IMG/VR virus record: IMGVR_UViG_3300025132_004452
Location: 1-59,888 of that record
From: a virus
Taxonomy: Duplodnaviria; Caudoviricetes
Reading direction: 5' to 3' (one strand)
DNA length: 59,888 nucleotides
This document shows positions 1 to 59,888 of the stretch, piece after piece (position 1 is the stretch's first letter; each line of letters opens with the position of its first letter). The notes under the pieces are model-generated. The model was not told where the DNA came from. It ran no database searches and worked only from the letters and a program-made list of their open reading frames with translations. The position numbers and the translations under genes are program-made.

Positions 1-642
1 CCAGTATTGTAGTCCATCTTTTAAACCACCTGTGAATAAGTTAGCACATTTACCTGGGTTATTACTAGTTGCATTGTAAATCGTTTGTACGTCTTCTAAT
101 GCTAAAGCCTTGTTCCATATTGCTACTTCGTCTATATCTCCTGTAAAATACTCGGAAGGATCAGTATCAGCACCAATTAAAGTATCTTTAGTTTCGTTGT
201 TTAAAACGGCTGTAACTCCAGTTGTTGTTACCACTAAACTTCCATTTATATATAGCTTTAAGTTACCTGAAGACACTTCTCTAGTAAAAGCAGCATGATG
301 CCAATTACCATCGTTAAAAGTTGTTGCAGGGGATAATGCGTACACATAAGCTCCTCCAGCTCTTAATTGAACCGCTATTCCATTATTAGTTCTTCTAAAT
401 AAAGCCCAAGAAGAGTTTGCTGTTGAATAATTAGCTCCTCTTCCTACTATATGCATTTGACTTCCACTATTACTAGTTTTAAACCAAGCTGAAACACTAA
501 TATCACCAGTCATTTGAAGCTGAGTTGGATTACCAGCTGATACATAACTTTGACCATCAAACTCCATAGCAAAATTATTATCTATGAGTTCTAGTGGAAC
601 ATCTGCTGCTGCACCGAGAAAACTAAAGGGGAATGGAAACAT
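1..642 (-). CDS. LamG/concanavalin-A-like domain protein (tail fibre/spike), runs off window start
   Basis: ATG at 642, open frame to base 1: MFPFPFSFLG...FAMEFDGQSYV...ISVSAWFK...WHHAAF...LYING...ISVSAWFK and WHH/LYxNG are LamG-3 hallmarks; not in the ORF track because it is incomplete. Confidence 0.8.
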   Translation of the reverse strand, partial: MFPFPFSFLGAAADVPLELIDNNFAMEFDGQSYVSAGNPTQLQMTGDISVSAWFKTSNSGSQMHIVGRGANYSTANSSWALFRRTNNGIAVQLRAGGAYVYALSPATTFNDGNWHHAAFTREVSSGNLKLYINGSLVVTTTGVTAVLNNETKDTLIGADTDPSEYFTGDIDEVAIWNKALALEDVQTIYNATSNNPGKCANLFTGGLKDGLQYW

Positions 643-657
643 ATATTATGTTTTTGA

Positions 658-1662
658 TTATTTTAAATCTAGAGTTGCGTTAGCATAATAATGTGTAGTA
701 GTACCGTTGTATATTAGTGTTATTATATCTATAGCATCATTATCTGTAGTTAATATTGGTTTACTACCTCCTGGATACTTAACTGAAGTTGGGTATGTTA
801 TAGTTCCTGCAGCTCCTGAAGAAGGTTGTTTAACTTGTAATATATACGTAGCTCCAGATTTTGGATTACTTAAAGACAAAGTGTTTGCACCACTAGCTAA
901 TTGTATGTATTGAATATTACCGTTGTCCCAGTCTATTGTAGTACCTGCTAAAGGTGTACCATGTTGTTCTGTATAACCTTGACCAGTTATTTTTAAACTA
1001 GTTCTTAAAGTTGATTCTCCACCTCTTACAATTTGAAAATCTTCAGTACCAACTGTTGAAGCGTCTGCTAAATATACATTAAAAGTATTATCAACATTAG
1101 GAACTATATTTGAGGCGCTAGAGTTTCTAGCTGCTAAAGTAATAGAGTTAGATCCTGTAGGTCTAATTTTATTTCCAATAGTAACAATACCTGCATTTGA
1201 TGTGTTGTAATCTCCAGCTTGTTGACCAATACTAATGTTAGTAGGTGCGGCATAACTAGTCTGTCCTATGGCTAATCCAGAGACTTTACTCCAAGTTGCG
1301 CCACCAATCGCTATTGCCGAAGCCCCATTAGTTTGAGCGTTATTACCTATAGTAATACAATTACTATCTGTGACAGGTCCAGCGTTTAATCCTAAAGTAA
1401 AATTACCATTAGTATTTAATGTAAAAATATCTGAAGAATCTCCAGCGTTTCTAAATTGTAAAGTACCAGCTAGTAAAGCTTTTCTACCTGTAGTTATCGT
1501 ACCATCTACTGAATATATAGTAGGTATTAAAGATGATAAACCTGTAGCTAATTGGGCTAATGTATACTGATTATTAGTATTAGCTGTAGTATCGTATCCT
1601 ACTATAAATGTATTATCAGTTGTTGCTCCTGTTGAAAACTCTGAGAATTTTTTTCCTGCCAT
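658..1662 (-). CDS. Tail fibre-like protein with YadA-head-like repeats
   Basis: Repeating (I/A)xIG units (CITIG, AIAIG, GLAIG, NISIG); C-terminal IDWDNGN...PSSVKxPGG-type fibre domain. Confidence 0.65.
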   Translation of the reverse strand: MAGKKFSEFSTGATTDNTFIVGYDTTANTNNQYTLAQLATGLSSLIPTIYSVDGTITTGRKALLAGTLQFRNAGDSSDIFTLNTNGNFTLGLNAGPVTDSNCITIGNNAQTNGASAIAIGGATWSKVSGLAIGQTSYAAPTNISIGQQAGDYNTSNAGIVTIGNKIRPTGSNSITLAARNSSASNIVPNVDNTFNVYLADASTVGTEDFQIVRGGESTLRTSLKITGQGYTEQHGTPLAGTTIDWDNGNIQYIQLASGANTLSLSNPKSGATYILQVKQPSSGAAGTITYPTSVKYPGGSKPILTTDNDAIDIITLIYNGTTTHYYANATLDLK

Positions 1663-1673
1663 TTTATTTTATT

Positions 1674-1847
1674 TTAAGCGCCCGAAGACTGTATTAATAA
1701 TTGTAAGCCTTGTTCACTTTTTACTAAAGCGTTTGTACCTATACCTGTCTCTAATATAATATCCCATGAGCCAATAGGTAAACTAGATCCATCTAATATT
1801 ACAGGTTCGTAAACAGTTTTATTACCAATACCAATCTCTCCAGCCAT
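1674..1847 (-). CDS. Small hypothetical protein (57 aa), probably structural
   Basis: ATG 1847 to TAA 1674, MAGEIGIGNKTV...; fills the gap between co-oriented genes. Confidence 0.6.
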   Translation of the reverse strand: MAGEIGIGNKTVYEPVILDGSSLPIGSWDIILETGIGTNALVKSEQGLQLLIQSSGA

Positions 1848-1850
1848 ATC

Positions 1851-2399
1851 TTAATATAATGCAAGTACATCATTAGCGGATAAACCGCCTTGAGTTACTC
1901 TTGTTACTAATATAGGTAATACAGTTCCTCCAGAAAGTGATTGAAAGTTAGCTAATCTACCAGACTCCATTACAACTGATAAATCAGACAAACCAGCTGC
2001 GGCGCCTACAAATAAACAAACTCCTCTTTGTTGAGTGTTTGGTATATCTATATCAACTACTTTTACAGCTAAGCTAGACCCACTACCACCAGAAGCTGCC
2101 GGAGTTGATGCTAAAGCATACCCAGCACCTGATTCATATGTAAGTGGTGCTGATATAGGTTTTTGTTCTAATCTTGTTACACCGCCTGCGCTGTTAATAG
2201 CTTTAACTAAAAACTTAGCAGAAGTACCAGAACCAGCTGCTAAAGTTATTTCATCTTCTAAAGCATAACCTGTTCCAGCTGTGGTTATTTCTAACCCACC
2301 ATTTGTTGCGCTCCAATTAATTGCACCAACTACAATGTTCACAGCATCATGCGCGAATACCCTAGCTTGTGCAGCATCGTTTCCTTGTATACCGTTCAT
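1851..2399 (-). CDS. Putative structural protein
   Basis: Gly/Ala/Thr-rich; GTGY repeats shared with 48471..49559; C-terminal LPILVTRV motif. Confidence 0.55.
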   Translation of the reverse strand: MNGIQGNDAAQARVFAHDAVNIVVGAINWSATNGGLEITTAGTGYALEDEITLAAGSGTSAKFLVKAINSAGGVTRLEQKPISAPLTYESGAGYALASTPAASGGSGSSLAVKVVDIDIPNTQQRGVCLFVGAAAGLSDLSVVMESGRLANFQSLSGGTVLPILVTRVTQGGLSANDVLALY

Positions 2400-2402
2400 T
2401 TT

Positions 2403-2855
2403 TTAATTTTTTATTTTTGTTATTTTTTCTGCGCCCCTAGATCCAAAGTACGCTACATATACTGTAATAAGTAAAGCCTCCATCAATGAAACCCAACCTG
2501 TTTTTATTTCTAATAGTACAGTTGAATCTAGTACTATAAATATTGTCATTACTAAAGTTAAAAATACAAGTGTCATAGGTCTAGTGTTTTTACTTAACCA
2601 AGAATCACTTTTCATATCACTCTCCCATCTAGCTGATATATTATTCATCTCTGCTATGTCCTGTTCTAAAAGCTTTATTGCTATCTCTTTATCTTCAGCC
2701 TTAATACTATCATCACTTGATATAAGATTTTTTACTATACCAAACGCACCGTTATCAGGTAGCACATCGCCTATACTATCAAGAATTTTAGGAGCCTTCT
2801 TTGTTAAAAAAGCTCCTACTTTAGTATCTTTAAATTTTTTCTTTTGCTTACTCAC
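2403..2855 (-). CDS. Putative holin (RW..D..SDSWL.KN.RP type)
   Basis: RWESDMKSDSWLSKNTRP followed by two hydrophobic helices and YFGSRG. Confidence 0.65.
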   Translation of the reverse strand: MSKQKKKFKDTKVGAFLTKKAPKILDSIGDVLPDNGAFGIVKNLISSDDSIKAEDKEIAIKLLEQDIAEMNNISARWESDMKSDSWLSKNTRPMTLVFLTLVMTIFIVLDSTVLLEIKTGWVSLMEALLITVYVAYFGSRGAEKITKIKN

Positions 2856-2856
2856 T

Positions 2857-3309
2857 TTATTTCTTTGTAGGAGACATTGCTTTTATGTATTTATCTTTAG
2901 TTTCTCCTGTTAAACCAGCGGCATCAGCTTGTCTCTCTGCTTTTGAAACTCTATCTGTTGCTTGCTCTTTTATAGGTTTGTAAGGTTTTTCATCACCTGC
3001 ATATTTTCCAGGACTTGAGTTTTTATTTATCTTGTCTTGTCTAGCTTGTTCCCATCCTGACATTTTACCATCTTTATCCAGGTCACCAAGCATTTTACTA
3101 GCTGGTGTTTTATAAGACATACACATTTTACCCTTTTTATATAAAGGATGAGGTTTAGATTTTAGCTGAGCTGGTTTACCATATAACATTGCAGGTGGTG
3201 CTAATTCTACATCTTCTTCTTTTTCAAGTTCAATGTCTTTAGTTGTGTCTTTTGTTGCAAGTTTTTTGTACTCAAAACCTGTTTTAAATTTATCATCTTC
3301 TTCAGCCAT
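2857..3309 (-). CDS. Lys-rich low-complexity protein with EF-hand-like DLDKDGKMSGWE
   Basis: ORF track; composition; DxDxDG motif. Confidence 0.6.
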   Translation of the reverse strand: MAEEDDKFKTGFEYKKLATKDTTKDIELEKEEDVELAPPAMLYGKPAQLKSKPHPLYKKGKMCMSYKTPASKMLGDLDKDGKMSGWEQARQDKINKNSSPGKYAGDEKPYKPIKEQATDRVSKAERQADAAGLTGETKDKYIKAMSPTKK

Positions 3310-3676
3310 TATATTTCTTTTTTATTTTTTGTTGAATTTTTTTATTGTTAGCTTCTTTTTCTTGAGCTAATTTAGGATTACCATCCATTTCTGGACTTCT
3401 TTTTGTTATAATAGTTTTTGCAGTTCCTTTAGGTGAAAAATACATATTATCATCATCGTAGCTAAAGTCACCTGTGTCATTGCTCTCTACGTCGAACTGA
3501 TCTCTATGAACCATTTCATGATCTATAACATCTTGCATTTGCGCTGGATTTGTTAAATCCTTATGTAGTCTTATAGTACCATTGTCATTAGCAACACCTA
3601 GTACACCATCTTCCTCTAGAGTTCTATATATAGGAGTTTGATTAGTCGGATAAAAAGGTTTTATTTTAAAAGCCAT
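3302..3676 (-). CDS. Small zincin-like metallopeptidase
   Basis: GVLGVA...I.L strands followed by HEMVH (HExxH) and a downstream E (QEKEA). Confidence 0.65.
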   Translation of the reverse strand: MAFKIKPFYPTNQTPIYRTLEEDGVLGVANDNGTIRLHKDLTNPAQMQDVIDHEMVHRDQFDVESNDTGDFSYDDDNMYFSPKGTAKTIITKRSPEMDGNPKLAQEKEANNKKIQQKIKKKYNG

Positions 3677-3834
3677 TACCCTTCTTTAAAAGCTAATAAT
3701 AATTCTCTTAACCCATAACCCATAAGAACACCTGAGTATAATGGATGACCTTCTAATAATAGCATAGTACCACAAAAACCAAACGCTATAGCTTTTGAAA
3801 GTGGATGGTTTACGATTGCTTTAATCTTATTCAT
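3676..3834 (-). CDS. Small membrane protein (52 aa)
   Basis: MNKIKAIVNHPLSKAIAFGFCGTMLLLEGHPLYSGVLMGYGLRELLLAFKEG; its stop overlaps the next start. Confidence 0.6.
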   Translation of the reverse strand: MNKIKAIVNHPLSKAIAFGFCGTMLLLEGHPLYSGVLMGYGLRELLLAFKEG

Positions 3835-3839
3835 AATTA

Positions 3840-4034
3840 TTATTTTTTATTAGCTTTCATTTCTTTATCTGTTAATGGAATGTCAGCATCTGTTGTTGGG
3901 CGTAGTTTTATTGTACCATTATCACAGTAAAACTCTCTTTTTTCTTTAGCAGCTTCCTTCTCACCACCTTTTTTTTTAGCATATCCTTTTTCCCAAGCTT
4001 TCCAAGCTGCTTTACATTTGTTACCTCTAGCCAT
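3840..4034 (-). CDS. Small basic hypothetical protein
   Basis: ORF track; tight co-oriented packing. Confidence 0.6.
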   Translation of the reverse strand: MARGNKCKAAWKAWEKGYAKKKGGEKEAAKEKREFYCDNGTIKLRPTTDADIPLTDKEMKANKK

Positions 4035-4037
4035 AAC

Positions 4038-4343
4038 TTATTTCTTAGTTGAGCAACCAAAGTTTTTAGCATAGTTAGCCATTTTTACTACAGATGGCTT
4101 ATATTTATTTTTACTTTTCATTACAGCAGAAGCAGCAGAGCAAGCGTCTTTAAAACCATTCTTTTTAGCCCAAGCTGTAAACTTACCTTGATTTTTTTCT
4201 TTTATTTCTGGAAATTCTTTTTTATTTGCGGGAGAATTATTTTTCATATCTTTAATATGTTTTTCTACAATTTTAGCTTGCTTGCCATGAGCGATAACAG
4301 CTCCTTTAAGCTGCTCCACAACTTCTTCTAAATTTTTAGCCAT
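4038..4343 (-). CDS. Small basic hypothetical protein
   Basis: ORF track; C-terminal GKFTAWAK...VKMANYAKN module. Confidence 0.65.
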   Translation of the reverse strand: MAKNLEEVVEQLKGAVIAHGKQAKIVEKHIKDMKNNSPANKKEFPEIKEKNQGKFTAWAKKNGFKDACSAASAVMKSKNKYKPSVVKMANYAKNFGCSTKK

Positions 4344-4348
4344 AATTA

Positions 4349-4492
4349 TTATTTTTTATAAGGAAAGTTTTTATTAAACCAATCTTTACGATGATCACAA
4401 TTGCAACCGCCTGGTATAGTATCAGCCAACTTTTTTATACCAGTGAATTTAGTAAATCTTTCTATAGTGTCTCCTAAACCTTTGCTTTTCAT
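4349..4492 (-). CDS. Small GLGDT...CxC protein (47 aa)
   Basis: MKSKGLGDTIERFTKFTGIKKLADTIPGGCNCDHRKDWFNKNFPYKK. Confidence 0.65.
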   Translation of the reverse strand: MKSKGLGDTIERFTKFTGIKKLADTIPGGCNCDHRKDWFNKNFPYKK

Positions 4493-4493
4493 T

Positions 4494-4808
4494 TTATTGA
4501 GTAAAAGTTTTGTAACCTCCATACCCTAATAAACCAGAGCTTACGAAGCCAAGAGCATTTATACCTTTTTGAAATCTTCCTTTACCTCTAAGATCTTTAT
4601 ATGTTTTATTAGACTTAAATTCTGCTTTAGGAACTTCAAACTTAAATTTAGTGTTTTTTGACCCATCAAGAAATTTACCTTGTTTTATAGGTTTAGAATA
4701 ACCTGAAACAGCTTTTATATCGGGATGGCTTAATTCATCTTCTCTTAGTTTTACTGTGAATTTTTTAGTCTTAGGCTTTCTCTGGCCCGGGGATAATCTT
4801 GATGGCAT
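4494..4808 (-). CDS. Basic hypothetical protein with C-terminal Gly-rich hydrophobic segment
   Basis: Start moved to ATG 4808 (MPSRLSPGQ) to avoid overlap with the amidase. Confidence 0.55.
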   Translation of the reverse strand: MPSRLSPGQRKPKTKKFTVKLREDELSHPDIKAVSGYSKPIKQGKFLDGSKNTKFKFEVPKAEFKSNKTYKDLRGKGRFQKGINALGFVSSGLLGYGGYKTFTQ

Positions 4809-4809
4809 A

Positions 4810-5223
4810 TTATAAGTTTTTATATTCGTTAGTAGCGTCAAAGCTAGGACAAGCTTTATTAGCATAGTCACTGTGTGAATGTATAGTAGCTTCAGGATAC
4901 ATAGCTTTTAGCGTTTTAAGCACTGCTAGCAAACTATCTTCTTGTTCTTCTGTTCTAGTATCTTTCGGGGTCTTACCATCTACCTCAACTCCTCCACAAT
5001 AACAAATACCGATTGAATTTCGATTCTGCCCTTTACAGTGAGCCCCGATTTTAGCTACATCTCTACCTTTATATATATCACCATGTAAGTCAATATAGAA
5101 ATGATAGCCTATGTCACTCCAGCCTCTACCTTCAGTGTGCCATTTCCTAATTGTATCTACAGAAATGTTTTGGCCTTCTCTAGTAGCAGAGCAGTGAACT
5201 ATAATCTTATTAATGTTCCTCAT
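4810..5223 (-). CDS. Endolysin, N-acetylmuramoyl-L-alanine amidase (T7 lysozyme/Amidase_2 type)
   Basis: IIVHCSAT, GWSDIGYHF, GAHCKG.N..SIGICY.GG, H.D...KACPSFD. Confidence 0.95.
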   Translation of the reverse strand: MRNINKIIVHCSATREGQNISVDTIRKWHTEGRGWSDIGYHFYIDLHGDIYKGRDVAKIGAHCKGQNRNSIGICYCGGVEVDGKTPKDTRTEEQEDSLLAVLKTLKAMYPEATIHSHSDYANKACPSFDATNEYKNL

Positions 5224-5372
5224 TTTTTATTTTTTTTCATAATCAACCACTTATGAGCAGTGTAACCTATAGTTACAACAAGTAGTGTTATTTTAAGTAT
5301 TGGCTCAAGCCAATCCATCATTGTTACACCAAATGACAACGCATTTAAAATGTAAAGCTTTATGTCTTCCAC
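5220..5372 (-). CDS. Small holin-like membrane protein (50 aa, GTG start)
   Basis: Two hydrophobic segments and a basic C-tail; ATGA overlap with the amidase start. Confidence 0.55.
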   Translation of the reverse strand: MEDIKLYILNALSFGVTMMDWLEPILKITLLVVTIGYTAHKWLIMKKNKK

Positions 5373-5539
5373 TATTTCTGAGCGTTAAGAGTAGCATTTC
5401 CCTTGTACTCTGGAGAATCGAAATAAAGGTCACACTCAATATTACTATTAATAGACTTCATCTTTCTCATACCTGATTTTTTCATAGCTGGGCTTTTGTC
5501 AACTCCTGCTGGTTTTTGTTTTTTTCCGTAACTTGGCAT
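5372..5539 (-). CDS. Small basic protein (55 aa)
   Basis: MPSYGKKQKPAGVDKSPAMKK...; abuts the next gene. Confidence 0.55.
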   Translation of the reverse strand: MPSYGKKQKPAGVDKSPAMKKSGMRKMKSINSNIECDLYFDSPEYKGNATLNAQK

Positions 5540-5546
5540 AATATAT

Positions 5547-5990
5547 TTATTTTTTTTTGTAATATCCTTTCATCTTACTTGCAGCAGATGTATTAAATAC
5601 TGGATTACTATTATAACTTGAGTTTTGTTTTAATTCTCCTTTTTTTAATCCTGGTTTTATTCCAGTCTGATTAGCTATTAATTGTTCTTCCGTTAGGTTT
5701 GTGTATTCATTTGCAATACCTCCTCCGGCTATATTAGGATCTACTGGCGCTTGTGTTACAGGCTGTGCACCTTGGGCTACAGGTTTCTTTTCAGTAGCTT
5801 TTTCTATTCCTCCCATAACTAAATTACCTACTCCAGCACCTGGGTTTAAAGCTCCTTTAGCTCCACCTGCTATAGCTCCTTCAAGTCCTTCACCTGCTAA
5901 TAAAGCTCCTCCAGCTCCTGCTAATCCACCTACTAATTGTGGTATAAACTTTGCTGGTGCTGATTTTTCTTTTGATTTTTTATAACTCAT
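5547..5990 (-). CDS. Glycine-zipper-containing hypothetical protein
   Basis: LVGGLAGAGGALLAG...GAIAGGAKG. Confidence 0.6.
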   Translation of the reverse strand: MSYKKSKEKSAPAKFIPQLVGGLAGAGGALLAGEGLEGAIAGGAKGALNPGAGVGNLVMGGIEKATEKKPVAQGAQPVTQAPVDPNIAGGGIANEYTNLTEEQLIANQTGIKPGLKKGELKQNSSYNSNPVFNTSAASKMKGYYKKK

Positions 5991-6421
5991 CTTTTTTTAT
6001 CTTTATTAAGATTTTTAATAGCTACTTTTAAAACCTTGTCACTATAACTAGGTATGCCATTAGTTTTTATTTCAGGTATATCTTCTTCACCTAACATTAT
6101 TCTATACATTCTGTTTAGCAAGCGCTTAAACTTAAATGAAGCTTTATATATATGATACTTTTGAGTTGTTCTATTTCTTCTTCTCCAAACAACTATCCAA
6201 TCTTCTTTTAGTAATCTATTCCATCTTCTATTGTCCCAAGAATAAGAATAAACTCCCATTTTAAAATCTTGTTTTGTAAATAGCTCTAAACAATCTAGAT
6301 ACATTAAAAGCTCTAAGTCAGCATCATTTAAGTCATACTTTTTACAAGCCCATTTTCGTATTATACGATAATGCTTTAAAAGATTAAGTTCTTTAACCTC
6401 TACAGCTGTAAGTTTTCTCAT
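5987..6421 (-). CDS. Winged-helix (MarR-like) DNA-binding protein
   Basis: YDLNDADLELLMYL...RLLKEDWIV...IYKAS pattern resembles a MarR-type wHTH. Confidence 0.5.
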   Translation of the reverse strand: MRKLTAVEVKELNLLKHYRIIRKWACKKYDLNDADLELLMYLDCLELFTKQDFKMGVYSYSWDNRRWNRLLKEDWIVVWRRRNRTTQKYHIYKASFKFKRLLNRMYRIMLGEEDIPEIKTNGIPSYSDKVLKVAIKNLNKDKKR

Positions 6422-6678
6422 AGTACTATAACTACATCAAACTCTTTTATAACTTTATAAGTGTTTTTCTTTATCTCTATGTTAAAGCCAGCTGAACGAT
6501 CATAATATATTTTATCACCGTTTTTTATAACATTAACATCTTCACCTGTCTTAATAACTTTAGCTGTTCTATATCTAATGTCTTCTCTTTGTTTTTCAGC
6601 TAAAATTAAACCTCCTTCAGTTTTAACGGAGGTTTCTTTTATTGGATCTATAACTATATACTTACCTATTGCTTTCAT
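6418..6678 (-). CDS. groES: Co-chaperonin GroES
   Basis: MKAIGKYIVI.P...KTEGGLIL mobile loop; G.D...K.GD.I; adjacent to GroEL. Confidence 0.93.
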   Translation of the reverse strand: MKAIGKYIVIDPIKETSVKTEGGLILAEKQREDIRYRTAKVIKTGEDVNVIKNGDKIYYDRSAGFNIEIKKNTYKVIKEFDVVIVL

Positions 6679-8216
6679 GCTCGTAAGTTATTAATTACAC
6701 AATCAGTTGATAAAATAGTAGTAGCTACAGAAGCCGCATTTGTAAGTGCGCTTTTAGTAACAAGTAAAGGATCTATTATTCCGGACTTTACCATATTAAC
6801 CGTTTTTCCTGTAACCACATCTAATCCTTTACCTTTTACACTTGGAGTTTCATAATCATCAATACCAGCATTTTCCAGTATTAATCTATATGGAGCTGTT
6901 ATAGCTCTTAATAACACTTCTTCTGATAATGACTTAGGTATTATTTTTTGAGATGCATTTAATAATGCTATACCTCCTCCTGGCACTATACCTTCTTTAA
7001 TTGCGGCTTTTGTAGCACAGATAGCGTCTTCGACTCTATCTTTCTTTTCTTTTAATTCAACTTCAGAGTTAGCACCTATTTTTACAATAGCTACTTTAGC
7101 TAATAATCTAGCTAATCTTTTTTCAAGTCTTGCAACCATATTAGGATGCTTGACATTTGCTATTTGCTTTTTAATATTAACTATTAAATCATCAACAGCT
7201 TCTGGTATCTCTTCTAGTTGTAGTATAGTTTCTCCATTACCGGTTACACTTCTTAAACACTCGCCTAAGTGCTCAGGCTGTATGAGATCCATATTATCAC
7301 CTAAGTCCTCGTTTATTAAAGTAGCGCCAGTAAGTAATGCTAAATCATCTAAAGTATCTCTTTTATTTATACCGAAGGTTGGTGCATCTATTATGTTTAC
7401 TTTTATATTACCTTTAACCTTATTCATAGCAAGGGCTGTCATTACCTGAGGCTCTACGTCTGCTATGATTAATAGAGACTTATTGTTTTTTATAACATAT
7501 TCCAATACACCTTGTATTTTTCTTATGTTTTCAACTTTATTCTCTATTATAAGTACCACTGGGTTTTCTAACTCGGCCGTACCCTTTTCTTTGTTAGTAA
7601 CAAAATGACCATTAACAATGCCTTTGTCGTACTGTACTCCTTCTATTCTTTCAACAACTGTATCAGGATTTTCATGTGTTTCCATCATTACTATACCTGT
7701 TTCATCTACAGCTGCAAAAGCATCACTTATTATTTTACCTAGTTCTAAATCGTTATTAGCTGATATAGTAGCTACTTGTTTAATTGTATTTCCTTTTACG
7801 TTAGAGGAAATTTTGTCAAGATAATGCACTACTTTTTGAACAGCTAAATTAATACCTTTTTTTAAGTCTCTTGGACTTTGTGAATCGGTTACTTTATAGG
7901 CTTCTTTAAGTATAGCATGAGCCAATACTGTAGCTGTAGTCGTTCCGTCGCCTGCTTCTAATACTGTTTTTCTAGCAGCCTCTTTTAAAAGCTTAGCACC
8001 CATATTTTCTACTGGGTCTAAAAGAATAACACTATTAGCTACTGTTACTCCATCTTTTGTTATTTGTGGGCTACCACTTCCATCTTCAAGGATAACACAC
8101 TTGCCACTAGCCCCTAATGTGGAGCTAACAGCTTTAGTGAGTTTTTCTATACCTTGAAATATAGCATCTTTAGCTTCATCTCCGAAGTTAAGATGCTTTA
8201 CAATTGTTTCATTCAT
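6675..8216 (-). CDS. groEL: Chaperonin GroEL
   Basis: ITKDGVTVA, AGDGTTTATVLA, ELKEKKDRVEDA, GIVPGGG, GIIDP; lacks the GGM tail. Confidence 0.97.
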   Translation of the reverse strand: MNETIVKHLNFGDEAKDAIFQGIEKLTKAVSSTLGASGKCVILEDGSGSPQITKDGVTVANSVILLDPVENMGAKLLKEAARKTVLEAGDGTTTATVLAHAILKEAYKVTDSQSPRDLKKGINLAVQKVVHYLDKISSNVKGNTIKQVATISANNDLELGKIISDAFAAVDETGIVMMETHENPDTVVERIEGVQYDKGIVNGHFVTNKEKGTAELENPVVLIIENKVENIRKIQGVLEYVIKNNKSLLIIADVEPQVMTALAMNKVKGNIKVNIIDAPTFGINKRDTLDDLALLTGATLINEDLGDNMDLIQPEHLGECLRSVTGNGETILQLEEIPEAVDDLIVNIKKQIANVKHPNMVARLEKRLARLLAKVAIVKIGANSEVELKEKKDRVEDAICATKAAIKEGIVPGGGIALLNASQKIIPKSLSEEVLLRAITAPYRLILENAGIDDYETPSVKGKGLDVVTGKTVNMVKSGIIDPLLVTKSALTNAASVATTILSTDCVINNLRA

Positions 8217-8242
8217 TTGATTAAATTAAATTAGATTTGGTT

Positions 8243-8527
8243 TTACTCGAATGTTTTTATTACTTTAGGTCCTTTTAAAAATTCTAGTTTTTTAAGATAA
8301 TGTTCTATAGATGCATCTATTGCTTGTTCAGCTCCAGATATTGTTTCTCTACGAGTAACATCTATCCAATCATCTGATTCCATATCTTTATATTCAGTTT
8401 GTAAAAATCCATTTGGTAACTGTACAATTCTCCAGTTTTTCTTTTGGGTTATATGTTTCCAAAGGTTGATCACTCTTTGATCGGGTTGTGTAGCAGCTCT
8501 AAAGCCGCTGGTGTATAAAAACGTCAT
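8243..8527 (-). CDS. Hypothetical protein
   Basis: ORF track; directly upstream of groEL. Confidence 0.7.
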   Translation of the reverse strand: MTFLYTSGFRAATQPDQRVINLWKHITQKKNWRIVQLPNGFLQTEYKDMESDDWIDVTRRETISGAEQAIDASIEHYLKKLEFLKGPKVIKTFE

Positions 8528-8586
8528 GTTATTTGGTTTTATGTTTAACGTTGGTTATTTATACTATCACTTGATAGTTCGGTTAT

Positions 8587-10218
8587 TTATGTTTTTAAAT
8601 CTATATAATATACAGTTCCGTTAATAGTTATCTTTAATTGTTTTGTTACAGAGGTTCCTGTACCTGTATTAACTATTGAATTTGTAATTCCGTTTAACTC
8701 TATTTCAGCAGTTGCTGCAGAAGCTCCTTTACCTATTGCTATACCATCAGTTGCAGCTGTTGCGCCACTACCTATAGCTACAGCATTGTTATCCTCTGCT
8801 CCAGTTGTAGTTGCTTGATAACCTATACAAACATTGTCTACCCCACTTGTTATTAATTTACCTGCTGTATATCCTAAGAAAGTGTTGTTGCCACCAGACG
8901 TTAATTCTCTACCTGACCTATAACCTGCCATAGTATTATTAGAGTATGTAGCTGTACCTGACGCGCCTTGACCAGAACCTGCACCTATAATAACGTTAGC
9001 ACCACCAGTAACATATTGTCCGGCTTGACCACCTATAGCAGTGTTTGCAGTACCAACCTGATTAAACTGTAAAGCATCTGAACCTACAGCAACAGTATAG
9101 TTGGAGTTAGTATTAGTTAATCCATCTAAAGAAAAGCCAGCGTTAGCACCTATTGCTACTATGTTGTTCAAAGTTTTACCAACAGAAGCTGCTCCAGCCT
9201 GATAACCTATTAAAGTGTTACTAGATCCATTAGTAGCATTTAATCCTGATTTAGAACCTAACGTAGTGTTGTATAATCCAGACTCATTAGAATATAAAGA
9301 CTTAAAACCAATAGTTGTGTTATCATCACCTGTATTGTTAGAAAATAATGCCTCTTGACCTATCGCTACATTTTCGTACCCTTCTGTTAGAGCTGCGCCA
9401 GATCTGTAACCTAATAATATATTACTATAACCTGTAGTAAGTGCATTACCACTACTATTACCTATTATTAAGTTACCTACTGGAGTACCTGATAAACCAG
9501 AAGGTATATTAATAAAATAAGCAGATGTACCTGATATTGTTACATCTGTTAATCCATTTAAGTTAGTTGCGCCACCTCCAGCTTGTGCTTGCCATGTTGG
9601 TGCACTTGAAGATCCTGTCGATGTAAGTACATAACCTACAGAGGAAGGATTAGCCACTACATTTAAAGCGCTAGTGCCATTACCTAAAATAACGCCATGG
9701 GTTGCAGCTGACACAAAACCAGTTCCACCTCTTGCAACACTTAAAGTACCTACCATAGAAGTAGCAGATAAATCAACTTGCATTTCTTGGCCATTGATTA
9801 TTAAACCACCATTAGCTAACAAGTCTGCTTGGATAACATCTGATGCTAATTGAGTGGCATCAATACCTGTGCCTGCTGTAAAGTTAGCTCCAGAAGGCGC
9901 TGACCAAGAACCATCAGCTCTTAAAAACGTAGATGTTTGTCCAGCTGCAGCAGAGCTAGGTACATGTCCTACATTAGCAGCTCCTGCAAAAGCGTTAGTT
10001 GTTAAAGTTACACCACCTGTAGGAGAACTCGCTACTAAAGCGTTACCTGTTGATGTTCCGCTAGCTATAGTAATACTAGACACACCAGCAGTAGAACCAC
10101 CTGGCAGACTAGAAACCTTAAGCTGCTTTGTTTTATTATTATCTGCAGAATCTGAAATTAATATTAAATCTTCATTTGCTGCCGCAGATTTTACTGGGTA
10201 TGAATATATTATTGCCAT
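8587..10218 (-). CDS. Tail fibre/spike protein with YadA-like beta-roll repeats
   Basis: Many N(T/V)xxG.xx(A/S)(G/L) repeats; GTLSVARGGTG motif; KITING..YYI C-terminus. Confidence 0.75.
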   Translation of the reverse strand: MAIIYSYPVKSAAANEDLILISDSADNNKTKQLKVSSLPGGSTAGVSSITIASGTSTGNALVASSPTGGVTLTTNAFAGAANVGHVPSSAAAGQTSTFLRADGSWSAPSGANFTAGTGIDATQLASDVIQADLLANGGLIINGQEMQVDLSATSMVGTLSVARGGTGFVSAATHGVILGNGTSALNVVANPSSVGYVLTSTGSSSAPTWQAQAGGGATNLNGLTDVTISGTSAYFINIPSGLSGTPVGNLIIGNSSGNALTTGYSNILLGYRSGAALTEGYENVAIGQEALFSNNTGDDNTTIGFKSLYSNESGLYNTTLGSKSGLNATNGSSNTLIGYQAGAASVGKTLNNIVAIGANAGFSLDGLTNTNSNYTVAVGSDALQFNQVGTANTAIGGQAGQYVTGGANVIIGAGSGQGASGTATYSNNTMAGYRSGRELTSGGNNTFLGYTAGKLITSGVDNVCIGYQATTTGAEDNNAVAIGSGATAATDGIAIGKGASAATAEIELNGITNSIVNTGTGTSVTKQLKITINGTVYYIDLKT

Positions 10219-10229
10219 TTAGTGTTTTA

Positions 10230-10790
10230 TTATGGTTTTCTCTGTGAATTAGTTTTATAGTTATCTTCAAGCTTTTTTTTCTTTTCTTCCAGTTCTATCG
10301 CTTTTCGAGCAGCTCTAGATGGTTTTCTGTTTTGAGATGGAGGAAGTTCACTGCTATTAGCTTTATCTACCATGTTACCCATCCTCATTTGTGCAGCATG
10401 CATAGGTTTTGCACCATGTTTCTTACCTGGAGTGTCTATATATAGCTTTTCACCTTTTTTACCTCCACCTGCTATAGCATATGATGTTCCTTTTGGTGAA
10501 TTTGGTGACTGTGTTGTCTCTACATACGGTCTTTCTGGTGAAACTCTCTTAATTTCTGATAATTCTCCTTCATTTACAGTTTCTGAGCTGATTTTAACGT
10601 TATTAGCATCTATATAGTCAGTACCATAGCCAGTATATTCCTTAGGTTTTCCAGATCTAATAGCTTTTGAACCTAAATTGTACATATCACCGCTACCTTT
10701 ATAAGATGTAGTCGATGCTTCTCTGTCTGCTATAGGAGAATACTCAGTATCTGCGTCTTTTACTCCGTTTGATTTCATTTTCTTTGCCAT
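10230..10790 (-). CDS. Low-complexity basic hypothetical protein
   Basis: ORF track; K/S/P/G-rich. Confidence 0.6.
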   Translation of the reverse strand: MAKKMKSNGVKDADTEYSPIADREASTTSYKGSGDMYNLGSKAIRSGKPKEYTGYGTDYIDANNVKISSETVNEGELSEIKRVSPERPYVETTQSPNSPKGTSYAIAGGGKKGEKLYIDTPGKKHGAKPMHAAQMRMGNMVDKANSSELPPSQNRKPSRAARKAIELEEKKKKLEDNYKTNSQRKP

Positions 10791-10799
10791 ATTCTAATT

Positions 10800-11018
10800 T
10801 TAACTCATCCAACTAGCTTTATAAGCTCCACGCCTCTTAGCTTCTCTTCTAGCTTTTCTATTCTTTTTCTTAAATCTCTTATAAGAACTGTCTTTTCTAT
10901 TACTTTTGTATGCTGATTTGTTTTTACACTTACTTCCTTTACCAGGTCCTAAACTTGTTTCAACACATTCTTCTTCTACTAAACTAAGCGCTGGTGATAA
11001 CCTCATTTTAAAAGCCAT
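10800..11018 (-). CDS. Very basic small protein
   Basis: MAFKMRLSPAL...; K/R-rich C-terminal half. Confidence 0.6.
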   Translation of the reverse strand: MAFKMRLSPALSLVEEECVETSLGPGKGSKCKNKSAYKSNRKDSSYKRFKKKNRKARREAKRRGAYKASWMS

Positions 11019-11036
11019 AATGCTAGTTTTAAAGTA

Positions 11037-11489
11037 TTATTTACCTTTTCTTCCACCCATATGTTTAGACATAGGACTTCCACTAGTCTTATCATGTCTC
11101 TCATTTTCTAAATAATGTAATCTAGCACTTGGTTTAAGATTCTTATTGTAAGCCATCTTGTTGTCATAAGCACTACCACTCATTTGACCTGGAGAAGTTG
11201 CAGAACTCTTATTAGAAACGCTAACATAGTCAGTACCAGACTTACCTGTTATTTTCTTTTTACCACCCATTGCATCGCTGATTTGTTTTGTTGATATATC
11301 TCCACTTGAAAAAGCTCTAGCAAAGTTTTGTTCTGGAGTTGATTTTGCTGATTTTCCTTTACCAATCATTTTACTTGGAGGTAATTTTTTCTTGTACTTT
11401 TTTTTATGTTCTTCTTTAGATTGACTATAATCAAATGGTTTATCTGATTTAATAGCCACTTTTTTAGGCTTTATATTCATCTTTGGCAT
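11037..11489 (-). CDS. Lys-rich hypothetical protein, first gene of the leftward arm
   Basis: ORF track; C-terminal SARLHYLEN module. Confidence 0.65.
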   Translation of the reverse strand: MPKMNIKPKKVAIKSDKPFDYSQSKEEHKKKYKKKLPPSKMIGKGKSAKSTPEQNFARAFSSGDISTKQISDAMGGKKKITGKSGTDYVSVSNKSSATSPGQMSGSAYDNKMAYNKNLKPSARLHYLENERHDKTSGSPMSKHMGGRKGK

Positions 11490-11592
11490 AATTATGTTTT
11501 TTAATGTTTTTAATATTTTAATTCTTTATACGTATATTAATAGCTATTTACATATAAAATAACATATTTACATTATATAACTATATACCAAA

Positions 11593-11637
11593 TGTGACAA
11601 TAGCCCCTTACTCTATACCTAAGTACCTAATGTCACA
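11593..11637 (+). repeat. 45-bp TGTGACA...TGTCACA element, copy 1
   Basis: TGTGACAATAGCCCCTTACTCTATACCTAAGTACCTAATGTCACA. Confidence 0.85.
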
Positions 11638-11836
11638 CTTTTAAAAAAAGTATAAGATATATAGAAGTTAGGGGTTGCCCCCCTCCCTCCCACTTTTTTT
11701 TTCAAAATAAAATTGATTTTAATTTTTAGGGCCCTACCCTTTTTCATTTCGTTTTCATTTCATTTTTCAATTTCTTTTTCATACGATTTTATATTTCATT
11801 ATCATTTGCCAACTAACTTTCTAAATGTTTTTAAGT

Positions 11837-11868
11837 TACAAGCTTATTACGATGCACATTAGATAATA
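11837..11868 (+). promoter_or_regulatory. Early promoter-like repeat 1 (degenerate)
   Basis: TACAAGCTTATTACGA-N8-AGATAATA. Confidence 0.75.
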
Positions 11869-11894
11869 TAAATATAATTAATAACTTAAACAAT

Positions 11895-12059
11895 ATGAAT
11901 AACTTCAACTATCAATTCGAAATAATATTACCTGACTCATCAACTACATATCAATACAATGACTCACCTCATCTTACTCAAGACTTTCTTGATTACCTCA
12001 TCGACATTGATATTAACATCTACGACTGTATATATACTGTCACTGAAGTTACAAACTAA
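11895..12059 (+). CDS. First early gene; acidic 54-aa protein with no Lys/Arg
   Basis: MNNFNYQFEIILPDSSTTYQYNDSPHLTQDFLDYLIDIDINIYDCIYTVTEVTN; stop lies inside repeat 2. Confidence 0.6.
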   Translation: MNNFNYQFEIILPDSSTTYQYNDSPHLTQDFLDYLIDIDINIYDCIYTVTEVTN

Positions 12060-12081
12060 ACACAACTACAATAAGATAATA
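12050..12081 (+). promoter_or_regulatory. Early promoter-like repeat 2
   Basis: TACAAACTAAACACAA-N8-AGATAATA. Confidence 0.8.
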
Positions 12082-12110
12082 TAAATATAATAACTAAATA
12101 AATAATAACT

Positions 12111-12347
12111 ATGAAAACTAATAATATAACTACTAAAAGATTTGTAATCAGAAAATCACTAATAGGTACTAACTCAGTAATTACTTTTACTAACAAAAAA
12201 GATATTACATTCACTTATGATCATGATGAAATATACTCAACATTTCAAGAAAAGTTTGAATCAATGAAGTGTTTTCAAGAGTACAAGTCGTATACTAATT
12301 CAAATACTGTTCCAGCTTTTGCAAGAAACTTAAGTGAAATATCTTAA
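12111..12347 (+). CDS. Early hypothetical protein
   Basis: ORF track; follows repeat 2. Confidence 0.75.
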   Translation: MKTNNITTKRFVIRKSLIGTNSVITFTNKKDITFTYDHDEIYSTFQEKFESMKCFQEYKSYTNSNTVPAFARNLSEIS

Positions 12348-12355
12348 AACAACAG

Positions 12356-12402
12356 TATGACAATAGGGTGTTACTCTATACTATTAACTACCTAATGTCA
12401 CA
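12356..12402 (+). repeat. TGACA...TGTCACA element, copy 2 (47 bp)
   Basis: TATGACAATAGGGTGTTACTCTATACTATTAACTACCTAATGTCACA. Confidence 0.85.
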
Positions 12403-12503
12403 CTATGATAATACTTATTCATGTAAGTTATTCAGAGAATAAGTGTAACAACTAATAACTAAAAATAATAAATAAATAAACTATCACCTTTAAATTAAAT
12501 AAA

Positions 12504-12587
12504 ATGACTAATAAATTCCAAATAAATATAATAATAATACAAGTAGTAACAATACTAACTTTAACTATAATACTAATGTTATCTTAA
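12504..12587 (+). CDS. 27-aa single-TM peptide
   Basis: MTNKFQINIIIIQVVTILTLTIILMLS with an A-rich upstream context. Confidence 0.45.
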   Translation: MTNKFQINIIIIQVVTILTLTIILMLS

Positions 12588-12588
12588 T

Positions 12589-12620
12589 TACAAACTAAAC
12601 ACAATTACTTATAGATAATA
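12589..12620 (+). promoter_or_regulatory. Early promoter-like repeat 3
   Basis: TACAAACTAAACACAA-N8-AGATAATA. Confidence 0.8.
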
Positions 12621-12717
12621 TAATAAACAATAACAAAAGTCTTAGTTGATGGTAATACTTTAGAGACTATAAATATAATGAATATATTACTCAGCACAAA
12701 CAATAAAATTAAATAAT

Positions 12718-12954
12718 ATGAAAAAAGTAATATTAAGTATAGCAGCACTAGGCGTAATGTCTTTTACAACAAATCAATTATACTACGGAACTCAACTGGT
12801 ATGGGCAATAAGTAACTTAAATGACATGCAAGAGTATATTCATGAAGATATGGTCAATGGTAAGATAGATGAAGCAACTGCTGAAAACTATAATGAACTA
12901 CTTGACGAGACTCAAAGCTTTATACAAGATTTTTATGAAAAGCAATGTCGTTAA
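12718..12954 (+). CDS. Early protein with signal peptide
   Basis: MKKVILSIAALGVMSFT signal-like N-terminus; acidic helical body. Confidence 0.7.
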   Translation: MKKVILSIAALGVMSFTTNQLYYGTQLVWAISNLNDMQEYIHEDMVNGKIDEATAENYNELLDETQSFIQDFYEKQCR

Positions 12955-12986
12955 TACAAACTAAATACAATAAGCAATAGATAATA
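12955..12986 (+). promoter_or_regulatory. Early promoter-like repeat 4
   Basis: TACAAACTAAATACAA-N8-AGATAATA; ATG 6 nt after GATAAT. Confidence 0.8.
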
Positions 12987-12991
12987 CAAAT

Positions 12992-13249
12992 ATGAAAACA
13001 ATAACAACAAATAACTTAACAGCAAATATCTATCCAACAGGTGAAATTAAACTATCAGTTTATAAAACAACTAAATCTCCTTATGGTTGGTCACCTAGAA
13101 AACTGTTGTCAAGTTTTGTTGCTGTTGAACTAAAAGACTTTACATACTGGTATGTATGTAGCAAGGTAGCTGAGGTGTATGCTTCCTTTTCAAACAAAGA
13201 AATACACAATTTATTACAAAAAATACAAGTACATAATGATACAAAGTAA
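12992..13249 (+). CDS. Early hypothetical protein
   Basis: ORF track. Confidence 0.7.
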   Translation: MKTITTNNLTANIYPTGEIKLSVYKTTKSPYGWSPRKLLSSFVAVELKDFTYWYVCSKVAEVYASFSNKEIHNLLQKIQVHNDTK

Positions 13250-13388
13250 AATCAAACAGTTGCAAAACCTGTACTCGTGGAATCAGTTCTATCAAGATAG
13301 AAAGATGAAGCCAGAGATGAAAAAGTGCCAAAGTGATATTCACACGCTTAAAAATGTGATTAATGAATTAAAGAGTAAAAAGAAATGA
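13236..13388 (+). CDS. Early hypothetical protein
   Basis: Likely start ATG 13236 (MIQSKIKQL). Confidence 0.6.
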   Translation: MIQSKIKQLQNLYSWNQFYQDRKMKPEMKKCQSDIHTLKNVINELKSKKK

Positions 13389-13669
13389 AAGATACTAATG
13401 CAATAGAAAAAGCTATTATCGATAAAAGTAAACAAGAGATAGCTATAATAGTGGCAGACTTTATTACTAACGTTAATACTAAGCTTAGAAACAAGTACAA
13501 TGCATGTAGCTTTTACTACATCAAGCATCCTAATAGTGAACTAAAACAAATGTTTTCAGGTGATAACGAGTTAATGAAAGCATTATGTGCTACGTTAGAA
13601 GAAGGTCATATGAAAGCTATGGTGAATAAAAAATCAAAAGAATTACTAAACAAACTAGAACTAATATGA
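13385..13669 (+). CDS. Early hypothetical protein
   Basis: ORF track; ATGA overlap with the next gene. Confidence 0.7.
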   Translation: MKDTNAIEKAIIDKSKQEIAIIVADFITNVNTKLRNKYNACSFYYIKHPNSELKQMFSGDNELMKALCATLEEGHMKAMVNKKSKELLNKLELI

Positions 13670-13863
13670 AAGAAATACAAGCAATAGAGGCTATAACAAA
13701 AGATATTCTAGCCGGATACTATGGTACTAAACAAAATGCAGGTACTGAAACACAGAAATGGCAATATGCTCACAACCAAGCTAAAAAAATATATAGTGGT
13801 GAATTACTAATAGATCCTGATCATACTTGGTTTGATGAAGGTAAACAACACGAAGCTATATGA
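13666..13863 (+). CDS. Early hypothetical protein
   Basis: ORF track; ATGA overlaps at both ends. Confidence 0.7.
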   Translation: MKEIQAIEAITKDILAGYYGTKQNAGTETQKWQYAHNQAKKIYSGELLIDPDHTWFDEGKQHEAI

Positions 13864-14012
13864 GTGATTTTAGAACAATACAAGACTATATGTCTTATGA
13901 AAAAGAAACTGCAATACCAAAACTAAGGTGGTTACAAGTAAATGAATTAGCAATAAAGTATCCAAACAATCAAGAGTTTGGTGCAGAAGTAAGAAAATTA
14001 ATTAACAAATAA
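13860..14012 (+). CDS. Early 50-aa protein (YPNN.EFG.EVR)
   Basis: MSDFRTIQ...KYPNNQEFGAEVRKLINK; ATGA overlap. Confidence 0.65.
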   Translation: MSDFRTIQDYMSYEKETAIPKLRWLQVNELAIKYPNNQEFGAEVRKLINK

Positions 14013-14044
14013 TACAAACTAAATACAAACACTTAAAGATAATA
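14013..14044 (+). promoter_or_regulatory. Early promoter-like repeat 5
   Basis: TACAAACTAAATACAA-N8-AGATAATA. Confidence 0.8.
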
Positions 14045-14051
14045 TAAATAT

Positions 14052-14195
14052 ATGAAAACAATTAAATTTTATCCCAGTAACAGGTCAGTTATAAAACTAG
14101 ACGGCAAGAAAGTAAAAGGCTACACTATAGATAGCATACCAGATGACATTACATCTTGGTTTAATTACAAAGGTTTAACTTTTGTAGTCAACTAA
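14052..14195 (+). CDS. Early 47-aa protein
   Basis: MKTIKFYPSNRSVIKLDGKKVKGY...WFNYKGLTFVVN, directly after repeat 5. Confidence 0.65.
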   Translation: MKTIKFYPSNRSVIKLDGKKVKGYTIDSIPDDITSWFNYKGLTFVVN

Positions 14196-14201
14196 AAGCA
14201 A

Positions 14202-14313
14202 ACTACTGCTATACGTAAAGGTATGCGGTAGGACTAAGTGACGGCTTAGTATGGACAGCGAGGTCAGGTTACACTGTTCTAGACATGAGAGGTTCGAATC
14301 CTCTCTCTCGCTC
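14202..14313 (+). ncRNA. Structured RNA: two hairpins plus a truncated tRNA-like domain
   Basis: Acceptor-like AGCGAGG(14257)/TCTCGCT(14312); T-arm AGAGG-TTCGAAT-CCTCT; only 23 nt between them. Confidence 0.55.
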
Positions 14314-14314
14314 T

Positions 14315-14530
14315 ATGAATAATAAATGTAAATGTGGAAACGAAATCCACCCAGTAAGAATTAAATACGGTTATAGTAACTGTGTAGCATGTTCTACAGT
14401 AGAAAAGTACGGTTGTGCACCAGTTATTAACCACAAAACAGGCAATAGCATAGAAATATTGTCTAGAGCAGATGCAGAGCGCATCGCTAAACTAACACGT
14501 CGTAAAGGTTACGGCACAATGCTAAGATAA
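14315..14530 (+). CDS. C4 zinc-finger protein (DksA/TraR-like finger)
   Basis: CKCGNEIHPVRI...CVAC; likely start ATG 14315. Confidence 0.6.
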   Translation: MNNKCKCGNEIHPVRIKYGYSNCVACSTVEKYGCAPVINHKTGNSIEILSRADAERIAKLTRRKGYGTMLR

Positions 14531-14531
14531 T

Positions 14532-14885
14532 ATGACAAAAGCAAGAACAATAAACGAAATAAGACAAACTAAAGAGTATTACACAGGTAACAGCAAGAAT
14601 CAAGATCAAGAAGCCACTAAACAAATGGTAGAGATAGATCGTCAAGAGTGTGAACTTGATCCTGTTGAAGAAGCTAAAACACTAATAGTAGACAAGATAA
14701 CTAAACACTTTCATGATGTAATGTTTGAAATGGTTAACAAAGAAATGAGTAAGTGCTACTTGTTTCAATCACAAAACTATCTAACTGAAGCGGGTTATGA
14801 GCTATTTGAAGATGAATACTTTGAATTCTACCACAATCATCACGGTGACATTATGTATGAAGTAATGCAAAATATTACAAACTAA
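14532..14885 (+). CDS. Acidic early protein
   Basis: ORF track; stop lies inside repeat 6. Confidence 0.7.
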   Translation: MTKARTINEIRQTKEYYTGNSKNQDQEATKQMVEIDRQECELDPVEEAKTLIVDKITKHFHDVMFEMVNKEMSKCYLFQSQNYLTEAGYELFEDEYFEFYHNHHGDIMYEVMQNITN

Positions 14886-14907
14886 ATACGATTACTAACA
14901 GATAATA
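14876..14907 (+). promoter_or_regulatory. Early promoter-like repeat 6
   Basis: TACAAACTAAATACGA-N8-AGATAATA; ATG 6 nt after GATAAT. Confidence 0.8.
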
Positions 14908-14912
14908 TATAT

Positions 14913-15146
14913 ATGAAAACATTATATGACAAACTTAAACCAGAAATTAAAGCTAAACTCGAAGCTAACTACGCTGAAGGCTATGTTACAAGCATCGATA
15001 TTATCTTTAAACAATTAAAAACCAACAATAGATATAGTGCATTAACTATTGACGACGTTAAAACTTTAAATACATTTAGCGATGTATCTTTAGTTGAAAC
15101 TACTCAACTAGACTTAATGTATGGTGATCATCTATTTAATAACTAA
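14913..15146 (+). CDS. Early hypothetical protein
   Basis: ORF track. Confidence 0.7.
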   Translation: MKTLYDKLKPEIKAKLEANYAEGYVTSIDIIFKQLKTNNRYSALTIDDVKTLNTFSDVSLVETTQLDLMYGDHLFNN

Positions 15147-15149
15147 ACA

Positions 15150-15512
15150 ATGACAGAAAAACAATATGAAAAAGCATTACAAGCACTAGGTGCTGAGAAT
15201 GTAACTACAGAAAGGCAAAGAAAAAACGGCACTACAGCTTTCAAGCTACCAACAGGTCAAGTAGTATCAGAGCATAAATCAGGCTATATTAGAAGATACT
15301 TATACAAAGAAACAAAAGCTAACAGAGGTTACTTCGGTGACAGTACGTGTTATCAGCTAAACCCTACTTACGATATACCTCACAAAGCTATAGGCCAAAA
15401 CGGTCAAAAATATGAAAGTACTAGCAAAGCTAGAATGAGGATATGGTCTAGAAAGTCAAGATTAAAAGCATTATTTTTATACACTACTAAAAAATTAAAT
15501 TATGAGCTATAA
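15150..15512 (+). CDS. Basic early hypothetical protein
   Basis: ORF track. Confidence 0.7.
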   Translation: MTEKQYEKALQALGAENVTTERQRKNGTTAFKLPTGQVVSEHKSGYIRRYLYKETKANRGYFGDSTCYQLNPTYDIPHKAIGQNGQKYESTSKARMRIWSRKSRLKALFLYTTKKLNYEL

Positions 15513-15957
15513 AATACCATTACAAGGTGCAATGCCTGAAGAAAGAATGATTGAACTAGTTAAAAATCATTTAGAAATATCAGTGTCTCAAGATGTATCA
15601 GATTTCGATAATGTAGATTGTCACATATACAGTGAATCAACTGCAGATGGTTATGACGTATACATGTGTACCAACAATCCTAATCAACCTAGTATTTGTG
15701 AAGACGTATACTATTACGACAATGACCTATGTGATGCTTTTCAAGAGCAAATAAGGTATGGTGACAGAACATTTTACGTATGTGATAGTATATACGAAGA
15801 CTGTTACTTTGATGATACACTGTTAGAACTATTTTCAGAATACGTTGAAGACATTGTAGAAAATGACGAACTAGATATTACAATAGAAGAAATTAATTAT
15901 TTAAAGAAAGAATATGAGCTCGAAAACGAAGAAGCCGACAGCACCGAAGTGGTTTAA
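15502..15957 (+). CDS. Highly acidic protein (possible nucleic-acid mimic)
   Basis: Strongly D/E- and Tyr-rich. Confidence 0.65.
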   Translation: MSYKIPLQGAMPEERMIELVKNHLEISVSQDVSDFDNVDCHIYSESTADGYDVYMCTNNPNQPSICEDVYYYDNDLCDAFQEQIRYGDRTFYVCDSIYEDCYFDDTLLELFSEYVEDIVENDELDITIEEINYLKKEYELENEEADSTEVV

Positions 15958-16183
15958 AGGCATGATATATACAAAAGGTGGTCAAGTTACAAACCCTTTT
16001 TCCGGTGAGTTCTATGAGCTAACTGGCTTAGAACTAAGCGTTTACGACTTTATTATAGGTTGTCAAATGGTTTTTGATAACGCACCAAGCACAATGACTA
16101 AAAAAAGAATTAACGAATTTGATAAAGCATTAAACTGGTTTAGGACTAATAATCCTCAAGCTTACTACGTGTTGTTAGATTAG
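15914..16183 (+). CDS. Hypothetical protein
   Basis: ORF track; VTNPFSGE...LS.YD...A..WF....P.AY..LLD. Confidence 0.7.
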   Translation: MSSKTKKPTAPKWFKGMIYTKGGQVTNPFSGEFYELTGLELSVYDFIIGCQMVFDNAPSTMTKKRINEFDKALNWFRTNNPQAYYVLLD

Positions 16184-16198
16184 TAGTAGTTTAGTTAT

Positions 16199-16239
16199 CC
16201 ACGTTCGCTCGTACTGTAAATAGTACGGGCTTTTCGTGG
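16199..16239 (+). terminator. GC-rich hairpin, probable terminator or processing stem
   Basis: CCACG-TTC-GCTCGTACT-GTAAAT-AGTACGGGC-TTTT-CGTGG. Confidence 0.55.
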
Positions 16240-16249
16240 TATAACATAT

Positions 16250-16281
16250 TACAAACTAAATACGAACACTAATAGATAATA
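16250..16281 (+). promoter_or_regulatory. Early promoter-like repeat 7
   Basis: TACAAACTAAATACGA-N8-AGATAATA; ATG 6 nt after GATAAT. Confidence 0.8.
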
Positions 16282-16286
16282 TTAAC

Positions 16287-16589
16287 ATGGATAAAAAACA
16301 AATGAACGAACTAGCTGACATTATTATAGCTAAGCTTGAAGTTAAACAACAGCAATGGGATGATGAATTCCACAATTCTGTGCAAGATCTTTATGGTAAA
16401 GAATCTAGCAAAGAAGCTTTTATTATGACTGAAGAACAAGCTTTAATAGGTGAGCTTGCAAGACTACAAACTCTGCTTATGATCTTTGAAAACAACGAAG
16501 AGTATGAAAAAGCAGCGATACTATTAAGTAAATTAAATGCAATTAAAACAAAATTAAGAAAAGGAGATTATGACGAAGATGAAGATTAA
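16287..16589 (+). CDS. Protein with UVR-like C-terminal motif
   Basis: ENNEEYEKAAILLSKL resembles a UvrB/C coiled-coil motif. Confidence 0.6.
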   Translation: MDKKQMNELADIIIAKLEVKQQQWDDEFHNSVQDLYGKESSKEAFIMTEEQALIGELARLQTLLMIFENNEEYEKAAILLSKLNAIKTKLRKGDYDEDED

Positions 16590-17415
16590 AGCTATGCTAG
16601 CGCATAAATACAATGAAGATAAAGCAGATTACCCTGCATTTATACAACCAAAACTAGATGGCGTACGTTGTTTATTCACGGCTAAAGGCGCATTCTCTCG
16701 TGCTAATAACCAGTTCATGAATGTAGAGCATATTGAACAAGCTTTAAAACCGTTCTTTGCAAAAAACCCTACAGCAATACTCGATGGCGAATTATACAAC
16801 CACGGGCTAAAAGATGACTTTGAAAAAATCATCTCATTAGTTAAAAAGAAAAAACCAACAGATGCTGACAAAGCTGAAGCAGCTGAACTAGTACAATACC
16901 ACATGTATGATGTAGCTAGTATGACAATAGCTACTTATGTAGACAGAAACTTATTTTTATTAGCTGAGCCATCATTTAGAAACAGCTCAATACTAGATGT
17001 AACACCTACTAGACTAGCAACTGACTTTGATGATGCACAAAGGTTTCATGCTAAAAACCTTAAACTAGGTTACGAAGGCTCTATATACAGAACACCATCA
17101 GGCAAGTATAAAGGTACAAGATCATGGGATCTTATGAAATTTAAAGACTTTCACGATGACGAAGCAGTTATCGTAGGCTATGAAACAGGTAAAGGTAAGC
17201 GACAAGGCACGCTCGGTAAGTTCATCATGCAAGATGACGAAGGCATAGAGTTCGGCTGTCCACCGGGCAAAGGATATGACTACAAGGATCTTGCAGGTAT
17301 GCTCGATAACGTTCATGACTATATAGGTCAACGTGCTACCTTTACTTACTTTCAAAGAACTCAAGCAGGTTCTTACAGGCATCCACACTATAAATGTTTA
17401 CGTAACTACGAATGA
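16570..17415 (+). CDS. ATP-dependent DNA ligase
   Basis: QPKLDGVR (motif I), ILDGELY, YEGSIYR, LMKFK, OB domain, YRHP. Confidence 0.95.
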   Translation: MTKMKIKAMLAHKYNEDKADYPAFIQPKLDGVRCLFTAKGAFSRANNQFMNVEHIEQALKPFFAKNPTAILDGELYNHGLKDDFEKIISLVKKKKPTDADKAEAAELVQYHMYDVASMTIATYVDRNLFLLAEPSFRNSSILDVTPTRLATDFDDAQRFHAKNLKLGYEGSIYRTPSGKYKGTRSWDLMKFKDFHDDEAVIVGYETGKGKRQGTLGKFIMQDDEGIEFGCPPGKGYDYKDLAGMLDNVHDYIGQRATFTYFQRTQAGSYRHPHYKCLRNYE

Positions 17416-17921
17416 ATATATTTTATTTACATAAAGACCCAGTTGTTGCTGCTAAGGTACAATACAACAAACACGTTGTTAAAATGATCTTAGAATCAGC
17501 CCAGATGCTTTGTACAGCACATCATCATTATGCTGAACAATATGAATATGACAATAGTTATATACCTTACAGAAAAGCTCATTACAATCATCCATCTACA
17601 ATATGGACACGTGAAAGTGATGAGCATTACTTCTGGCTGTTTAATCATATGGTAGCACTAGGTAAAGAATATACTAAACGATACGGTAAAATACATTTAT
17701 CAATCAACAAATGTTTCTTACCATTATACAAATTACCAAATGGTATACCAAGCAAAGGTTTTGAACAACCACCTCAGTGTATGCCTGACGAATTTAAAAA
17801 CGAATGTAGTGTTAAAGCTTACTGGAACTACTACATAGGTGAAAAATACACAGTAGCTAATAAAGACGAGAAGATATATGAGAAAGCTGATATGGAAACT
17901 ATACAACGAAAATATGATTAG
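17412..17921 (+). CDS. Pyrimidine-dimer DNA glycosylase (DenV/endonuclease V family)
   Basis: MNIFYL...KHVVKMILESAQML...H.NHP.T.W...EY..RYGK.H. Confidence 0.8.
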   Translation: MNIFYLHKDPVVAAKVQYNKHVVKMILESAQMLCTAHHHYAEQYEYDNSYIPYRKAHYNHPSTIWTRESDEHYFWLFNHMVALGKEYTKRYGKIHLSINKCFLPLYKLPNGIPSKGFEQPPQCMPDEFKNECSVKAYWNYYIGEKYTVANKDEKIYEKADMETIQRKYD

Positions 17922-17960
17922 TGAAGAAGTTGCTAACTTATTATTGGATAAATACTACGA

Positions 17961-18149
17961 ATGAGACGCTACAAACACGAACTACAGAGATATTTAAAAT
18001 ACAAAAAGCATGTCTACTTAATTGAATTACACGTAGTTGAGTTACGTAATAAACTATGTAGACAAGCTTGTAAATACGGTAACGTTGATAAAGTTACTAG
18101 AGAATTATATTTAAAATATAACAAATATTTATATTTATTAAAACCTTAA
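17961..18149 (+). CDS. Hypothetical protein
   Basis: ORF track. Confidence 0.55.
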   Translation: MRRYKHELQRYLKYKKHVYLIELHVVELRNKLCRQACKYGNVDKVTRELYLKYNKYLYLLKP

Positions 18150-18252
18150 TATGGGACAATCAAAAAGAAATTTCGAAGAAATTGTATCTAGTTATAATGA
18201 ACAATTTAAACAACACATAGAAAATGAATACTTAATGTATGCAAAGCTAGAG

Positions 18253-18297
18253 TGTGACATAAGCCCTATAAATAAAGAGTAGGAGGCTAATGTCATA
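18253..18297 (-). repeat. 45-bp TGACA...TGTCACA element, copy 3 (inverted), overlapping ATG 18290
   Basis: Reverse complement TATGACATTAGCCTCCTACTCTTTATTTATAGGGCTTATGTCACA aligns without gaps to copy 1. Confidence 0.85.
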
Positions 18298-18916
18298 CGA
18301 TAGAAATATAAAATATTTAAATGATAAAAGAATTATATACCGTACAACACCAACGGATAAACCAACTAAAGTTTATAGCTGGGGATTATATTACAAAGAT
18401 GGTACTTACCAATGTTATGATTTATTTAGGTCTAAAGCTAAAATAAATACTTATAAATCTTTAAAATGGCATTTATTAGTATTGTGGTATTTAAACCCTG
18501 AGCTTAATCCAGATCAATTTAAAAAACTAACGTATGTTTTAACTACTAAAGAAAATGGTTTTACTACTTTCAGCATATCAGATAATGTTTTAGAAAAAAT
18601 ATTACACGATGTGTATATGTCTGATCTTGAAGAACCACCAACTAATAGATTAAGAAAAATAATTTTTAATACTATGTGTGGTTTAACAGCTAAAGAAAAG
18701 CTAAAAATAGTAGGAAAGTTATCTGGCAAAAACAAAAAAGTACAACAAGATGATCTATATCAGAGCATGTTAGACATAAACGATATGGGTGTTAAAATAA
18801 CCATAAGTAATCTAGCTGAACTATTTAAATGTTCAAGTAGAACAATACATAGAAATATGGGCGAAGAGCTAAAAAGAGAAAAAGAATTATTAAATAAAGA
18901 AATTGAAAAAGTATAA
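18290..18916 (+). CDS. DNA-binding protein with C-terminal HTH (candidate initiator or regulator)
   Basis: ITISNLAELFKCSSRTIHRNM HTH. Confidence 0.7.
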   Translation: MSYDRNIKYLNDKRIIYRTTPTDKPTKVYSWGLYYKDGTYQCYDLFRSKAKINTYKSLKWHLLVLWYLNPELNPDQFKKLTYVLTTKENGFTTFSISDNVLEKILHDVYMSDLEEPPTNRLRKIIFNTMCGLTAKEKLKIVGKLSGKNKKVQQDDLYQSMLDINDMGVKITISNLAELFKCSSRTIHRNMGEELKREKELLNKEIEKV

Positions 18917-19661
18917 TATTAAAAATTATATAAGATATAAAGAAGATATAAAACTAGCTATTCAAAAAATACCAGTTAAAAACTTTGTTGATTATACTAA
19001 TAAAGAACTAAAAATAATATTCTTACCTTTAGTAGAAAACGTTGCAAGAAAATTTTCAACCGCTCAAGAAGCTTCAGGTGTTATGTCTATAATGGATTTA
19101 ATACAAGAAGGTAGTATACAACTTTGCAAAGCTGTTGATAAAATAGATAGAGAAAAGTTAGCCGATTCAGATGATGTAGCTAAAACTCTAAAATCATTTT
19201 TTGCAAAAAGAGTTAGAGGTGGAATACGTAGAGAAATAGATAGAAACAGAGCTCAAATGCGTATACCAGAGCATAAACTAAACGAGATAAGAAAAGACGG
19301 TGGTAAAGATAAAAAAATGGTTGCTATGTTTTTTAATTCAATGTTTTTAAGTATAGATAATAAACCTTACGAAGATGATGATATGATATATCAAATACCT
19401 GATAAATCAGATCCTTATAATGAAGACATGTTAAATGCTTACATAATGAGCTTATTAACTAAACATCTTGAATGGAAAGAAATGTTTACATTAGAAAAAA
19501 GCTATGGTTTAACAGGTCCTAAATGGTCTGCTAAAGAAATAGCTGATAAATTAGATATACACGGAGTATCATCTTATGTAAGAGTTTCAGAGTTAAAAAG
19601 ACAAGCAGTCGACAAACTTATAGAAAATGTAGATCACTCGCAAGTGGTTGACTTTCTGTAA
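18903..19661 (+). CDS. RNA polymerase sigma-70 family factor (TTG start)
   Basis: LPLVENVARKF...MDLIQEGSIQL.KAVDK (region 2); MRIPEHK; C-terminal HTH AKEIA...RVSELKRQA. Confidence 0.88.
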   Translation: MKKYNIKNYIRYKEDIKLAIQKIPVKNFVDYTNKELKIIFLPLVENVARKFSTAQEASGVMSIMDLIQEGSIQLCKAVDKIDREKLADSDDVAKTLKSFFAKRVRGGIRREIDRNRAQMRIPEHKLNEIRKDGGKDKKMVAMFFNSMFLSIDNKPYEDDDMIYQIPDKSDPYNEDMLNAYIMSLLTKHLEWKEMFTLEKSYGLTGPKWSAKEIADKLDIHGVSSYVRVSELKRQAVDKLIENVDHSQVVDFL

Positions 19662-19704
19662 GTTACCTATGTAAAACAATAAATAAATACGTAATTATAT
19701 ATAT

Positions 19705-20232
19705 ATGACAATTAACGAAAAGTTAAGTAAAATCCAAGTTGAGTTTAAATCGAAGAAAAGTAGATTTAACTCATTCGGTAAGTACAATTTCCGTTCTGCC
19801 GAAGACATTCTCGAAGCAACAAAACCCTTTTTAAAGGAGTTAAACGTTACAGTTACAGTAGATGAAGAGCTAGTATCTTTTGACCCACCAGTTATGCAGG
19901 TTACTGCTAAAATATCTGATGGTAAAGATTCAATAAACTCTAAAGCTGTAGTAGGCGTTGACCTTGATCAAAAAGGTATGCAAATGCCACAGAGATATGG
20001 TGCTGCAAGTTCATACGGTAAAAAGTATGCGCTTGGTAATCTATTCTTGATTGATGACACTCAAGATTCAGATGCAACTAATACACACGGTAAAGCAACT
20101 GCCGCAAAACAAACAATGACTAAAGAGTCTTTAGCTAAAGCCAAAGAATACATTAATAAAGGCGGTAGCTTAAGTGCTATTAAAGCTAAGTACGTAGTCA
20201 CAAAAAAGCATGAAGAAATGCTAACACTATGA
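19705..20232 (+). CDS. ERF-family ssDNA annealing protein
   Basis: FGKYNFRSAEDIL...Q..GAASSYGKKYALGNLFLIDDT.D.D. Confidence 0.88.
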   Translation: MTINEKLSKIQVEFKSKKSRFNSFGKYNFRSAEDILEATKPFLKELNVTVTVDEELVSFDPPVMQVTAKISDGKDSINSKAVVGVDLDQKGMQMPQRYGAASSYGKKYALGNLFLIDDTQDSDATNTHGKATAAKQTMTKESLAKAKEYINKGGSLSAIKAKYVVTKKHEEMLTL

Positions 20233-20960
20233 AAAGAAAAGAAATAATAGATAAGCTTAGAATTGATGAGCATTACTATGGTAATTTTGGTAAACAGTAT
20301 TTAAGTAACTCAGATATATCTACATTACTTAAAAACCCATTAGCTTTAAAAGAGCCTAGTAAATCAAATGTTCATTTTTTGATAGGAGGTTATTTTCACA
20401 CTGCTATATTAGAACCAAACAAAATTAAGAATTTTAAAATTGTTGAGTCTAGTAGTAGGAACACTAAAGCATATAAAGAAATGTCTGGTGGTGAAATGTG
20501 CTTACTGCAACATGAAGTAGATAAGACTGAAGCTCTAGTTCAAAAGCTTATGGATAACAAAGTCTGCAGAGACCTCATCTCAGAAGAAAAAGGAGAATAT
20601 GAAGTACCTGCTATTACCGAGCTCTACGGTCAAATGTGGAAAGGTAAAGCTGACATTGTTAACCACAATGAAAAATTAATAATAGATCTTAAAACAACTT
20701 CTGATCTTGATAACTTTAAATGGAACGCTAAGAAATATAATTATGATTCTCAAGCATACATTTACAGTAAGTTATTTGGTTATGAGTTCGTGTTTATAGC
20801 AATAGACAAAAATTCAGGTCAAATAGGTTTATTCGACTGTTCAACTAACTTTTATAAGTCAGGTGAGTTAAAGGTTGAAAAAGCATCAGAAGCATACGAT
20901 TTATTTTATAACACAGAGGGATTTGACCCTCACCAATATTTTATAAACCAAACCTTATAA
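20229..20960 (+). CDS. PD-(D/E)XK exonuclease (RecE/DUF3799-like)
   Basis: LS.S, G..FHTAILEP, KGKAD, IIDLKTT, YDSQAYIY. Confidence 0.85.
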   Translation: MKRKEIIDKLRIDEHYYGNFGKQYLSNSDISTLLKNPLALKEPSKSNVHFLIGGYFHTAILEPNKIKNFKIVESSSRNTKAYKEMSGGEMCLLQHEVDKTEALVQKLMDNKVCRDLISEEKGEYEVPAITELYGQMWKGKADIVNHNEKLIIDLKTTSDLDNFKWNAKKYNYDSQAYIYSKLFGYEFVFIAIDKNSGQIGLFDCSTNFYKSGELKVEKASEAYDLFYNTEGFDPHQYFINQTL

Positions 20961-20961
20961 T

Positions 20962-21279
20962 ATGGCAGGAATAATAAAAGCAAGCATTAACTTAAATGCA
21001 ATAGACAAATCAAAAATAATTGAAGGTAAAAAAGGTAAATACTTACCTGTAACCATTACCATCAATGACGAACCAGACCAGTTCGGTAATCAAGGGCCAA
21101 TATGTATGGACCAAACCAAAGAGGAAAGAGAAGCTAAAACACCAAAGCAATACTTAGGTAATGTTAAAGTTGTTTGGACTAACGGAACTTTCCCTGATAA
21201 AATACCATATGAAGCAAACGGTCAAGCTCCACAACAAACTAAACAACCAGCAAAAGTAGAGGACGATCTACCATTTTAA
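20962..21279 (+). CDS. Single-stranded DNA-binding protein (putative)
   Basis: Beta-rich body with an acidic C-tail EDDLPF; lies between the exonuclease and primase-helicase. Confidence 0.7.
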   Translation: MAGIIKASINLNAIDKSKIIEGKKGKYLPVTITINDEPDQFGNQGPICMDQTKEEREAKTPKQYLGNVKVVWTNGTFPDKIPYEANGQAPQQTKQPAKVEDDLPF

Positions 21280-21288
21280 TTAAATCAA

Positions 21289-23001
21289 ATGCAAGTCGAA
21301 CAAACAGAGATCAATGGTTTTCAAATTGAAAACTTTAATCAGCACGGCTTAGAAGCAGGAAAACCGCAGGGGACTTGTCCCCTGTGTTCTTCTTCTAGGA
21401 AACCTGAGAATAGAAAAGCAAAGTGTGCTAGCTATGATTGGGAGCGTGGTCTCGGTACTTGCCATAACTGTGATAGCAGTTTTCAATTACACACATACAA
21501 ACGTAAAGGTAAAGCTGAACGTGACTATGTTATACCTGAAATTAAAAAGGTTGATCTTGTAGTTGATAAAACGTTAGAATGGTTTAAGACTAGAGGAATA
21601 TCTAAGGATACACTAGATGAATTAAAAGTTAGTGTTGGTAAAGAATACATGCCTCAAACCGGCAAAGCCGAGAATACTATACAGTTTAATTATTACGTAG
21701 GTGGACAACTTACTAATGTTAAATACAGAGATGGTAGAAAAAACTTTAAGCTTTACAAAGGAGCTGAAAAAGTATTTTATAACATAGATAATATTGTAGG
21801 CCATGATTACTGTGTAATTGTCGAAGGTGAGATGGATGTCTTAGCCTTACATGAAGCGGGAATTACAAATGCAATATCAGTTCCAAATGGAGCTACACTG
21901 AATACGAACAATCTAGACTATTTAGATAACTGTATTGATTATTTTGACGATATGTCTAAGATAATCATTGCGGTTGATTCAGATGCACCAGGACAAGCTT
22001 TACAGACTGAATTAATACGTAGGCTTGGAGCTGAGACCTGTTATATAACTACGTTTGATGATTGTAAAGACGCTAACGAGTACTTAATAAAGTATTCAGC
22101 TAAAGAGCTATTGTCACGTGTTACAAACGCAAAGCCTGTACCTCTTGAAAACGTTACAACGTTTAGAGATATCGAAGATGAAATTACAGACTTTGTTCGT
22201 AATGGATTTAAAAAAGGTTTTCAAATAGGTTTAGAAAACTTTGATAATATATTTTCTACGTATACTAAACAATTTATAACAGTCACAGGTATACCTAGTT
22301 CAGGTAAGTCAGACTTTGTAGATCAAATGGTTGTAGGTTATAATAAAGAATATCAATGGAAAACAGCATTTGCTTCACCTGAAAACGCACCAACATATTT
22401 ACACGCACATAAGTTAATGCGTAAAGTATGGGGTGATATGCCTGACAAAGGAGATATTGGTGGAGATAAATGGAATCAAGTAGCTGAACATGTTAATGAT
22501 AACTTTTTCTTTATTGATATGGAACGTTATACATTGGAATCTGTATTACGTAAAGGAGCTGAGCTTGTTAAACGTAAAGGTATTAAATGCCTTGTTATAG
22601 ATCCATTTAATAAGGTTAGAGACGTTGACTGTACAACAGAGGATGTTAACCGTTACACAATGGAATATCTAACTAAGATCGAAACCTTTGCTAAGAAATA
22701 TGACGTGCTAGTATTTATAGTGGCTCATCCAACTAAAATGTATAAAACGCAAGATGGAAAAATTGAAGAACCAACTATGTATAATATTAAAGGCGGCGGC
22801 GAATGGTACGATGCTAGTTATCACGGGCTTCTCGTCCATAGGGATTATGAGCTTAAGACAACTAAAGTTAAAGTTCTTAAGTGTAAGTTTCAAAACCTTG
22901 GTGAAAACGGTGCTGAAGCATTTTTTAAGTGGGAACCACGCTCAGGATGCTTTATTCCGGAGGTAGTGCCAGAGCTTGAAGAGAAAATGCCATGGGAATA
23001 A
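21289..23001 (+). CDS. Primase-helicase (T7 gp4/Twinkle-like)
   Basis: CPLC...CHNC zinc finger; TOPRIM IVEGEMD and D.D..G; Walker A GIPSSGKS; VIDP; VAHP. Confidence 0.95.
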   Translation: MQVEQTEINGFQIENFNQHGLEAGKPQGTCPLCSSSRKPENRKAKCASYDWERGLGTCHNCDSSFQLHTYKRKGKAERDYVIPEIKKVDLVVDKTLEWFKTRGISKDTLDELKVSVGKEYMPQTGKAENTIQFNYYVGGQLTNVKYRDGRKNFKLYKGAEKVFYNIDNIVGHDYCVIVEGEMDVLALHEAGITNAISVPNGATLNTNNLDYLDNCIDYFDDMSKIIIAVDSDAPGQALQTELIRRLGAETCYITTFDDCKDANEYLIKYSAKELLSRVTNAKPVPLENVTTFRDIEDEITDFVRNGFKKGFQIGLENFDNIFSTYTKQFITVTGIPSSGKSDFVDQMVVGYNKEYQWKTAFASPENAPTYLHAHKLMRKVWGDMPDKGDIGGDKWNQVAEHVNDNFFFIDMERYTLESVLRKGAELVKRKGIKCLVIDPFNKVRDVDCTTEDVNRYTMEYLTKIETFAKKYDVLVFIVAHPTKMYKTQDGKIEEPTMYNIKGGGEWYDASYHGLLVHRDYELKTTKVKVLKCKFQNLGENGAEAFFKWEPRSGCFIPEVVPELEEKMPWE

Positions 23002-23259
23002 ATGCTACCTAAAAAAGTAGAATGGAAACATCCTATGTGGAATAGAGAAAACACTATAGCATATCAATGGTGTATAAAACATGGTATTAAAATATACTCC
23101 GTGCCTTGCAGTAAGGGTTTTGGTAACAAGACTTGTTGGATAGAGGTAAATATAAACGGAAGAAAACAGTTAAGTCCAAAGACTTATGGTCCAACAGAAT
23201 TATGGCCAAAAGTTATGGAACTATATAAATTTTATTATGACAAAAACATTCGCAAATAA
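23002..23259 (+). CDS. Hypothetical protein
   Basis: ORF track. Confidence 0.65.
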   Translation: MLPKKVEWKHPMWNRENTIAYQWCIKHGIKIYSVPCSKGFGNKTCWIEVNINGRKQLSPKTYGPTELWPKVMELYKFYYDKNIRK

Positions 23260-23950
23260 ATTTACAAACGCAGATGAAGCTTTTCAGTATTGGTATCAAT
23301 GTATAGAAAAATACGGTACTGAATTTGCAGGTACTAAAGCTTTGTTTAATATAGGTTTTCAAATGGATAAACCTAATGAAAACCACATAAGACCAAGTTG
23401 GCGTAAGTGGAATCATGATTATGCAGAAGCTGAATGGCAATGGTATCTATCTGGTGATCGTAATGTAGAAGCGCTAGGTAAACTATATGGAAAAGTGCCT
23501 AGTATATGGAAACGTATGGCTGATAAAAAAGGTGAAGTGCACTCTAACTATGGTTATCAGTGGAAACGTAACGAACAATTAGATAAAGTTATAGCTTTAT
23601 TAAAGAGAGATCCAGAAACCAGACAAGCAGCAATATCAATATATGATGGTAAAGAAATAAATACTTATTGGAAAGATACGCCTTGTACTTATGCAGTTCA
23701 ATTCACAGTTGTAAAAGATCATTTAAATATGGCTGTTACAATGCGATCTAATGACCTCTGGTACGGCTTCTGTAACGATCAATATTGTTTTGCACAATTA
23801 CAAAAATTAGTTGCAGAAAAAACAGGATATGAATTAGGTTCTTATTTCCATTTTGCACATAACTTACATTTGTATAAAAAAGATTTAGACAAATACTTAC
23901 CGCAACGTCCTGATAATCTTATGCAAAGAAAAGCTGACCATTATGGATAA
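23237..23950 (+). CDS. Thymidylate-synthase-fold enzyme, dCMP hydroxymethylase (T4 gp42)-like
   Basis: GEVHSNYG, DTPCT catalytic Cys, MRSNDLWYGFCND with Asp at the ThyA Asn177 position; likely start 23237. Confidence 0.8.
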   Translation: MTKTFANKFTNADEAFQYWYQCIEKYGTEFAGTKALFNIGFQMDKPNENHIRPSWRKWNHDYAEAEWQWYLSGDRNVEALGKLYGKVPSIWKRMADKKGEVHSNYGYQWKRNEQLDKVIALLKRDPETRQAAISIYDGKEINTYWKDTPCTYAVQFTVVKDHLNMAVTMRSNDLWYGFCNDQYCFAQLQKLVAEKTGYELGSYFHFAHNLHLYKKDLDKYLPQRPDNLMQRKADHYG

Positions 23951-24803
23951 AGAAACAACATATTATTTATACCATATACCGGGTAAAAAAATAGGTGTAA
24001 CGCGTGATCTTATAGATAGGGTTACAAACCAACAAGGCTATGCCTTAGACGAAGTAGAAGTTCTAGAACAAAGTAAAGATATTGATTATATATCTGACCG
24101 CGAGTTAGAACTTCAATTGTCTTATGGCTACAGAGTTGATAGACAAAAGTATAAAGACTTATACATTAATAAACCAAAAAACCAAATAATGAATATAAAC
24201 GCAACAGAACAAACCTCAACATTTCCAGTACCTTTAAATAAGTTAAAAGGTAGACTAATGGATGAATTAGGTAAAACGTGGGAAACTACTCATGGTCAGT
24301 TTAAAATATCACCAAGAACGATAGACTGGATTATGAAAAATGCTAAAACGTCAATGTACACCACTGAAAGAACTTATATATATAATAAAGCTTTCGCAAA
24401 AGAAATGTTAGTCGAAAACTTACAAGAGTACGCTAACATGCTAGACAAAAGAGTTAAGCAGACTAATGGTAAAGGAATGACTTGGAATAAAAGCTATTTA
24501 AAAACAGACAATAGGTTCCAGTTAATAAGAGACTGGGCTGGTGAACGTGGTCTTTATTCTAAAGGCGATACTAAAACTCAATTTTGTAAACTAATGGAAG
24601 AAGCTGGAGAACTTGGTAGAGCAGTATTAAAAAACGATCAAGCAGAGTTTGAAGATGCTATTGGCGATATGGTTGTTGTATTAACTAACCTAGCTCATTT
24701 AGGTGGAACAACAATTGAAGACTGTATTGACTCAGCATACAAAGTTATATCAAAAAGAACTGGTAAAATGGTTAACGGAACATTTGTAAAAGATGATAAG
24801 TAA
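23943..24803 (+). CDS. GIY-YIG-like N-terminus fused to MazG-like NTP pyrophosphatase
   Basis: YYLYHI...KIGVT.DL..R; C-terminal KLMEEAGEL...EDAIGD. Confidence 0.75.
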   Translation: MDKETTYYLYHIPGKKIGVTRDLIDRVTNQQGYALDEVEVLEQSKDIDYISDRELELQLSYGYRVDRQKYKDLYINKPKNQIMNINATEQTSTFPVPLNKLKGRLMDELGKTWETTHGQFKISPRTIDWIMKNAKTSMYTTERTYIYNKAFAKEMLVENLQEYANMLDKRVKQTNGKGMTWNKSYLKTDNRFQLIRDWAGERGLYSKGDTKTQFCKLMEEAGELGRAVLKNDQAEFEDAIGDMVVVLTNLAHLGGTTIEDCIDSAYKVISKRTGKMVNGTFVKDDK

Positions 24804-25080
24804 AGAGATAAAATTTAGAGATCCTGTTGTTGAAACAGTTGTAGATAAGTTTGTAGGTCGATCAGACGTAGGCTTTAAAAAATATGGCCAAACATTAGAT
24901 TCAGAACGTAAGACTGGAGTTAAAGATCTAGCAGGTTATTTAAACGATGTGCAAGAAGAACTAATGGATGCAATATTATATATTCAGGCAGCTAAAGATG
25001 AGTTGGCTGAAGCTAAAGACAAAGTCTATGGCAACAGTGTTAACGGTTTACCATACTATGTCTCGGATATTGCGTCGTAA
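24793..25080 (+). CDS. Small all-alpha NTP-pyrophosphatase-like protein
   Basis: R...G..KYG.TL...QEELMDAILYI. Confidence 0.55.
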   Translation: MISKEIKFRDPVVETVVDKFVGRSDVGFKKYGQTLDSERKTGVKDLAGYLNDVQEELMDAILYIQAAKDELAEAKDKVYGNSVNGLPYYVSDIAS

Positions 25081-25510
25081 AAAACGCGGTCCAGTTAGAG
25101 CTAAGAAAAAAGTTGTAGATGGTATAGAGTTTAAGTCAGGACTAGAAGCATATATGTATAAAGCTTTGAAAGAAGCTGGTATACAAGCTGAGTACGAAGG
25201 GGTAAAATACGAACTTACCCCTTCATTTGACTTTAATAATAAAAGTTATGAACGACAAGGAAATGGAAAAGGCGAGTACAAAGATCGCGGAGGCAAGAAA
25301 ATACTTAAGATCTCTTACACACCTGATTTTACAGGAACAGGATTCATCATTGAGTGTAAAGGAAGGGCAAACGAATCTTTTCCTATACGTTGGAAATTAT
25401 TTAAGAAATATGTCAGCGAACGACTTCATAGCGTTACTCTATATAAACCACAAAATCAAAAAGAATGCGACGAAACCGTGAGCCTAATTCTTGGGAAAAA
25501 AAAGATATAG
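25058..25510 (+). CDS. Holliday junction resolvase, T7 endonuclease I-like
   Basis: FKSGLE, YTPDF, IIECKG; likely start 25058. Confidence 0.85.
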   Translation: MSRILRRKKRGPVRAKKKVVDGIEFKSGLEAYMYKALKEAGIQAEYEGVKYELTPSFDFNNKSYERQGNGKGEYKDRGGKKILKISYTPDFTGTGFIIECKGRANESFPIRWKLFKKYVSERLHSVTLYKPQNQKECDETVSLILGKKKI

Positions 25511-25603
25511 CAAGAAGAAAATACGCTGAACGTCAATTAGAAAAGTTTATAAAATGGAGCGTTGAAAGTAAAGGTTATTTAAAATATAAAGAATTAATAG
25601 AGT

Positions 25604-25828
25604 ATGAAAGAAAGTACTTTGCTAGAAATGCAAAATAAAATTAACGCTATGACAAGAGTGTTACAGCAATTAATAAATGAAAATACGCAGTTAAGAGATT
25701 TATCTGTTGGATCTTTAGAGATAATAAAACTTTTGCCTGGATATGATGAAGCATTAGAATCTTTAAAAGATAGTGTAACTAAAAAAGAGAAAGAGAAAGA
25801 TGGAGATATCAAATCAGATACTAAGTGA
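25604..25828 (+). CDS. Coiled-coil hypothetical protein
   Basis: ORF track. Confidence 0.65.
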   Translation: MKESTLLEMQNKINAMTRVLQQLINENTQLRDLSVGSLEIIKLLPGYDEALESLKDSVTKKEKEKDGDIKSDTK

Positions 25829-27662
25829 GATAACAGTATACATGAAGTATGCTAAATATATACCAGAATTAAACCGAAGAGAAAGTTGGCATGAGCTTGT
25901 AACTAGAAACAAGGAAATGCATCAAAAAAAATATCCAGAATTAAAAGATGAAATTGAAAAAGTATATATCGATGTCTACAATAAAAAAGTTTTACCATCT
26001 ATGCGGTCGCTTCAATTCGGAGGTAAGCCGATTGAAATATCACCTAACCGTGTCTATAACTGCGCTTATTTACCTATTGATCATGTTGATTCTTTTAATG
26101 AAGTAATGTTTTTACTACTTGGTGGAACAGGCGTAGGTTACTCAGTACAGCAGCACCACGTTGCTAAACTACCTCCAGTTAATAAACCTTATAGTAAAAG
26201 AACTAGAAGATTTTTAATAGGTGACTCAATAGAAGGTTGGGCTGACGCTATTAAAGTATTAATGAAATCATATCTTGGTGACAAAAGAAGTTCACGTATA
26301 GAGTTTGATTACTCTGATATACGCCCTAAAGGTGCGATGTTAGTAACGTCTGGTGGTAAAGCACCTGGACCTCAACCACTTAAAGAATGTATAGTAAAGA
26401 TAACAGGAGTCTTAGACTCAAAGGAGGATGGAGATACGATCTCCACTATAGAAGTACACGATATAGTTTGCCATATTGCAGACGCCGTTTTAGCTGGTGG
26501 GATTCGACGAGCAGCATTGATCAGTCTGTTTTCAGCAGACGACGATCAAATGATAAGTTGTAAGTCAGGTGACTGGTGGGAAACTAATCCACAACGTGGT
26601 CGTGCTAATAACTCTGCTGTTTTAATGAGACATAAAATAACTAAACAATTTTTTATGGATTTATGGAAACGTGTAGAACTTAGTAATGCTGGTGAACCTG
26701 GTATATATTTTAACAATGATAAAGACTGGGGTACAAACCCTTGTTGTGAAATAGCTTTACGTCCATATCAGTTTTGTAACCTGTGTGAAGTAAATGCTAG
26801 TGATATAGAATCACAAGAAGATTTAAACGATAGAGTGAAATCAGCTGCGTTTATAGGAACATTACAAGCAGGTTATACTGACTTTCATTATTTAAGAGAT
26901 GTATGGAGAGAAACAACAGAAAAAGACGCTCTGATAGGGGTTTCAATGACTGGAATAGGGAGTGGAACAGTCCTAGGATACGACATGACGAAAGCCGCTC
27001 AATTAGTAAAAAGAGAAAACACGAGAATAGCAAAGGCAATTGGAATTAATCCAGCTGCACGATGTACAACTGTAAAGCCTGCTGGGACAACATCTCTGGC
27101 ATTAGGAACCTCATCTGGTATTCATGCATGGCATAATGATTATTATGTACGTAGAGTAAGAGTTGGTAAAAATGAAAGTATATATAAATACTTAGTTGAA
27201 AACCATCCTGAATTAATAGAAGATGAGTTTTTTAGACCTCATGACACCGCTGTAATTAGTATACCACAAAAAGCTCCAACTGGCGCGATACTTAGAACTG
27301 AATCACCATTTCAATTACTTGAACGTATAAAAAAAGTAGCTACAGAGTGGGTTCAGCCTGGTCATAGAAAAGGATCTAACACTCATAACGTTTCTGCTAC
27401 AGTTAGTTTAAAAACTGAAGAGTGGGAAGATGCAGGAGAATGGATGTGGGAAAACAGAAAACATTACAACGGGTTATCTGTACTACCTTATGATGGTGGA
27501 TCATATACTCAAGCTCCTTTCGAGGATATTGACGAAGGAACTTATATAAATAAGTTACAGCACTTAACTAACATAAATTTATTAAATGTTATCGAAACTG
27601 AAGACAACACTGATCTTAGTGGTGAGCTTGCTTGTGCTGGTGGTGCTTGCGAAATTACTTAA
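25800..27662 (+). CDS. nrdJ: Class II (adenosylcobalamin-dependent) ribonucleotide reductase
   Basis: YNC, GGTGVG, GGIRRAA, TNPCCEI, TVKPAGT, C-terminal CAGGAC; no beta subunit seen. Confidence 0.92.
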   Translation: MEISNQILSEITVYMKYAKYIPELNRRESWHELVTRNKEMHQKKYPELKDEIEKVYIDVYNKKVLPSMRSLQFGGKPIEISPNRVYNCAYLPIDHVDSFNEVMFLLLGGTGVGYSVQQHHVAKLPPVNKPYSKRTRRFLIGDSIEGWADAIKVLMKSYLGDKRSSRIEFDYSDIRPKGAMLVTSGGKAPGPQPLKECIVKITGVLDSKEDGDTISTIEVHDIVCHIADAVLAGGIRRAALISLFSADDDQMISCKSGDWWETNPQRGRANNSAVLMRHKITKQFFMDLWKRVELSNAGEPGIYFNNDKDWGTNPCCEIALRPYQFCNLCEVNASDIESQEDLNDRVKSAAFIGTLQAGYTDFHYLRDVWRETTEKDALIGVSMTGIGSGTVLGYDMTKAAQLVKRENTRIAKAIGINPAARCTTVKPAGTTSLALGTSSGIHAWHNDYYVRRVRVGKNESIYKYLVENHPELIEDEFFRPHDTAVISIPQKAPTGAILRTESPFQLLERIKKVATEWVQPGHRKGSNTHNVSATVSLKTEEWEDAGEWMWENRKHYNGLSVLPYDGGSYTQAPFEDIDEGTYINKLQHLTNINLLNVIETEDNTDLSGELACAGGACEIT

Positions 27663-27679
27663 CTTTTAAAACTTACATT

Positions 27680-27718
27680 ATGTGCGAATTATGTCAAGGT
27701 CTTTGCGGAGGCTGCTAA
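27680..27718 (+). CDS. 12-aa Cys-rich micropeptide MCELCQGLCGGC
   Basis: ATG 27680 to TAA 27718, between the nrdJ stop and the terminator. Confidence 0.5.
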   Translation: MCELCQGLCGGC

Positions 27719-27722
27719 ATAA

Positions 27723-27757
27723 TAAAAGGGGAATCACAAATTGCGGTTCCCCTTTTT
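27723..27757. terminator. Bidirectional intrinsic terminator at arm convergence
   Basis: AAAAGGGGAATC...GGTTCCCCTTTTT. Confidence 0.85.
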
Positions 27758-27822
27758 ATCTTTTCTATATATTCTATAAAGAATATACGAATAACCAAAT
27801 GGTAGTATACCACTAGCAGTTG

Positions 27823-28995
27823 CTACCGATTTAAATAATAAGTCCATTGTAAGTCCATATTTGACCCTATGGTAGGGTTTGTTGTTATAGATGCAAAACT
27901 ACTAGCATCCTGTGTAAATGTACTTGTATTTGAACAGTCTTTAAACATATTAATTAAAGTCATGTTACAATTATGTTTAACTTCCCAGTTAATAAAACTT
28001 AAATCACCGTTAGTGTAACTTGTAGCATCTGCTATATTGTCTAACTCAACATCTTTTCCTAGTGCAAAACCTTGTACTAAAACGTTGCTACAAATTCCTG
28101 TAGCACCTTTTCTAAAATCAGCAACTTCACCATCAATACCTAAAGCGTTACAGTTTTCTGTAGCGCCAATAACTGTTATACTATCTAATGTAAAAGAACC
28201 AGTATTAGATCCTTCAGGACCATCTATTTCTAAAGCGTGATCTGAAACGTTTGTCAACACCACCATTGCGTTAGATATTGTTCCTGAGTACCCTTGGTCG
28301 ATATCTATACCATCATCTCCTTGTCCCCATACTAATAAGTTAGTAGCGTTAACTGTACCACCAAAAAATTCAATTCCATCATCTACATTGTCAACTACTT
28401 CTATATTATCTATAACAGTACCTCTACCTACAGCACCAAGCGTTAATCCATTAATTTCATTTCCTTCTCCTATTTCAGCTCCACCATGTCGTATAGATAC
28501 ATATTTAAATATACCTGAGTTATCATTATCGTTGTTACCTCCATACAAACCAATTTGATCACTAGCTGGTATACCATCTATTTGAAATTCAGTTACATTA
28601 CCTGTAAAAGATCCTGTTGCTTCACCTAATATTATAACTCCACCCCACATACCTCTTGTACCTACAGAAACTTCTGACATAGAAGTAAATATTATAGGTT
28701 CTTCTTTAGTTCCTAATGCCATTATTTTAGATCCTTTAGCTATAATTAAAGTTGAAGCACTACTACCTGTTCCAGGCGCAGCTTTAATTAAAGTTCCAGG
28801 TTCTATAGTAAGTGTAGCACCTTCCGAAACAGAAACTCTATTGTGTAACTCCCATATAGTATCTTTACTTAAAGTTTTATTACTTGTTATTCTTCCATGT
28901 AATTGATGAGGTTCATATGTTTTTAACTCTACCGGCTCTGGTTTATCGCAGCTAACTAGAAGCGATAATCCAATTAATAATTTTAATATTTTCAT
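27823..28995 (-). CDS. Bacteroidota-type surface lipoprotein with beta-helix fold (host-derived moron)
   Basis: Lipobox LLVS-C; WGGVIILG, YVSIRHGG, EINGLTLGAVG, DDGIEFFGG, DDGIDIDQG. Confidence 0.75.
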   Translation of the reverse strand: MKILKLLIGLSLLVSCDKPEPVELKTYEPHQLHGRITSNKTLSKDTIWELHNRVSVSEGATLTIEPGTLIKAAPGTGSSASTLIIAKGSKIMALGTKEEPIIFTSMSEVSVGTRGMWGGVIILGEATGSFTGNVTEFQIDGIPASDQIGLYGGNNDNDNSGIFKYVSIRHGGAEIGEGNEINGLTLGAVGRGTVIDNIEVVDNVDDGIEFFGGTVNATNLLVWGQGDDGIDIDQGYSGTISNAMVVLTNVSDHALEIDGPEGSNTGSFTLDSITVIGATENCNALGIDGEVADFRKGATGICSNVLVQGFALGKDVELDNIADATSYTNGDLSFINWEVKHNCNMTLINMFKDCSNTSTFTQDASSFASITTNPTIGSNMDLQWTYYLNR

Positions 28996-29055
28996 ACTAG
29001 CAGTATTACCTAGTACATAGTAAATCTCCTTAAGATAAAGTTAACTTTACACTAA

Positions 29056-29086
29056 TAAAAAAAGAGGGATCTTTCGATCCCCCTTG
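29056..29086 (-). terminator. Intrinsic terminator
   Basis: Minus strand GGGATC-GAAA-GATCCC-TCTTTTTTT. Confidence 0.8.
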
Positions 29087-29129
29087 GGTTACAGGAACTT
29101 TGGGTATGGTGCCCAGTTTTTTTTGTTCC

Positions 29130-29393
29130 TTATTTCTTTTCTTTATTATTATTGCAAAACTTTCTAGCAGCTTCAACACTTCCAAAACCCCATTTTTTTA
29201 AAGCTCTAGCTTTTCTAGTAGGTTCACCATTAGGTTTTTTCATAGGTCCTTTCATACCTGCAAACCTACAAGCAAAAGATACTCTACGCTTACCTTTACC
29301 ACTAGTTTGTCTTGATCCTAATGTTTTGCCAGTTTCTTTCTTATACTTAGACCGCATTTTACGGTTTGATTTTTCATAGCTAGCATCATCCAT
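29130..29393 (-). CDS. Small basic protein (RR.SF.CR..G...AL.KW type)
   Basis: RRVSFACRFAGMKG...KARALKKWG. Confidence 0.7.
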   Translation of the reverse strand: MDDASYEKSNRKMRSKYKKETGKTLGSRQTSGKGKRRVSFACRFAGMKGPMKKPNGEPTRKARALKKWGFGSVEAARKFCNNNKEKK

Positions 29394-29548
29394 TATTTCT
29401 TCTTTTTACCTATTTTAACACAGTTGTTTACCATTAAAGGATTACCATTTTTATCTTTCTTACCGCTTGGAGATGGTTTTTTACCATCAGCTCTATAACC
29501 TTTCCAGCAAGTATCAGCTTTTCTTTTTTTACCTCTTTTTGTTGCCAT
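29393..29548 (-). CDS. 51-aa basic protein with CWKGY...MVNNCVK motif
   Basis: MATKRGKKRKADTCWKGYRADGKK...LMVNNCVKIGKKKK. Confidence 0.65.
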   Translation of the reverse strand: MATKRGKKRKADTCWKGYRADGKKPSPSGKKDKNGNPLMVNNCVKIGKKKK

Positions 29549-29807
29549 CTCTATTTTGTTTAGTCATTTCTTTACACCATTCTCTAAGCTCTTGTATTTC
29601 ATCTTCAAGATCTTTTATATGGTTTGTTTGCCATTGTTGTTTTAAATCATATTCTATTCTATCTATAACAGCCTTAGGCATTTTTTTAGCTTCTTCTATA
29701 TCACTTTGTAGAGTGAAGTACATTCCCATGAATGACGATGTTACTACTATTATACTAACAATAGTTTTTAAATCTAATCTAAATTCGGTGCTTTCTCCTA
29801 TTTTCAT
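29529..29807 (-). CDS. TM plus coiled-coil protein
   Basis: N-terminal hydrophobic helix followed by a coiled coil. Confidence 0.65.
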   Translation of the reverse strand: MKIGESTEFRLDLKTIVSIIVVTSSFMGMYFTLQSDIEEAKKMPKAVIDRIEYDLKQQWQTNHIKDLEDEIQELREWCKEMTKQNRDGNKKR

Positions 29808-32800
29808 TTTTTCATTAGCTCTATAAGTTTTGCTACTCTATCTTTTTCGTATCTTAATGCACGAATCTGTTTCTTGCTTAAACCTAAACTATCTAAAATT
29901 TCAACTTGTCTAGGTTTTTTTAATTTTTTATACTTAGTAACTTCTTTTTGCTTGTTTTCTACATCTATGTCTTTTTGTGTTAATAGTTTTTTAGGCGAAT
30001 ATTGACCTTCATTATCTCTCTTAGCTTTCATTCTCTTTCTATAAGCTGACTTAGCTTCTTTTTGAGAATCTATATATTCTTTTCTTTCTTCAGTAGAATT
30101 AAGCTGATAATCTTTCCAACCTAATAAAAGAGATATTCTTTTCCAAGTTTGCTGTTCATCTTCTAAAGCACTTCTAACATTTTCTGATTTACTTATTAGT
30201 CTATCAACAGGAACGTTAGTCAGTCCTGATATAACATATGCAGCTGATTTATAAGCAGGATCATCTATACTCCATTTAGCTTCATCATGTTTATAACCTT
30301 CGTACTTCCAAGTTAAACCAGCTTGTCTAAGCTTACTTAGTTTTATATCTATAGGAGGAGAAAAGTTTAACATTTCATTTGCAGCGTCTTCGTAGTTAGG
30401 ACCTGGAAAAGTACCTTCTTTTTTAGACTCTTTGTATACTTTTCTACCAACTGATATTAATGTAGATAAAGCAACTCCATATATACCTGTACCATTTAAC
30501 ACCGTATTTAACATACCATTGGCTACATTTAAATATCTTTCGTTTTCACTTTCTTCTTCCTCTTCTTCATTAAAAGCTAATGCGAATAAACCTTGTTGTA
30601 AGGCTGAAAATATCATACTTTGTACAGCCATATAATAAGTAACTCTTGATATGTTACTCACATCACTTTGGAACTGTGTCATTCCTTTACGCTTTCTTCT
30701 GTTTATCAAATCTAAGAAAGATTTTTTACCTAACCTATTCATTTGCATAGGTGTATTTTGAAAAGCTAATATTAACCTACCTAAAGTACTCGCTTGTTGT
30801 TGTGACACTCTATCTGGACGAGATGATTGCTGTGACTCTTCTGCTATTTCTCTAAATTCTAAAAACGCTTGTTTTTTAGCATCAGCCTCACTCATACCTT
30901 CCTTCATTAAAGCATTTATTCTATTCCTATAAAATGTAGCACCACCTGATGCAATAGCAAAACTATCTGCAAATTGTGTTGGTAAGTAACCTTTAGAAAG
31001 TATATAAGCTATAGCTGCTTTAGCTTTATTTTTACTTGTAGCTGCAGCATCTGCTATTTCAGATTCACTCACGTTTAATTTTAACCCATTACGTCTTTCA
31101 ACCAAAAACTCAGAGTTCATTAACTCAGAAAAATCTTTCCAATATTGAGTTTGATTAGCAAAAGCTTTACCAGCATTATATATATTATTACTACCAAAGT
31201 CGATAAAGTTAACAGCTGATATAGTCTGAAGTAAAGCTGATCTCATGTTAAAAAACATAACTGTACCAACAGAATTATTAATATAATCTAACAATCTATT
31301 TTCTATTTTACCCATTTTGTTAGATCTGTTTCTACCAGACTTCATCCTAGAAATCATATCTTCCATAGCGTCTCTCCAGTTAGTACCAAAAGCAGCTTCC
31401 ATCTTGTTAAGATTTTTAGGTGAAAATATTAAATCAATATTATCTTGCCATTCTTGTAAGTACTTACTTCTTTTACCTGTTCTAAGACCGTCTAATAAAT
31501 CAGTTGATATAGTACCTGCTAACCAATTGGCTGTTGGCGCGGCGTAACCGTCACCTTTGTTTATGTCAATTAAGTTTTGAGCAAAAACATCTATAGCTTG
31601 GTTTTTCTTAGCAAAGGCTAACACTTGTTTTAAATCTGCTTTAGATATTCCTGGTATATCCATACCTTGTTTGTTCCACGCTAATATTCTAGCTACATCA
31701 GAGTGAGTGAATTCACCAAATGCTATTTTATTTAAGTTCTTAGGTATTAAACCCTCTTTAATTAGCTGCTCTTTTAAAACTTTAAAGTCATTGATCATTC
31801 TATTTTGATCACGAGATAAGTTTTCCATAGCTCTACCGTAAGGTTCAATTAAATGCTTATTGAAAAAGTCCATTTGCATGTTACCTATTTCACCTTTGCC
31901 TAACATAGAATATAATAAACCTACAAAATCCTCTGCAGAAGGTGGAATAAATAGTTTAAACTTACCTTTTTTTCTACCTACAAGTCTTGCTTTAACATCT
32001 GAATATTCTTTTTCAGATTTTATACCAGTTTTGTGTTCTATAATATCATTTACAGTTTGATCTACGGTTTTACTAAATTTAATTTTAGCTTGTTGCACTG
32101 CTGACTTAACATCTATAACACTTAAAGCATCTTTAACCGCTTGCACGTTTTGTATAGCATCATCTGCAAAATAAAAATCATTATAACCCTCAGCAGCTTT
32201 ATTAACTACCCAGTTAGCTTTAGCAGCACCTGTAGAGTTACCTAGACCAGTTATATTTTTTAAAGGTATATTAAGACCTAAACTATCTAAAAACTCTTTA
32301 ATTGCAGCTTGTGACTCAGGAGCTCTTGCTGTTAGCACAAAAACATCTTCTGTTCCTCTAGCTGCTTGTATTTTTTTAGCAACGTCTAATAATGGACCTG
32401 GCTTACCATCTCTAACTATATTGAAGTCACTAAAGTCAAACTCACCTCCTTCATTTAATATCTCTCCACCTCGTTCTGCAAATTCCTCAGCCGTTAATGT
32501 ACCTTTAGTTCCATCAGGCATAGTATAAAATACATTACTTTTTGTTCTTGCTAAAGTATCGTCAAAGTCGAACACTCTTATTTTTTTAACAGGAGCGTTA
32601 GGATCTCTAGCTATATCTAAAGCTTTATCCATCATATTAGCTTGCTCTATAGTCTGTTTATTAGTTTTAGTTTTAGAAAAAGGAGTAACACCACTATTTG
32701 ATTGAGATTTCTCATTAGCTTGAGTTGCTTCGTGTTGAGATTTTGCTAAAGCCAAGTGAGGTTTTAATATTTCATTTGCTATTTTAGAAGTAATTTGTCC

Positions 32801-35800
32801 ATCAAATATTTCAAATAATAATTGTTGTTGAATTTTTATAATACCAGGTGTTTGTAAATCTTTACTTACTTCTAAACCAAATTCTTTAGCTATTGAATTA
32901 CCATTAGACAATATAATAACATTAGGATTTATACCAGTGTGTTGATCACCATTTTCATCTATTCTAACTTGACTATTTACATTAGAGTTAAAATATCTTA
33001 TCCATACTGGTTTTAATCCTAACAATACGTCTGCTACATATTGAGAAGGAATATTTTTAATATAATCAAATTTAATTCCATCCGGTCCAACACCTTTTAA
33101 CATGCCGTCGTAAACTTTAGGTAAAGCTCCTTGAAAAAACGATTCTAAGGCTGGATCTATATATTGTTCTACATTATCTTGTGCCATTCTGTTTAATAAA
33201 AATTTCATTAAATCAGATGCAGGTTCTGTATGTTCTTCTACGTTTTTTAAATTAAGAGTATTTCCAAATTCTATAATTGAACCTGTTCTCCCAAAGTGAT
33301 TTTGAGAACCACTAGTAGAAGATAAAAGCCCTGCTACAACAGGTAAGAATTTAGCTTTATCAAACTGAACAGCGTCATTTAAAGACATGATTAATTCTTT
33401 AAAACCATCTCTTTTATTAATTTGCTCTTGCGTAAACTTAGGAGTACCTAACTCTCTTTGCATTTTAGCACTATAACCTTGTCTCTTAACAGCTTCTTTT
33501 ATATTTTTACTAGTTTCTACACCTTTGTCATCTATCTTAGTTTCTAAAGCAAAAGTATTTCCTCTTTTTTTAGCTTCTGCTATAGCGTTTTTTACTTGAA
33601 GAGCGTTAGCGAATAAAAACGTTCCTACAGGAGCGATTTTTAATTGAACTGATTTTTTAACAAAATCTTCATCTGAGTTTAATATTGTAGATCCATCAAT
33701 TAATTTATATTCTCTAAGGGTTTCTGTAGGTTTATTTAATAATCCATTTTTTTGTAAACGTTTTTTAACTTTAACACTTAGTGGAGTTCCAAGATTTACA
33801 TTATCTCCACCATTAGATAATGTTCCAGCCGTTAAAGCTGATTCAGGTAGGAAATTTATTAATGCACTGTTTTTATCAAAAAATATTTTATCTATAAGTT
33901 CTTTTTTACCCTCAGGAGTGTTTGCATCTATAGCGTCAAGATCATAGTTAGTTACTATTTCTTTAAAGTCCGCTTGCTCAGCTAGTAGTTGTGGACCAGG
34001 GTCGGCTTGAAACAAGTATGCTGTTTTAGCAATAGCTTTACTTTTAGCCTTTGGTAATTTAATTTTAATTTTACCACTATCTTCTACTATTCCCAATAAA
34101 GTGTTAGAATATAAGTTTAAGACTTCTTGTACGTTTTGATTTTTAGAAGATATATAACTTTTAATCAATTCACTTAAATCTTTTCCGTTTTCTATTTTAT
34201 TAATAATGTTTGAACCTTGTAAAAACTGTTCTAAGTTATTGATTTCATTTAAAACCTCGTACTGTTGTAGATTAGTTTTATTTGTTTTACTAAATTTAGA
34301 ACCAGGCACTCTATCAATATTCTTACCTACAACCGCTGTGTAATTCTCAGCTTGTCTTAATCCTTGTAACTCATAAATATCTTTAATTCTGTTTTGCACA
34401 GCTGGATCTTCTAAAACCTCCATAGTAGCGTCAAACGCTAACTCTTGAGCTATAGCACCTGCTAACGCATCTTTTCTAGTTCCTTTAGTCGATGCTCCTA
34501 CGTTTGAGCCTAGAAAATAATCCATAAACTCTGATCTCTTAACGTCTTTCTTTCTAAATAAAGGATTATTATCTGGTCTAGCTTGTTTACCTGTGGCTGG
34601 ATCAATTAATGGCTCTACAAACTGTCTAAATCGTTTGTTAGCGGTTGATTGTGATATAGCATTAAACACTGTTTGAAAGTTTTCACTTAAGAAAGTTTCA
34701 TAATTAGCTCTAGTACCTATAAACTTTTTTATCTCCTTAAACAATTCTTTGTCAAAAGCTTTTTTAAGATCTTCTCTAAACTTTTTATTGCTTACCTCAG
34801 GTAATTTAGTTCCAAGAACTTTACGCACAGAGTCTAAAACCTTATTATATATAGGTCCACCTTTCTCTATACCTAATTTAGTTCTCATGTTATCTATAGT
34901 ATCCTCTACTATATTAGCATCAATTCCAGCTTCGATATTAGTATCATCTGCAATAGTTTCTCCTATAGTTCTACCTTCTTCACCTAGCTTTTGATCTGTA
35001 GATACTTGTACGCCTGGTTTCTTAGCCTTTTCCCTCTTAGCTTTGTTAGTTACATCACCTACACGTCTGCCAATATAAGAGTTCATCCAAGCAAATAAAC
35101 TGTCATTTTTACTAGGGTCAAAACTCATTAAGTGATCAGCTAGCTTATCTCTAGTTTCTTGTATAATATTCTCTCTACTCTTGTCGTATATAGTTTGACC
35201 AGTAGCCATTTTATCTATAATGAGTCCATCAAACTTGCCTTGACTAATAGCTGTATACACTTTGCTAAATGCTCTATCTTTATCTTGAAGAAACTCGGCT
35301 TTAGTCATTTTATATTTGCCATCTGGACCTTTAGGACCTGGAGCTTCATTGGTTAAGTCTGTTAGCTCTGATCTTTCAGCTTTAGTTAAAGATAGTTTAC
35401 TTTTACTAACAGGTTTAGAATCTTTTTTAATTGTTTTCTTTTTACGAGATATTTCAGCAGTACCTTCAGCTATTGATTTAGTTAAACCACTTAGCTCACC
35501 TGTTTCAAAAGAATTATTATAACTAGTAATCATGTCAAATACATCTTTACCAGTTTTTATTTGTCCTGATCCATCATTAAATTTCTGAAACCTACCAAAC
35601 ATCTTATTGTACAAAGTTCTATCTGCTTCTAAATTATTCTGTCTCATAAAATCACTAAGCCTAGCTAAGCTTTCTTCAGCTACTAAAGTGGGGTTAGATA
35701 AATCACCTTTTGAGTCATACTCTCCATATAATTCTTTAGTTTCTAAAAAGTTTTGATATGCTTCTTTATAGTTTTTCTTAACATATGACTCAAGATCTTG

Positions 35801-38800
35801 AACTAAACCTACAGCATCAGGATTGTTTTCCATAAATTGCTTAAACAACGTATGGTGACCTATTTCATGAGATTGTACTGTAGAATTATTTCTGTTTAAA
35901 GCAAAAGTTATAGGTAGATTTATATTTTTAGTACCTTTACTACCGTCTTCGTTTGTAACTTCAATAGTTAGATTATCACCAAAAGCCATACCATTAACAG
36001 TTGCATCGCCTCTTGAAGCTTTGTCAGCTACTTCAAACTGCTGCTTCATTAATTCTTTTACTTGTAGCTTTTCTGAATCGTTTAAATCAGTTCTACTATC
36101 TACATATTCTAAACCTGCATCTAGAGCTTGTTTGTTGTTGTCACCAACAACCATTTCTACATTACCTAAAGTACCGTTTTTAGCTCTATAAGCATCAGCA
36201 AACTTTTTAGCTCTACCCTTATCAGCACTCCACTCTGCATTACTTAAAGTAAAATTCTTAACTGCTTCAACGGCCTTTAGTTCAATTAGCTGTTTGTTTA
36301 TAAGATCAGCTGCTGTTTTTTCGTCAAGATTTTTATCACTGTTTATTTTATCTATTTCAGATCTTATCTTGTGCTCAGCATTGAAACCATTTATTAGTCT
36401 TTGTCTATCTTCTTTAGTTAAAGACATTATTTCAGATCTAACTTTTTCTTGATCAGCTAATTGTTCTTTTGCTAGATCATGCATTTGTTTCTCTACTAAA
36501 GCCTTAGACTTAACTATAGCATCATGAGCTCCTGTTTTAGGCGTTAAACCAGCTAATTGCGTTTCATAACCTTTTATGGTATTACTTAATCTTAATATCT
36601 CTTTTCCTCTTTCTGCTATTTTAGCATTTCTATCAGGACCTCTAAAAGCTTGATATGTTTGTGCGACTAAACCAGGTGATTGCATAGTGCCAGACATTAC
36701 TAAACCAGAAACCATAGATTCAGTAAAACCATCTAGCATAGATACGTCTTTATTGCCTAGTATATATATCTCAGCAGCATTTTGAGATAGAGTAACAGCT
36801 CCTTCACCAAACGCTTCACCTGGAACACCTTTGACAAAATCTTTAGCACCTTCTTTTAAGTTTAACCATCGTTGATTAATCTTATTAGATATTGGCGAAC
36901 CTTTTTTAGCCACTTTGCTTAAGTCAAAAGCTTTTCTTAAATTTTTAGCACCTAGTTTAAAGTTGCCTAAAGTTATTTTTTCACTTGCATATTCAGCTAT
37001 ACCATAAATTCCAGCTGTACCATAAAATTGTAAAGCATTTATTTCTTCTGGTTGAATTTTATAAGTTTCATCATCACCTAAAGGATTAAAGCCAAACTCT
37101 TTTTTGAAATCTTGTATATATTTCATTTCGTTTAAGTTCCACTTTTCACCTTCCATACGCTTTTTCATATCGTACATTTGGTTACCACTTTCACTTAGTG
37201 CAGAAAGCACTAGACCACCACCGCCAGGAACTACTATTGATAAACCAGTGTTAAGTAATTGACCAGTTAGCATTTCAGTACCCCATCTCATACCGGCTTT
37301 AATACCATCTATTTCATCAAATCTTGCAGCAGGTCTATTTCTATTCAATAACTCTTCACCAAACTCAGAAGATTTTTTAAGCAAGTCATCAGCGGTTTCA
37401 TCTGCAAAGTTAGCAACATCCATAGCTAAGTTTACAGCATCACCTCCAGTTTCTCCAAACACATCATATGAAAAGTCGCTTATAGCTTTTACAGTGTCAT
37501 CATCTTTTAAGTCAAATCCAACGTGTTCTAAAACATTTAAAGGATTTGAAACTTCATTTAAAACAGCGCCTAGACCAGTAACTATTCTTACAGCGCTATT
37601 AGCAAGAATATTTTCATGGATTTCTAAAACGTTATATGTTTTTTGAGTTTTATCTATTATAGCTTGAGCATTATTTCCTTCAAACTGTATATTTCCTAAA
37701 AACTCCATATCAGCTTTTATATTTTTTTCAGCTAATATTACACTATTTTTTATGCTATTAAACTGATCAACGTCTTTTTGAGTTGCGTTAGGATCATTTT
37801 CTATTTTCTTTTTTAAATCATTTAATTTCGCGGCTTGAGCCAATATATTAACAGATTGCCCCTCGATGTTGTTGAGTATAACATTGGCTTCGTAATCACT
37901 GGTTTTGTTACTTAATTCTAATAGTCTTCCTAGATCTTTTTTATTTTTTTGATAATCTTCCCTAGAGTTTTCCATTCCTAAAACCTCATCAGCAGTAGTG
38001 TTAAAAAGTTTTTCAGCAATCTTCTTTTGTATAATAAACTGAGGAGCACTAGAGACAAGATTAACCACGTTGTTCCAAGCACCAACTCCTTGTTTATCTT
38101 CAAAAGTTTCTAAGGCTTCATCTATTGTATCTCTAACTTTTTTTGAATCAAGTTTTTCTTCAGATATTAAAGAAGTAGCAGACATTCTACTTGTTAAATC
38201 TAATAATTCAGGGCTTATATTTATATCTTTTACTAACTCAGGGTTTTTTGTTACCTCTTGTATAGAAGGTAAATATATTAACTCATTGTCAGTTCCTAAA
38301 CTAGCAACTGCATCATCTTTGTTTGTTGTTGTTTTTTTACCAGTCTTTTTTATATCAATAACCATATCCTGGTATTGATCTAAAAAGTTTTTTGTTAATT
38401 CATTTGATTTTCTACTAGCTTGCTTAGCCCAAGTAGTTGAATCAGAGCCTTTTCTACTTTCATTATTGCTCAAAGGTTTTAATTTCCAAGTAGCTGCATT
38501 ATTTGGATCGTATTTTTCACCATACCATTTCTTAGCTAGTTTATTATATGATATATCTTTCCATCTTTTTTTATTACTATCTATAGGTAAAGATCTATTA
38601 ATAAGATCTTGATTCTCCTCTTTGTTAGCCAATGCATATATTAAAGAAGACCCAACGTATTTACCACCAGACTGTTGTAATAAATTAGCATTTTTTAAAG
38701 ATTCTTTTTTCTGTGTTATTTTTTCATTAATTTCTTCATCAGTTGCTTGGGTTTCTATTTCAATGTTTTTTAACAATTTAGCAGCTGTTAATCTATCATT

Positions 38801-39268
38801 TCCTCCACTTCCTGACATTAAACCAACGAATTCTTTTCTTTCGGCTTGTACTTCTGCTATTTTTTTAGCTAATTTATCTCCTACAAGTGGTTCACCATTT
38901 TCATCTTTAGCTATTGTTTGGTTTGGTTTTTGTAATAGCTCTAAATACTGATCGTATTCTTTAGTATCAAAAGCATCGTCTTCAACATCAAATTGACTTT
39001 TAACTTCAATATTTTCTTCTTCACCGTCTTTTTTACTGCTTTTTTCAAAATTTAATATACGAGTTTCAAAAGTTTTAAATTTATCTTCATCACTCTCGCC
39101 TTCCATTCTTTGTATAAAAGTATCGTCAATAGAATCTAATGTGTTATATACATTACTTAAAAAACTATCATCATTTTTTATTCTTGATTTAAAATCAGTT
39201 ATAGTAAAGTTTGAATCATCAAAAGTTAATGTTTCAAATATTTCTGAAGCGTAGTCTTTTTCTTCCAT
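29804..39268 (-). CDS. Giant virion ejection/polyvalent protein (zincin, sigma-like and HAD domains)
   Basis: Last of three ejection-type genes after the tail; HEIGHH near 35860, sigma region 2/3-like segment near 34940-35260, FDFDDT HAD near 32560. Confidence 0.8.
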   Translation of the reverse strand: MEEKDYASEIFETLTFDDSNFTITDFKSRIKNDDSFLSNVYNTLDSIDDTFIQRMEGESDEDKFKTFETRILNFEKSSKKDGEEENIEVKSQFDVEDDAFDTKEYDQYLELLQKPNQTIAKDENGEPLVGDKLAKKIAEVQAERKEFVGLMSGSGGNDRLTAAKLLKNIEIETQATDEEINEKITQKKESLKNANLLQQSGGKYVGSSLIYALANKEENQDLINRSLPIDSNKKRWKDISYNKLAKKWYGEKYDPNNAATWKLKPLSNNESRKGSDSTTWAKQASRKSNELTKNFLDQYQDMVIDIKKTGKKTTTNKDDAVASLGTDNELIYLPSIQEVTKNPELVKDINISPELLDLTSRMSATSLISEEKLDSKKVRDTIDEALETFEDKQGVGAWNNVVNLVSSAPQFIIQKKIAEKLFNTTADEVLGMENSREDYQKNKKDLGRLLELSNKTSDYEANVILNNIEGQSVNILAQAAKLNDLKKKIENDPNATQKDVDQFNSIKNSVILAEKNIKADMEFLGNIQFEGNNAQAIIDKTQKTYNVLEIHENILANSAVRIVTGLGAVLNEVSNPLNVLEHVGFDLKDDDTVKAISDFSYDVFGETGGDAVNLAMDVANFADETADDLLKKSSEFGEELLNRNRPAARFDEIDGIKAGMRWGTEMLTGQLLNTGLSIVVPGGGGLVLSALSESGNQMYDMKKRMEGEKWNLNEMKYIQDFKKEFGFNPLGDDETYKIQPEEINALQFYGTAGIYGIAEYASEKITLGNFKLGAKNLRKAFDLSKVAKKGSPISNKINQRWLNLKEGAKDFVKGVPGEAFGEGAVTLSQNAAEIYILGNKDVSMLDGFTESMVSGLVMSGTMQSPGLVAQTYQAFRGPDRNAKIAERGKEILRLSNTIKGYETQLAGLTPKTGAHDAIVKSKALVEKQMHDLAKEQLADQEKVRSEIMSLTKEDRQRLINGFNAEHKIRSEIDKINSDKNLDEKTAADLINKQLIELKAVEAVKNFTLSNAEWSADKGRAKKFADAYRAKNGTLGNVEMVVGDNNKQALDAGLEYVDSRTDLNDSEKLQVKELMKQQFEVADKASRGDATVNGMAFGDNLTIEVTNEDGSKGTKNINLPITFALNRNNSTVQSHEIGHHTLFKQFMENNPDAVGLVQDLESYVKKNYKEAYQNFLETKELYGEYDSKGDLSNPTLVAEESLARLSDFMRQNNLEADRTLYNKMFGRFQKFNDGSGQIKTGKDVFDMITSYNNSFETGELSGLTKSIAEGTAEISRKKKTIKKDSKPVSKSKLSLTKAERSELTDLTNEAPGPKGPDGKYKMTKAEFLQDKDRAFSKVYTAISQGKFDGLIIDKMATGQTIYDKSRENIIQETRDKLADHLMSFDPSKNDSLFAWMNSYIGRRVGDVTNKAKREKAKKPGVQVSTDQKLGEEGRTIGETIADDTNIEAGIDANIVEDTIDNMRTKLGIEKGGPIYNKVLDSVRKVLGTKLPEVSNKKFREDLKKAFDKELFKEIKKFIGTRANYETFLSENFQTVFNAISQSTANKRFRQFVEPLIDPATGKQARPDNNPLFRKKDVKRSEFMDYFLGSNVGASTKGTRKDALAGAIAQELAFDATMEVLEDPAVQNRIKDIYELQGLRQAENYTAVVGKNIDRVPGSKFSKTNKTNLQQYEVLNEINNLEQFLQGSNIINKIENGKDLSELIKSYISSKNQNVQEVLNLYSNTLLGIVEDSGKIKIKLPKAKSKAIAKTAYLFQADPGPQLLAEQADFKEIVTNYDLDAIDANTPEGKKELIDKIFFDKNSALINFLPESALTAGTLSNGGDNVNLGTPLSVKVKKRLQKNGLLNKPTETLREYKLIDGSTILNSDEDFVKKSVQLKIAPVGTFLFANALQVKNAIAEAKKRGNTFALETKIDDKGVETSKNIKEAVKRQGYSAKMQRELGTPKFTQEQINKRDGFKELIMSLNDAVQFDKAKFLPVVAGLLSSTSGSQNHFGRTGSIIEFGNTLNLKNVEEHTEPASDLMKFLLNRMAQDNVEQYIDPALESFFQGALPKVYDGMLKGVGPDGIKFDYIKNIPSQYVADVLLGLKPVWIRYFNSNVNSQVRIDENGDQHTGINPNVIILSNGNSIAKEFGLEVSKDLQTPGIIKIQQQLLFEIFDGQITSKIANEILKPHLALAKSQHEATQANEKSQSNSGVTPFSKTKTNKQTIEQANMMDKALDIARDPNAPVKKIRVFDFDDTLARTKSNVFYTMPDGTKGTLTAEEFAERGGEILNEGGEFDFSDFNIVRDGKPGPLLDVAKKIQAARGTEDVFVLTARAPESQAAIKEFLDSLGLNIPLKNITGLGNSTGAAKANWVVNKAAEGYNDFYFADDAIQNVQAVKDALSVIDVKSAVQQAKIKFSKTVDQTVNDIIEHKTGIKSEKEYSDVKARLVGRKKGKFKLFIPPSAEDFVGLLYSMLGKGEIGNMQMDFFNKHLIEPYGRAMENLSRDQNRMINDFKVLKEQLIKEGLIPKNLNKIAFGEFTHSDVARILAWNKQGMDIPGISKADLKQVLAFAKKNQAIDVFAQNLIDINKGDGYAAPTANWLAGTISTDLLDGLRTGKRSKYLQEWQDNIDLIFSPKNLNKMEAAFGTNWRDAMEDMISRMKSGRNRSNKMGKIENRLLDYINNSVGTVMFFNMRSALLQTISAVNFIDFGSNNIYNAGKAFANQTQYWKDFSELMNSEFLVERRNGLKLNVSESEIADAAATSKNKAKAAIAYILSKGYLPTQFADSFAIASGGATFYRNRINALMKEGMSEADAKKQAFLEFREIAEESQQSSRPDRVSQQQASTLGRLILAFQNTPMQMNRLGKKSFLDLINRRKRKGMTQFQSDVSNISRVTYYMAVQSMIFSALQQGLFALAFNEEEEEESENERYLNVANGMLNTVLNGTGIYGVALSTLISVGRKVYKESKKEGTFPGPNYEDAANEMLNFSPPIDIKLSKLRQAGLTWKYEGYKHDEAKWSIDDPAYKSAAYVISGLTNVPVDRLISKSENVRSALEDEQQTWKRISLLLGWKDYQLNSTEERKEYIDSQKEAKSAYRKRMKAKRDNEGQYSPKKLLTQKDIDVENKQKEVTKYKKLKKPRQVEILDSLGLSKKQIRALRYEKDRVAKLIELMKK

Positions 39269-39272
39269 ATTT

Positions 39273-40406
39273 TTACTTTGATAGCTTTGTTGGTTGAATT
39301 TCAGTTACAGCACCTTCTTCAACATTAGTAAATACTAAATCACTAGCTGGTTGTATAGCGTAAGAACCTGTTGTGGCTACATTATTAGCGATTACTTCAA
39401 ATAAATCATTAACTTCACCACCAGAATCCACCCATTCTTCGTAAGTATTAATTTCTGTATTTGGAAACATTCCTCCTAAATTATTGTAAAAAAGCTGTTC
39501 AACTGATAATTCAGGAGCACCTTTTATAGATGGTGCTACAACGTTTTTACCAGCATCATAACTCTTTTTAAGCTTTTCAACAATGTCTGTTTTATATTTA
39601 TCAATATTTCTAAACTTTCCTTTTTTACCAGGTTCTTTGCTTTTTACTTTACCACCATCTTTACTGCCAGTAGAAACTACAGTTGAAGTACCTGTTTGTT
39701 GAGTTTCTGCATATTTTTTTGGATCTAACAATGATTTAGCCCACTCATCTGTAACTAAGTTGTAATCTCTATCTATCATAGGGTATCTAGTACCACTAGC
39801 TTCGAAATCATCATAGTATTTTCCTAACTGTATTTCTTTATCAGCAAACTCTCCACCTTTAGCTCCAAATATACTGTATCTCCCATCTTCACCTCTACCT
39901 AACTTAATAGGTGCGCCTTGTTGTACAGCTAGTTCATATAAAAAATCTCCACCACCTGGAAGTTGCTCTTCTCCAGCAGCTATAGCTGCAGCCGCGGCAT
40001 CAACGTCTTTATCAAAAGAGCCTACAAACATTGTTAAATCATTTAAATCTCTATTATTGTTAGCAACAGTCTTTTGATACATTGTAAGATCTTCTGTAGT
40101 AGCTTCTGGACCAAAAGCTTTCATGTGTAGATCAGCTTCTAGTCTAGCAGCATTTTCTAACTCAGCTATAACTTGTTCATCTAAGCTTTTGTTACCAGTC
40201 TTTTCATATTCAGCTGCTTGTTTATACCTACCAGATACAGCGGCTTGAGCCTTTTGCTGCATTTCCTTCTGGGCTTTCTGCTCTTCTTTTCTTCTAGTAG
40301 CTCCTTGAGCTATGCTTCTTTTAAATGCTTGACCTGTTTGGCCTATGAAAGCAGCTGATCTAGCATCTCTAGTATCTCTTATTACTTTTTGATCTTTATA
40401 TCCCAT
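39273..40406 (-). CDS. Putative internal virion/ejection protein
   Basis: Position; helical Ala/Gln-rich N-terminus. Confidence 0.6.
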   Translation of the reverse strand: MGYKDQKVIRDTRDARSAAFIGQTGQAFKRSIAQGATRRKEEQKAQKEMQQKAQAAVSGRYKQAAEYEKTGNKSLDEQVIAELENAARLEADLHMKAFGPEATTEDLTMYQKTVANNNRDLNDLTMFVGSFDKDVDAAAAAIAAGEEQLPGGGDFLYELAVQQGAPIKLGRGEDGRYSIFGAKGGEFADKEIQLGKYYDDFEASGTRYPMIDRDYNLVTDEWAKSLLDPKKYAETQQTGTSTVVSTGSKDGGKVKSKEPGKKGKFRNIDKYKTDIVEKLKKSYDAGKNVVAPSIKGAPELSVEQLFYNNLGGMFPNTEINTYEEWVDSGGEVNDLFEVIANNVATTGSYAIQPASDLVFTNVEEGAVTEIQPTKLSK

Positions 40407-40418
40407 AGCTATTATATT

Positions 40419-41096
40419 TTATTCAAACTCACCTGTGAGATTATTATAAACTTTTCCTTGATTCTTTTTCTTACCGAATTGTTCTTCAACGCTTTGCTCA
40501 CTACCGCTAAACAATGCTTGAATTTGTGAAGGGTCTTTAGCAATTTCTCCTAATACTCCACCAACTGCACCAGCTGTTTGTTGATCAATAGCTTGCTTAC
40601 CAGCTAAAGCATCCATTTCTCTTTGTTGATAACCTTCCTGCAGATTAGCAACTCTATCTAACTTATCCATTTCTCTTTGCTCTCTAACGGTAAATGCTTG
40701 TTGTTCACCCATAGCTCTATATTTTTCATTAGTAGCTTCTTGTTGCTTTATATCAGCTGATATACCTTGTTTAGAAGCAGCAGCTTGTCTAGCCAAAGCA
40801 GTGGCACCTGCAGCACCAAAACCACCAGCTCTCATTGTGTCTAATGTGTTTGCTAAAGCTTGATCTGTTTGCTGTGCTTGCATTTCAGCTGCTTCAGTAG
40901 ATACCGATAGATTAGCATAAGGATTAGTTATATCTTGTCTATTAGCTTCTAAGCTAGCTAACTGTTTACCCAAGGCATTAGCTTCTTTAGCAGCTTCCGT
41001 TGCTCTATCGTTGGCATCTTTTTTAGCAAAGGCACCCATTACTATTGGAGTAGCAGCCGCAGCCACTTGCATTATTCCACCTATTTTATCTGACAT
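40419..41096 (-). CDS. Putative ejection/pilot protein
   Basis: Hydrophobic N-terminus, A/Q-rich coiled coils, GGFGAAGATALA. Confidence 0.65.
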   Translation of the reverse strand: MSDKIGGIMQVAAAATPIVMGAFAKKDANDRATEAAKEANALGKQLASLEANRQDITNPYANLSVSTEAAEMQAQQTDQALANTLDTMRAGGFGAAGATALARQAAASKQGISADIKQQEATNEKYRAMGEQQAFTVREQREMDKLDRVANLQEGYQQREMDALAGKQAIDQQTAGAVGGVLGEIAKDPSQIQALFSGSEQSVEEQFGKKKNQGKVYNNLTGEFE

Positions 41097-41107
41097 ATTT
41101 TTTTAAT

Positions 41108-42883
41108 TTAATAAGATGATGGTACAAATTCAGTACCTACTGAGAATAGCTCTTTCATTTCACCTGGAGCAGTTGTTGTATCTAACCTAAGCTTAACTGT
41201 TGTGTAATAACCTTTGACACCACTAGTTTGATTACCTAGTATTACTTCACCTATTTTTGCAGGCGAATTATTAACTACATTAGCTACGTATCTATTTTCT
41301 TTTCTACAAAAGCCAGCTCTTTTAGTTATACCATTTTCAATATACTCACCTTCGTAATAACTCTTAATCAAAGCTATATTATCTGTTTCGTTCTGCCAAG
41401 AACCTAAGTTACTTAATACTAATCCAGTTTGATCAGATTCTACTTTTTCAACTTCCCAACCGCTAGAACCTTCATACTCAATTGTTTTAAAAGTTTTAAC
41501 TAAACTTGGCTGTTGGTTGAATATAAACTCTATAGACGATGTTACTGGATCGTTAGCATAAAAAGTATTTCTTGAAACATTTTCTGAATTATGAATCCAA
41601 AGATTACCATTTGATGTAGTATAAAATCTATTAAATAAGCTTTCAGCAAGTAAAGGCTTATAATCATAAAACGTAACCCATCCAGCAGCTTGCTCATCAT
41701 AAACTAAAGTTTGATAATCACCATTAGCTTGTTGCATACTGATTAAATAATTATCATTGTATACGTCATAAGCTCCTATAACATAATCTTTTTTAAATGT
41801 TCTAAAAATAACATCACTATTAGAACCAAAGTCTTGAGGAGGAAAGTCTGTTAGTTGAACTCTAGCATTCACTTTATCAACAGCTTTAACGTAACAACCT
41901 GTTTCTGCACCGTTTATTAATACTCTAGAACCTATTTCTACATTAGTAAAGAATTCACCACCTTCGCCGGCTAAATTTTTATATATATAAGGTTCACCAG
42001 CACTTAACCCTGCTGTATAAGGGAAAGGAGGTTGAACACCATCTATAGTATCATTAACATCAAAAGCTCTTAAATTTGAATCTATTTCACTTAATTCATC
42101 TCTAAAAAAGTCTTTCATTCCATTAGCAGCAATCTCAATTAAACCATTTTCAGCTAGTCTTAATACTGTATTCCTGTTTTTATCAGAAAAATACATTCTA
42201 TTTCCAAAATGATCAAATGATTCAGGATTGTCACTAATACCATATTCACCTACATATGGAGTTATTTCCCCAATTACAAGCTTTGTTGTTGAAACTGGAG
42301 TACCTTGACCATCAGCCGCATATATAGCATCTTTATCTATTAATGCTCTACTTACTTTATTTTGTTGAAATATATGTAGTTTAGTATCTGAAGCATATAT
42401 TCTTTGTATAGAACCATATTCAGGTGGTGCAGTAAAAGTTATGTTAGTAGCTTCGGAAAAAACATTTGTTTCATTAACATTAGTAGCAGAATTAAAAAGA
42501 CCAGAATAAATTACTTTATTATCTCTAACAGTGCTAACATAGTCTTTGTTTACTAAATAAGCTTTAACACCGTAATCAGTGGAAACATTATTGTAACCTC
42601 CTTTTACTCTTGATTCTTCTATGAGCCAGTTAGCTGCGTTTGTACTAGGTAATCCAATTATATCAGGATTTACACTACCCAGTACTGGAGAATTCCAAAA
42701 GTTTTGATACCTATTACTAGGAACACTTCCAACACCGTTATCATTACCAAATCTATAAAAAGGAAGACCAGGGAAGTTCGGTGCGTTTAAATAGTTACTG
42801 GCACCGTTAGGCGTCCAATTAGCTCCAACAGTTTTTTTAGCCCAAAACGTATTAAAATATTTTACTTCTAATGTAAATGCCAT
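41108..42883 (-). CDS. Tail stabilisation/muzzle protein (P22 gp10-like, second part)
   Basis: YGSIQ, YGIS.NPESF...YF.D..R..VLRL, K.FKTIEYEG. Confidence 0.7.
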   Translation of the reverse strand: MAFTLEVKYFNTFWAKKTVGANWTPNGASNYLNAPNFPGLPFYRFGNDNGVGSVPSNRYQNFWNSPVLGSVNPDIIGLPSTNAANWLIEESRVKGGYNNVSTDYGVKAYLVNKDYVSTVRDNKVIYSGLFNSATNVNETNVFSEATNITFTAPPEYGSIQRIYASDTKLHIFQQNKVSRALIDKDAIYAADGQGTPVSTTKLVIGEITPYVGEYGISDNPESFDHFGNRMYFSDKNRNTVLRLAENGLIEIAANGMKDFFRDELSEIDSNLRAFDVNDTIDGVQPPFPYTAGLSAGEPYIYKNLAGEGGEFFTNVEIGSRVLINGAETGCYVKAVDKVNARVQLTDFPPQDFGSNSDVIFRTFKKDYVIGAYDVYNDNYLISMQQANGDYQTLVYDEQAAGWVTFYDYKPLLAESLFNRFYTTSNGNLWIHNSENVSRNTFYANDPVTSSIEFIFNQQPSLVKTFKTIEYEGSSGWEVEKVESDQTGLVLSNLGSWQNETDNIALIKSYYEGEYIENGITKRAGFCRKENRYVANVVNNSPAKIGEVILGNQTSGVKGYYTTVKLRLDTTTAPGEMKELFSVGTEFVPSSY

Positions 42884-45800
42884 TATCTTACTAATTTTAC
42901 GTAAATAACTTTTCTAACGTCACTGCTTAGACCAGTTCCATTATTAAATTTCTCTCTTAACCTTATAGTAACTCTGTAAACACAAATGTCTTCACCTTTT
43001 AAAGCTCCTTCAGCTCTAAACTTACCACTTCTATCTTCTTCAAATTGGCAAAATGGAGGGTGATCTACATCTGCTAAAAAAACCCATCTACCAATGTTGT
43101 GTGCGTAATATTCATTAACAAGGTTCGTGTTACTAGCACCTAGTCTTATTAAGTCAGTAGGACCAAACCTTCTAACATCGAAAGGAAATTTTCTATAACC
43201 CCAAGCTTTATCGTTATTAACATTTGGATCATTGCCACCAAATTGTATTCCAGTTGTACTATTGCTGTCATTTATTATTAAAAAGTCTTTCCAACCGTAA
43301 CCACTTTTAGGTACAGCACCTTGTTCCCCATAAGTGGGAGAAGAATCTGTTCCAATAGAAAAATTGTCATAACCGTCTTTATCAAATATAGCAAGTTCAC
43401 ATTTTTCTATGTAAGGTTCTGAAGCATCGTTTTGCTCACCAAAAGAACCATCAAAAAAGTCATCTAAATAACAACTAGAAGAAGTCCCGTCAATTCCACT
43501 TCCATTGTTTTTCATTGCTAATCCAGCCGCATTAAACCTAACTGCTGAATTACCAATTTTACTAAAATCAATAGCACTAGTACTTCCAATGCCTTGATTA
43601 GCCCATCTAAATATACTGCTATCTCTACTAGTTGCGTTTGAGTTTTCAAACATTTTTCCGATGTTTTGATTATTGTTACTACCATCTCCTCCAAAAACTT
43701 CTTTTTTCTTACCAATACTCATTGTCCAATAGAAATTTCTTTTAACAGACCAATTTCTTGCATTATCATCGCTATCACTAGCACCTATTGAAGCTGTGTC
43801 TTTAATTATATCTTTAGGTAGCGGTATAAATGGAGAGTTACCGACTCTATTTGCATCTACAATAATTTGATTAAATATTCTATCAGCATTATAACTATTA
43901 ACTACGTCACTAGGATCTGTAGGATTAGGATATATTGTTGCCTGACCCCAGGTTTTTAACGGTATAGAATCTTCTGCAACCGTACCGCTTTGAACAATAG
44001 GTATACCTGTGTCTAAATATTTCCATACAGGCTTATTGTTTGTTAGTTTATTATTACTTACATAAACTATTTTTGAACTTGGCACTTCTCCTGGTATTGT
44101 TAGTTTCAACGCAAAGGTTAAGTTTTCTTGTAGTTGATGTTCAAAATTAGGATTAAAATATTTTCTTTCAGCAGCACTTTTATCTGCCATTTTAATATTC
44201 CAACTAGGTGGAGAACTTCCTATTTTTACTATCTCAAAGCTACCACCAACGGGGTCGTCTGGTCCACTAGTTACATTTTCTAATTCTATATTTGCGTTGG
44301 GATCGTTTGACTCTAGCCCTCCATTTGTTAATATTTTTATATCTCTGTTTAACAAATATTTACCATCACCATAATAATCACCTATACCATCATATGGATA
44401 TCTTTCTTCCATTAAAAATAAAAATCCAGAAATACCTGCAGGACCATTTGGAGTTTGTCCTTGTTTTATAGATGTATTTAAATCTGATATTAAACCACTA
44501 CTTGTAGTTTCCCAGTATATATCTAATTTAGATTCAACAGGGTTTGTTTCAGCTACTATTAAAAACTTAGAAAATTGAGGTTGTGTAGTATCAGATGAAG
44601 GAGCTTGATAAGTTGACTCAAAACCTAATCTTAATGTTTCAGCATTAGAAATATCGATAGATGCTATAAAAGGATTTTTATCAGCATTGTAAAAAGGATC
44701 TACATACTTAGTATTTGACGAATCTATATAATAAGGATAACTTTTAAAAGATATTAATGAAGTCGCGGTGCTAGCACTTGGGTTAATAAAACTACCTTTT
44801 TTAGTGGTCCAAGGACCAAAGTCTCTAAAAGCTTGAATATTTACGACTTTAAATGGTTTAATTCTATCTTCGTCAAGTTGTCTATTATACCAAACGTTTT
44901 TAGCATCTGCAGTAACAATTCCTGGAGTTGGATGAAAAACTCTAAAAAACAAAGTAGTGTCACTTCCAAAAGACCTGTCAGTGGGTGATATATTAGTAGT
45001 GTTTTTTGGAATTTTATTTATATTATCTCCATATATCGAAAGATTACTAATTTCATATATTCTACCATATGAAAGAGGTAGGATAGGGGCTTGAAATGTT
45101 ATACTACCACTTGTAGATCCAGGTAAATAAACATTATAATACTCTTGTTCTGATTGTTTAACAACTATTTTATAAGAATACCAGCCAAGAGGATTAGTAT
45201 CTTTATTATATAATCCTGGATAAAAATTTAAACCAGGTACTTGATTAGGTATTTCTTCAGTAAAAATAACTTTAATAGAACCTCCAAAAAAATCTGGATA
45301 AGACTTGTCTCCAGCGTTATCGTAAGGAACGTACACAGTTGACTTTTCAGATTTAACATTATTGTTAGAAGAGAATAACACTTCACTTTCATTATTAGCT
45401 AGTATAACATTAGACTGTCTACCAAATCTATCTGCTAAAATAACACCAACTTGATATGTCCTACCTTGTTTTATTGTAGAGTTATAATGTTCTTTTATAG
45501 TGTTTTCAGATGAAGTAAGCATTGGAGGGTTTTCGCCAAGCGCAACAGCGTCATCTAAGCTTTGTGACAATAAAACATTTCCTTCTGCATCAAAACCATT
45601 TGGATTATTTATATTTCTTTCACTAGAAAAAGCTTCGTATTCTAAGCTAGAAGGTGCGGCATGGGAATTTTGATAATTCGCATACATAACTCTATTACCA
45701 GCTACTTCTTGAGCCTTGGCTTTAACCGGTGTTATGTCACTTACTCTTAATACAGCTGATTCAGGTAAAACTTGAAAAGGTTTTGCAGACCTGTATTTGT

Positions 45801-47274
45801 ATATTAATTGTCTATCATAAGGAAAGCCAGTATAATTATTAGTAACAAATTGACTAGATAAATTAGCAAAAGTATTAATAGGTATTTCACCTATAGAATA
45901 AACATTGTTATCATTAGATGATTTTATTAATACTTGAATCTCCTTAACTTTGTATCTATTTATAAAGTTTAATCCAGTAGAAGTGTCAGATATATTATAA
46001 TAAGAGTTGTCAGGAAGAATTATATTTAACTCTGCAGACGTTATTAAATTAGTAAACCAATCTAAGGTAGTACTTATACTTGCTTTTCCTTCGTCACCCA
46101 CTTTAAAACTACCATATTGTTTAGGTACAAAAAGTGGTTGAGTAAAAGGAGCCATTAACGAATACTCATTGTCATCATACTTAAATCTATAGCTAAATCT
46201 AGCAAATCTTTCTTCTAAGTATTTTCTAGGTCTTAAGTTTTCTTGATACTCTGGATTTAAAAGTTGAAAAGTTATTAAATTACCTTCAGCCCAACCTTGT
46301 TTTACATCTGAAGCACTTGGAACTGTCTGGCCGCTTTTTGGTTGATCTTCTGATAAATATAATCTATTTTCTGGTAAACCACTCACAGATCTAACGTACA
46401 TGGTTCCTCCATTAGGAACGCTATAATTTTTTACCTTAATAACAGGGAAGTCAAAATTAGATCCTTTTTGCATTAAATCTCTTAACGCGGTACCTGGCCA
46501 AGAAGGTTGGTTAGACACAACCGCTGTTGCAAAACTTATATAATCTCTACTAGATGGAATATCATTTATAGGTGCTGTTAAAAAAGGTGGTAACCACTCT
46601 TCATCTTCAGCCTTCCAGGTAGGACTCCAATATGGCGTTGTTGGACCACCTGTGTTTTTAATAAACTTTATAGGTTCATAAGGTGCAAATTTAGCTACAG
46701 ATATTTGATCTTCAGCAAAGTAATAATCAGTGATATGTTTTGGCTGTGCGATTAAATCGTTATTTGTAAACGCTTTATCTATGTTTATTTTTCTAGGTTG
46801 GTTTCTATTGTCATTAAAAAACAATAAATTTTCTATAATATTAAACCCAAGTACTCTATGTGTTTTTGAAAAGTTTAGAAACTCTCCTTTCAATAAAACA
46901 ATTGGTGTGTAGTTTTCACCAGACAATTTTACTTGTATAACATAGTTATAACCTTGAAACTTATTGCTTAATTGGTCAGGTGAATTGTCAGTAAAAGTTG
47001 TTAAAAACAAATATAATGAGCTAGTATCGTCATGTGAAAACAAACCTATAATCTCTAAAACATTATTAGTGCCTAAAGTGTTTTGTAAACTTATTAAAAA
47101 GCTACCTATAACAGTATCATTACCTAAAACATTTTCTAACGCACCAACATTAGCTCCTTCTGATTTGCTTACGTTTATGTTTCTACCTTCTCTATACTCT
47201 CCTTTTGGTACTAATCTAGCATCTTTATCTCTATTCATCTTAGATGAAAGGAAATTGTTTTGTATTTTAGCCAT
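42883..47274 (-). CDS. Large tail/muzzle protein
   Basis: MN.D.D.RL...EYR...N; D.RNQPRKIN; RFSYRFKY.D.EYS; GNRVMYANY; YQVGV.L.D.FGR. Confidence 0.75.
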   Translation of the reverse strand: MAKIQNNFLSSKMNRDKDARLVPKGEYREGRNINVSKSEGANVGALENVLGNDTVIGSFLISLQNTLGTNNVLEIIGLFSHDDTSSLYLFLTTFTDNSPDQLSNKFQGYNYVIQVKLSGENYTPIVLLKGEFLNFSKTHRVLGFNIIENLLFFNDNRNQPRKINIDKAFTNNDLIAQPKHITDYYFAEDQISVAKFAPYEPIKFIKNTGGPTTPYWSPTWKAEDEEWLPPFLTAPINDIPSSRDYISFATAVVSNQPSWPGTALRDLMQKGSNFDFPVIKVKNYSVPNGGTMYVRSVSGLPENRLYLSEDQPKSGQTVPSASDVKQGWAEGNLITFQLLNPEYQENLRPRKYLEERFARFSYRFKYDDNEYSLMAPFTQPLFVPKQYGSFKVGDEGKASISTTLDWFTNLITSAELNIILPDNSYYNISDTSTGLNFINRYKVKEIQVLIKSSNDNNVYSIGEIPINTFANLSSQFVTNNYTGFPYDRQLIYKYRSAKPFQVLPESAVLRVSDITPVKAKAQEVAGNRVMYANYQNSHAAPSSLEYEAFSSERNINNPNGFDAEGNVLLSQSLDDAVALGENPPMLTSSENTIKEHYNSTIKQGRTYQVGVILADRFGRQSNVILANNESEVLFSSNNNVKSEKSTVYVPYDNAGDKSYPDFFGGSIKVIFTEEIPNQVPGLNFYPGLYNKDTNPLGWYSYKIVVKQSEQEYYNVYLPGSTSGSITFQAPILPLSYGRIYEISNLSIYGDNINKIPKNTTNISPTDRSFGSDTTLFFRVFHPTPGIVTADAKNVWYNRQLDEDRIKPFKVVNIQAFRDFGPWTTKKGSFINPSASTATSLISFKSYPYYIDSSNTKYVDPFYNADKNPFIASIDISNAETLRLGFESTYQAPSSDTTQPQFSKFLIVAETNPVESKLDIYWETTSSGLISDLNTSIKQGQTPNGPAGISGFLFLMEERYPYDGIGDYYGDGKYLLNRDIKILTNGGLESNDPNANIELENVTSGPDDPVGGSFEIVKIGSSPPSWNIKMADKSAAERKYFNPNFEHQLQENLTFALKLTIPGEVPSSKIVYVSNNKLTNNKPVWKYLDTGIPIVQSGTVAEDSIPLKTWGQATIYPNPTDPSDVVNSYNADRIFNQIIVDANRVGNSPFIPLPKDIIKDTASIGASDSDDNARNWSVKRNFYWTMSIGKKKEVFGGDGSNNNQNIGKMFENSNATSRDSSIFRWANQGIGSTSAIDFSKIGNSAVRFNAAGLAMKNNGSGIDGTSSSCYLDDFFDGSFGEQNDASEPYIEKCELAIFDKDGYDNFSIGTDSSPTYGEQGAVPKSGYGWKDFLIINDSNSTTGIQFGGNDPNVNNDKAWGYRKFPFDVRRFGPTDLIRLGASNTNLVNEYYAHNIGRWVFLADVDHPPFCQFEEDRSGKFRAEGALKGEDICVYRVTIRLREKFNNGTGLSSDVRKVIYVKLVR

Positions 47275-47276
47275 AC

Positions 47277-48467
47277 TTAATGTTTAATCCATTTAGACTT
47301 GTTTCTCATAACTCTAGTTATTTCGTCTATTTTTATATTAGACAATCTAATTTTAGCGTTTCTTAATTGAGCTCTTCTGTCTTTTTTAAATCTTGCTACT
47401 AGGTATTCAGGTATGTTAGATCTACCAGCTAATAAAGAATACGCTATATGCATGTACATAGCTTCCTCTGCCATTTTAGGTACTTTAGAATCAACATCAT
47501 AGGCTAAACCATCTGATATATATTCTAACACTATAACTCTACCGTTTAGGTCGCTAGAAAAACTAAACTTGCCTTCTCTTTCGTTTATAGTAAAATAACC
47601 ATTTATTTGAGTTGTTTCAGGTAATAAACCATAACGCATACCTCTATACTGTCTATCATACATGTAGTCTTGACCATAAGCGTTAAAAGCACCATTTAAA
47701 TACTGATTATACCCACCACTTAGTTGCCATTGTTGTAGCTTTTTCCAACTTGCCTCAGTTATTGAACTACCTTCAGTGTTTTCTCCAAAACCATCTTGAA
47801 CAAAGTCTCCATCAATATTTTGTAGTGGGGTTTCATAAGGATTTATAGTTAAGTTGTCACTAGGGTATATAATATGTTTTATACCACTACTATCGATCCA
47901 AGACATTCTTACGTAATTAACATAGTCTTGTGGCATTATAATAGAAAGGCTTGGTGGTATAGTAAGTTCTTGTGATTTTACAGATTTTAAAGTATCATAA
48001 GAAAACTCTTGTAAACCACGTTTTGCGTGAAATATAACATCAGTTCTTTTTACACTAGGTATTATTTTACCAGTACCTACGTAAGTAGCTATAAAAGTGT
48101 TTACTATATCATTTAAACTAGAATATGCATAACCTCCATAGTTGTTAAACACTTCCGTTATTACTAAAGTTATTCTAGCTAGATAAGCATTAGCTGCAGC
48201 TGCTGGAACAGCTATACCTGGATTTATGTTTACAACACTACCATTATCAATGGCGTCCACACTAGATATTGTGCCAGAATAAACTTGCCAAGTAACACCT
48301 AAGTTTTCGCTATACTCTAACTTAAAGTTTTGGTTAGAGCTAGATGTTCCTAGCTTTAAAGCAGTATTAAAACCAGCTGTAAAAGATGTGGTAGTAGTAC
48401 CTTTCTCTAGTAAAAATACTTTTTCACCCGCGTAATACTCTTCGTTTGTTTCTGTTATAAGTCCCAT
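47277..48467 (-). CDS. Tail ring/adaptor protein
   Basis: PQDYVNYVR, LEYISDG; position. Confidence 0.65.
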   Translation of the reverse strand: MGLITETNEEYYAGEKVFLLEKGTTTTSFTAGFNTALKLGTSSSNQNFKLEYSENLGVTWQVYSGTISSVDAIDNGSVVNINPGIAVPAAAANAYLARITLVITEVFNNYGGYAYSSLNDIVNTFIATYVGTGKIIPSVKRTDVIFHAKRGLQEFSYDTLKSVKSQELTIPPSLSIIMPQDYVNYVRMSWIDSSGIKHIIYPSDNLTINPYETPLQNIDGDFVQDGFGENTEGSSITEASWKKLQQWQLSGGYNQYLNGAFNAYGQDYMYDRQYRGMRYGLLPETTQINGYFTINEREGKFSFSSDLNGRVIVLEYISDGLAYDVDSKVPKMAEEAMYMHIAYSLLAGRSNIPEYLVARFKKDRRAQLRNAKIRLSNIKIDEITRVMRNKSKWIKH

Positions 48468-48470
48468 TTA

Positions 48471-49559
48471 TTAACTTTTTTCATTATTGTCTTCAGCTAT
48501 AGCCATTTGAGATGCTGATTGTATTATTTGTGGATCTCTTATTACTATACCGCAATATTTTAATATGTTTAACACTAGCTCAGTTTGATCAACACTGTCT
48601 ATTTCAAATTGTGTAGATCCAAAAGAAGTTCCACTATATAAACTAGCATCTGAAATAGTAAATAAAGCATCTACAGTACCTATATTAGAACCGCCTAATT
48701 GAAAAACATTTCTGTCAAAAGTAAATGTATCTCCAAAAGCATATCCACTACCAGCAGCTGTTACTGTTAAATCTGTTATTACACCATCACTACCTAACGT
48801 AAGATTAAAAATAGCACCTGTTCCACTACCAGTGTAAGTGACTCCAGCAGAACTAGAAGTAAGTCCAATGAACGATGTTTGTATAGGGGAAGTTGTTGTT
48901 GCTGTAAAGTTAGTTGTTAAACTTTGAAATAAATAACCTGATACTATAGGTAAACCAGTGGCTATATAAGGGTAGAAATCATATAGATATTGACCTAAAC
49001 CACCTACCGTATAACCCCATCTAGGATTATTTGGTTTTCTTACATATGATGCTGATACATTAGAACCTAACCCTATAGAAGTAGGATGTACATATATTCT
49101 AGGCTCTGTAGTAGAAGAGTTTTTGTCTTGATAAGTATATACTGGAAAAGATTTAGAAGGCTTTGTCAAAGGAGCTAGATTTAAATATAATAAATCATTT
49201 TTTTGCACTCTTTCTACCTCTATAAGATCTGCACCATTTTGGTACATAACACTACCTATTCTATGTACAGCAGGATCTGTAGGTAATGTAAAAGCGTTAT
49301 AAACAGAGCTCCAAGTACAGTTGTTAACTGTTTTAAATATAGATATTTTATCGTCTATATTTTTAACCCTATCAGCGTATTCTGTTTCGTCTTGACGTAC
49401 ACGCAGCTGTTGATTAAGATCTTCAAAGTATTTCTCAAATATTTCTAATTGAACTTGATTACCTATCTTATTAAATTCATCTGGAGTTATATAACCTCTT
49501 TGCTCTTTATTTAAGATCAATAACACTGTATTATAAACTTCACTTACGTTTATTGCCAT
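48471..49559 (-). CDS. Head-tail adaptor/ring protein
   Basis: NKEQRGYITPDEFN, YVRKP..P.W; position. Confidence 0.65.
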   Translation of the reverse strand: MAINVSEVYNTVLLILNKEQRGYITPDEFNKIGNQVQLEIFEKYFEDLNQQLRVRQDETEYADRVKNIDDKISIFKTVNNCTWSSVYNAFTLPTDPAVHRIGSVMYQNGADLIEVERVQKNDLLYLNLAPLTKPSKSFPVYTYQDKNSSTTEPRIYVHPTSIGLGSNVSASYVRKPNNPRWGYTVGGLGQYLYDFYPYIATGLPIVSGYLFQSLTTNFTATTTSPIQTSFIGLTSSSAGVTYTGSGTGAIFNLTLGSDGVITDLTVTAAGSGYAFGDTFTFDRNVFQLGGSNIGTVDALFTISDASLYSGTSFGSTQFEIDSVDQTELVLNILKYCGIVIRDPQIIQSASQMAIAEDNNEKS

Positions 49560-49571
49560 TTTAGTATTTTT

Positions 49572-49606
49572 AAAAAAAAAGGGTGGCGAAATACCACCCT
49601 ATTTTA
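49572..49606 (-). terminator. Intrinsic terminator
   Basis: Minus strand AGGGTGG-TATTTCG-CCACCCT followed by a T run. Confidence 0.8.
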
Positions 49607-49616
49607 TAGTCACTTG

Positions 49617-50402
49617 TTATTTAAACTTTTTCTCTATAGATTTATAGACTTCAAGTCCTTCATCGGTTTGAAACCAAGCTGCCATAGCTGAATATGGATT
49701 TTCATCAAATGGTACAGTCATTAGTTTTTTACCGTTAGTACCCCAAGTAAACGTTCTTTGATCTTGAGATAAATTAACTATTCCTTCTTCTTTAGCTTTT
49801 ATAGCAAAATTTCTTAATACTACATTTTCATCATTAACTAAAGCTAAGAACGTTTGAGGATTTCTTCTAGCGTAAACTAGTAGATCTCTTTTTATTTCTT
49901 TAGAAGTCATAGAAGTAACACTAGAGCCTTGTTCAACTCTTAATATAGCCTCTGCGTGATCAAGTTCTAACTTAGACGCTATATTCATAGCTTCTAATTC
50001 TACTTGTAGATAATCTAATTGATCAACCGCTTCTTCTACTTTATCGTGTTCTAAATAAAGTTTTCCTTTTGCTGGATGATATATTGATAGTAATTTTTGT
50101 AATTGTACTTTTTCTTTAGGAACGTGCAATGTACCATCTTCAAATATGATGTGAGATAATGTTACTGGTCCTTCTTGTTCGTCTACAAATACAGATTTTT
50201 GATTAGTTGCATATCTCAACTCTCTATTGTAACCCTTATCTTCATCAAAATAAAATAAAGGATGCCTAGATGTATGTCTTGAAGCTACTTTAAATGTTAA
50301 AGGTTCTTTACTTCCTCTTAAATAATAATTTCTATCTTTATACTCCCAAGTATCTTTTTTAACTTCAGTCTTAGCTGAAGCTTTCTTTTGTTTTGTTTCC
50401 AT
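49617..50402 (-). CDS. Conserved-looking protein of the head module
   Basis: ORF track; position. Confidence 0.7.
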   Translation of the reverse strand: METKQKKASAKTEVKKDTWEYKDRNYYLRGSKEPLTFKVASRHTSRHPLFYFDEDKGYNRELRYATNQKSVFVDEQEGPVTLSHIIFEDGTLHVPKEKVQLQKLLSIYHPAKGKLYLEHDKVEEAVDQLDYLQVELEAMNIASKLELDHAEAILRVEQGSSVTSMTSKEIKRDLLVYARRNPQTFLALVNDENVVLRNFAIKAKEEGIVNLSQDQRTFTWGTNGKKLMTVPFDENPYSAMAAWFQTDEGLEVYKSIEKKFK

Positions 50403-50424
50403 AATATAATATAATATAATAATT

Positions 50425-50452
50425 AAAAAAGATCCTGCCGAAGCAGGACCTT
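50425..50452 (-). terminator. Intrinsic terminator after the capsid genes
   Basis: Minus strand GGTCCTGC-TTCG-GCAGGATC-TTTTTT (cUUCGg loop). Confidence 0.85.
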
Positions 50453-50474
50453 ATTTTATTGTTAATCCAATTGA

Positions 50475-50825
50475 TTACAATGCAGCTGATCCAGCAGCAG
50501 CAGAAGTAACAACCGTATCATTTTCAAGTAATAACGGTAAACTTCCTGGACTTTGTATTGCAGCAGCCATAGCTTTATAAAAAGCTGTTGTAATAGCCGC
50601 AGCAGTAGTAGTGTTAGCATCTGGAATAGTAACGTTAACAAGGAATTGTCTTCCGTTGCTTGCGCTAGATCCAGTACCTTCTAAATAATAAATATTAAGA
50701 ATATGCGAAGAACCTGGTGAACCACCAAAAGTTAACGCCATAACACCGTCTACAGGAATTAATATAAATTCTGCAGCAGCAGATGCAGTAGCATTTGCTG
50801 TAATTGCTTTAATGTAATTTGCCAT
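50475..50825 (-). CDS. Putative capsid decoration protein
   Basis: Ala-rich; between the major capsid gene and a terminator. Confidence 0.5.
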   Translation of the reverse strand: MANYIKAITANATASAAAEFILIPVDGVMALTFGGSPGSSHILNIYYLEGTGSSASNGRQFLVNVTIPDANTTTAAAITTAFYKAMAAAIQSPGSLPLLLENDTVVTSAAAGSAAL

Positions 50826-50851
50826 AATTTCTATCTTTAAAATGTTAATAA

Positions 50852-52303
50852 TTATACAGTAGACTTAAACAATACGAAGTTATTCGCTGCTTGAGTTACT
50901 AAACATCTTTCAGATAAGAAGTGTACTTCCATAGCATCTAAAGATGATGTATAAGCACCGCCTACAGAACCTGTAATCCAGTTTTTATATCTTCTATCAT
51001 CTGACTCAGAAGCTCTATATCTTACGTGTAAGAAAGGTCTTCTAATATTAGATCCTAACATTTGGTCATAAACAGTTGTTGTACCAGCTGGAACCATAAC
51101 ACCATCGATGTCTTTAGTTAACCCTCTAGTAGTAGCATCGTTTAGATATTTCCAGTCAGTTTTGTAGAAGTCATAAGAACCTCTTCTGAAACCAGAAAAA
51201 CCAAAGTTCATTGCCATTTCAGCTTCGTTATCAAAAAGACCGTAAGAAGCAGACTGAGTAGAAGCATAACCTCCACCAGCTTGAGCAGCAATCATATCAT
51301 CAAAATCAAGAGCAGTAGCTCTGTTTAAGAATAACATGTTTTCTTCGATTGCACCTTGCTTATCTAATTGCTTAAGGATCTCGTCAAAATCTCCTAATGC
51401 ACCAGCTCCAGGAGCAGCAGCACCAGCAAAATTAGACCAGATGTTTCCTCTTGTTTCTATAGCTTCAAACATACCTTCAGTACCTATTGGGTGTACACCA
51501 GCACCGGCATTACCCGTAAACTGAGTATTAGGAAAAGTACCATCGTAATTAGCTTGTTCAACTCCAGAAGCAGCGTCAGCTTTAACACCTTCAACCATTG
51601 ACATTTCAAGATAATCTTCAAAACGTAAACGAGTTTCAGATTCAGCTTTTAAATACCAAAGGTATCCATTAGTACCGTCTTCAGTTGAAACTTCAACCCA
51701 ACCAATTTGAGCAGCATCAGAACCATTTACCTCAAACTTATCTTTAATGATTATAGGATTGTTTTTAAATGTACTTAGCTGAGGATCAATTGAACCAACC
51801 ATTTGACTAGTACCTTTTGCAAATTCAGAACCATAAACAAACATCTTAAGTCCAGTAGCACCTAAACCAGACGCGTTTAAACTAGCTGACTCATAAGGTA
51901 CAGCAGTAATTGTTAAACCAGAAACAGCTACAACTAAAGCTTTAATAGTTGTAAAACCATCAGCAATAACTACAGTTTGATTTAATCTTACAGAGTTATT
52001 ACCTGTAACTGTTAAAACATTAGCAGCTCTAGTAACTCCTTCATAAGCAATGTGTAATCTATTTTGTTCAGACCAGATTACTTGATCTGATGTCATTGGC
52101 ATTTCTGCACCAACCATTCTCAAGAAAGCAGATAAAGTTCTGTTTCCGTATCTTTCTACCTCTTGCTCATAAAGCTCTGGTAGATATTGTTGTGTCCACA
52201 TGTCGAAGTTAGTATCCTGAAAATTAATATAATTCGTAGGTTGTGTAACTTTCTTTGGCATCGGGACAATTGAAGCTGGAAAAGCTCCGCCTGATAAACT
52301 CAT
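50852..52303 (-). CDS. Major capsid protein
   Basis: Follows portal and scaffold; strong codon bias; W.EQ.RLH; GF..F..G.Y.FY; crAss/phi38:1-like layout. Confidence 0.85.
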   Translation of the reverse strand: MSLSGGAFPASIVPMPKKVTQPTNYINFQDTNFDMWTQQYLPELYEQEVERYGNRTLSAFLRMVGAEMPMTSDQVIWSEQNRLHIAYEGVTRAANVLTVTGNNSVRLNQTVVIADGFTTIKALVVAVSGLTITAVPYESASLNASGLGATGLKMFVYGSEFAKGTSQMVGSIDPQLSTFKNNPIIIKDKFEVNGSDAAQIGWVEVSTEDGTNGYLWYLKAESETRLRFEDYLEMSMVEGVKADAASGVEQANYDGTFPNTQFTGNAGAGVHPIGTEGMFEAIETRGNIWSNFAGAAAPGAGALGDFDEILKQLDKQGAIEENMLFLNRATALDFDDMIAAQAGGGYASTQSASYGLFDNEAEMAMNFGFSGFRRGSYDFYKTDWKYLNDATTRGLTKDIDGVMVPAGTTTVYDQMLGSNIRRPFLHVRYRASESDDRRYKNWITGSVGGAYTSSLDAMEVHFLSERCLVTQAANNFVLFKSTV

Positions 52304-52322
52304 AATTTTTAAGTTTTAGTTT

Positions 52323-53504
52323 TTATTTTTTATATTTAACTTTTAACTTAGAACTATCTACTCCAGAAACCGCTTTTACTTTCCATCCATTTATAAATAC
52401 ATCGCCAGGCGTTTCCGTTCTAGCATCTTTACTTATATTTTTAGACTTAGCTGTCACATCTTTAACAGCGTCGGCTTTACCTTGCTCATAAAAATGATTA
52501 GCTATTGTATCAGCATTTCTTGCAGCATATACAGCTTTATGATATGCGCTTTGATCTTTAACACTACCGTCTTCATTTAAGAACTTCTTAAAAAACGTAG
52601 TCAAGTCAGATTGCGATTCAGCAACTTCATTAGAATCTTTAACACCGTACCTAAATTTCTTTTCTCCAAATTTAAATTCAAAACCTTTGAATTCTTTAGA
52701 AAAATAATCTTTAGTTTTAGTTTTAAAATTTTCGTGTTGTTGCTTTGCTATCTCTTGTTCTTTGTTATATCTATTGAAAAACTCAGTTGCTTTTTGTTGT
52801 TCTTGAGTAACGCCCGGTCTCAACTTGATCTCGTCGTAATACTTCTTTTTCGTTTCCTCCAAAAAGTTCTTTGCTTCTGCAATTTCTTCTTTATAAGCGA
52901 GTTTTTTCTTTTTAACCTCTCGCTCTTCCGCTTCTTCAGGGTCAAAGTAAAATTTATCTTCTAATATAAAATCTACTTCTTCTCTATTTAAATGCGGTTT
53001 AGTTTGTTTATAATACTCTCTTAATAAAACGTCTTCATCAACATTTGAATAATCAGCATTTAGTCTAACAAAATCCTCAACAGTACCACCTGTTTCTTTC
53101 ATAAAATCAACTAGTTTTTCTACATTTTCAGGTAGTTCTAATTTAGGATCTTGTTTAATTTCTTCTTTAATAGTGTCTACTACATCTTCTACTGGTTTTT
53201 CAACCTCTTCATCTGTAATCTCTTGGATATTAGATTCTGGTTTTTCTTCTTCAGAGGCATCGACCCGTACTTCTTCGACCATCTCTTTGCTATCTCCGGA
53301 TGATTCGCCCACAGGTACTTCCTTTGTTTCTCCGACTGAAATGGCATCTTCTTCTTCTTTTTTAGGTTCTTCTTTTTTAGATAAATCTATTTTAGATATA
53401 TCATCTTTTTTATTTAATTTTTTAGGACGTCCAGGCTTTTTCTTAGCCTTAAACTCCCCTTGCTCTAGAACTCCGTCTGAGCCTTCTTTTACTTCTTCTG
53501 ACAT
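52323..53504 (-). CDS. Scaffolding protein
   Basis: Very acidic disordered N-terminus and coiled coils, between portal and capsid. Confidence 0.7.
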   Translation of the reverse strand: MSEEVKEGSDGVLEQGEFKAKKKPGRPKKLNKKDDISKIDLSKKEEPKKEEEDAISVGETKEVPVGESSGDSKEMVEEVRVDASEEEKPESNIQEITDEEVEKPVEDVVDTIKEEIKQDPKLELPENVEKLVDFMKETGGTVEDFVRLNADYSNVDEDVLLREYYKQTKPHLNREEVDFILEDKFYFDPEEAEEREVKKKKLAYKEEIAEAKNFLEETKKKYYDEIKLRPGVTQEQQKATEFFNRYNKEQEIAKQQHENFKTKTKDYFSKEFKGFEFKFGEKKFRYGVKDSNEVAESQSDLTTFFKKFLNEDGSVKDQSAYHKAVYAARNADTIANHFYEQGKADAVKDVTAKSKNISKDARTETPGDVFINGWKVKAVSGVDSSKLKVKYKK

Positions 53505-53526
53505 AATATAATATAATAGTTAATAA

Positions 53527-55968
53527 TTAAATAGGACTAAAGGGATTCATCCCAGTAATACCTTGTTGGTTTTCTTCTGCTTCTTTGGTTTTTTCCTTCA
53601 TTGGGTTTTTCTCAAAACTTGTAGGAAGTAAATTATTTTCTTGTTGGTTTATTAATGTACTTCTTTGAGTGCCTTCCATCCTTACTCTTTCGTCTTTTCT
53701 ATTTTCAGTATTGTTTACTCTTGCTTCGATAACATCTTCTTTAGCTTTTTCTAACTGTAAATCAAAGCCAAACTGTTTCTCCATTATCATCATTTTAATC
53801 TGAGCTTCTTGCTGGTATCTTTCAACATCCATTTGTACTTTAGCTTGTTCAAACTGTACTTTTTGCTCAGTTAATATTTGTTGTTTTTGAGTTTCTGCTA
53901 ATGCAACTTTTTCAGCTGTTTCAGCTTGAGCCTTAGCTTGCTCTTGTATTTGCTGAAGCTTCATAGCTTGTTCTTTCTCTTGCTTTTGCTTTCTTCTTTG
54001 TTTTAGCAATTGATTAGCTAATGTAAGGTTTTTAACTTCTCTTATATCTATAGCATCTTCTAAATCTATACCACCTGTTTTTAAAGCTATTTGTATATTT
54101 TCTTCTAACTTAGCTTTTTCCTCATCGTCCGGTTCTAAACTTAAAAATATTCCAAAGTCGTATATATTTTTGTCAACTAAGTCTTCTAACGTTGACACAT
54201 TAAATTTAGATATACTTTGCTGTAATGCATTTCTAGTCAATGGATACATTAAAGCATCACCTATTCTAAGAGATATGTTTTCGCAGTTTCTAAGAGTCAA
54301 GTACAAACTAGCTTGTAAAATATGTCTTGTTGCTGTATTAGAATTTGCAGCTGCTATTTTTTGTAAACCTACTAGTGAATGTTTATCTGGATCACTACCA
54401 TCTCTTGCTTCGTTCAATCCGGTTACATCTCTTATCATTTGCAAATAATACTGATAAGTCTGTATTAGTGAAGCTATTTTAGCGTTTCCACCACCACTTT
54501 GTAATTCTTGTATAGGTACTTTTCCTAAGTTCTGATCTCCATCTTGAGTCATTGATCTACCAACAATACTACCAGTTTGGAAATACATATTTAAAGCTTC
54601 CTGAGGATTATAATTAGTACCATTGCCTAAATCAACCTCTGCTAAGCCATCTACATCTAAATAAACACCATCAGGTACCATACGTGATAATACTTGTTGA
54701 AGCTTTAGATGAGTAATCTGTATCATATCAGCAAATCCTGTTACTCTTTTCACTATAGAATCTATACGTCCTTTGTACATTCTAGGAGCGCATATATTAT
54801 AATTCATATTAACCTTAGTGGTATCAGCAGTTGGCCTTGTCATGTTTTCAGCCATTTGCCATTGTAACACTTCTGGAAAACCTAATATTTTAACACCAGT
54901 GTATAACACTTCTATAGATCTAAATGCTTTTGAAAAGTTTAGTTCTTCAGGTGGATTAAACGCATCTGTTTTTTCTAGTGCTTTTTCTAATCCAGTAGCT
55001 GTTTCTTTTATTTTAAACACTTGATTTGTAAAAGTTTTATATTCAAAATATAATACTTGTATTTTATCATCAAAGAATCTTCCGTTCCAGTCATTTCTGT
55101 AATTAGAGTTACCTGGATATTGCTCTATTTTTTTTAATTCTTCAGGTGTTAAATGCGGAAACTGTTTTTTAAGCTCTGCTAAACTAACTCCTTTAACTTC
55201 ACCTGCGTACCATATATCTTCAAAGTTAGGATCTTCTGTATACGAATATACTAAGTTAGCGGGATCTACATAATCTACTTTTACACCTTCTTGTAAATTA
55301 AAAGCTGTTTTAGAACATGCTATACCTAAAACTGTTAAATCATAATTTAATCTTCTTCTTACTAAATCGTATTTATTGTAATCTAGTGTATAATTAATTG
55401 CTTCCTCTTGTGATATTTCTACATTTTGTTTATAATTTAATTGCATATAAACAGAAACCTCATCCGGGTTCTTAGGTGCATTTGGATTGCCTGATCCTGA
55501 GGAAATATCTATACCTAACTGAGCTTTAGCTTTATTAATATACTCTCTAGCATATATATCTTTCATTAAACCCTCAACATATCTAGTTCTTTTAGCACTT
55601 GATGTAGGATCTTGAGCGTAAGCTTTTATATCATAATTCTTTTGAGACATACCATTTACCACTATATCTACAAACTTTGATATAATAGGCACTGGAGTCC
55701 AGTCTAAATTAAGGTATGACAAATCACCATTTATAGATAACTCGTCTTTATATTTTTGAATTGACTGTTCACCTCTAGCATACAGTCTTAACTCATGAAA
55801 ATTATTATAATTAGAAGCAAATCTATAACCACCTGCTCCAGCTCTAGCGCCGCCAAACCACTCACCTTCAATTGCTTGCCCAACCTTAAGACCATAATCA
55901 TAAGATGCTTTTACTGCATCAGGTACTACCTGATCCGGAAATGAACTTCCATAACTAGTTTCTATCAT
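53527..55968 (-). CDS. Portal protein
   Basis: Follows terminase; PIISKFVDIVV, TGLNEARDG, long Q/E/K-rich C-terminal barrel. Confidence 0.85.
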   Translation of the reverse strand: MIETSYGSSFPDQVVPDAVKASYDYGLKVGQAIEGEWFGGARAGAGGYRFASNYNNFHELRLYARGEQSIQKYKDELSINGDLSYLNLDWTPVPIISKFVDIVVNGMSQKNYDIKAYAQDPTSSAKRTRYVEGLMKDIYAREYINKAKAQLGIDISSGSGNPNAPKNPDEVSVYMQLNYKQNVEISQEEAINYTLDYNKYDLVRRRLNYDLTVLGIACSKTAFNLQEGVKVDYVDPANLVYSYTEDPNFEDIWYAGEVKGVSLAELKKQFPHLTPEELKKIEQYPGNSNYRNDWNGRFFDDKIQVLYFEYKTFTNQVFKIKETATGLEKALEKTDAFNPPEELNFSKAFRSIEVLYTGVKILGFPEVLQWQMAENMTRPTADTTKVNMNYNICAPRMYKGRIDSIVKRVTGFADMIQITHLKLQQVLSRMVPDGVYLDVDGLAEVDLGNGTNYNPQEALNMYFQTGSIVGRSMTQDGDQNLGKVPIQELQSGGGNAKIASLIQTYQYYLQMIRDVTGLNEARDGSDPDKHSLVGLQKIAAANSNTATRHILQASLYLTLRNCENISLRIGDALMYPLTRNALQQSISKFNVSTLEDLVDKNIYDFGIFLSLEPDDEEKAKLEENIQIALKTGGIDLEDAIDIREVKNLTLANQLLKQRRKQKQEKEQAMKLQQIQEQAKAQAETAEKVALAETQKQQILTEQKVQFEQAKVQMDVERYQQEAQIKMMIMEKQFGFDLQLEKAKEDVIEARVNNTENRKDERVRMEGTQRSTLINQQENNLLPTSFEKNPMKEKTKEAEENQQGITGMNPFSPI

Positions 55969-58194
55969 TTATTTGTTTATTTTTGAAATAAAACCATCAT
56001 TATCGTATTTTGCAAAATTTAAATTTACTGGTTGTTTACTTCTTATTAAATTAGGTCTATATTTATTCTTATTGCAAGCCATTATGGCTAGTCCAGAACT
56101 TATTGAAGCATCGTGCTTTGTTCTATTGTTAATATTAAAAGCAGCCCAATCTTCTAAAGTTTTTTGATGATACATATCACCCCAAGAGTCATTCGCAAAA
56201 CCAACATAGTTTTCTACATAAAACTCTATAGCAGCAGCATGCGCTTGCTTAATATCTTCACTTGAGTTTGGTATACCACCTATTTCTTTTTCTGTTACAG
56301 ATAATCTATTCCAAAGTTTATCAGGACGATTCATACTATAACCTCTATAACCTCTTCTTCTCAAGTAGTATAATAATCTAGGTTTATTATTTTCTGCAAG
56401 TATAGGCATACCATAAAAAACCAAAGCCATAAGCACGTCTTCAAAAAATATTTCAGCAGTCTGTGGTCTAGCTATGTATTCTAAAAAGAAATGATGAGGA
56501 GGTGCATCCTCCATACTAAATTTTGTTAAGCCGTGTAAAGATCCATTAGATCCTTTACCGTCAACAGTACCTGATATATCATAACTATCACAACCAAAAC
56601 CTCCTAAATGCTCATTACCAGGGTATTTAATACCGTTCTTTATTATAATGTTGTTTTGTAAGTTTTTGTTAGGAACCCAACTAACCATAAATCTTCCATT
56701 TTGGTCTGGTACAAATACCACTCTAGTATCTCTTATTCCACCTTCCCAAATAAACTTACCTTTAGTTACGTTAGCAGTATTATTTATTTCTTGATTATAA
56801 TCTATTTGTTCGTAAATTTTTATAAGATTAAATAAACTTTGTTTAGTTTCATCTCTAAAAGCGTGCTGCTCGGTTCTTGGAAACTGTCTATAGTATTCAT
56901 TTAAACTATCTTGATCAGATTTTAATCCATCTACTTCATTTTCCCAATGCTCTATTACTCCTGTTTCAATTGGTAAACCGTCGACTCCGATTGTTTTATT
57001 TTTTGGCGTAACAAATACAGGTGATCCAAAAGTATCCATGAATCCTTCGTAGTTCCATTCCATAGGGATGAAAAGAGAATAGAGTCCGCTAGAAGTTTGT
57101 CCGTTTCTATTTCTTTTTGTAACGTCTGAATTGTAGTAAAGTTTTTTGAAGTTATTTCCACCTTTATCTAATGCATTTGAAGTTGAGCCCATCATACATT
57201 TACCTACGATTCTACGTCCTAGTCTTAATGTAGTTTTTGTAACTCTCCAGTTATTTAATATGTTGTCAGGTCTTTCCCATTTACCACTTTCATCATGGGC
57301 TAGTATTTTTAACTTTTCACCATCATAAGAGTTATCACCTGTGTTTTTCCAATCAATTGTTGTATCTAGTCCTTTTAATTCAGCTAGTTTAACATTGTCA
57401 TCTAGTTTACGTCTAGTAAGTTTTGAAGCTGGGACTCTATATGCCAGTTCGGTCTTAGGACGATCCATACCGTCTTGGATTGGTTTGAAAAAAAACGGAT
57501 AGTTAACGGATATTGGTACAACTTTGTCTGTGAACATTTTTTTAGCATCTGCTCCAGATTTTGAAAGGATACCGAATCTCGCGTCTGAAGATATAGTGGC
57601 TTGGTTAACAAGTTCTGCTGATGACATAAAGGAGAAACCAGACCGTCTGTTTTTAAGGTAACACATTCCGTAACATCTAATATCGGCTTTACACGCTTCC
57701 CAAAAAATGAAGAATAATCGATTTGCTTCTCTATAATCTGGTGCTCCAATGTCAATTTTTGACCATTGCAAATACATGTAATGAGTACCAGTAATATAAG
57801 TGGCCATACCACCATTATAGAACCAATAACCCAGTTCTCTGCGTTTAAATTCTTCATCTATATAATTATACCATTTTTCTTTAAAATCACTAGGATACTC
57901 ATCCCAATCAAACCTACTTTTAATTCTAGCTAGTTCTTTTGGGTATTCTTGTTTTTCCCAGTATTGCTCCGCTTTGTTTTCACTTCGTTTAAAAGGTTCA
58001 TCTGCTTTTGGTAAAGCAATGCGTAGGTTTTGAATTTCAATGATCTGTCCAATTTGTCCAGTTTTACTAATTACTATAAAATCATAATCTGCATTATAAC
58101 CATACTCCCATTTTTTTAACCTATTTTGTTTAGATAATATTTTAGGGTTGACTATATCTTTTACTTCTTTCCAAAGCGTTTGTTCATAACTCAT
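55969..58194 (-). CDS. terL: Terminase large subunit
   Basis: LKNRRSGFS Walker A, ILAHDESGK Walker B, GST motif, GCD and ENN nuclease motifs, HDASI. Confidence 0.92.
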   Translation of the reverse strand: MSYEQTLWKEVKDIVNPKILSKQNRLKKWEYGYNADYDFIVISKTGQIGQIIEIQNLRIALPKADEPFKRSENKAEQYWEKQEYPKELARIKSRFDWDEYPSDFKEKWYNYIDEEFKRRELGYWFYNGGMATYITGTHYMYLQWSKIDIGAPDYREANRLFFIFWEACKADIRCYGMCYLKNRRSGFSFMSSAELVNQATISSDARFGILSKSGADAKKMFTDKVVPISVNYPFFFKPIQDGMDRPKTELAYRVPASKLTRRKLDDNVKLAELKGLDTTIDWKNTGDNSYDGEKLKILAHDESGKWERPDNILNNWRVTKTTLRLGRRIVGKCMMGSTSNALDKGGNNFKKLYYNSDVTKRNRNGQTSSGLYSLFIPMEWNYEGFMDTFGSPVFVTPKNKTIGVDGLPIETGVIEHWENEVDGLKSDQDSLNEYYRQFPRTEQHAFRDETKQSLFNLIKIYEQIDYNQEINNTANVTKGKFIWEGGIRDTRVVFVPDQNGRFMVSWVPNKNLQNNIIIKNGIKYPGNEHLGGFGCDSYDISGTVDGKGSNGSLHGLTKFSMEDAPPHHFFLEYIARPQTAEIFFEDVLMALVFYGMPILAENNKPRLLYYLRRRGYRGYSMNRPDKLWNRLSVTEKEIGGIPNSSEDIKQAHAAAIEFYVENYVGFANDSWGDMYHQKTLEDWAAFNINNRTKHDASISSGLAIMACNKNKYRPNLIRSKQPVNLNFAKYDNDGFISKINK

Positions 58195-58466
58195 TTACTA
58201 CGCCCTTCTGCAAAACCTCTAAAAGATGATTCTTCTTTCTTTTCTTTAGGTTTACCACTTAGTAATTGCTCTTCTTCTTCAATACGCTTAAGTATTTCAA
58301 AAGCGTCGAATATAGCTAGCTTTTTTGTAGCAGCAGCATTTTTTAACCTATCAGCTGAAACATCTTCTCCTGTGTCTACTATTGGTTCTTGAGCTACTTT
58401 TATTAGCTCTTTAACTGCTAACTGCCCAGCTTGGATTATATTCTTCTTCGTCTCCTTGGTATTCAT
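58191..58466 (-). CDS. Putative terminase small subunit
   Basis: Helical, translationally coupled to terL. Confidence 0.45.
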   Translation of the reverse strand: MNTKETKKNIIQAGQLAVKELIKVAQEPIVDTGEDVSADRLKNAAATKKLAIFDAFEILKRIEEEEQLLSGKPKEKKEESSFRGFAEGRSK

Positions 58467-59004
58467 GTGTTAAGGCTATATCATTAGATTTCATACAATA
58501 AAGGCGTTCGCCTTCAATAATAAACTCAAACTCTGAGTTGGGAGTGAATACAACAAGTGCTCCAGGATGTAATCCTACACGTTCTAAGGACTTATTAGAA
58601 TATTTTAATACACCAAAGTATTCTCTTTCTTTTTTGTTATGTATATTGTCTATACCTTTTATAGGTTTTACAAAACAATAATTTAAATGGCATTTATCAT
58701 TATACATATATATCTGCTGTGGAGAGCAAAAATACATATTATCTTTAAAATATGTGCCACTATTCTTTTCTCTACCTTTTACATCATAGTATCTTCTAAA
58801 AACATTATGATGAACATATACATTATCACCAACTTTTATTTTAGTTTTATAAGCAGCTGGAATAGAAACTACAACTGCTTTTTTACTAACAAAAATATGA
58901 TTTTCAATATTGGTGTTTACTATAAGTTCTTTACCATTTACATTTTTAGTATTGTCATATCTTTCTTCTAAAGGCTTGACAATAAAATCATATAAACTCT
59001 TCAT
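58411..59004 (-). CDS. Tandem GroES-like (double Cpn10) protein
   Basis: Two units: FIVKP...AVVV...IKVGDNVYV and CFVKP...GVL...PGALVVF...IEGERL..MKSNDI. Confidence 0.6.
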   Translation of the reverse strand: MKSLYDFIVKPLEERYDNTKNVNGKELIVNTNIENHIFVSKKAVVVSIPAAYKTKIKVGDNVYVHHNVFRRYYDVKGREKNSGTYFKDNMYFCSPQQIYMYNDKCHLNYCFVKPIKGIDNIHNKKEREYFGVLKYSNKSLERVGLHPGALVVFTPNSEFEFIIEGERLYCMKSNDIALTHEYQGDEEEYNPSWAVSS

Positions 59005-59231
59005 TAATATGTTAAGTCAAATTCAACAGATATAGCCATATTTTTATTAAACTTTTTCCAAGGTAAAACTTCATTATTCTTTTTTATATAAATAGAATAT
59101 TCCCCGTTGTTTTCATTGTTTAATATATCACATATAGTATGGCCACCATAAACCTCTTGACCTAAAGAATAATGCATAGCATCATTTTTATAGTCAGAAC
59201 CTATACTTATTTTTCTAATAACTTTTGACAT
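59004..59231 (-). CDS. Hypothetical protein
   Basis: IRKISIG.DYK.DAMHY. Confidence 0.7.
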   Translation of the reverse strand: MSKVIRKISIGSDYKNDAMHYSLGQEVYGGHTICDILNNENNGEYSIYIKKNNEVLPWKKFNKNMAISVEFDLTY

Positions 59232-59488
59232 TACGAAACAGGTTCTTCAATTTCTTCTTTTGACTCTATTTTTTCATAACTTCCGTCATCAAGATTTACT
59301 TCTATAGATCCATAAGTTTTTTCTAAAGCGCTTTTTTGTTCACCTATTTCAGTGTTTAAAATAGCTATGTCATGAAGTAACCCATGCTTTTGAGTTTCTA
59401 AAACCCCTATGTCAGATACTAATCTTTGCAACTTTTCTTGTTGACCTTTTATAGTTTCTAATTCTTCTTTTGTTATTTTATTTTCCAT
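59231..59488 (-). CDS. Coiled-coil protein
   Basis: Heptad pattern; YG...NL.DG C-terminus. Confidence 0.7.
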   Translation of the reverse strand: MENKITKEELETIKGQQEKLQRLVSDIGVLETQKHGLLHDIAILNTEIGEQKSALEKTYGSIEVNLDDGSYEKIESKEEIEEPVS

Positions 59489-59513
59489 TTAATTTAATTT
59501 AATTGTATTTGTT

Positions 59514-59765
59514 TTACTCTCCAGGTCCTGCATTTGGATCTGTCCAAGCTGCCGTTGCCATCAAAGCTAAAGCTTCTTCATGATTCATTGTACTTACCGG
59601 AGTTAATGAACCATTAGTAATAAAACTAGGCTCAACTTGGTAAGACAATAACCCTTGAGTGTTTGCTAAGTTTCTTCTCATTGTTTGAGCTGAAGACTGA
59701 TTCACTTGACTGAACAAAATAGCATTTGTATCGTCTAAGTTTATTACTGCATAAGTTGTTGCCAT
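59514..59765 (-). CDS. Small protein downstream of the LamG fibre (possible fibre chaperone)
   Basis: ORF track; position. Confidence 0.6.
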   Translation of the reverse strand: MATTYAVINLDDTNAILFSQVNQSSAQTMRRNLANTQGLLSYQVEPSFITNGSLTPVSTMNHEEALALMATAAWTDPNAGPGE

Positions 59766-59825
59766 TGTTTAATTGTTATTTGTTATCTTGTTGTTATTTA
59801 TATATTTACTTGTTTAATTTCTTTT

Positions 59826-59888
59826 TTACGATGATATATCCGGTACGCTAGACGTTTTATCATCAGCTGCCATATTAATTGAAAAAGC
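59826..59888 (-). CDS. C-terminal end of a gene entering from beyond the window, probably the LamG protein begun at 642
   Basis: AFSINMAADDKTSSVPDISS-stop, open to the window edge. Confidence 0.55.
   Translation of the reverse strand, partial: AFSINMAADDKTSSVPDISS

Follow-up and report, generated by a model that had tools for sequence, protein, structure and literature searches.

A predicted deoxycytidylate 5-hydroxymethyltransferase beside a MazG fusion protein in an uncultured marine phage

Does a small gene cassette in an uncultured marine phage, headed by a relative of thymidylate synthase (TS), serve to place a modified cytosine in the phage DNA? The DNA analysed here, referred to below as the window, is the whole 59,888 nucleotide stretch of the IMG/VR viral contig IMGVR_UViG_3300025132_004452 (~60 kb), which CheckV rates as 93% complete, so that about 7% of the phage genome is unseen. 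Because the active site of the TS relative matches that of the T4 enzyme which makes 5-hydroxymethyl-dCMP (5hm-dCMP), and a gene for a MazG-type pyrophosphohydrolase adjoins it, we propose from sequence comparison that the DNA of this phage probably contains modified cytosine. The form of this proposal that we favour, and hold to be reasonably probable, is that a 5hm-dCMP synthase and a dCTP-hydrolysing MazG protein, helped by host kinases and the host replisome, would lead to virion DNA containing 5-hydroxymethylcytosine (5hmC).

Both the enzyme class and the pairing of TS with MazG have been described already, so that what is new here is the distribution and the minimal form of the gene set, not its kind. 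In a search of the literature no paper was found on such a cassette in marine or flavobacterial phages.

The cassette and its neighbours

The preliminary description placed a compact cluster at 23237..25080, and three overlapping plus-strand open reading frames (ORFs) do lie there, of 237, 286 and 95 amino acids (aa), of which the second (23943..24803) encodes a fusion protein of three domains (Table 1). The length of the TS-like protein is counted from the ATG that its relatives use. The overlaps within the cassette are 8 and 11 nt, the latter between the stop of the fusion gene and the start of g95, and this tight packing was counted in favour of the 5hmC reading. Upstream, g85 starts one base past the stop of a primase-helicase gene and overlaps the start of the TS-like gene by 23 nt; its homologues in related contigs also stand upstream of the TS-like gene, with matches extending at least to query residue 80 at 35 loci, and the PHROG family that it resembles is one without known function.

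Table 1. Features of the region, with positions in the window
Feature	Coordinates	Strand	Evidence
g85, small conserved ORF, no function assigned	23002..23259	+	ORF; phrog_5945 weak, E 2.4e-4
TS-fold enzyme, predicted deoxycytidylate 5-hydroxymethyltransferase (5hm-dCMP synthase), 237 aa	23237..23950	+	PF00303, 1b49, signature residues
Fusion, N-terminal domain (aa 1-76), GIY-YIG-superfamily-like, T5orf172/MUG113 type	23943..24170	+	AF2 topology, weak family matches
Fusion, middle alpha/beta domain (aa 83-175), no function assigned	24189..24467	+	Conserved block, AF2, PHROGs
Fusion, C-terminal MazG-type all-alpha NTP pyrophosphohydrolase domain (aa 190-286)	24510..24803	+	PF03819, VIA, Foldseek
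g95, conserved 95-aa helical hairpin, no function assigned	24793..25080	+	AF2, conservation
DUF1064 / Holliday-junction-resolvase-like endonuclease	25070..25510	+	PF06356 E 1e-10, phrog_190
Class II (B12-dependent) ribonucleotide reductase	25800..27662	+	phrog_367 E 3e-128; TIGR02505

The gene order is conserved. Of the 75 related viral contigs that extend far enough downstream, 74 have a MazG gene 3' of the TS-like gene; g95 is found downstream in 69 of the 75 loci with room for it, and the DUF1064 gene, whose start within an ORF open from 24968 is uncertain, is likewise kept in 69/75. The ribonucleotide reductase (RNR), for which the nearest model is that of a ribonucleoside-triphosphate reductase (TIGR02505 RTPR, 258 bits, under the cut-off of 340), was found at 34 of 55 loci having at least 5.5 kb downstream.

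Relatives are present on 511 IMG/VR stretches. At least part of the region also occurs in public runs of 13 studies, for the most part marine or viral metagenomes, and this was confirmed in assembled contigs of two marine DNA runs. Four runs were inspected as Logan contigs, which are uninformative on transcription level or base modification; the marine metagenomes among them yielded near-identical DNA, the RNA libraries short fragments. A nucleotide search with positions 20001-28000 matched 8 records of cultured phages, in which nothing but the RNR and scraps aligned. The phage had been called a small podovirus, which is a loose label, as relatives reach 57-96 kb and the contig encodes a crAss-type muzzle domain.

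Active site of the TS-fold protein

The TS-like protein matches PF00303 (E 1.8e-29, 103.1 bits) over profile positions 46-218 of 266, and since the match ends at position 218 the C-terminus of TS is absent. Its best relative in the PDB is T4 gp42, the dCMP hydroxymethylase (1b49, E 2.5e-17), followed by the CMP hydroxymethylase MilA (4.8e-17) and the first thymidylate synthase (7.1e-17), the last so close behind that the ranking is a narrow one. The motif quoted in the preliminary description, RSNDLWYGFCND, is present in the protein, and its alignment with RSCDVFLGLPFN of E. coli ThyA and RSNDVVFGFRND of T4 gp42 places Asp at the position of ThyA Asn177.

The criteria by which we read the signature residues are those given in the available text of four papers (PMC13326640, PMC8670742, PMC6400193, PMC5175136). 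As stated there, Asp at ThyA Asn177 (T4 Asp179) selects cytosine (PMC13326640, PMC6400193); hydroxymethylation is marked by an acidic residue three before the catalytic Cys (T4 Asp145) together with Ser-x-Tyr (T4 Ser94/Tyr96) (PMC6400193); Ser167 and Arg126' go with a deoxyribose substrate, the CMP-specific MilA having Ala and Lys (PMC5175136); and Asn in place of ThyA Asp169 is the mark of 5-hydroxy-dCMP synthases of the RB69 gp48 type (PMC13326640). In ThyA numbering, where E. coli C146 corresponds to T4 C148 and Glu58 to T4 Glu60, the window protein reads E58, S-x-Y94, D143, C146, T147, S167, D169 and D177. Relative to ThyA itself, Asn177 has become Asp, Leu143 (three residues before Cys146) has become Asp and His147 has become Thr, with Asp169 kept. 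The motifs KDTPC and HSNYG carry the hydroxymethylation signature, and RSND and ETRQ (Ser167, Arg126) that of the deoxyribose type. Following position 177 there are 56 residues in the window protein, 87 in ThyA and 67 in T4, and the C-terminal tail, which in ThyA seals the active site for hydride transfer, is absent from the window protein.

Across 120 metagenomic relatives, C146, E58 and S167 are present in every sequence, Asp at 177 in 119, the combination D/T/D/D (143/147/169/177) in 118 and S-x-Y in 115. At the same four positions L/H/D/N is found in ThyA and Td, D/N/D/N in the 5hmdU enzymes of SPO1, M6, ViI and phiW-14, and E/T/N/D in RB69 gp48. A 5-hydroxy-dCMP synthase of the gp48 type was rejected as a candidate because the Asn at 169 is absent, Asp169 being retained in the window protein and in 120/120 relatives.

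The window protein has all the published sequence hallmarks of a 5hm-dCMP synthase. The earlier proposal that it is of the cytosine type and not an ordinary ThyA agrees with D177, D143, T147, S-x-Y, the missing tail and gp42 as best PDB match, which together point to the hydroxymethylase type; and, as anticipated, public sources (JGI) do name the relatives thymidylate synthase.

Phylogeny had been suggested as a check. In a 23-row tree the window clade joins gene 42 of Bacteroides phage BF503P2 with 89/96 support, and this gene and its kin are annotated as deoxycytidylate 5-hydroxymethyltransferase. A split places the Asp177-type sequences on the same side, but with low support (31/49), and T4 gp42 is a long branch, so the tree does not unite the window clade with T4 gp42, which counts against the 5hmC reading.

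The fusion protein and the third gene

A MazG pyrophosphatase was expected to follow the TS-like gene, and the domain is indeed there: PF03819 scores above its cut-off (27.1 against 22 bits) and is found in 49/49 orthologues, and VIA aligns 83 residues to 1vmg with Z 10.1 and rmsd 2.6, and gives Z 10.0 to M. tuberculosis MazG and Z 9.0 to the MazG-like protein of cyanophage S-2L (7ody). The domain has the four-helix fold and the acidic metal-binding motif EExxE...ExxD, here as EExGE...D..GD with E219, E220, E223, D238 and D242 invariant. Its structural neighbours mix a dGTP/dATP enzyme (7ody) with dCTPases (DCTPP1, one of the Foldseek matches). Since this type of domain occurs in 925 phage records, mostly of Gram-positive hosts, it is not specific to cytosine modification, and among those records from cultured phages none (0/925) covers 80% of the whole fusion protein.

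That the MazG domain is fused to a GIY-YIG-like one holds for the N-terminus at the domain level only. In fold searches with the whole fusion model the MazG domain dominated the lists, and the N-terminal and middle domains were barely covered. The AF2 model of the N-terminal domain is beta-beta-alpha-beta-alpha (block pLDDT 75-92), and Y10, G18, R26 and E54 are invariant. Of the 49 orthologues, 24 have a match to T5orf172 (best E 5.9e-4), 18 to MUG113 and one to GIY-YIG, all under the Pfam cut-offs, and the window fusion protein itself has no T5orf172 match at E <= 1. The nearest Atlas clusters carry T5orf172 (score 0.97), and GIY-YIG_SF proteins in BFVD match at E 3.6e-3 to 1.4e-2. These data weakly suggest a GIY-YIG-like domain of T5orf172 type, which may be a nuclease.

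The middle domain includes a conserved block, M83...Y147, and is modelled with a block pLDDT of 81-94 to residue 150, dropping toward the linker. It matches phrog_1994 and phrog_14652 ('DNA binding protein') and also phrog_1992, and its equivalent in other phages is annotated 'DNA-binding protein'. Proteins of Streptococcus and Staphylococcus phages align to the fusion from about aa 130 on.

The third gene, g95, had been taken for a second NTP pyrophosphatase, an assignment which we have dropped, though it is not disproved. The AF2 model (pLDDT 83.8) consists of helices 11-31, 35-41 and 46-80. Pfam gave no match, and no MazG, HisE or dUTPase family member among 44 orthologues; a PDB profile search gave no match at E <= 10; hhalign against the MazG fusion gave a probability of 2.4% over 15 columns; and in fold searches the best Foldseek match had E 3.4, VIA gave Z <= 4.8 and Atlas likewise offered no support. 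A QEELMDA helix in g95 has a short local likeness to the ExxD helix of MazG, and nothing more.

A proposed route to modified cytosine and its alternatives

From the enzymes and their order we infer a pathway as follows; 1) the class II RNR would be the likely source of dCTP for the cassette; 2) the MazG domain of the fusion most likely hydrolyses dCTP to dCMP, which would feed the hydroxymethylase and deplete canonical dCTP, the role of gp56 in T4; 3) the TS-fold enzyme would convert dCMP, methylene-tetrahydrofolate and water to 5hm-dCMP; 4) host kinases would phosphorylate this product and the host replisome would incorporate it, both being invoked because neither a dNMP kinase nor a DNA polymerase can be recognised in the phage; and, 5) the virion DNA would contain 5hmC, with no evident sugar decoration.

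In keeping with what had been reported, neither a glycosyltransferase nor a dNMP kinase is recognisable by Pfam and PHROGs on 78 ORFs or by a Walker A scan, which picked out only the helicase and three unlikely places. The Pfam and PHROGs searches of the 78 ORFs also revealed no deaminase and no family A/B DNA polymerase, and none of the kinase and polymerase families was found in five relatives rated 98-100% complete. The in vivo assays in the available text of two studies co-expressed a phage dNMP kinase (PMC13326640; preprint 10.1101/2024.12.05.627091), and incorporation without such a kinase is therefore unproven. C-containing restriction-type palindromes are depleted in the window (CATG 90 observed against 156 expected, z -6.4; GGATCC 0 against 6.7; GGTACC 2 against 11.3), which would be unexpected if all C were shielded and is suggestive as weak counter-evidence, not decisive. 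5hmC does not block every restriction enzyme.

An ordinary thymidylate synthase, converting dUMP to dTMP as the public annotation has it, is an extremely unlikely identity for the TS-fold protein. PF00303 and the NCBIfam thymidylate synthase models do match it, and JGI's name for the relatives follows suit, but the NCBIfam equivalog scores are all far under the cut-off (87 bits against 327), and of Asn177, His147, Leu143 and the C-terminal tail, on which ThyA depends to select dUMP and to transfer hydride, none is retained. If the protein were a dCMP methyltransferase like that of Xanthomonas phage Xp12, the phage DNA would instead contain 5-methylcytosine (5mC). Such methylases are also marked by Asp at 177 and, in the available text of the same preprint (10.1101/2024.12.05.627091), five of seven tested Asp177 homologues, deaminase-linked and from metaviromes, made 5mdCMP. 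We nevertheless think it quite improbable here, as the verified methylases of Xp12 and PaMx74 depart from the window protein on two hallmark points, having Asn143/Pro147 and a long ThyA-like C-terminal tail, whereas the window protein is T4-like (Asp143, Thr147, S-x-Y) and without the tail (56 against 87 residues after 177); nor did Pfam find among the 78 ORFs a dCMP-family deaminase, which usually accompanies the enzyme in 5mC phages. The preliminary description had allowed for 5hmC, 5mC or another C5 derivative, and the comparison with the Xp12 and PaMx74 enzymes favours the first and disfavours the second.

It is also conceivable, if improbable, that 5hm-dCMP or another C5 derivative is further modified by unrecognised phage ORFs, giving a hypermodified cytosine in place of plain 5hmC. 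Around 50 ORFs are without a family, g85 and g95, to which no function is assigned, are conserved next to the enzyme, and relatives in the phages VPE25 and ATCCB are linked to glucosyltransferases; against this, searches of the window phage turned up no family of glycosyl-, carbamoyl- or aminoacyl-transferases or of kinase-like proteins, and g95, modelled as a helical hairpin of 95 aa, is unlikely to be an enzyme. There is similarly little probability in the cassette merely draining host dCTP/dCMP pools, with a product that hardly enters DNA since no kinase accepts it. The lack of a phage dNMP kinase or DNA polymerase in the record and in the five near-complete relatives, as well as the palindrome depletion, would suit such a role, but the folate one-carbon units spent on a dead-end product would be wasted, conservation of the signature is tight (118/120 relatives), and the characterised phage enzymes with a D/T/D/D-type signature all serve DNA modification in the available text of PMC13326640, PMC8670742 and PMC6400193.

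Should the 5hmC reading be true, a widespread ocean phage group packages 5hmC DNA, which would bear on restriction, CRISPR and modification-dependent defences in marine Bacteroidota-type hosts, on biases of modification-sensitive virome sequencing methods and on automated annotation that names such genes thymidylate synthase; a gene set that dispenses with kinase, polymerase and sugar transferase would moreover indicate how few genes the change of base demands. A bolder version, which we regard as rather unlikely, is that in a very common marine lineage lacking DNA polymerase and dNMP kinase 5hmC replaces C by way of two dedicated proteins and the host kinases and replisome, with one fusion protein coupling dCTP destruction by MazG to GIY-YIG-type cutting of C-containing DNA, the work of gp56 and endonuclease II.

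Compared with T4 gp42 (EC 2.1.2.8; PDB 1b49, 1b5e, 6a9a), the window protein has the same TS fold and a similar length (237 against 246 aa), the tail being absent in both, and is identical at the catalytic Cys, Asp177, Asp143, Thr147, Asp169, Ser167 and S-x-Y, although overall identity is only 28%. T4 also has a dNMP kinase, its own DNA polymerase and glucosyltransferases (a set that its record shows in part), none of which was found in the window phage. The role proposed for the window MazG domain is like that of the T4 dCTPase/dUTPase gp56, which turns dCTP into dCMP, thereby supplying the hydroxymethylase and keeping C out of DNA, but gp56 is of a different family, matching PF08761 (dimeric dUTPases), and the window MazG is fused to two extra domains. 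The dimeric dUTPase family and MazG are reportedly one all-alpha NTP pyrophosphatase superfamily, and dimeric dUTPases are among the fold matches of the fusion MazG domain (Z 6.1-6.3); in a single BLASTP comparison gp56 and the fusion protein showed no significant similarity, their best segment covering 20 residues at E 0.016. T4 endonuclease II (DenA) is a GIY-YIG nuclease which nicks C-containing DNA, and the fusion N-terminus resembles it in GIY-YIG-like topology with weak T5orf172/MUG113 matches, the likeness being to the T5orf172 branch and not to DenA.

The closest homologue from a cultured phage is gene 42 of BF503P2, with 47% identity and the same D/T/D/D signature, although BF503P2 differs from the window phage in having a second Asp177-type TS homologue after a P-loop ORF and no MazG gene adjoining within the annotated stretch. 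The homologues in Enterococcus phage VPE25 and Lactobacillus phage ATCCB (33-35% identity) adjoin beta-glucosyltransferase genes. According to the available text of the MetaGPA study, whose screening included a coastal sample, TS and PRA-PH (MazG-like) domains co-occur on cytosine-modified contigs (PMC8670742). Those metavirome contigs often carry carbamoyltransferase or deaminase genes, of which the window phage has neither, but according to the same text they, like the window phage, combine Asp177 and a residue other than His at 147 with a MazG/PRA-PH domain on one contig (PMC8670742).

Genome context and occurrence of the cassette

The record is linear, 59,888 bases long and 93% complete by CheckV, and its source is a phage. 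Terminase, portal, virion proteins, lysis genes and a GroEL/GroES pair are encoded on the minus strand, in two blocks (1-11.5 kb and 27.8-59.9 kb), as is a protein whose C-terminal domain is of the crAss muzzle type. Between them (12-27.7 kb) the genes lie on the plus strand, beginning with ligase and continuing through a sigma-like protein, an ERF recombinase, a PD-(D/E)XK protein, an SSB-like protein and a primase-helicase to the three cassette genes; a DUF1064 resolvase-like gene comes next, and then a ribonucleotide reductase of class II. The three ORFs on which the preliminary description built a T4-style cytosine-modification cluster are present as described, and neighbours overlap slightly.

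Coordinates of features in the window and in related phage records
Feature	Coordinates	Strand	Details
GroEL, GroES and second PHROG GroES match	6418-8216, 58411-59004	-	GroEL 513 aa, PF00118; GroES 86 aa, PF00166
Region with stacked contig pieces	21289-27662		
TS-like gene	23237-23950	+	237 aa; overlaps next ORF by 8 nt
Fusion protein gene	23943-24803	+	286 aa; overlaps next ORF by 11 nt
g95	24793-25080	+	95 aa
390-aa ORF	27823-28995	-	no family match
3154-aa ORF	29804-39268	-	no Pfam or PHROG match
crAss muzzle C-terminal domain protein	41108-42883	-	one of the virion proteins
Agathobaculum phage AB434P2 TS-like gene	L096:2860-3522		
Bacteroides phage BF503P2 TS homologues and P-loop ORF	L092:512-1165, L092:1150-1956, L088:1363-2043		

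A further PHROG 'co-chaperonin GroES' match adjoins the terminase. The 3154-aa ORF, upstream of virion-protein genes that include the one with the muzzle domain, could encode a giant protein of the crAss/N4 kind, either part of the virion or ejected. The 390-aa ORF, located where the replication block gives way to the structural one, opens with a lipoprotein-like signal (MKILKLLIGLSLLVSC).

Relatives are encoded on 511 viral-contig stretches, of which 80 were analysed and 75 have at least 1.5 kb downstream. A MazG gene follows the TS-like gene within 1.2 kb in 74 of these 75 loci, with an N-terminal extension in 71 and as a stand-alone 100-aa MazG in three; the TS-like gene is found elsewhere in one. 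On the IMG/VR contig L052 it does not follow the primase-helicase but sits between ligase and the g208 gene, and the 5163 bases examined contain no MazG gene. The primase-helicase precedes the TS-like gene in 46 of the 48 loci that have room for it, and the reductase follows in 34/55. Sequencing runs of 13 studies, most of them on marine or viral metagenomes, contain at least part of the region, and contigs of two DNA runs include zero-mismatch pieces. In the public marine DNA runs X1 and X4, 3579 and 2015 short contig pieces (90-100% identity) are stacked on it, which points to very high strain micro-diversity breaking assemblies.

Active-site signature of the TS-fold enzyme

The first protein contains RSNDLWYGFCND, which HMMER and MAFFT align to E. 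coli RSCDVFLGLPFN and T4 gp42 RSNDVVFGFRND, confirming the proposed Asp in place of Asn177 of ThyA (E. coli ThyA numbering). PF00303 scores 103 bits, restricted to profile positions 46-218 of 266, and the NCBIfam equivalogs for thymidylate synthase, whose cut-offs are 108-576 bits, score no higher than 87 bits. Among solved structures, T4 dCMP hydroxymethylase (E 2.5e-17) and the CMP hydroxymethylase MilA (E 4.8e-17) come closest, although their lead is small because the top true thymidylate synthase is close behind (E 7.1e-17). We therefore applied published residue rules: 1) Asn177 to Asp for cytosine selection, with Leu143 to Asp/Glu accompanying hydroxymethylation and Asp169 to Asn marking 5-hydroxy-dCMP synthases (PMC13326640); 2) enrichment of cytosine-modified metavirome contigs for non-His at 147 and Asp at 177 (PMC8670742); 3) a proposed dCMP hydroxymethylase signature of Asp three before Cys, Ser-x-Tyr and an absent C-terminal tail (PMC6400193); and 4) Ser167 and Arg126' for a deoxyribose substrate, where MilA has Ala and Lys (PMC5175136). 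The window enzyme agrees with all of them (KDTPCT, HSNYG, RSND...CND, ETRQ), and has 56 residues after position 177 compared to 87 in ThyA. D143/T147/D169/D177 recurs in 118 of its 120 best metagenomic relatives, the remainder being one without a regex match and one with another pattern, and S-x-Y is kept in 115.

The neighbouring genes and a possible pathway

Aligned across 49 orthologues and modelled with AF2 (mean pLDDT 84.4), the second protein, described earlier as a GIY-YIG-like and MazG fusion, falls into three parts. The MazG assignment of residues 190-286 holds: PF03819 is above cut-off and detected in 49/49 orthologues, the acidic residues E219, E220, E223, D238 and D242 are invariant, and the model matches 1vmg (VIA Z 10.1), the cyanophage S-2L MazG-like enzyme (Z 9.0) and DCTPP1. 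Residues 1-76 have a beta-beta-alpha-beta-alpha topology with invariant Y10, G18, R26 and E54, and here GIY-YIG is a weak though consistent lead. T5orf172 and MUG113 match 24/49 and 18/49 orthologues, always below cut-off, and neither matches the window's own copy at E <= 1; the nearest Atlas clusters bear T5orf172 (score 0.97), and matches in BFVD include GIY-YIG_SF proteins with E-values from 3.6e-3 to 1.4e-2. A conserved alpha/beta domain spans residues 83-175; its equivalent in Streptococcus and Staphylococcus phages is labelled 'DNA-binding protein' and is likewise joined to MazG.

This MazG domain type occurs in 925 phage records, chiefly from phages of Gram-positive hosts, none with the full three-part fusion. 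It is so widespread that MazG alone is no sign of cytosine modification; its constant position, rather than its presence, does point that way. T4 gp56, a member of PF08761 (dimeric dUTPases), has no significant pairwise similarity to the fusion protein, and thus the proposed likeness would be functional, within one superfamily. The 95-aa product of the third gene, conserved in 69/75 loci, is predicted to be a helical hairpin (pLDDT 83.8), and none of the searches connected it with NTP pyrophosphatases, so the suggestion of a second such gene was not upheld.

The window's 78 ORFs gave no match to a kinase, glycosyltransferase, deaminase or DNA polymerase family, as had been noted for glycosyltransferases and dNMP kinases, and Walker A motifs are confined to the helicase and three implausible places. 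Six-frame searches found no DNA_pol_A, DNA_pol_B or Thymidylate_kin in the window, nor these or AAA_18 in five relatives (63-96 kb, 98-100% complete). Thus, the lineage, which encodes a primase-helicase, ERF, an SSB-like protein and ligase, seems to depend on the host for its replisome and kinases.

A cytosine-hydroxymethylating cassette is plausible but unproven. The class II reductase would produce dCTP, MazG would convert it to dCMP and the hydroxymethylase would yield 5hm-dCMP, which host kinases could raise to the triphosphate for incorporation by the host polymerase. Against this scheme, published assays supplied a phage dNMP kinase (PMC13326640; preprint 10.1101/2024.12.05.627091), and C-containing palindromes are depleted in the window, including CATG (90 observed vs 156 expected, z -6.4), GGATCC (0 vs 6.7) and GGTACC (2 vs 11.3). 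AATT (436 vs 534, z -6.1) and GATATC (4 vs 15) are depleted as well, and no depletion was found for GATC, CCGG or GCGC.

Comparison with characterised enzymes

Control sequences taken from named records gave the expected residues at 143/147/169/177: L/H/D/N in ThyA and RB69 Td, D/N/D/N in SPO1, M6, ViI and phiW-14 (5hmdU), E/T/N/D in RB69 gp48 (5hodC) and D/T/D/D in T4 gp42 (5hmdC). A 23-row maximum-likelihood tree supports ThyA/Td (100/100), the dUMP hydroxymethylases (99/98) and a group of the window clade with Bacteroides phage BF503P2 g42 (89/96). Branching among Asp177-type lineages has support of 31/49 and T4 gp42 is a long branch; thus the window clade would be a separate lineage sharing the same active-site solution, and a T-even offshoot is not demonstrated.

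The AB434P2 gene is annotated 'deoxyuridylate hydroxymethyltransferase', a label that is probably wrong given its cytosine-type D143/T147/D169/D177. Cultured BF503P2 carries a pair of Asp177-type TS homologues separated by about 2 kb. Just ahead of the more divergent copy, an ORF contains a P-loop (GGCLSGKT) and is possibly a nucleotide kinase without counterpart in the window phage.

The enzyme class, the residue rules and the TS and PRA-PH/MazG pairing are already published (PMC13326640, PMC8670742 and PMC6400193). New here are the lack of polymerase and kinase families in near-complete relatives, the negative searches with the 95-aa gene, the division of the fusion protein into domains, and the contrast with the verified dCMP methylases of Xp12 and PaMx74. 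These share Asp177 with the window enzyme but, unlike it, carry Asn143 and Pro147 and keep a long C-terminal tail resembling that of ThyA, and the window enzyme is therefore set apart from the 5mC type. Its next cultured relatives, in Enterococcus phage VPE25 and Lactobacillus phage ATCCB (33-35% identity), keep its signature and directly adjoin beta-glucosyltransferase genes, which is consistent with a hydroxymethyl product across the wider branch.

Follow-up and report, generated by a model that had tools for sequence, protein, structure and literature searches.

A giant phage polyvalent protein carries a predicted sigma domain-2-like module between repeated linker motifs

The window, the 59,888-nucleotide stretch of viral DNA that we analyzed, encodes a 3154-residue protein of the phage-type "polyvalent" class, in which unrelated functional modules are strung along one polypeptide. 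Its module borders carry a short linker motif, K-[F/L/M]-S-K-[S/T], that marks the joints where cassettes swap between phages, and structure modeling predicts that one module segment (aa ~1296-1420) folds as domain 2 of a sigma factor, the part that grips RNA polymerase. Overall, we assign a probability of about one half to a picture in which this polyvalent protein is packed and expelled, its linkers are cut by the protein's own zincin, and a ~41-kDa piece acts on host RNA polymerase. If the sigma-like reading is true, a transcription switch may enter the cell together with the phage DNA.

The ORF begins with ATG and contains no internal stops (Table 1). The genes for TerL and portal, together with several that match PHROGs named "virion structural protein", lie upstream of it on the same strand. 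In related phages this position likewise holds a giant gene (gp21 of Flavobacterium phage elemoA, 3694 aa, labeled "structural protein"; MW202828.1, 3859 aa); an HMM of aa 701-1095 (the N3 module) matches this elemoA protein with an E value of 2.2e-21, and gp21 shares the zincin module as well (E 3.9e-9). The gene belongs to a ~60-kb podophage of marine Bacteroidota. From its place as the final large gene of the virion operon, its product is probably packaged in the phage head and expelled along with the DNA into the cell; for this putative delivery, the pertinent observation is synteny with the related phages' giant "structural protein" genes.

Table 1 Features of the giant ORF and of the early region, in window coordinates.
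Feature	Coordinates	Strand	Basis or remark
Seven copies of promoter-like motif ACAARCTWAWYAC-N9-13-AGATAATA	11838..16281	+	head of early/replication block
Separate sigma-factor gene, 252 aa	18903..19661	+	phrog_351, E 5.7e-15
Giant ORF, 3154 aa	29804..39268	-	last large gene of virion-gene operon
N-terminal ~1095 aa, variable	35984..39268	-	sequence
Zincin-like metallopeptidase module	35399..35971	-	HEIGHH aa 1134, EE 1198-1199
Linker motif 1, SKLSLT, aa 1290-1295	35384..35401	-	sequence motif
Sigma domain-2-like helical domain, aa ~1296-1420	35009..35383	-	AF2, VIA-align, hhalign, Pfam
Acidic predicted-disordered linker, aa 1421-1456	34901..35008	-	pLDDT <50
Domain iiC, strongly conserved, helical, aa ~1457-1656	34301..34900	-	AF2 model
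Linker motif 2, SKFSKT, aa 1657-1662	34283..34300	-	left border of exchangeable cassette
Module iii, exchangeable cassette, aa 1663-2194	32687..34282	-	exchange in relatives P0002, P0003
Linker motif 3, TPFSKT, aa 2195-2200	32669..32686	-	right border of exchangeable cassette
HAD-superfamily phosphatase module	32084..32668	-	catalytic motifs, phrog_415
HAD motifs: DxDxT 2234-2238, TAR 2313-2315, Lys 2350, DD 2369-2370			
Linker motif 4, IKFSKT, aa 2396-2401	32066..32083	-	end of HAD module
C-terminal ~750 aa, family-defining core	29807..32065	-	119/119 relatives

A sequence-only reading had drawn the protein as a modular chain with motif-marked borders. That layout holds: all four linkers lie within ~15 nt of where it had placed them, its module sizes agree with ours (361 aa for module ii, 532 aa for module iii and 195 aa for the HAD module), and a cassette swap falls exactly between two FSKT motifs. 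Domain census and gene order reveal several unrelated domains plus a peptidase hub in a gene that sits among virion genes, the combination that characterizes polyvalent proteins. As passages of the original description report (Iyer, Burroughs, Anand, de Souza, Aravind 2017; PMC5512222), polyvalent proteins have zincin hubs proposed to autoprocess. The giant protein shares with them a multi-domain chain of giant size among virion genes, the recurrent zincin hub with its proposed autoprocessing, strong mosaicism, and many domains without an assigned function. It differs in its sigma-2-like domain, since the word "sigma" occurs 0 times in the main text of PMC5512222, and in its repeated linker at module borders, which is absent from the passages of that paper cited here. 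There, "polynucleotide kinase" likewise occurs 0 times and "HAD" three times, at least one of these being the English verb and none seen to name the HAD domain. Also unlike polyvalent proteins, the giant protein has no Pfam match to MuF, LPD38 or LPD39.

Metagenomes contain a large family of related proteins: of 7997 candidates scored, 2222 reach E<=1e-3, and the zincin and module ii part alone finds 362 clusters at 50% identity. A core of HAD, C1 and C2 is invariant in 119/119 members and the modules upstream of it vary: the zincin is found in 96 members, domain iiC in 83 and the two together in 77, and the N-terminal part in only 19-39, with module order constant throughout. The family has a fixed chassis, formed by the HAD phosphatase and the ~750-aa C-terminal domain, with variable cargo in front, in this phage ~1100 N-terminal residues, the zincin, the sigma-2-derived domain with iiC, and the exchangeable cassette. 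The C-terminal core has many invariant residues (alignments A3 and A4) and, by hydropathy, mildly hydrophobic helices at aa 2881-2899 and 2923-2941; in the N-terminal part, aa 674-692 are rich in Gly and mildly hydrophobic. Atlas searches with the core return viral hypothetical clusters only, with LPD39/LPD38 as weak leads. A tblastn search of the giant protein against 50,697 phage records found no relative, so that proteomics data cannot be carried over by homology. The likeness to crAss-like phages is an analogy, with no sequence relation to isolated phages in that search.

The linker motif is strongly enriched. Three copies of FSKT occur in the giant ORF, against 0.05 expected from composition, and among the window's real genes the looser pattern [FLM]S[KR][ST] appears three times in the giant ORF and once elsewhere, in a 1463-aa virion protein. 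At least one FS[KR][TS] copy is present in 81/120 family proteins and none in 39/120; among 93 representatives of clusters at <=50% identity, 55 have at least one linker copy, 30 at least two, and 38 lack the strict motif. In 213 proteins the linker count is 226 against 18.8 in shuffles; homology among these proteins means that the copies are not independent. In relatives the copies keep to three or four shared positions: ahead of the sigma-like domain, where module ii ends ("IDRDP..KFSKS"), ahead of the HAD module, and where the HAD module ends ("KVQQAK.KFSKS"). The most widely retained copy is the one at the HAD end ("KVQQAK.KFSK[ST]"). Opposite SKLSLT, relatives align KFSK, KMSK and SLSK. 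The serine codons of the linker copies differ (AGT, AGT and TCT), and the constraint therefore acts at the protein level. Linker conservation in homologues had been set beforehand as a test of the sequence-only reading, and the same borders recur in relatives less than 50% identical.

Cassette exchange is directly visible at these borders. Relatives P0002 and P0003 are 92-100% identical to the giant protein over aa ~1026-1650 and from ~2226 onward, drop to 4-36% identity over aa ~1676-2200, and lose identity directly after "GSKFS". In these two otherwise near-identical relatives, only the module between two linkers has been exchanged. Module iii itself gave no match in Pfam, PHROG and PDB searches.

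The zincin site, HEIGHH followed ~60 residues downstream by EE, had been noted in the sequence-only reading and is conserved: HExxH and the downstream Glu are kept in all aligned relatives and are near-invariant in alignment A3. In the AF2 model each lies in a helix after two strands. Pfam M90, Reprolysin_3 and M48 give weak matches from single family members, and our structure-comparison lists contain no zincin entry because the sigma-like domain of this multi-domain model filled them. Both linker motifs covered by the model lie at the edges of low-confidence segments, SKLSLT where a run of residues with pLDDT <50 ends. The built-in zincin would most likely cut the linkers, giving about five pieces of ~144, 41, 60, 22 and 86 kDa. 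Viral polyproteins combine a built-in protease with repeated cleavage motifs at module borders, and the giant protein resembles them in having a protease module and a short motif repeated at such borders. It differs from them as a virion-operon gene of a dsDNA phage, not a genome-wide translation strategy, and its cleavage is putative.

A credible alternative, which we place somewhat short of even odds, is that K-F-S-K-[ST] is not cleaved, the giant chain stays uncut, and the motif serves as a favored flexible joint for recombination; the zincin would then attack host proteins or peptidoglycan instead. Exchange boundaries do coincide with linker motifs, and a neutral flexible linker could explain a motif kept at recombination joints. 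Given the absence of the strict linker from the 38/93 representatives and 39/120 proteins above, any cleavage site that it forms must be degenerate or non-universal. The N4 virion RNA polymerase sets a precedent, as it carries a zincin-type HExxH domain (gp50, CTD C1; a passage of PMC13434306) and is packaged unprocessed (a passage of PMC5512222). Against an uncut chain, the linker residues are retained despite a change of serine codon family, and their persistence in relatives less than 50% identical goes beyond the needs of a neutral linker. Moreover, many zincins prefer a bulky hydrophobic residue at P1', a preference that the bulky hydrophobic at a fixed linker position would suit.

Other systems offer analogies for the cleaved and delivered protein that we favor. 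In the crAss-like phage phi14:2 the zincin domain is that of gp65, which in some phages is fused into a polyprotein described as "likely cleaved" (a passage of 10.1101/2020.03.07.982082). N4 gp50 and the crAss-like gp65-gp66-gp67 set share with the giant protein very large size, a podophage origin and an HExxH/zincin; those proteins are packaged in the virion and, once ejected, begin early transcription, a role the giant protein would have by analogy. Unlike these virion RNA polymerases, the giant protein contains no polymerase domain, and its sigma-2-like part would borrow the host core enzyme.

We compared a structural model that includes the region at ~34300-35390, which the sequence-only reading had proposed to be a sigma factor, with known structures. 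The model contains a sigma-2 bundle at pLDDT ~80. In a wide VIA-align search, entries for sigma factors or RNA polymerase initiation fill all of the first 24 rows (Z 7.2-5.6, counted by entry and not by chain identity inside complexes), every one covering model residues ~205-330; the list continues with a TetR protein at Z 5.4. The best rows are SigB (Z 7.2, 89 residues aligned, 3.1 Å) and 7d7d_F (Z 7.1, 113/137 aligned); every VIA Z is below 8, a range in which the tool cautions that a match may reflect a common helical arrangement. Chain 7d7d_F, from the T4 late-transcription complex, we take to be gp55, a sigma working with a domain-2 core only. When VIA-align was run on Foldseek's 740 best chains, 24/24 sigma entries again came first (Z 6.9-4.9; next row 3.6). 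Foldseek found no PDB match at E<=1e-3.

Profile comparisons lend modest support to the same relationship. Aligning 208 family segments with 30 Bacteroidota sigma factors, hhalign pairs aa 1335-1410 with sigma positions 16-86 in the register of regions 2.1-2.4 (P=3.4e-4, probability 38%, 69 columns); the controls gave P values of 0.048-0.59 for ten other modules, 0.36 for a reversed alignment and 0.39-0.99 for 20 column shuffles. A six-frame scan of the genome with Pfam Sigma70_r2 (PF04542) finds two places only, the separate sigma gene and aa 1364-1409 (35042-35179) of the giant protein, the latter at 14.2 bits (E 0.002) and below the cut-off of 24. Sigma70_r2 matches 0/45 members of alignment A1 at E<=0.1, and it has no match in MW202828.1 or in the record holding a homologue whose module ii is 60% identical. 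A strict sigma-2 HMM matches 43/119 relatives, and the family's sigma-like profile fails to detect the separate sigma of the same phage.

The proposal of a sigma factor in module ii thus survives in part. Of its two quoted strings, at aa 1374 and 1422, the first lies in the segment that models as domain 2 and carries the sub-threshold Sigma70_r2 match, and the region 2 assignment stands in fold and register. The "region 3.2" segment (VSTDQKLGEEG...) falls in the acidic linker, where pLDDT is <50 across model residues 331-367, and is predicted to be disordered. We found neither sigma-3 nor sigma-4 in the giant protein, and Pfam Sigma70_r4 and r4_2 match nothing genome-wide, the separate sigma gene included. 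Domain iiC, which follows the linker, is modeled confidently (pLDDT 93.2, pTM 0.87) and is the best-conserved part of module ii, above the sigma-like part. Against known folds it reaches a VIA Z of at most 4.3, with no row >=5, and Foldseek has no match at E<=1e-3; in hhalign against the sigma profile it gives P 0.073 and aligns to the wrong region. In sum, the predicted domain shares with domain 2 of the sigma-70 family (ECF and other sigmas) the fold over ~90-113 aligned residues and the helix register of regions 2.1-2.4. It differs from sigma-70 factors in being embedded at residue ~1296 of 3154, in scoring below the Pfam cut-off, in having no detectable sigma-4, and in being followed by a domain without a known fold.

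Judging from fold and homology, the ~41-kDa piece comprising the sigma-2-like domain and iiC would most likely dock on the beta-prime clamp helices of host RNA polymerase. It might then direct the core enzyme to early promoters, or host sigma factors might merely be displaced; that the protein is injected, cleaves itself at the linkers and redirects transcription to those promoters is proposed only by analogy and from gene position. The early region offers candidate targets. The bipartite promoter-like motif has seven matches, all on the + strand, compared with 0 expected from 100 shuffles, and an ATG follows a few bases after the copies that we inspected. The separate sigma gene lies downstream of the seven copies in the same direction; it scores 23.9-24.7 bits with Pfam Sigma70_r2 and has >8000 close homologues, many labeled PF04542. 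It had gone unmentioned in the sequence-only reading. As that reading had noted, no RNA polymerase gene is evident, with none among the 48 ORFs scanned against PHROGs.

In the more elaborate form of this proposal, module ii, once released as a ~41-kDa piece, would be a genuine if minimal sigma factor that enters with the DNA. The -10-like AGATAATA would be read by its sigma-2-like domain, iiC would replace sigma-4 on ACAAACTAAAYAC, and host core RNA polymerase would be sent from time zero to the seven early promoters, with the separate sigma acting later. The sigma-2 fold and register, the motif copies heading the early block, the placement of the separate sigma gene and the lack of a phage polymerase in the PHROG scan all agree with it, as do the presence of T4 chain 7d7d_F among the two best structural matches and the basic character of module ii (pI 9.0) with a linker on either side. 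We nevertheless consider this full model unlikely. Sigma-3 and sigma-4 are not detected by Pfam, VIA or Foldseek, nothing links iiC to DNA, and module ii is distributed as cargo (iiC in 83/119 members, the strict sigma-2 HMM in 43/119), which is odd for an essential step. Furthermore, the -10 element of the early motif is TATAAT-like. In Cellulophaga, the RNA polymerase is active on the T7 A1 promoter and phage middle promoters resemble those of sigma-70 (passages of 10.1101/2020.03.07.982082), so the host primary sigma may suffice.

We regard with comparable doubt the idea that a sigma-2-like bundle has been re-used in a role unrelated to RNA polymerase, either to hold phage DNA, single-stranded or at the genome ends, as it is packaged or ejected, or as a structural element of an ejection conduit. 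For a helical bundle, Z values of 5-7 are modest, the Pfam match is below cut-off and is not reproduced in a close homologue, and the mildly hydrophobic N- and C-terminal helices would fit a membrane-active ejection protein. Such re-use must nonetheless account for three independent methods converging on the same ~120 residues and the sigma register, with a sigma signal from no other module. About as improbable is an injected decoy that sits on the beta-prime clamp helices and keeps host sigma factors out, shutting off host transcription, inducible defense genes included, without promoter specificity: a sigma-2 fold without detectable sigma-4, a cargo-like distribution befitting a conflict effector of polyvalent proteins, and the precedent of T4 Alt, an injected enzyme modifying host RNA polymerase (both in passages of PMC5512222), speak for it, but it leaves iiC, the best-conserved part of the module, unexplained, and because the PHROG scan found no RNA polymerase gene the phage depends on the host enzyme, so that a general block would be harmful unless its own sigma out-competes the decoy.

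At the C-terminal side of the cassette, the assignment of a HAD module is borne out by its motifs. All four are near-invariant (FDFDDT at 2233, LTAR at 2312 and FADD at 2367, with the catalytic set D2234, D2236, T2238, T2313, K2350 and D2369-D2370 near-invariant in alignments A3 and A4), and phrog_415, "polynucleotide kinase", covers aa 2220-2413 with an E value of 1.1e-4. The Pfam HAD match (E 0.048) is under its cut-off, and a search of PDB sequences found no match for the module. Through phrog_415, a weak match, the module resembles T4 polynucleotide kinase/phosphatase in being a HAD phosphatase with DxDxT. The giant protein differs from the T4 enzyme in having no kinase, with Walker A nowhere in its 3154 residues. 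Some relatives, like the T4 enzyme, add a P-loop kinase (AAA_33 / Zeta_toxin-type); in these it is inserted after DxDxT and sits inside the HAD domain, not in front of it.

The giant protein lies in a window that is the entire virus record (59,888 bases; completeness estimate 93%). The sequence-only reading had divided this protein at recurring linker motifs into modules that included a zincin protease, a sigma-like module and a HAD phosphatase, and a motif scan located every string that it quoted. FSKT is seen three times in the giant protein against 0.05 occurrences predicted by composition, and a relaxed form of the linker motif occurs three times in the giant ORF and once elsewhere among the real genes of the window.

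Positions of the giant ORF, its motifs and other genome features (aa, residue of the giant protein; other positions in bases of the window)
Feature	Position	Strand	Detail
Giant ORF	29804-39268	-	ATG start; 3154 codons without a stop
Zincin site	aa 1134; aa 1198-1199		HEIGHH; Glu-Glu
Linker motifs	aa 1290; 1657; 2195; 2396		SKLSLT; SKFSKT; TPFSKT; IKFSKT
Two sigma-like strings	aa 1374; aa 1422		
HAD motifs	aa 2233; 2312; 2367		FDFDDT; LTAR; FADD
Separate sigma gene	18903-19661	+	252 aa; phrog_351; Sigma70_r2 at cut-off
Promoter-like motif	11838-16281	+	ACAARCTWAWYAC-N9-13-AGATAATA; seven copies, 0 expected by chance
GroEL-like chaperonin	6675-8216	-	phrog_5725, E 4e-134
ATP-dependent DNA ligase, thymidylate synthase, MazG-like pyrophosphatase, ribonucleotide reductase	16570-17415; 23186-27662	+	
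Gene just upstream of giant ORF	39273-40406	-	377 aa
Virion gene	41108-42883	-	591 aa
Virion gene	42883-47274	-	1463 aa
GroES-like co-chaperonin	58411-59004	-	phrog_13932

We modeled aa 1090-1665 (576 aa), spanning the zincin and the sigma-like module ii, with AF2 from a 45-row alignment (mean pLDDT 79.4). The model reveals three folded parts with low-confidence segments between them: the zincin, a helical part at model residues 205-330 (aa 1294-1419), and a second helical part at residues 370-565. In an exhaustive VIA-align comparison with 48,161 chains, the 24 top-ranked rows are all entries for sigma factors or RNA-polymerase initiation, including SigB, a T4 late-transcription chain, pro-sigma-K, sigma-32, SigI, sigma-E region 2, SigC, sigma-H and SigW. 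These align over 71-113 residues, all at model residues ~205-330, with Z scores of 7.2 to 5.6; VIA-align itself cautions that, for helical bundles, scores under 8 can reflect a common arrangement. The row after the sigma block is a TetR protein (Z 5.4). When Foldseek's 740 best chains were re-aligned, sigma entries again took 24 of 24 rows (Z 6.9-4.9), and the score then fell to 3.6. Foldseek itself returned no row at E<=1e-3 for the 576-aa model in PDB or BFVD, and its best viral row (E 2.1e-3) was a protein from an uncultured virus, with a kinase name.

The residues matched by structure are also picked out by two independent sequence tests. When the genome was scanned in six frames with Pfam Sigma70_r2, only two sites matched: aa 1364-1409 of the giant protein, at 14.2 bits (E 0.002) and thus under the cut-off of 24, and the separate sigma gene, at 24.7 bits. 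Comparison by hhalign of 208 family segments with 30 bona fide sigma genes drawn from three MAG genomes of Bacteroidota gave P=3.4e-4 (probability 38%) and placed aa 1335-1410 on sigma positions 16-86, corresponding to region 2.1-2.4; in the controls, P was 0.048-0.59 for ten other modules, 0.36 for the reversed alignment and 0.39-0.99 for twenty column shuffles. Sigma70_r2 matched none of the 45 members of A1, the family alignment over aa 1090-1665, at E<=0.1, and had no match in the record holding a homologue (60% identical over module ii) or in the related podophage record MW202828.1. An HMM of the sigma-2-like family did not find the phage's own sigma, and the probability was 0.2% when hhalign was run against that sigma's profile, built from 120 sequences (Neff 1.6), a failure that we attribute to a shallow and very divergent template. 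Overall, aa ~1294-1419 are likely to form a diverged sigma domain 2, and the earlier guess of a sigma region 2 is supported by structure, the sub-cut-off Sigma70_r2 match and hhalign on the same residues. The sole other ORF matched by the sigma-2-like HMM, weakly (E 0.0011), is the 377-aa gene that lies directly upstream of the giant one, where the match is probably compositional or coiled-coil; the homologue at L005, a locus in a related record, is likewise preceded by a gene of similar size.

A further segment of module ii had been read as sigma region 3.2, and this assignment did not hold: the segment is an acidic linker, predicted to be disordered in the AF2 model. Domain iiC, at the end of the module, reached a pLDDT of 93.2 and a pTM of 0.87 when modeled alone (aa 1455-1662); its best VIA-align Z was 4.3, with none at 5 or above, and Foldseek gave no match at E<=1e-3. 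Sigma70_r4 models have no match anywhere in the genome. Because of the disordered linker, an iiC without a fold match and the lack of a Sigma70_r4 match, module ii is not a recognizable complete sigma factor. T4 gp55 is a sigma factor with domain 2 only, and one of the two best VIA-align matches to the sigma-2-like domain comes from a chain in the T4 late complex. That this domain instead serves something unrelated to RNA polymerase is a tentative alternative.

The motif K-[FLM]-S-[KR]-[ST] recurs at identical borders in relatives, namely before the sigma-like domain, after iiC, before HAD and after HAD, in contexts such as 'IDRDP..KFSKS' after iiC and 'KVQQAK.KFSKS' after HAD. The linkers are indeed conserved in homologues, with the motif found in 81 of 120 close-to-middling relatives; among 93 representatives of <50%-identity clusters, 55 carry at least one copy and 30 at least two. 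Across 213 family proteins, 226 copies were seen against 18.8 in shuffles, a count of homologous and hence non-independent copies. Of the linker serines of the giant ORF, two are encoded by AGT and one by TCT, which places the constraint on the residue itself. Two family members, P0002 and P0003, are 92-100% identical to the giant protein over aa ~1026-1650 and from aa ~2226 to the end, but only 4-36% identical over aa ~1676-2200. Identity stops directly past 'GSKFS' and returns ~25 residues beyond the next FSKT. Module iii, bounded by two linkers, has therefore been swapped between phages as a cassette, and other relatives have additional modules placed between further linker copies. Two candidate modes of linker cleavage were dropped: Nup98 'HFS'-type autoproteolysis, as three different folds precede the motif, and a prohead protease, as the head-gene block has no PHROG protease match, a weak argument because two of its genes match nothing.

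The giant-protein family comprises 2222 proteins at E<=1e-3 in a word-indexed search (7997 candidates scored), 1700-3500 aa long and on contigs no larger than ~65 kb, and an exhaustive search with aa 1090-1665 gave 362 clusters at 50% identity. By BLAST coverage and module HMMs, module order is invariant, with a constant C-terminal chassis and variable modules ahead of it: HAD, C1 and C2 are present in 119 of 119 relatives, the zincin module in 96, iiC in 83, the iiiB module in 73, a strict sigma-2-like HMM match in 43, and the N1-N3 modules in 19-39. Free-standing module ii is scarce (nine matches of 199-634 aa, mostly on short contigs). All 20 family loci found in prokaryote assemblies lie on MAG contigs, 15 of them labelled Bacteroidota, and the phage's terminase is nearest to those of Flavobacterium, Cellulophaga and Tenacibaculum podophages (87 records, best 63%).

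This carrier family is abundant and almost entirely unannotated. The giant protein (aa 1-3000, aa 2195-3154) has no tblastn match in 50,697 deposited phage records, and aa 701-1095 has none there even at E<=1. Searched as a single sequence, the whole protein matched no entry of Pfam, NCBIfam or the PDB sequences; profile searches of the PDB gave chance rows only, both with A1 and with A4, a C-terminal profile alignment; and the LPD38, LPD39 and MuF Pfam models had no match. In related podophages, the same slot after the tail genes holds a gene encoding 3700-3900 aa (MW202828.1, 741-12320; NC_055852.1, 50563-61647), and the 3859-aa product from MW202828.1 is without blastp or module-HMM similarity to the giant protein. 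Flavobacterium phage elemoA gp21 (3694 aa, same slot, annotated 'structural protein') is matched by the N3 and zincin HMMs (E 2.2e-21 and 3.9e-9, respectively). The position of this slot is conserved rather than its sequence, and its content is largely or wholly different.

HExxH and a Glu ~60 residues later are present in all aligned relatives, and each lies in a helix preceded by two strands in the AF2 model, a predicted arrangement consistent with a zincin fold of the peptidase module. Structure searches with the aa 1090-1665 model gave no zincin row among the matches listed, because the lists were taken up by the sigma-like domain. The HAD catalytic motifs are near-invariant in the family alignments, and phrog_415 (polynucleotide kinase) matches aa 2220-2413 (E 1.1e-4). 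A P-loop kinase (AAA_33 / Zeta_toxin-type) is found in 2 of 15 giant relatives scanned; in the family member P0015 (aa 2060-2300) it is inserted within HAD, directly after DxDxT. This kinase-phosphatase unit is arranged differently from T4 Pnkp, with the kinase inside HAD. A hidden kinase in the giant protein itself was ruled out by the lack of a Walker A motif. The phage's DNA ligase might cooperate with an end-healing HAD module.

The sequence-only reading saw no phage RNA polymerase, in agreement with our finding no match among 48 ORFs scanned. The separate sigma has >8000 database homologues (best 120, 78-100% identical) and no sigma-4 detectable by Pfam. All seven copies of the bipartite promoter-like motif lie upstream of its gene, which fits the earlier idea that some factor must read these sites first. 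Those inspected sit a few bases ahead of an ATG, suggesting that leaders are very short or absent. The -10-like half of the motif resembles TATAAT, and passages of a crAss-like phage preprint describe a Cellulophaga RNA polymerase that uses the T7 A1 promoter and phage middle promoters that are sigma-70-like; the host primary sigma may therefore suffice at the seven sites, and these early motifs may be read by it. The region at 11.5-14.5 kb of the window is AT-rich and contains small ORFs only.

Overall, the giant protein represents a mosaic carrier family with conserved joints, exchange at these joints, conserved zincin and HAD sites, and a sigma-2-like fold. Among the large genes of the virion operon, its gene comes last; this position, the syntenic 'structural protein' of elemoA, and the analogy with N4, crAss-like phages and the polyvalent proteins in the main text of PMC5512222 suggest that the protein would be packed in the virion and ejected into the cell. 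The zincin could then cut at K|[FLM]-S-K-[ST], which would give pieces of ~144, 41, 60, 22 and 86 kDa, and the basic 41-kDa piece (pI 9.0) might engage host RNA polymerase via its sigma-2-like domain. In the fullest form of this model, to which we assign a probability of roughly 0.2, a podophage without its own RNA polymerase delivers from its capsid a minimal sigma (a sigma-2 core plus a new-fold DNA-reading domain) that the zincin releases from the carrier at K-F-S-K-T and that redirects host core RNA polymerase to the seven early promoters before phage gene expression. Action of the 41-kDa piece as a promoter specificity factor is a tentative reading, and so, at much the same low probability, is its action as a decoy.

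In the known takeovers of transcription at entry, phages inject either a complete RNA polymerase, as N4, crAss-like and jumbo phages do, or a host-polymerase-modifying enzyme such as T4 Alt. Ejecting a protein with a sigma-type domain would add a third route at lower cost. A full-text literature search for sigma factors that are injected or packaged found no relevant description; PMC5512222, whose supplementary domain tables could bear on novelty, does not use the word 'sigma' in its main text. Polyvalent phage proteins with a zincin hub are an already known kind. What looks new is the sigma-derived module as cargo, the defined five-residue joint common to all borders, and the direct evidence that cassettes are exchanged there. 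If the capsid-delivered sigma model is true, this family of carriers, whose members in phages of marine Bacteroidota number in the thousands, would serve as a general delivery vehicle that a protease unpacks and whose effector cassettes can be swapped. This natural cassette system, with its fixed chassis, exchangeable modules and five-residue joint, gives hypotheses on processing, iiC, the C-terminal core and the start of infection in marine Bacteroidota phages.

Elsewhere, the adjoining virion genes for 591 and 1463 aa match phrog_14478 (1474 positions) at 899-1100 and 2-181, and look like a split or rearranged large virion protein. The GroES-like gene lies far from the GroEL-like gene, and MW202828.1 likewise encodes both proteins.
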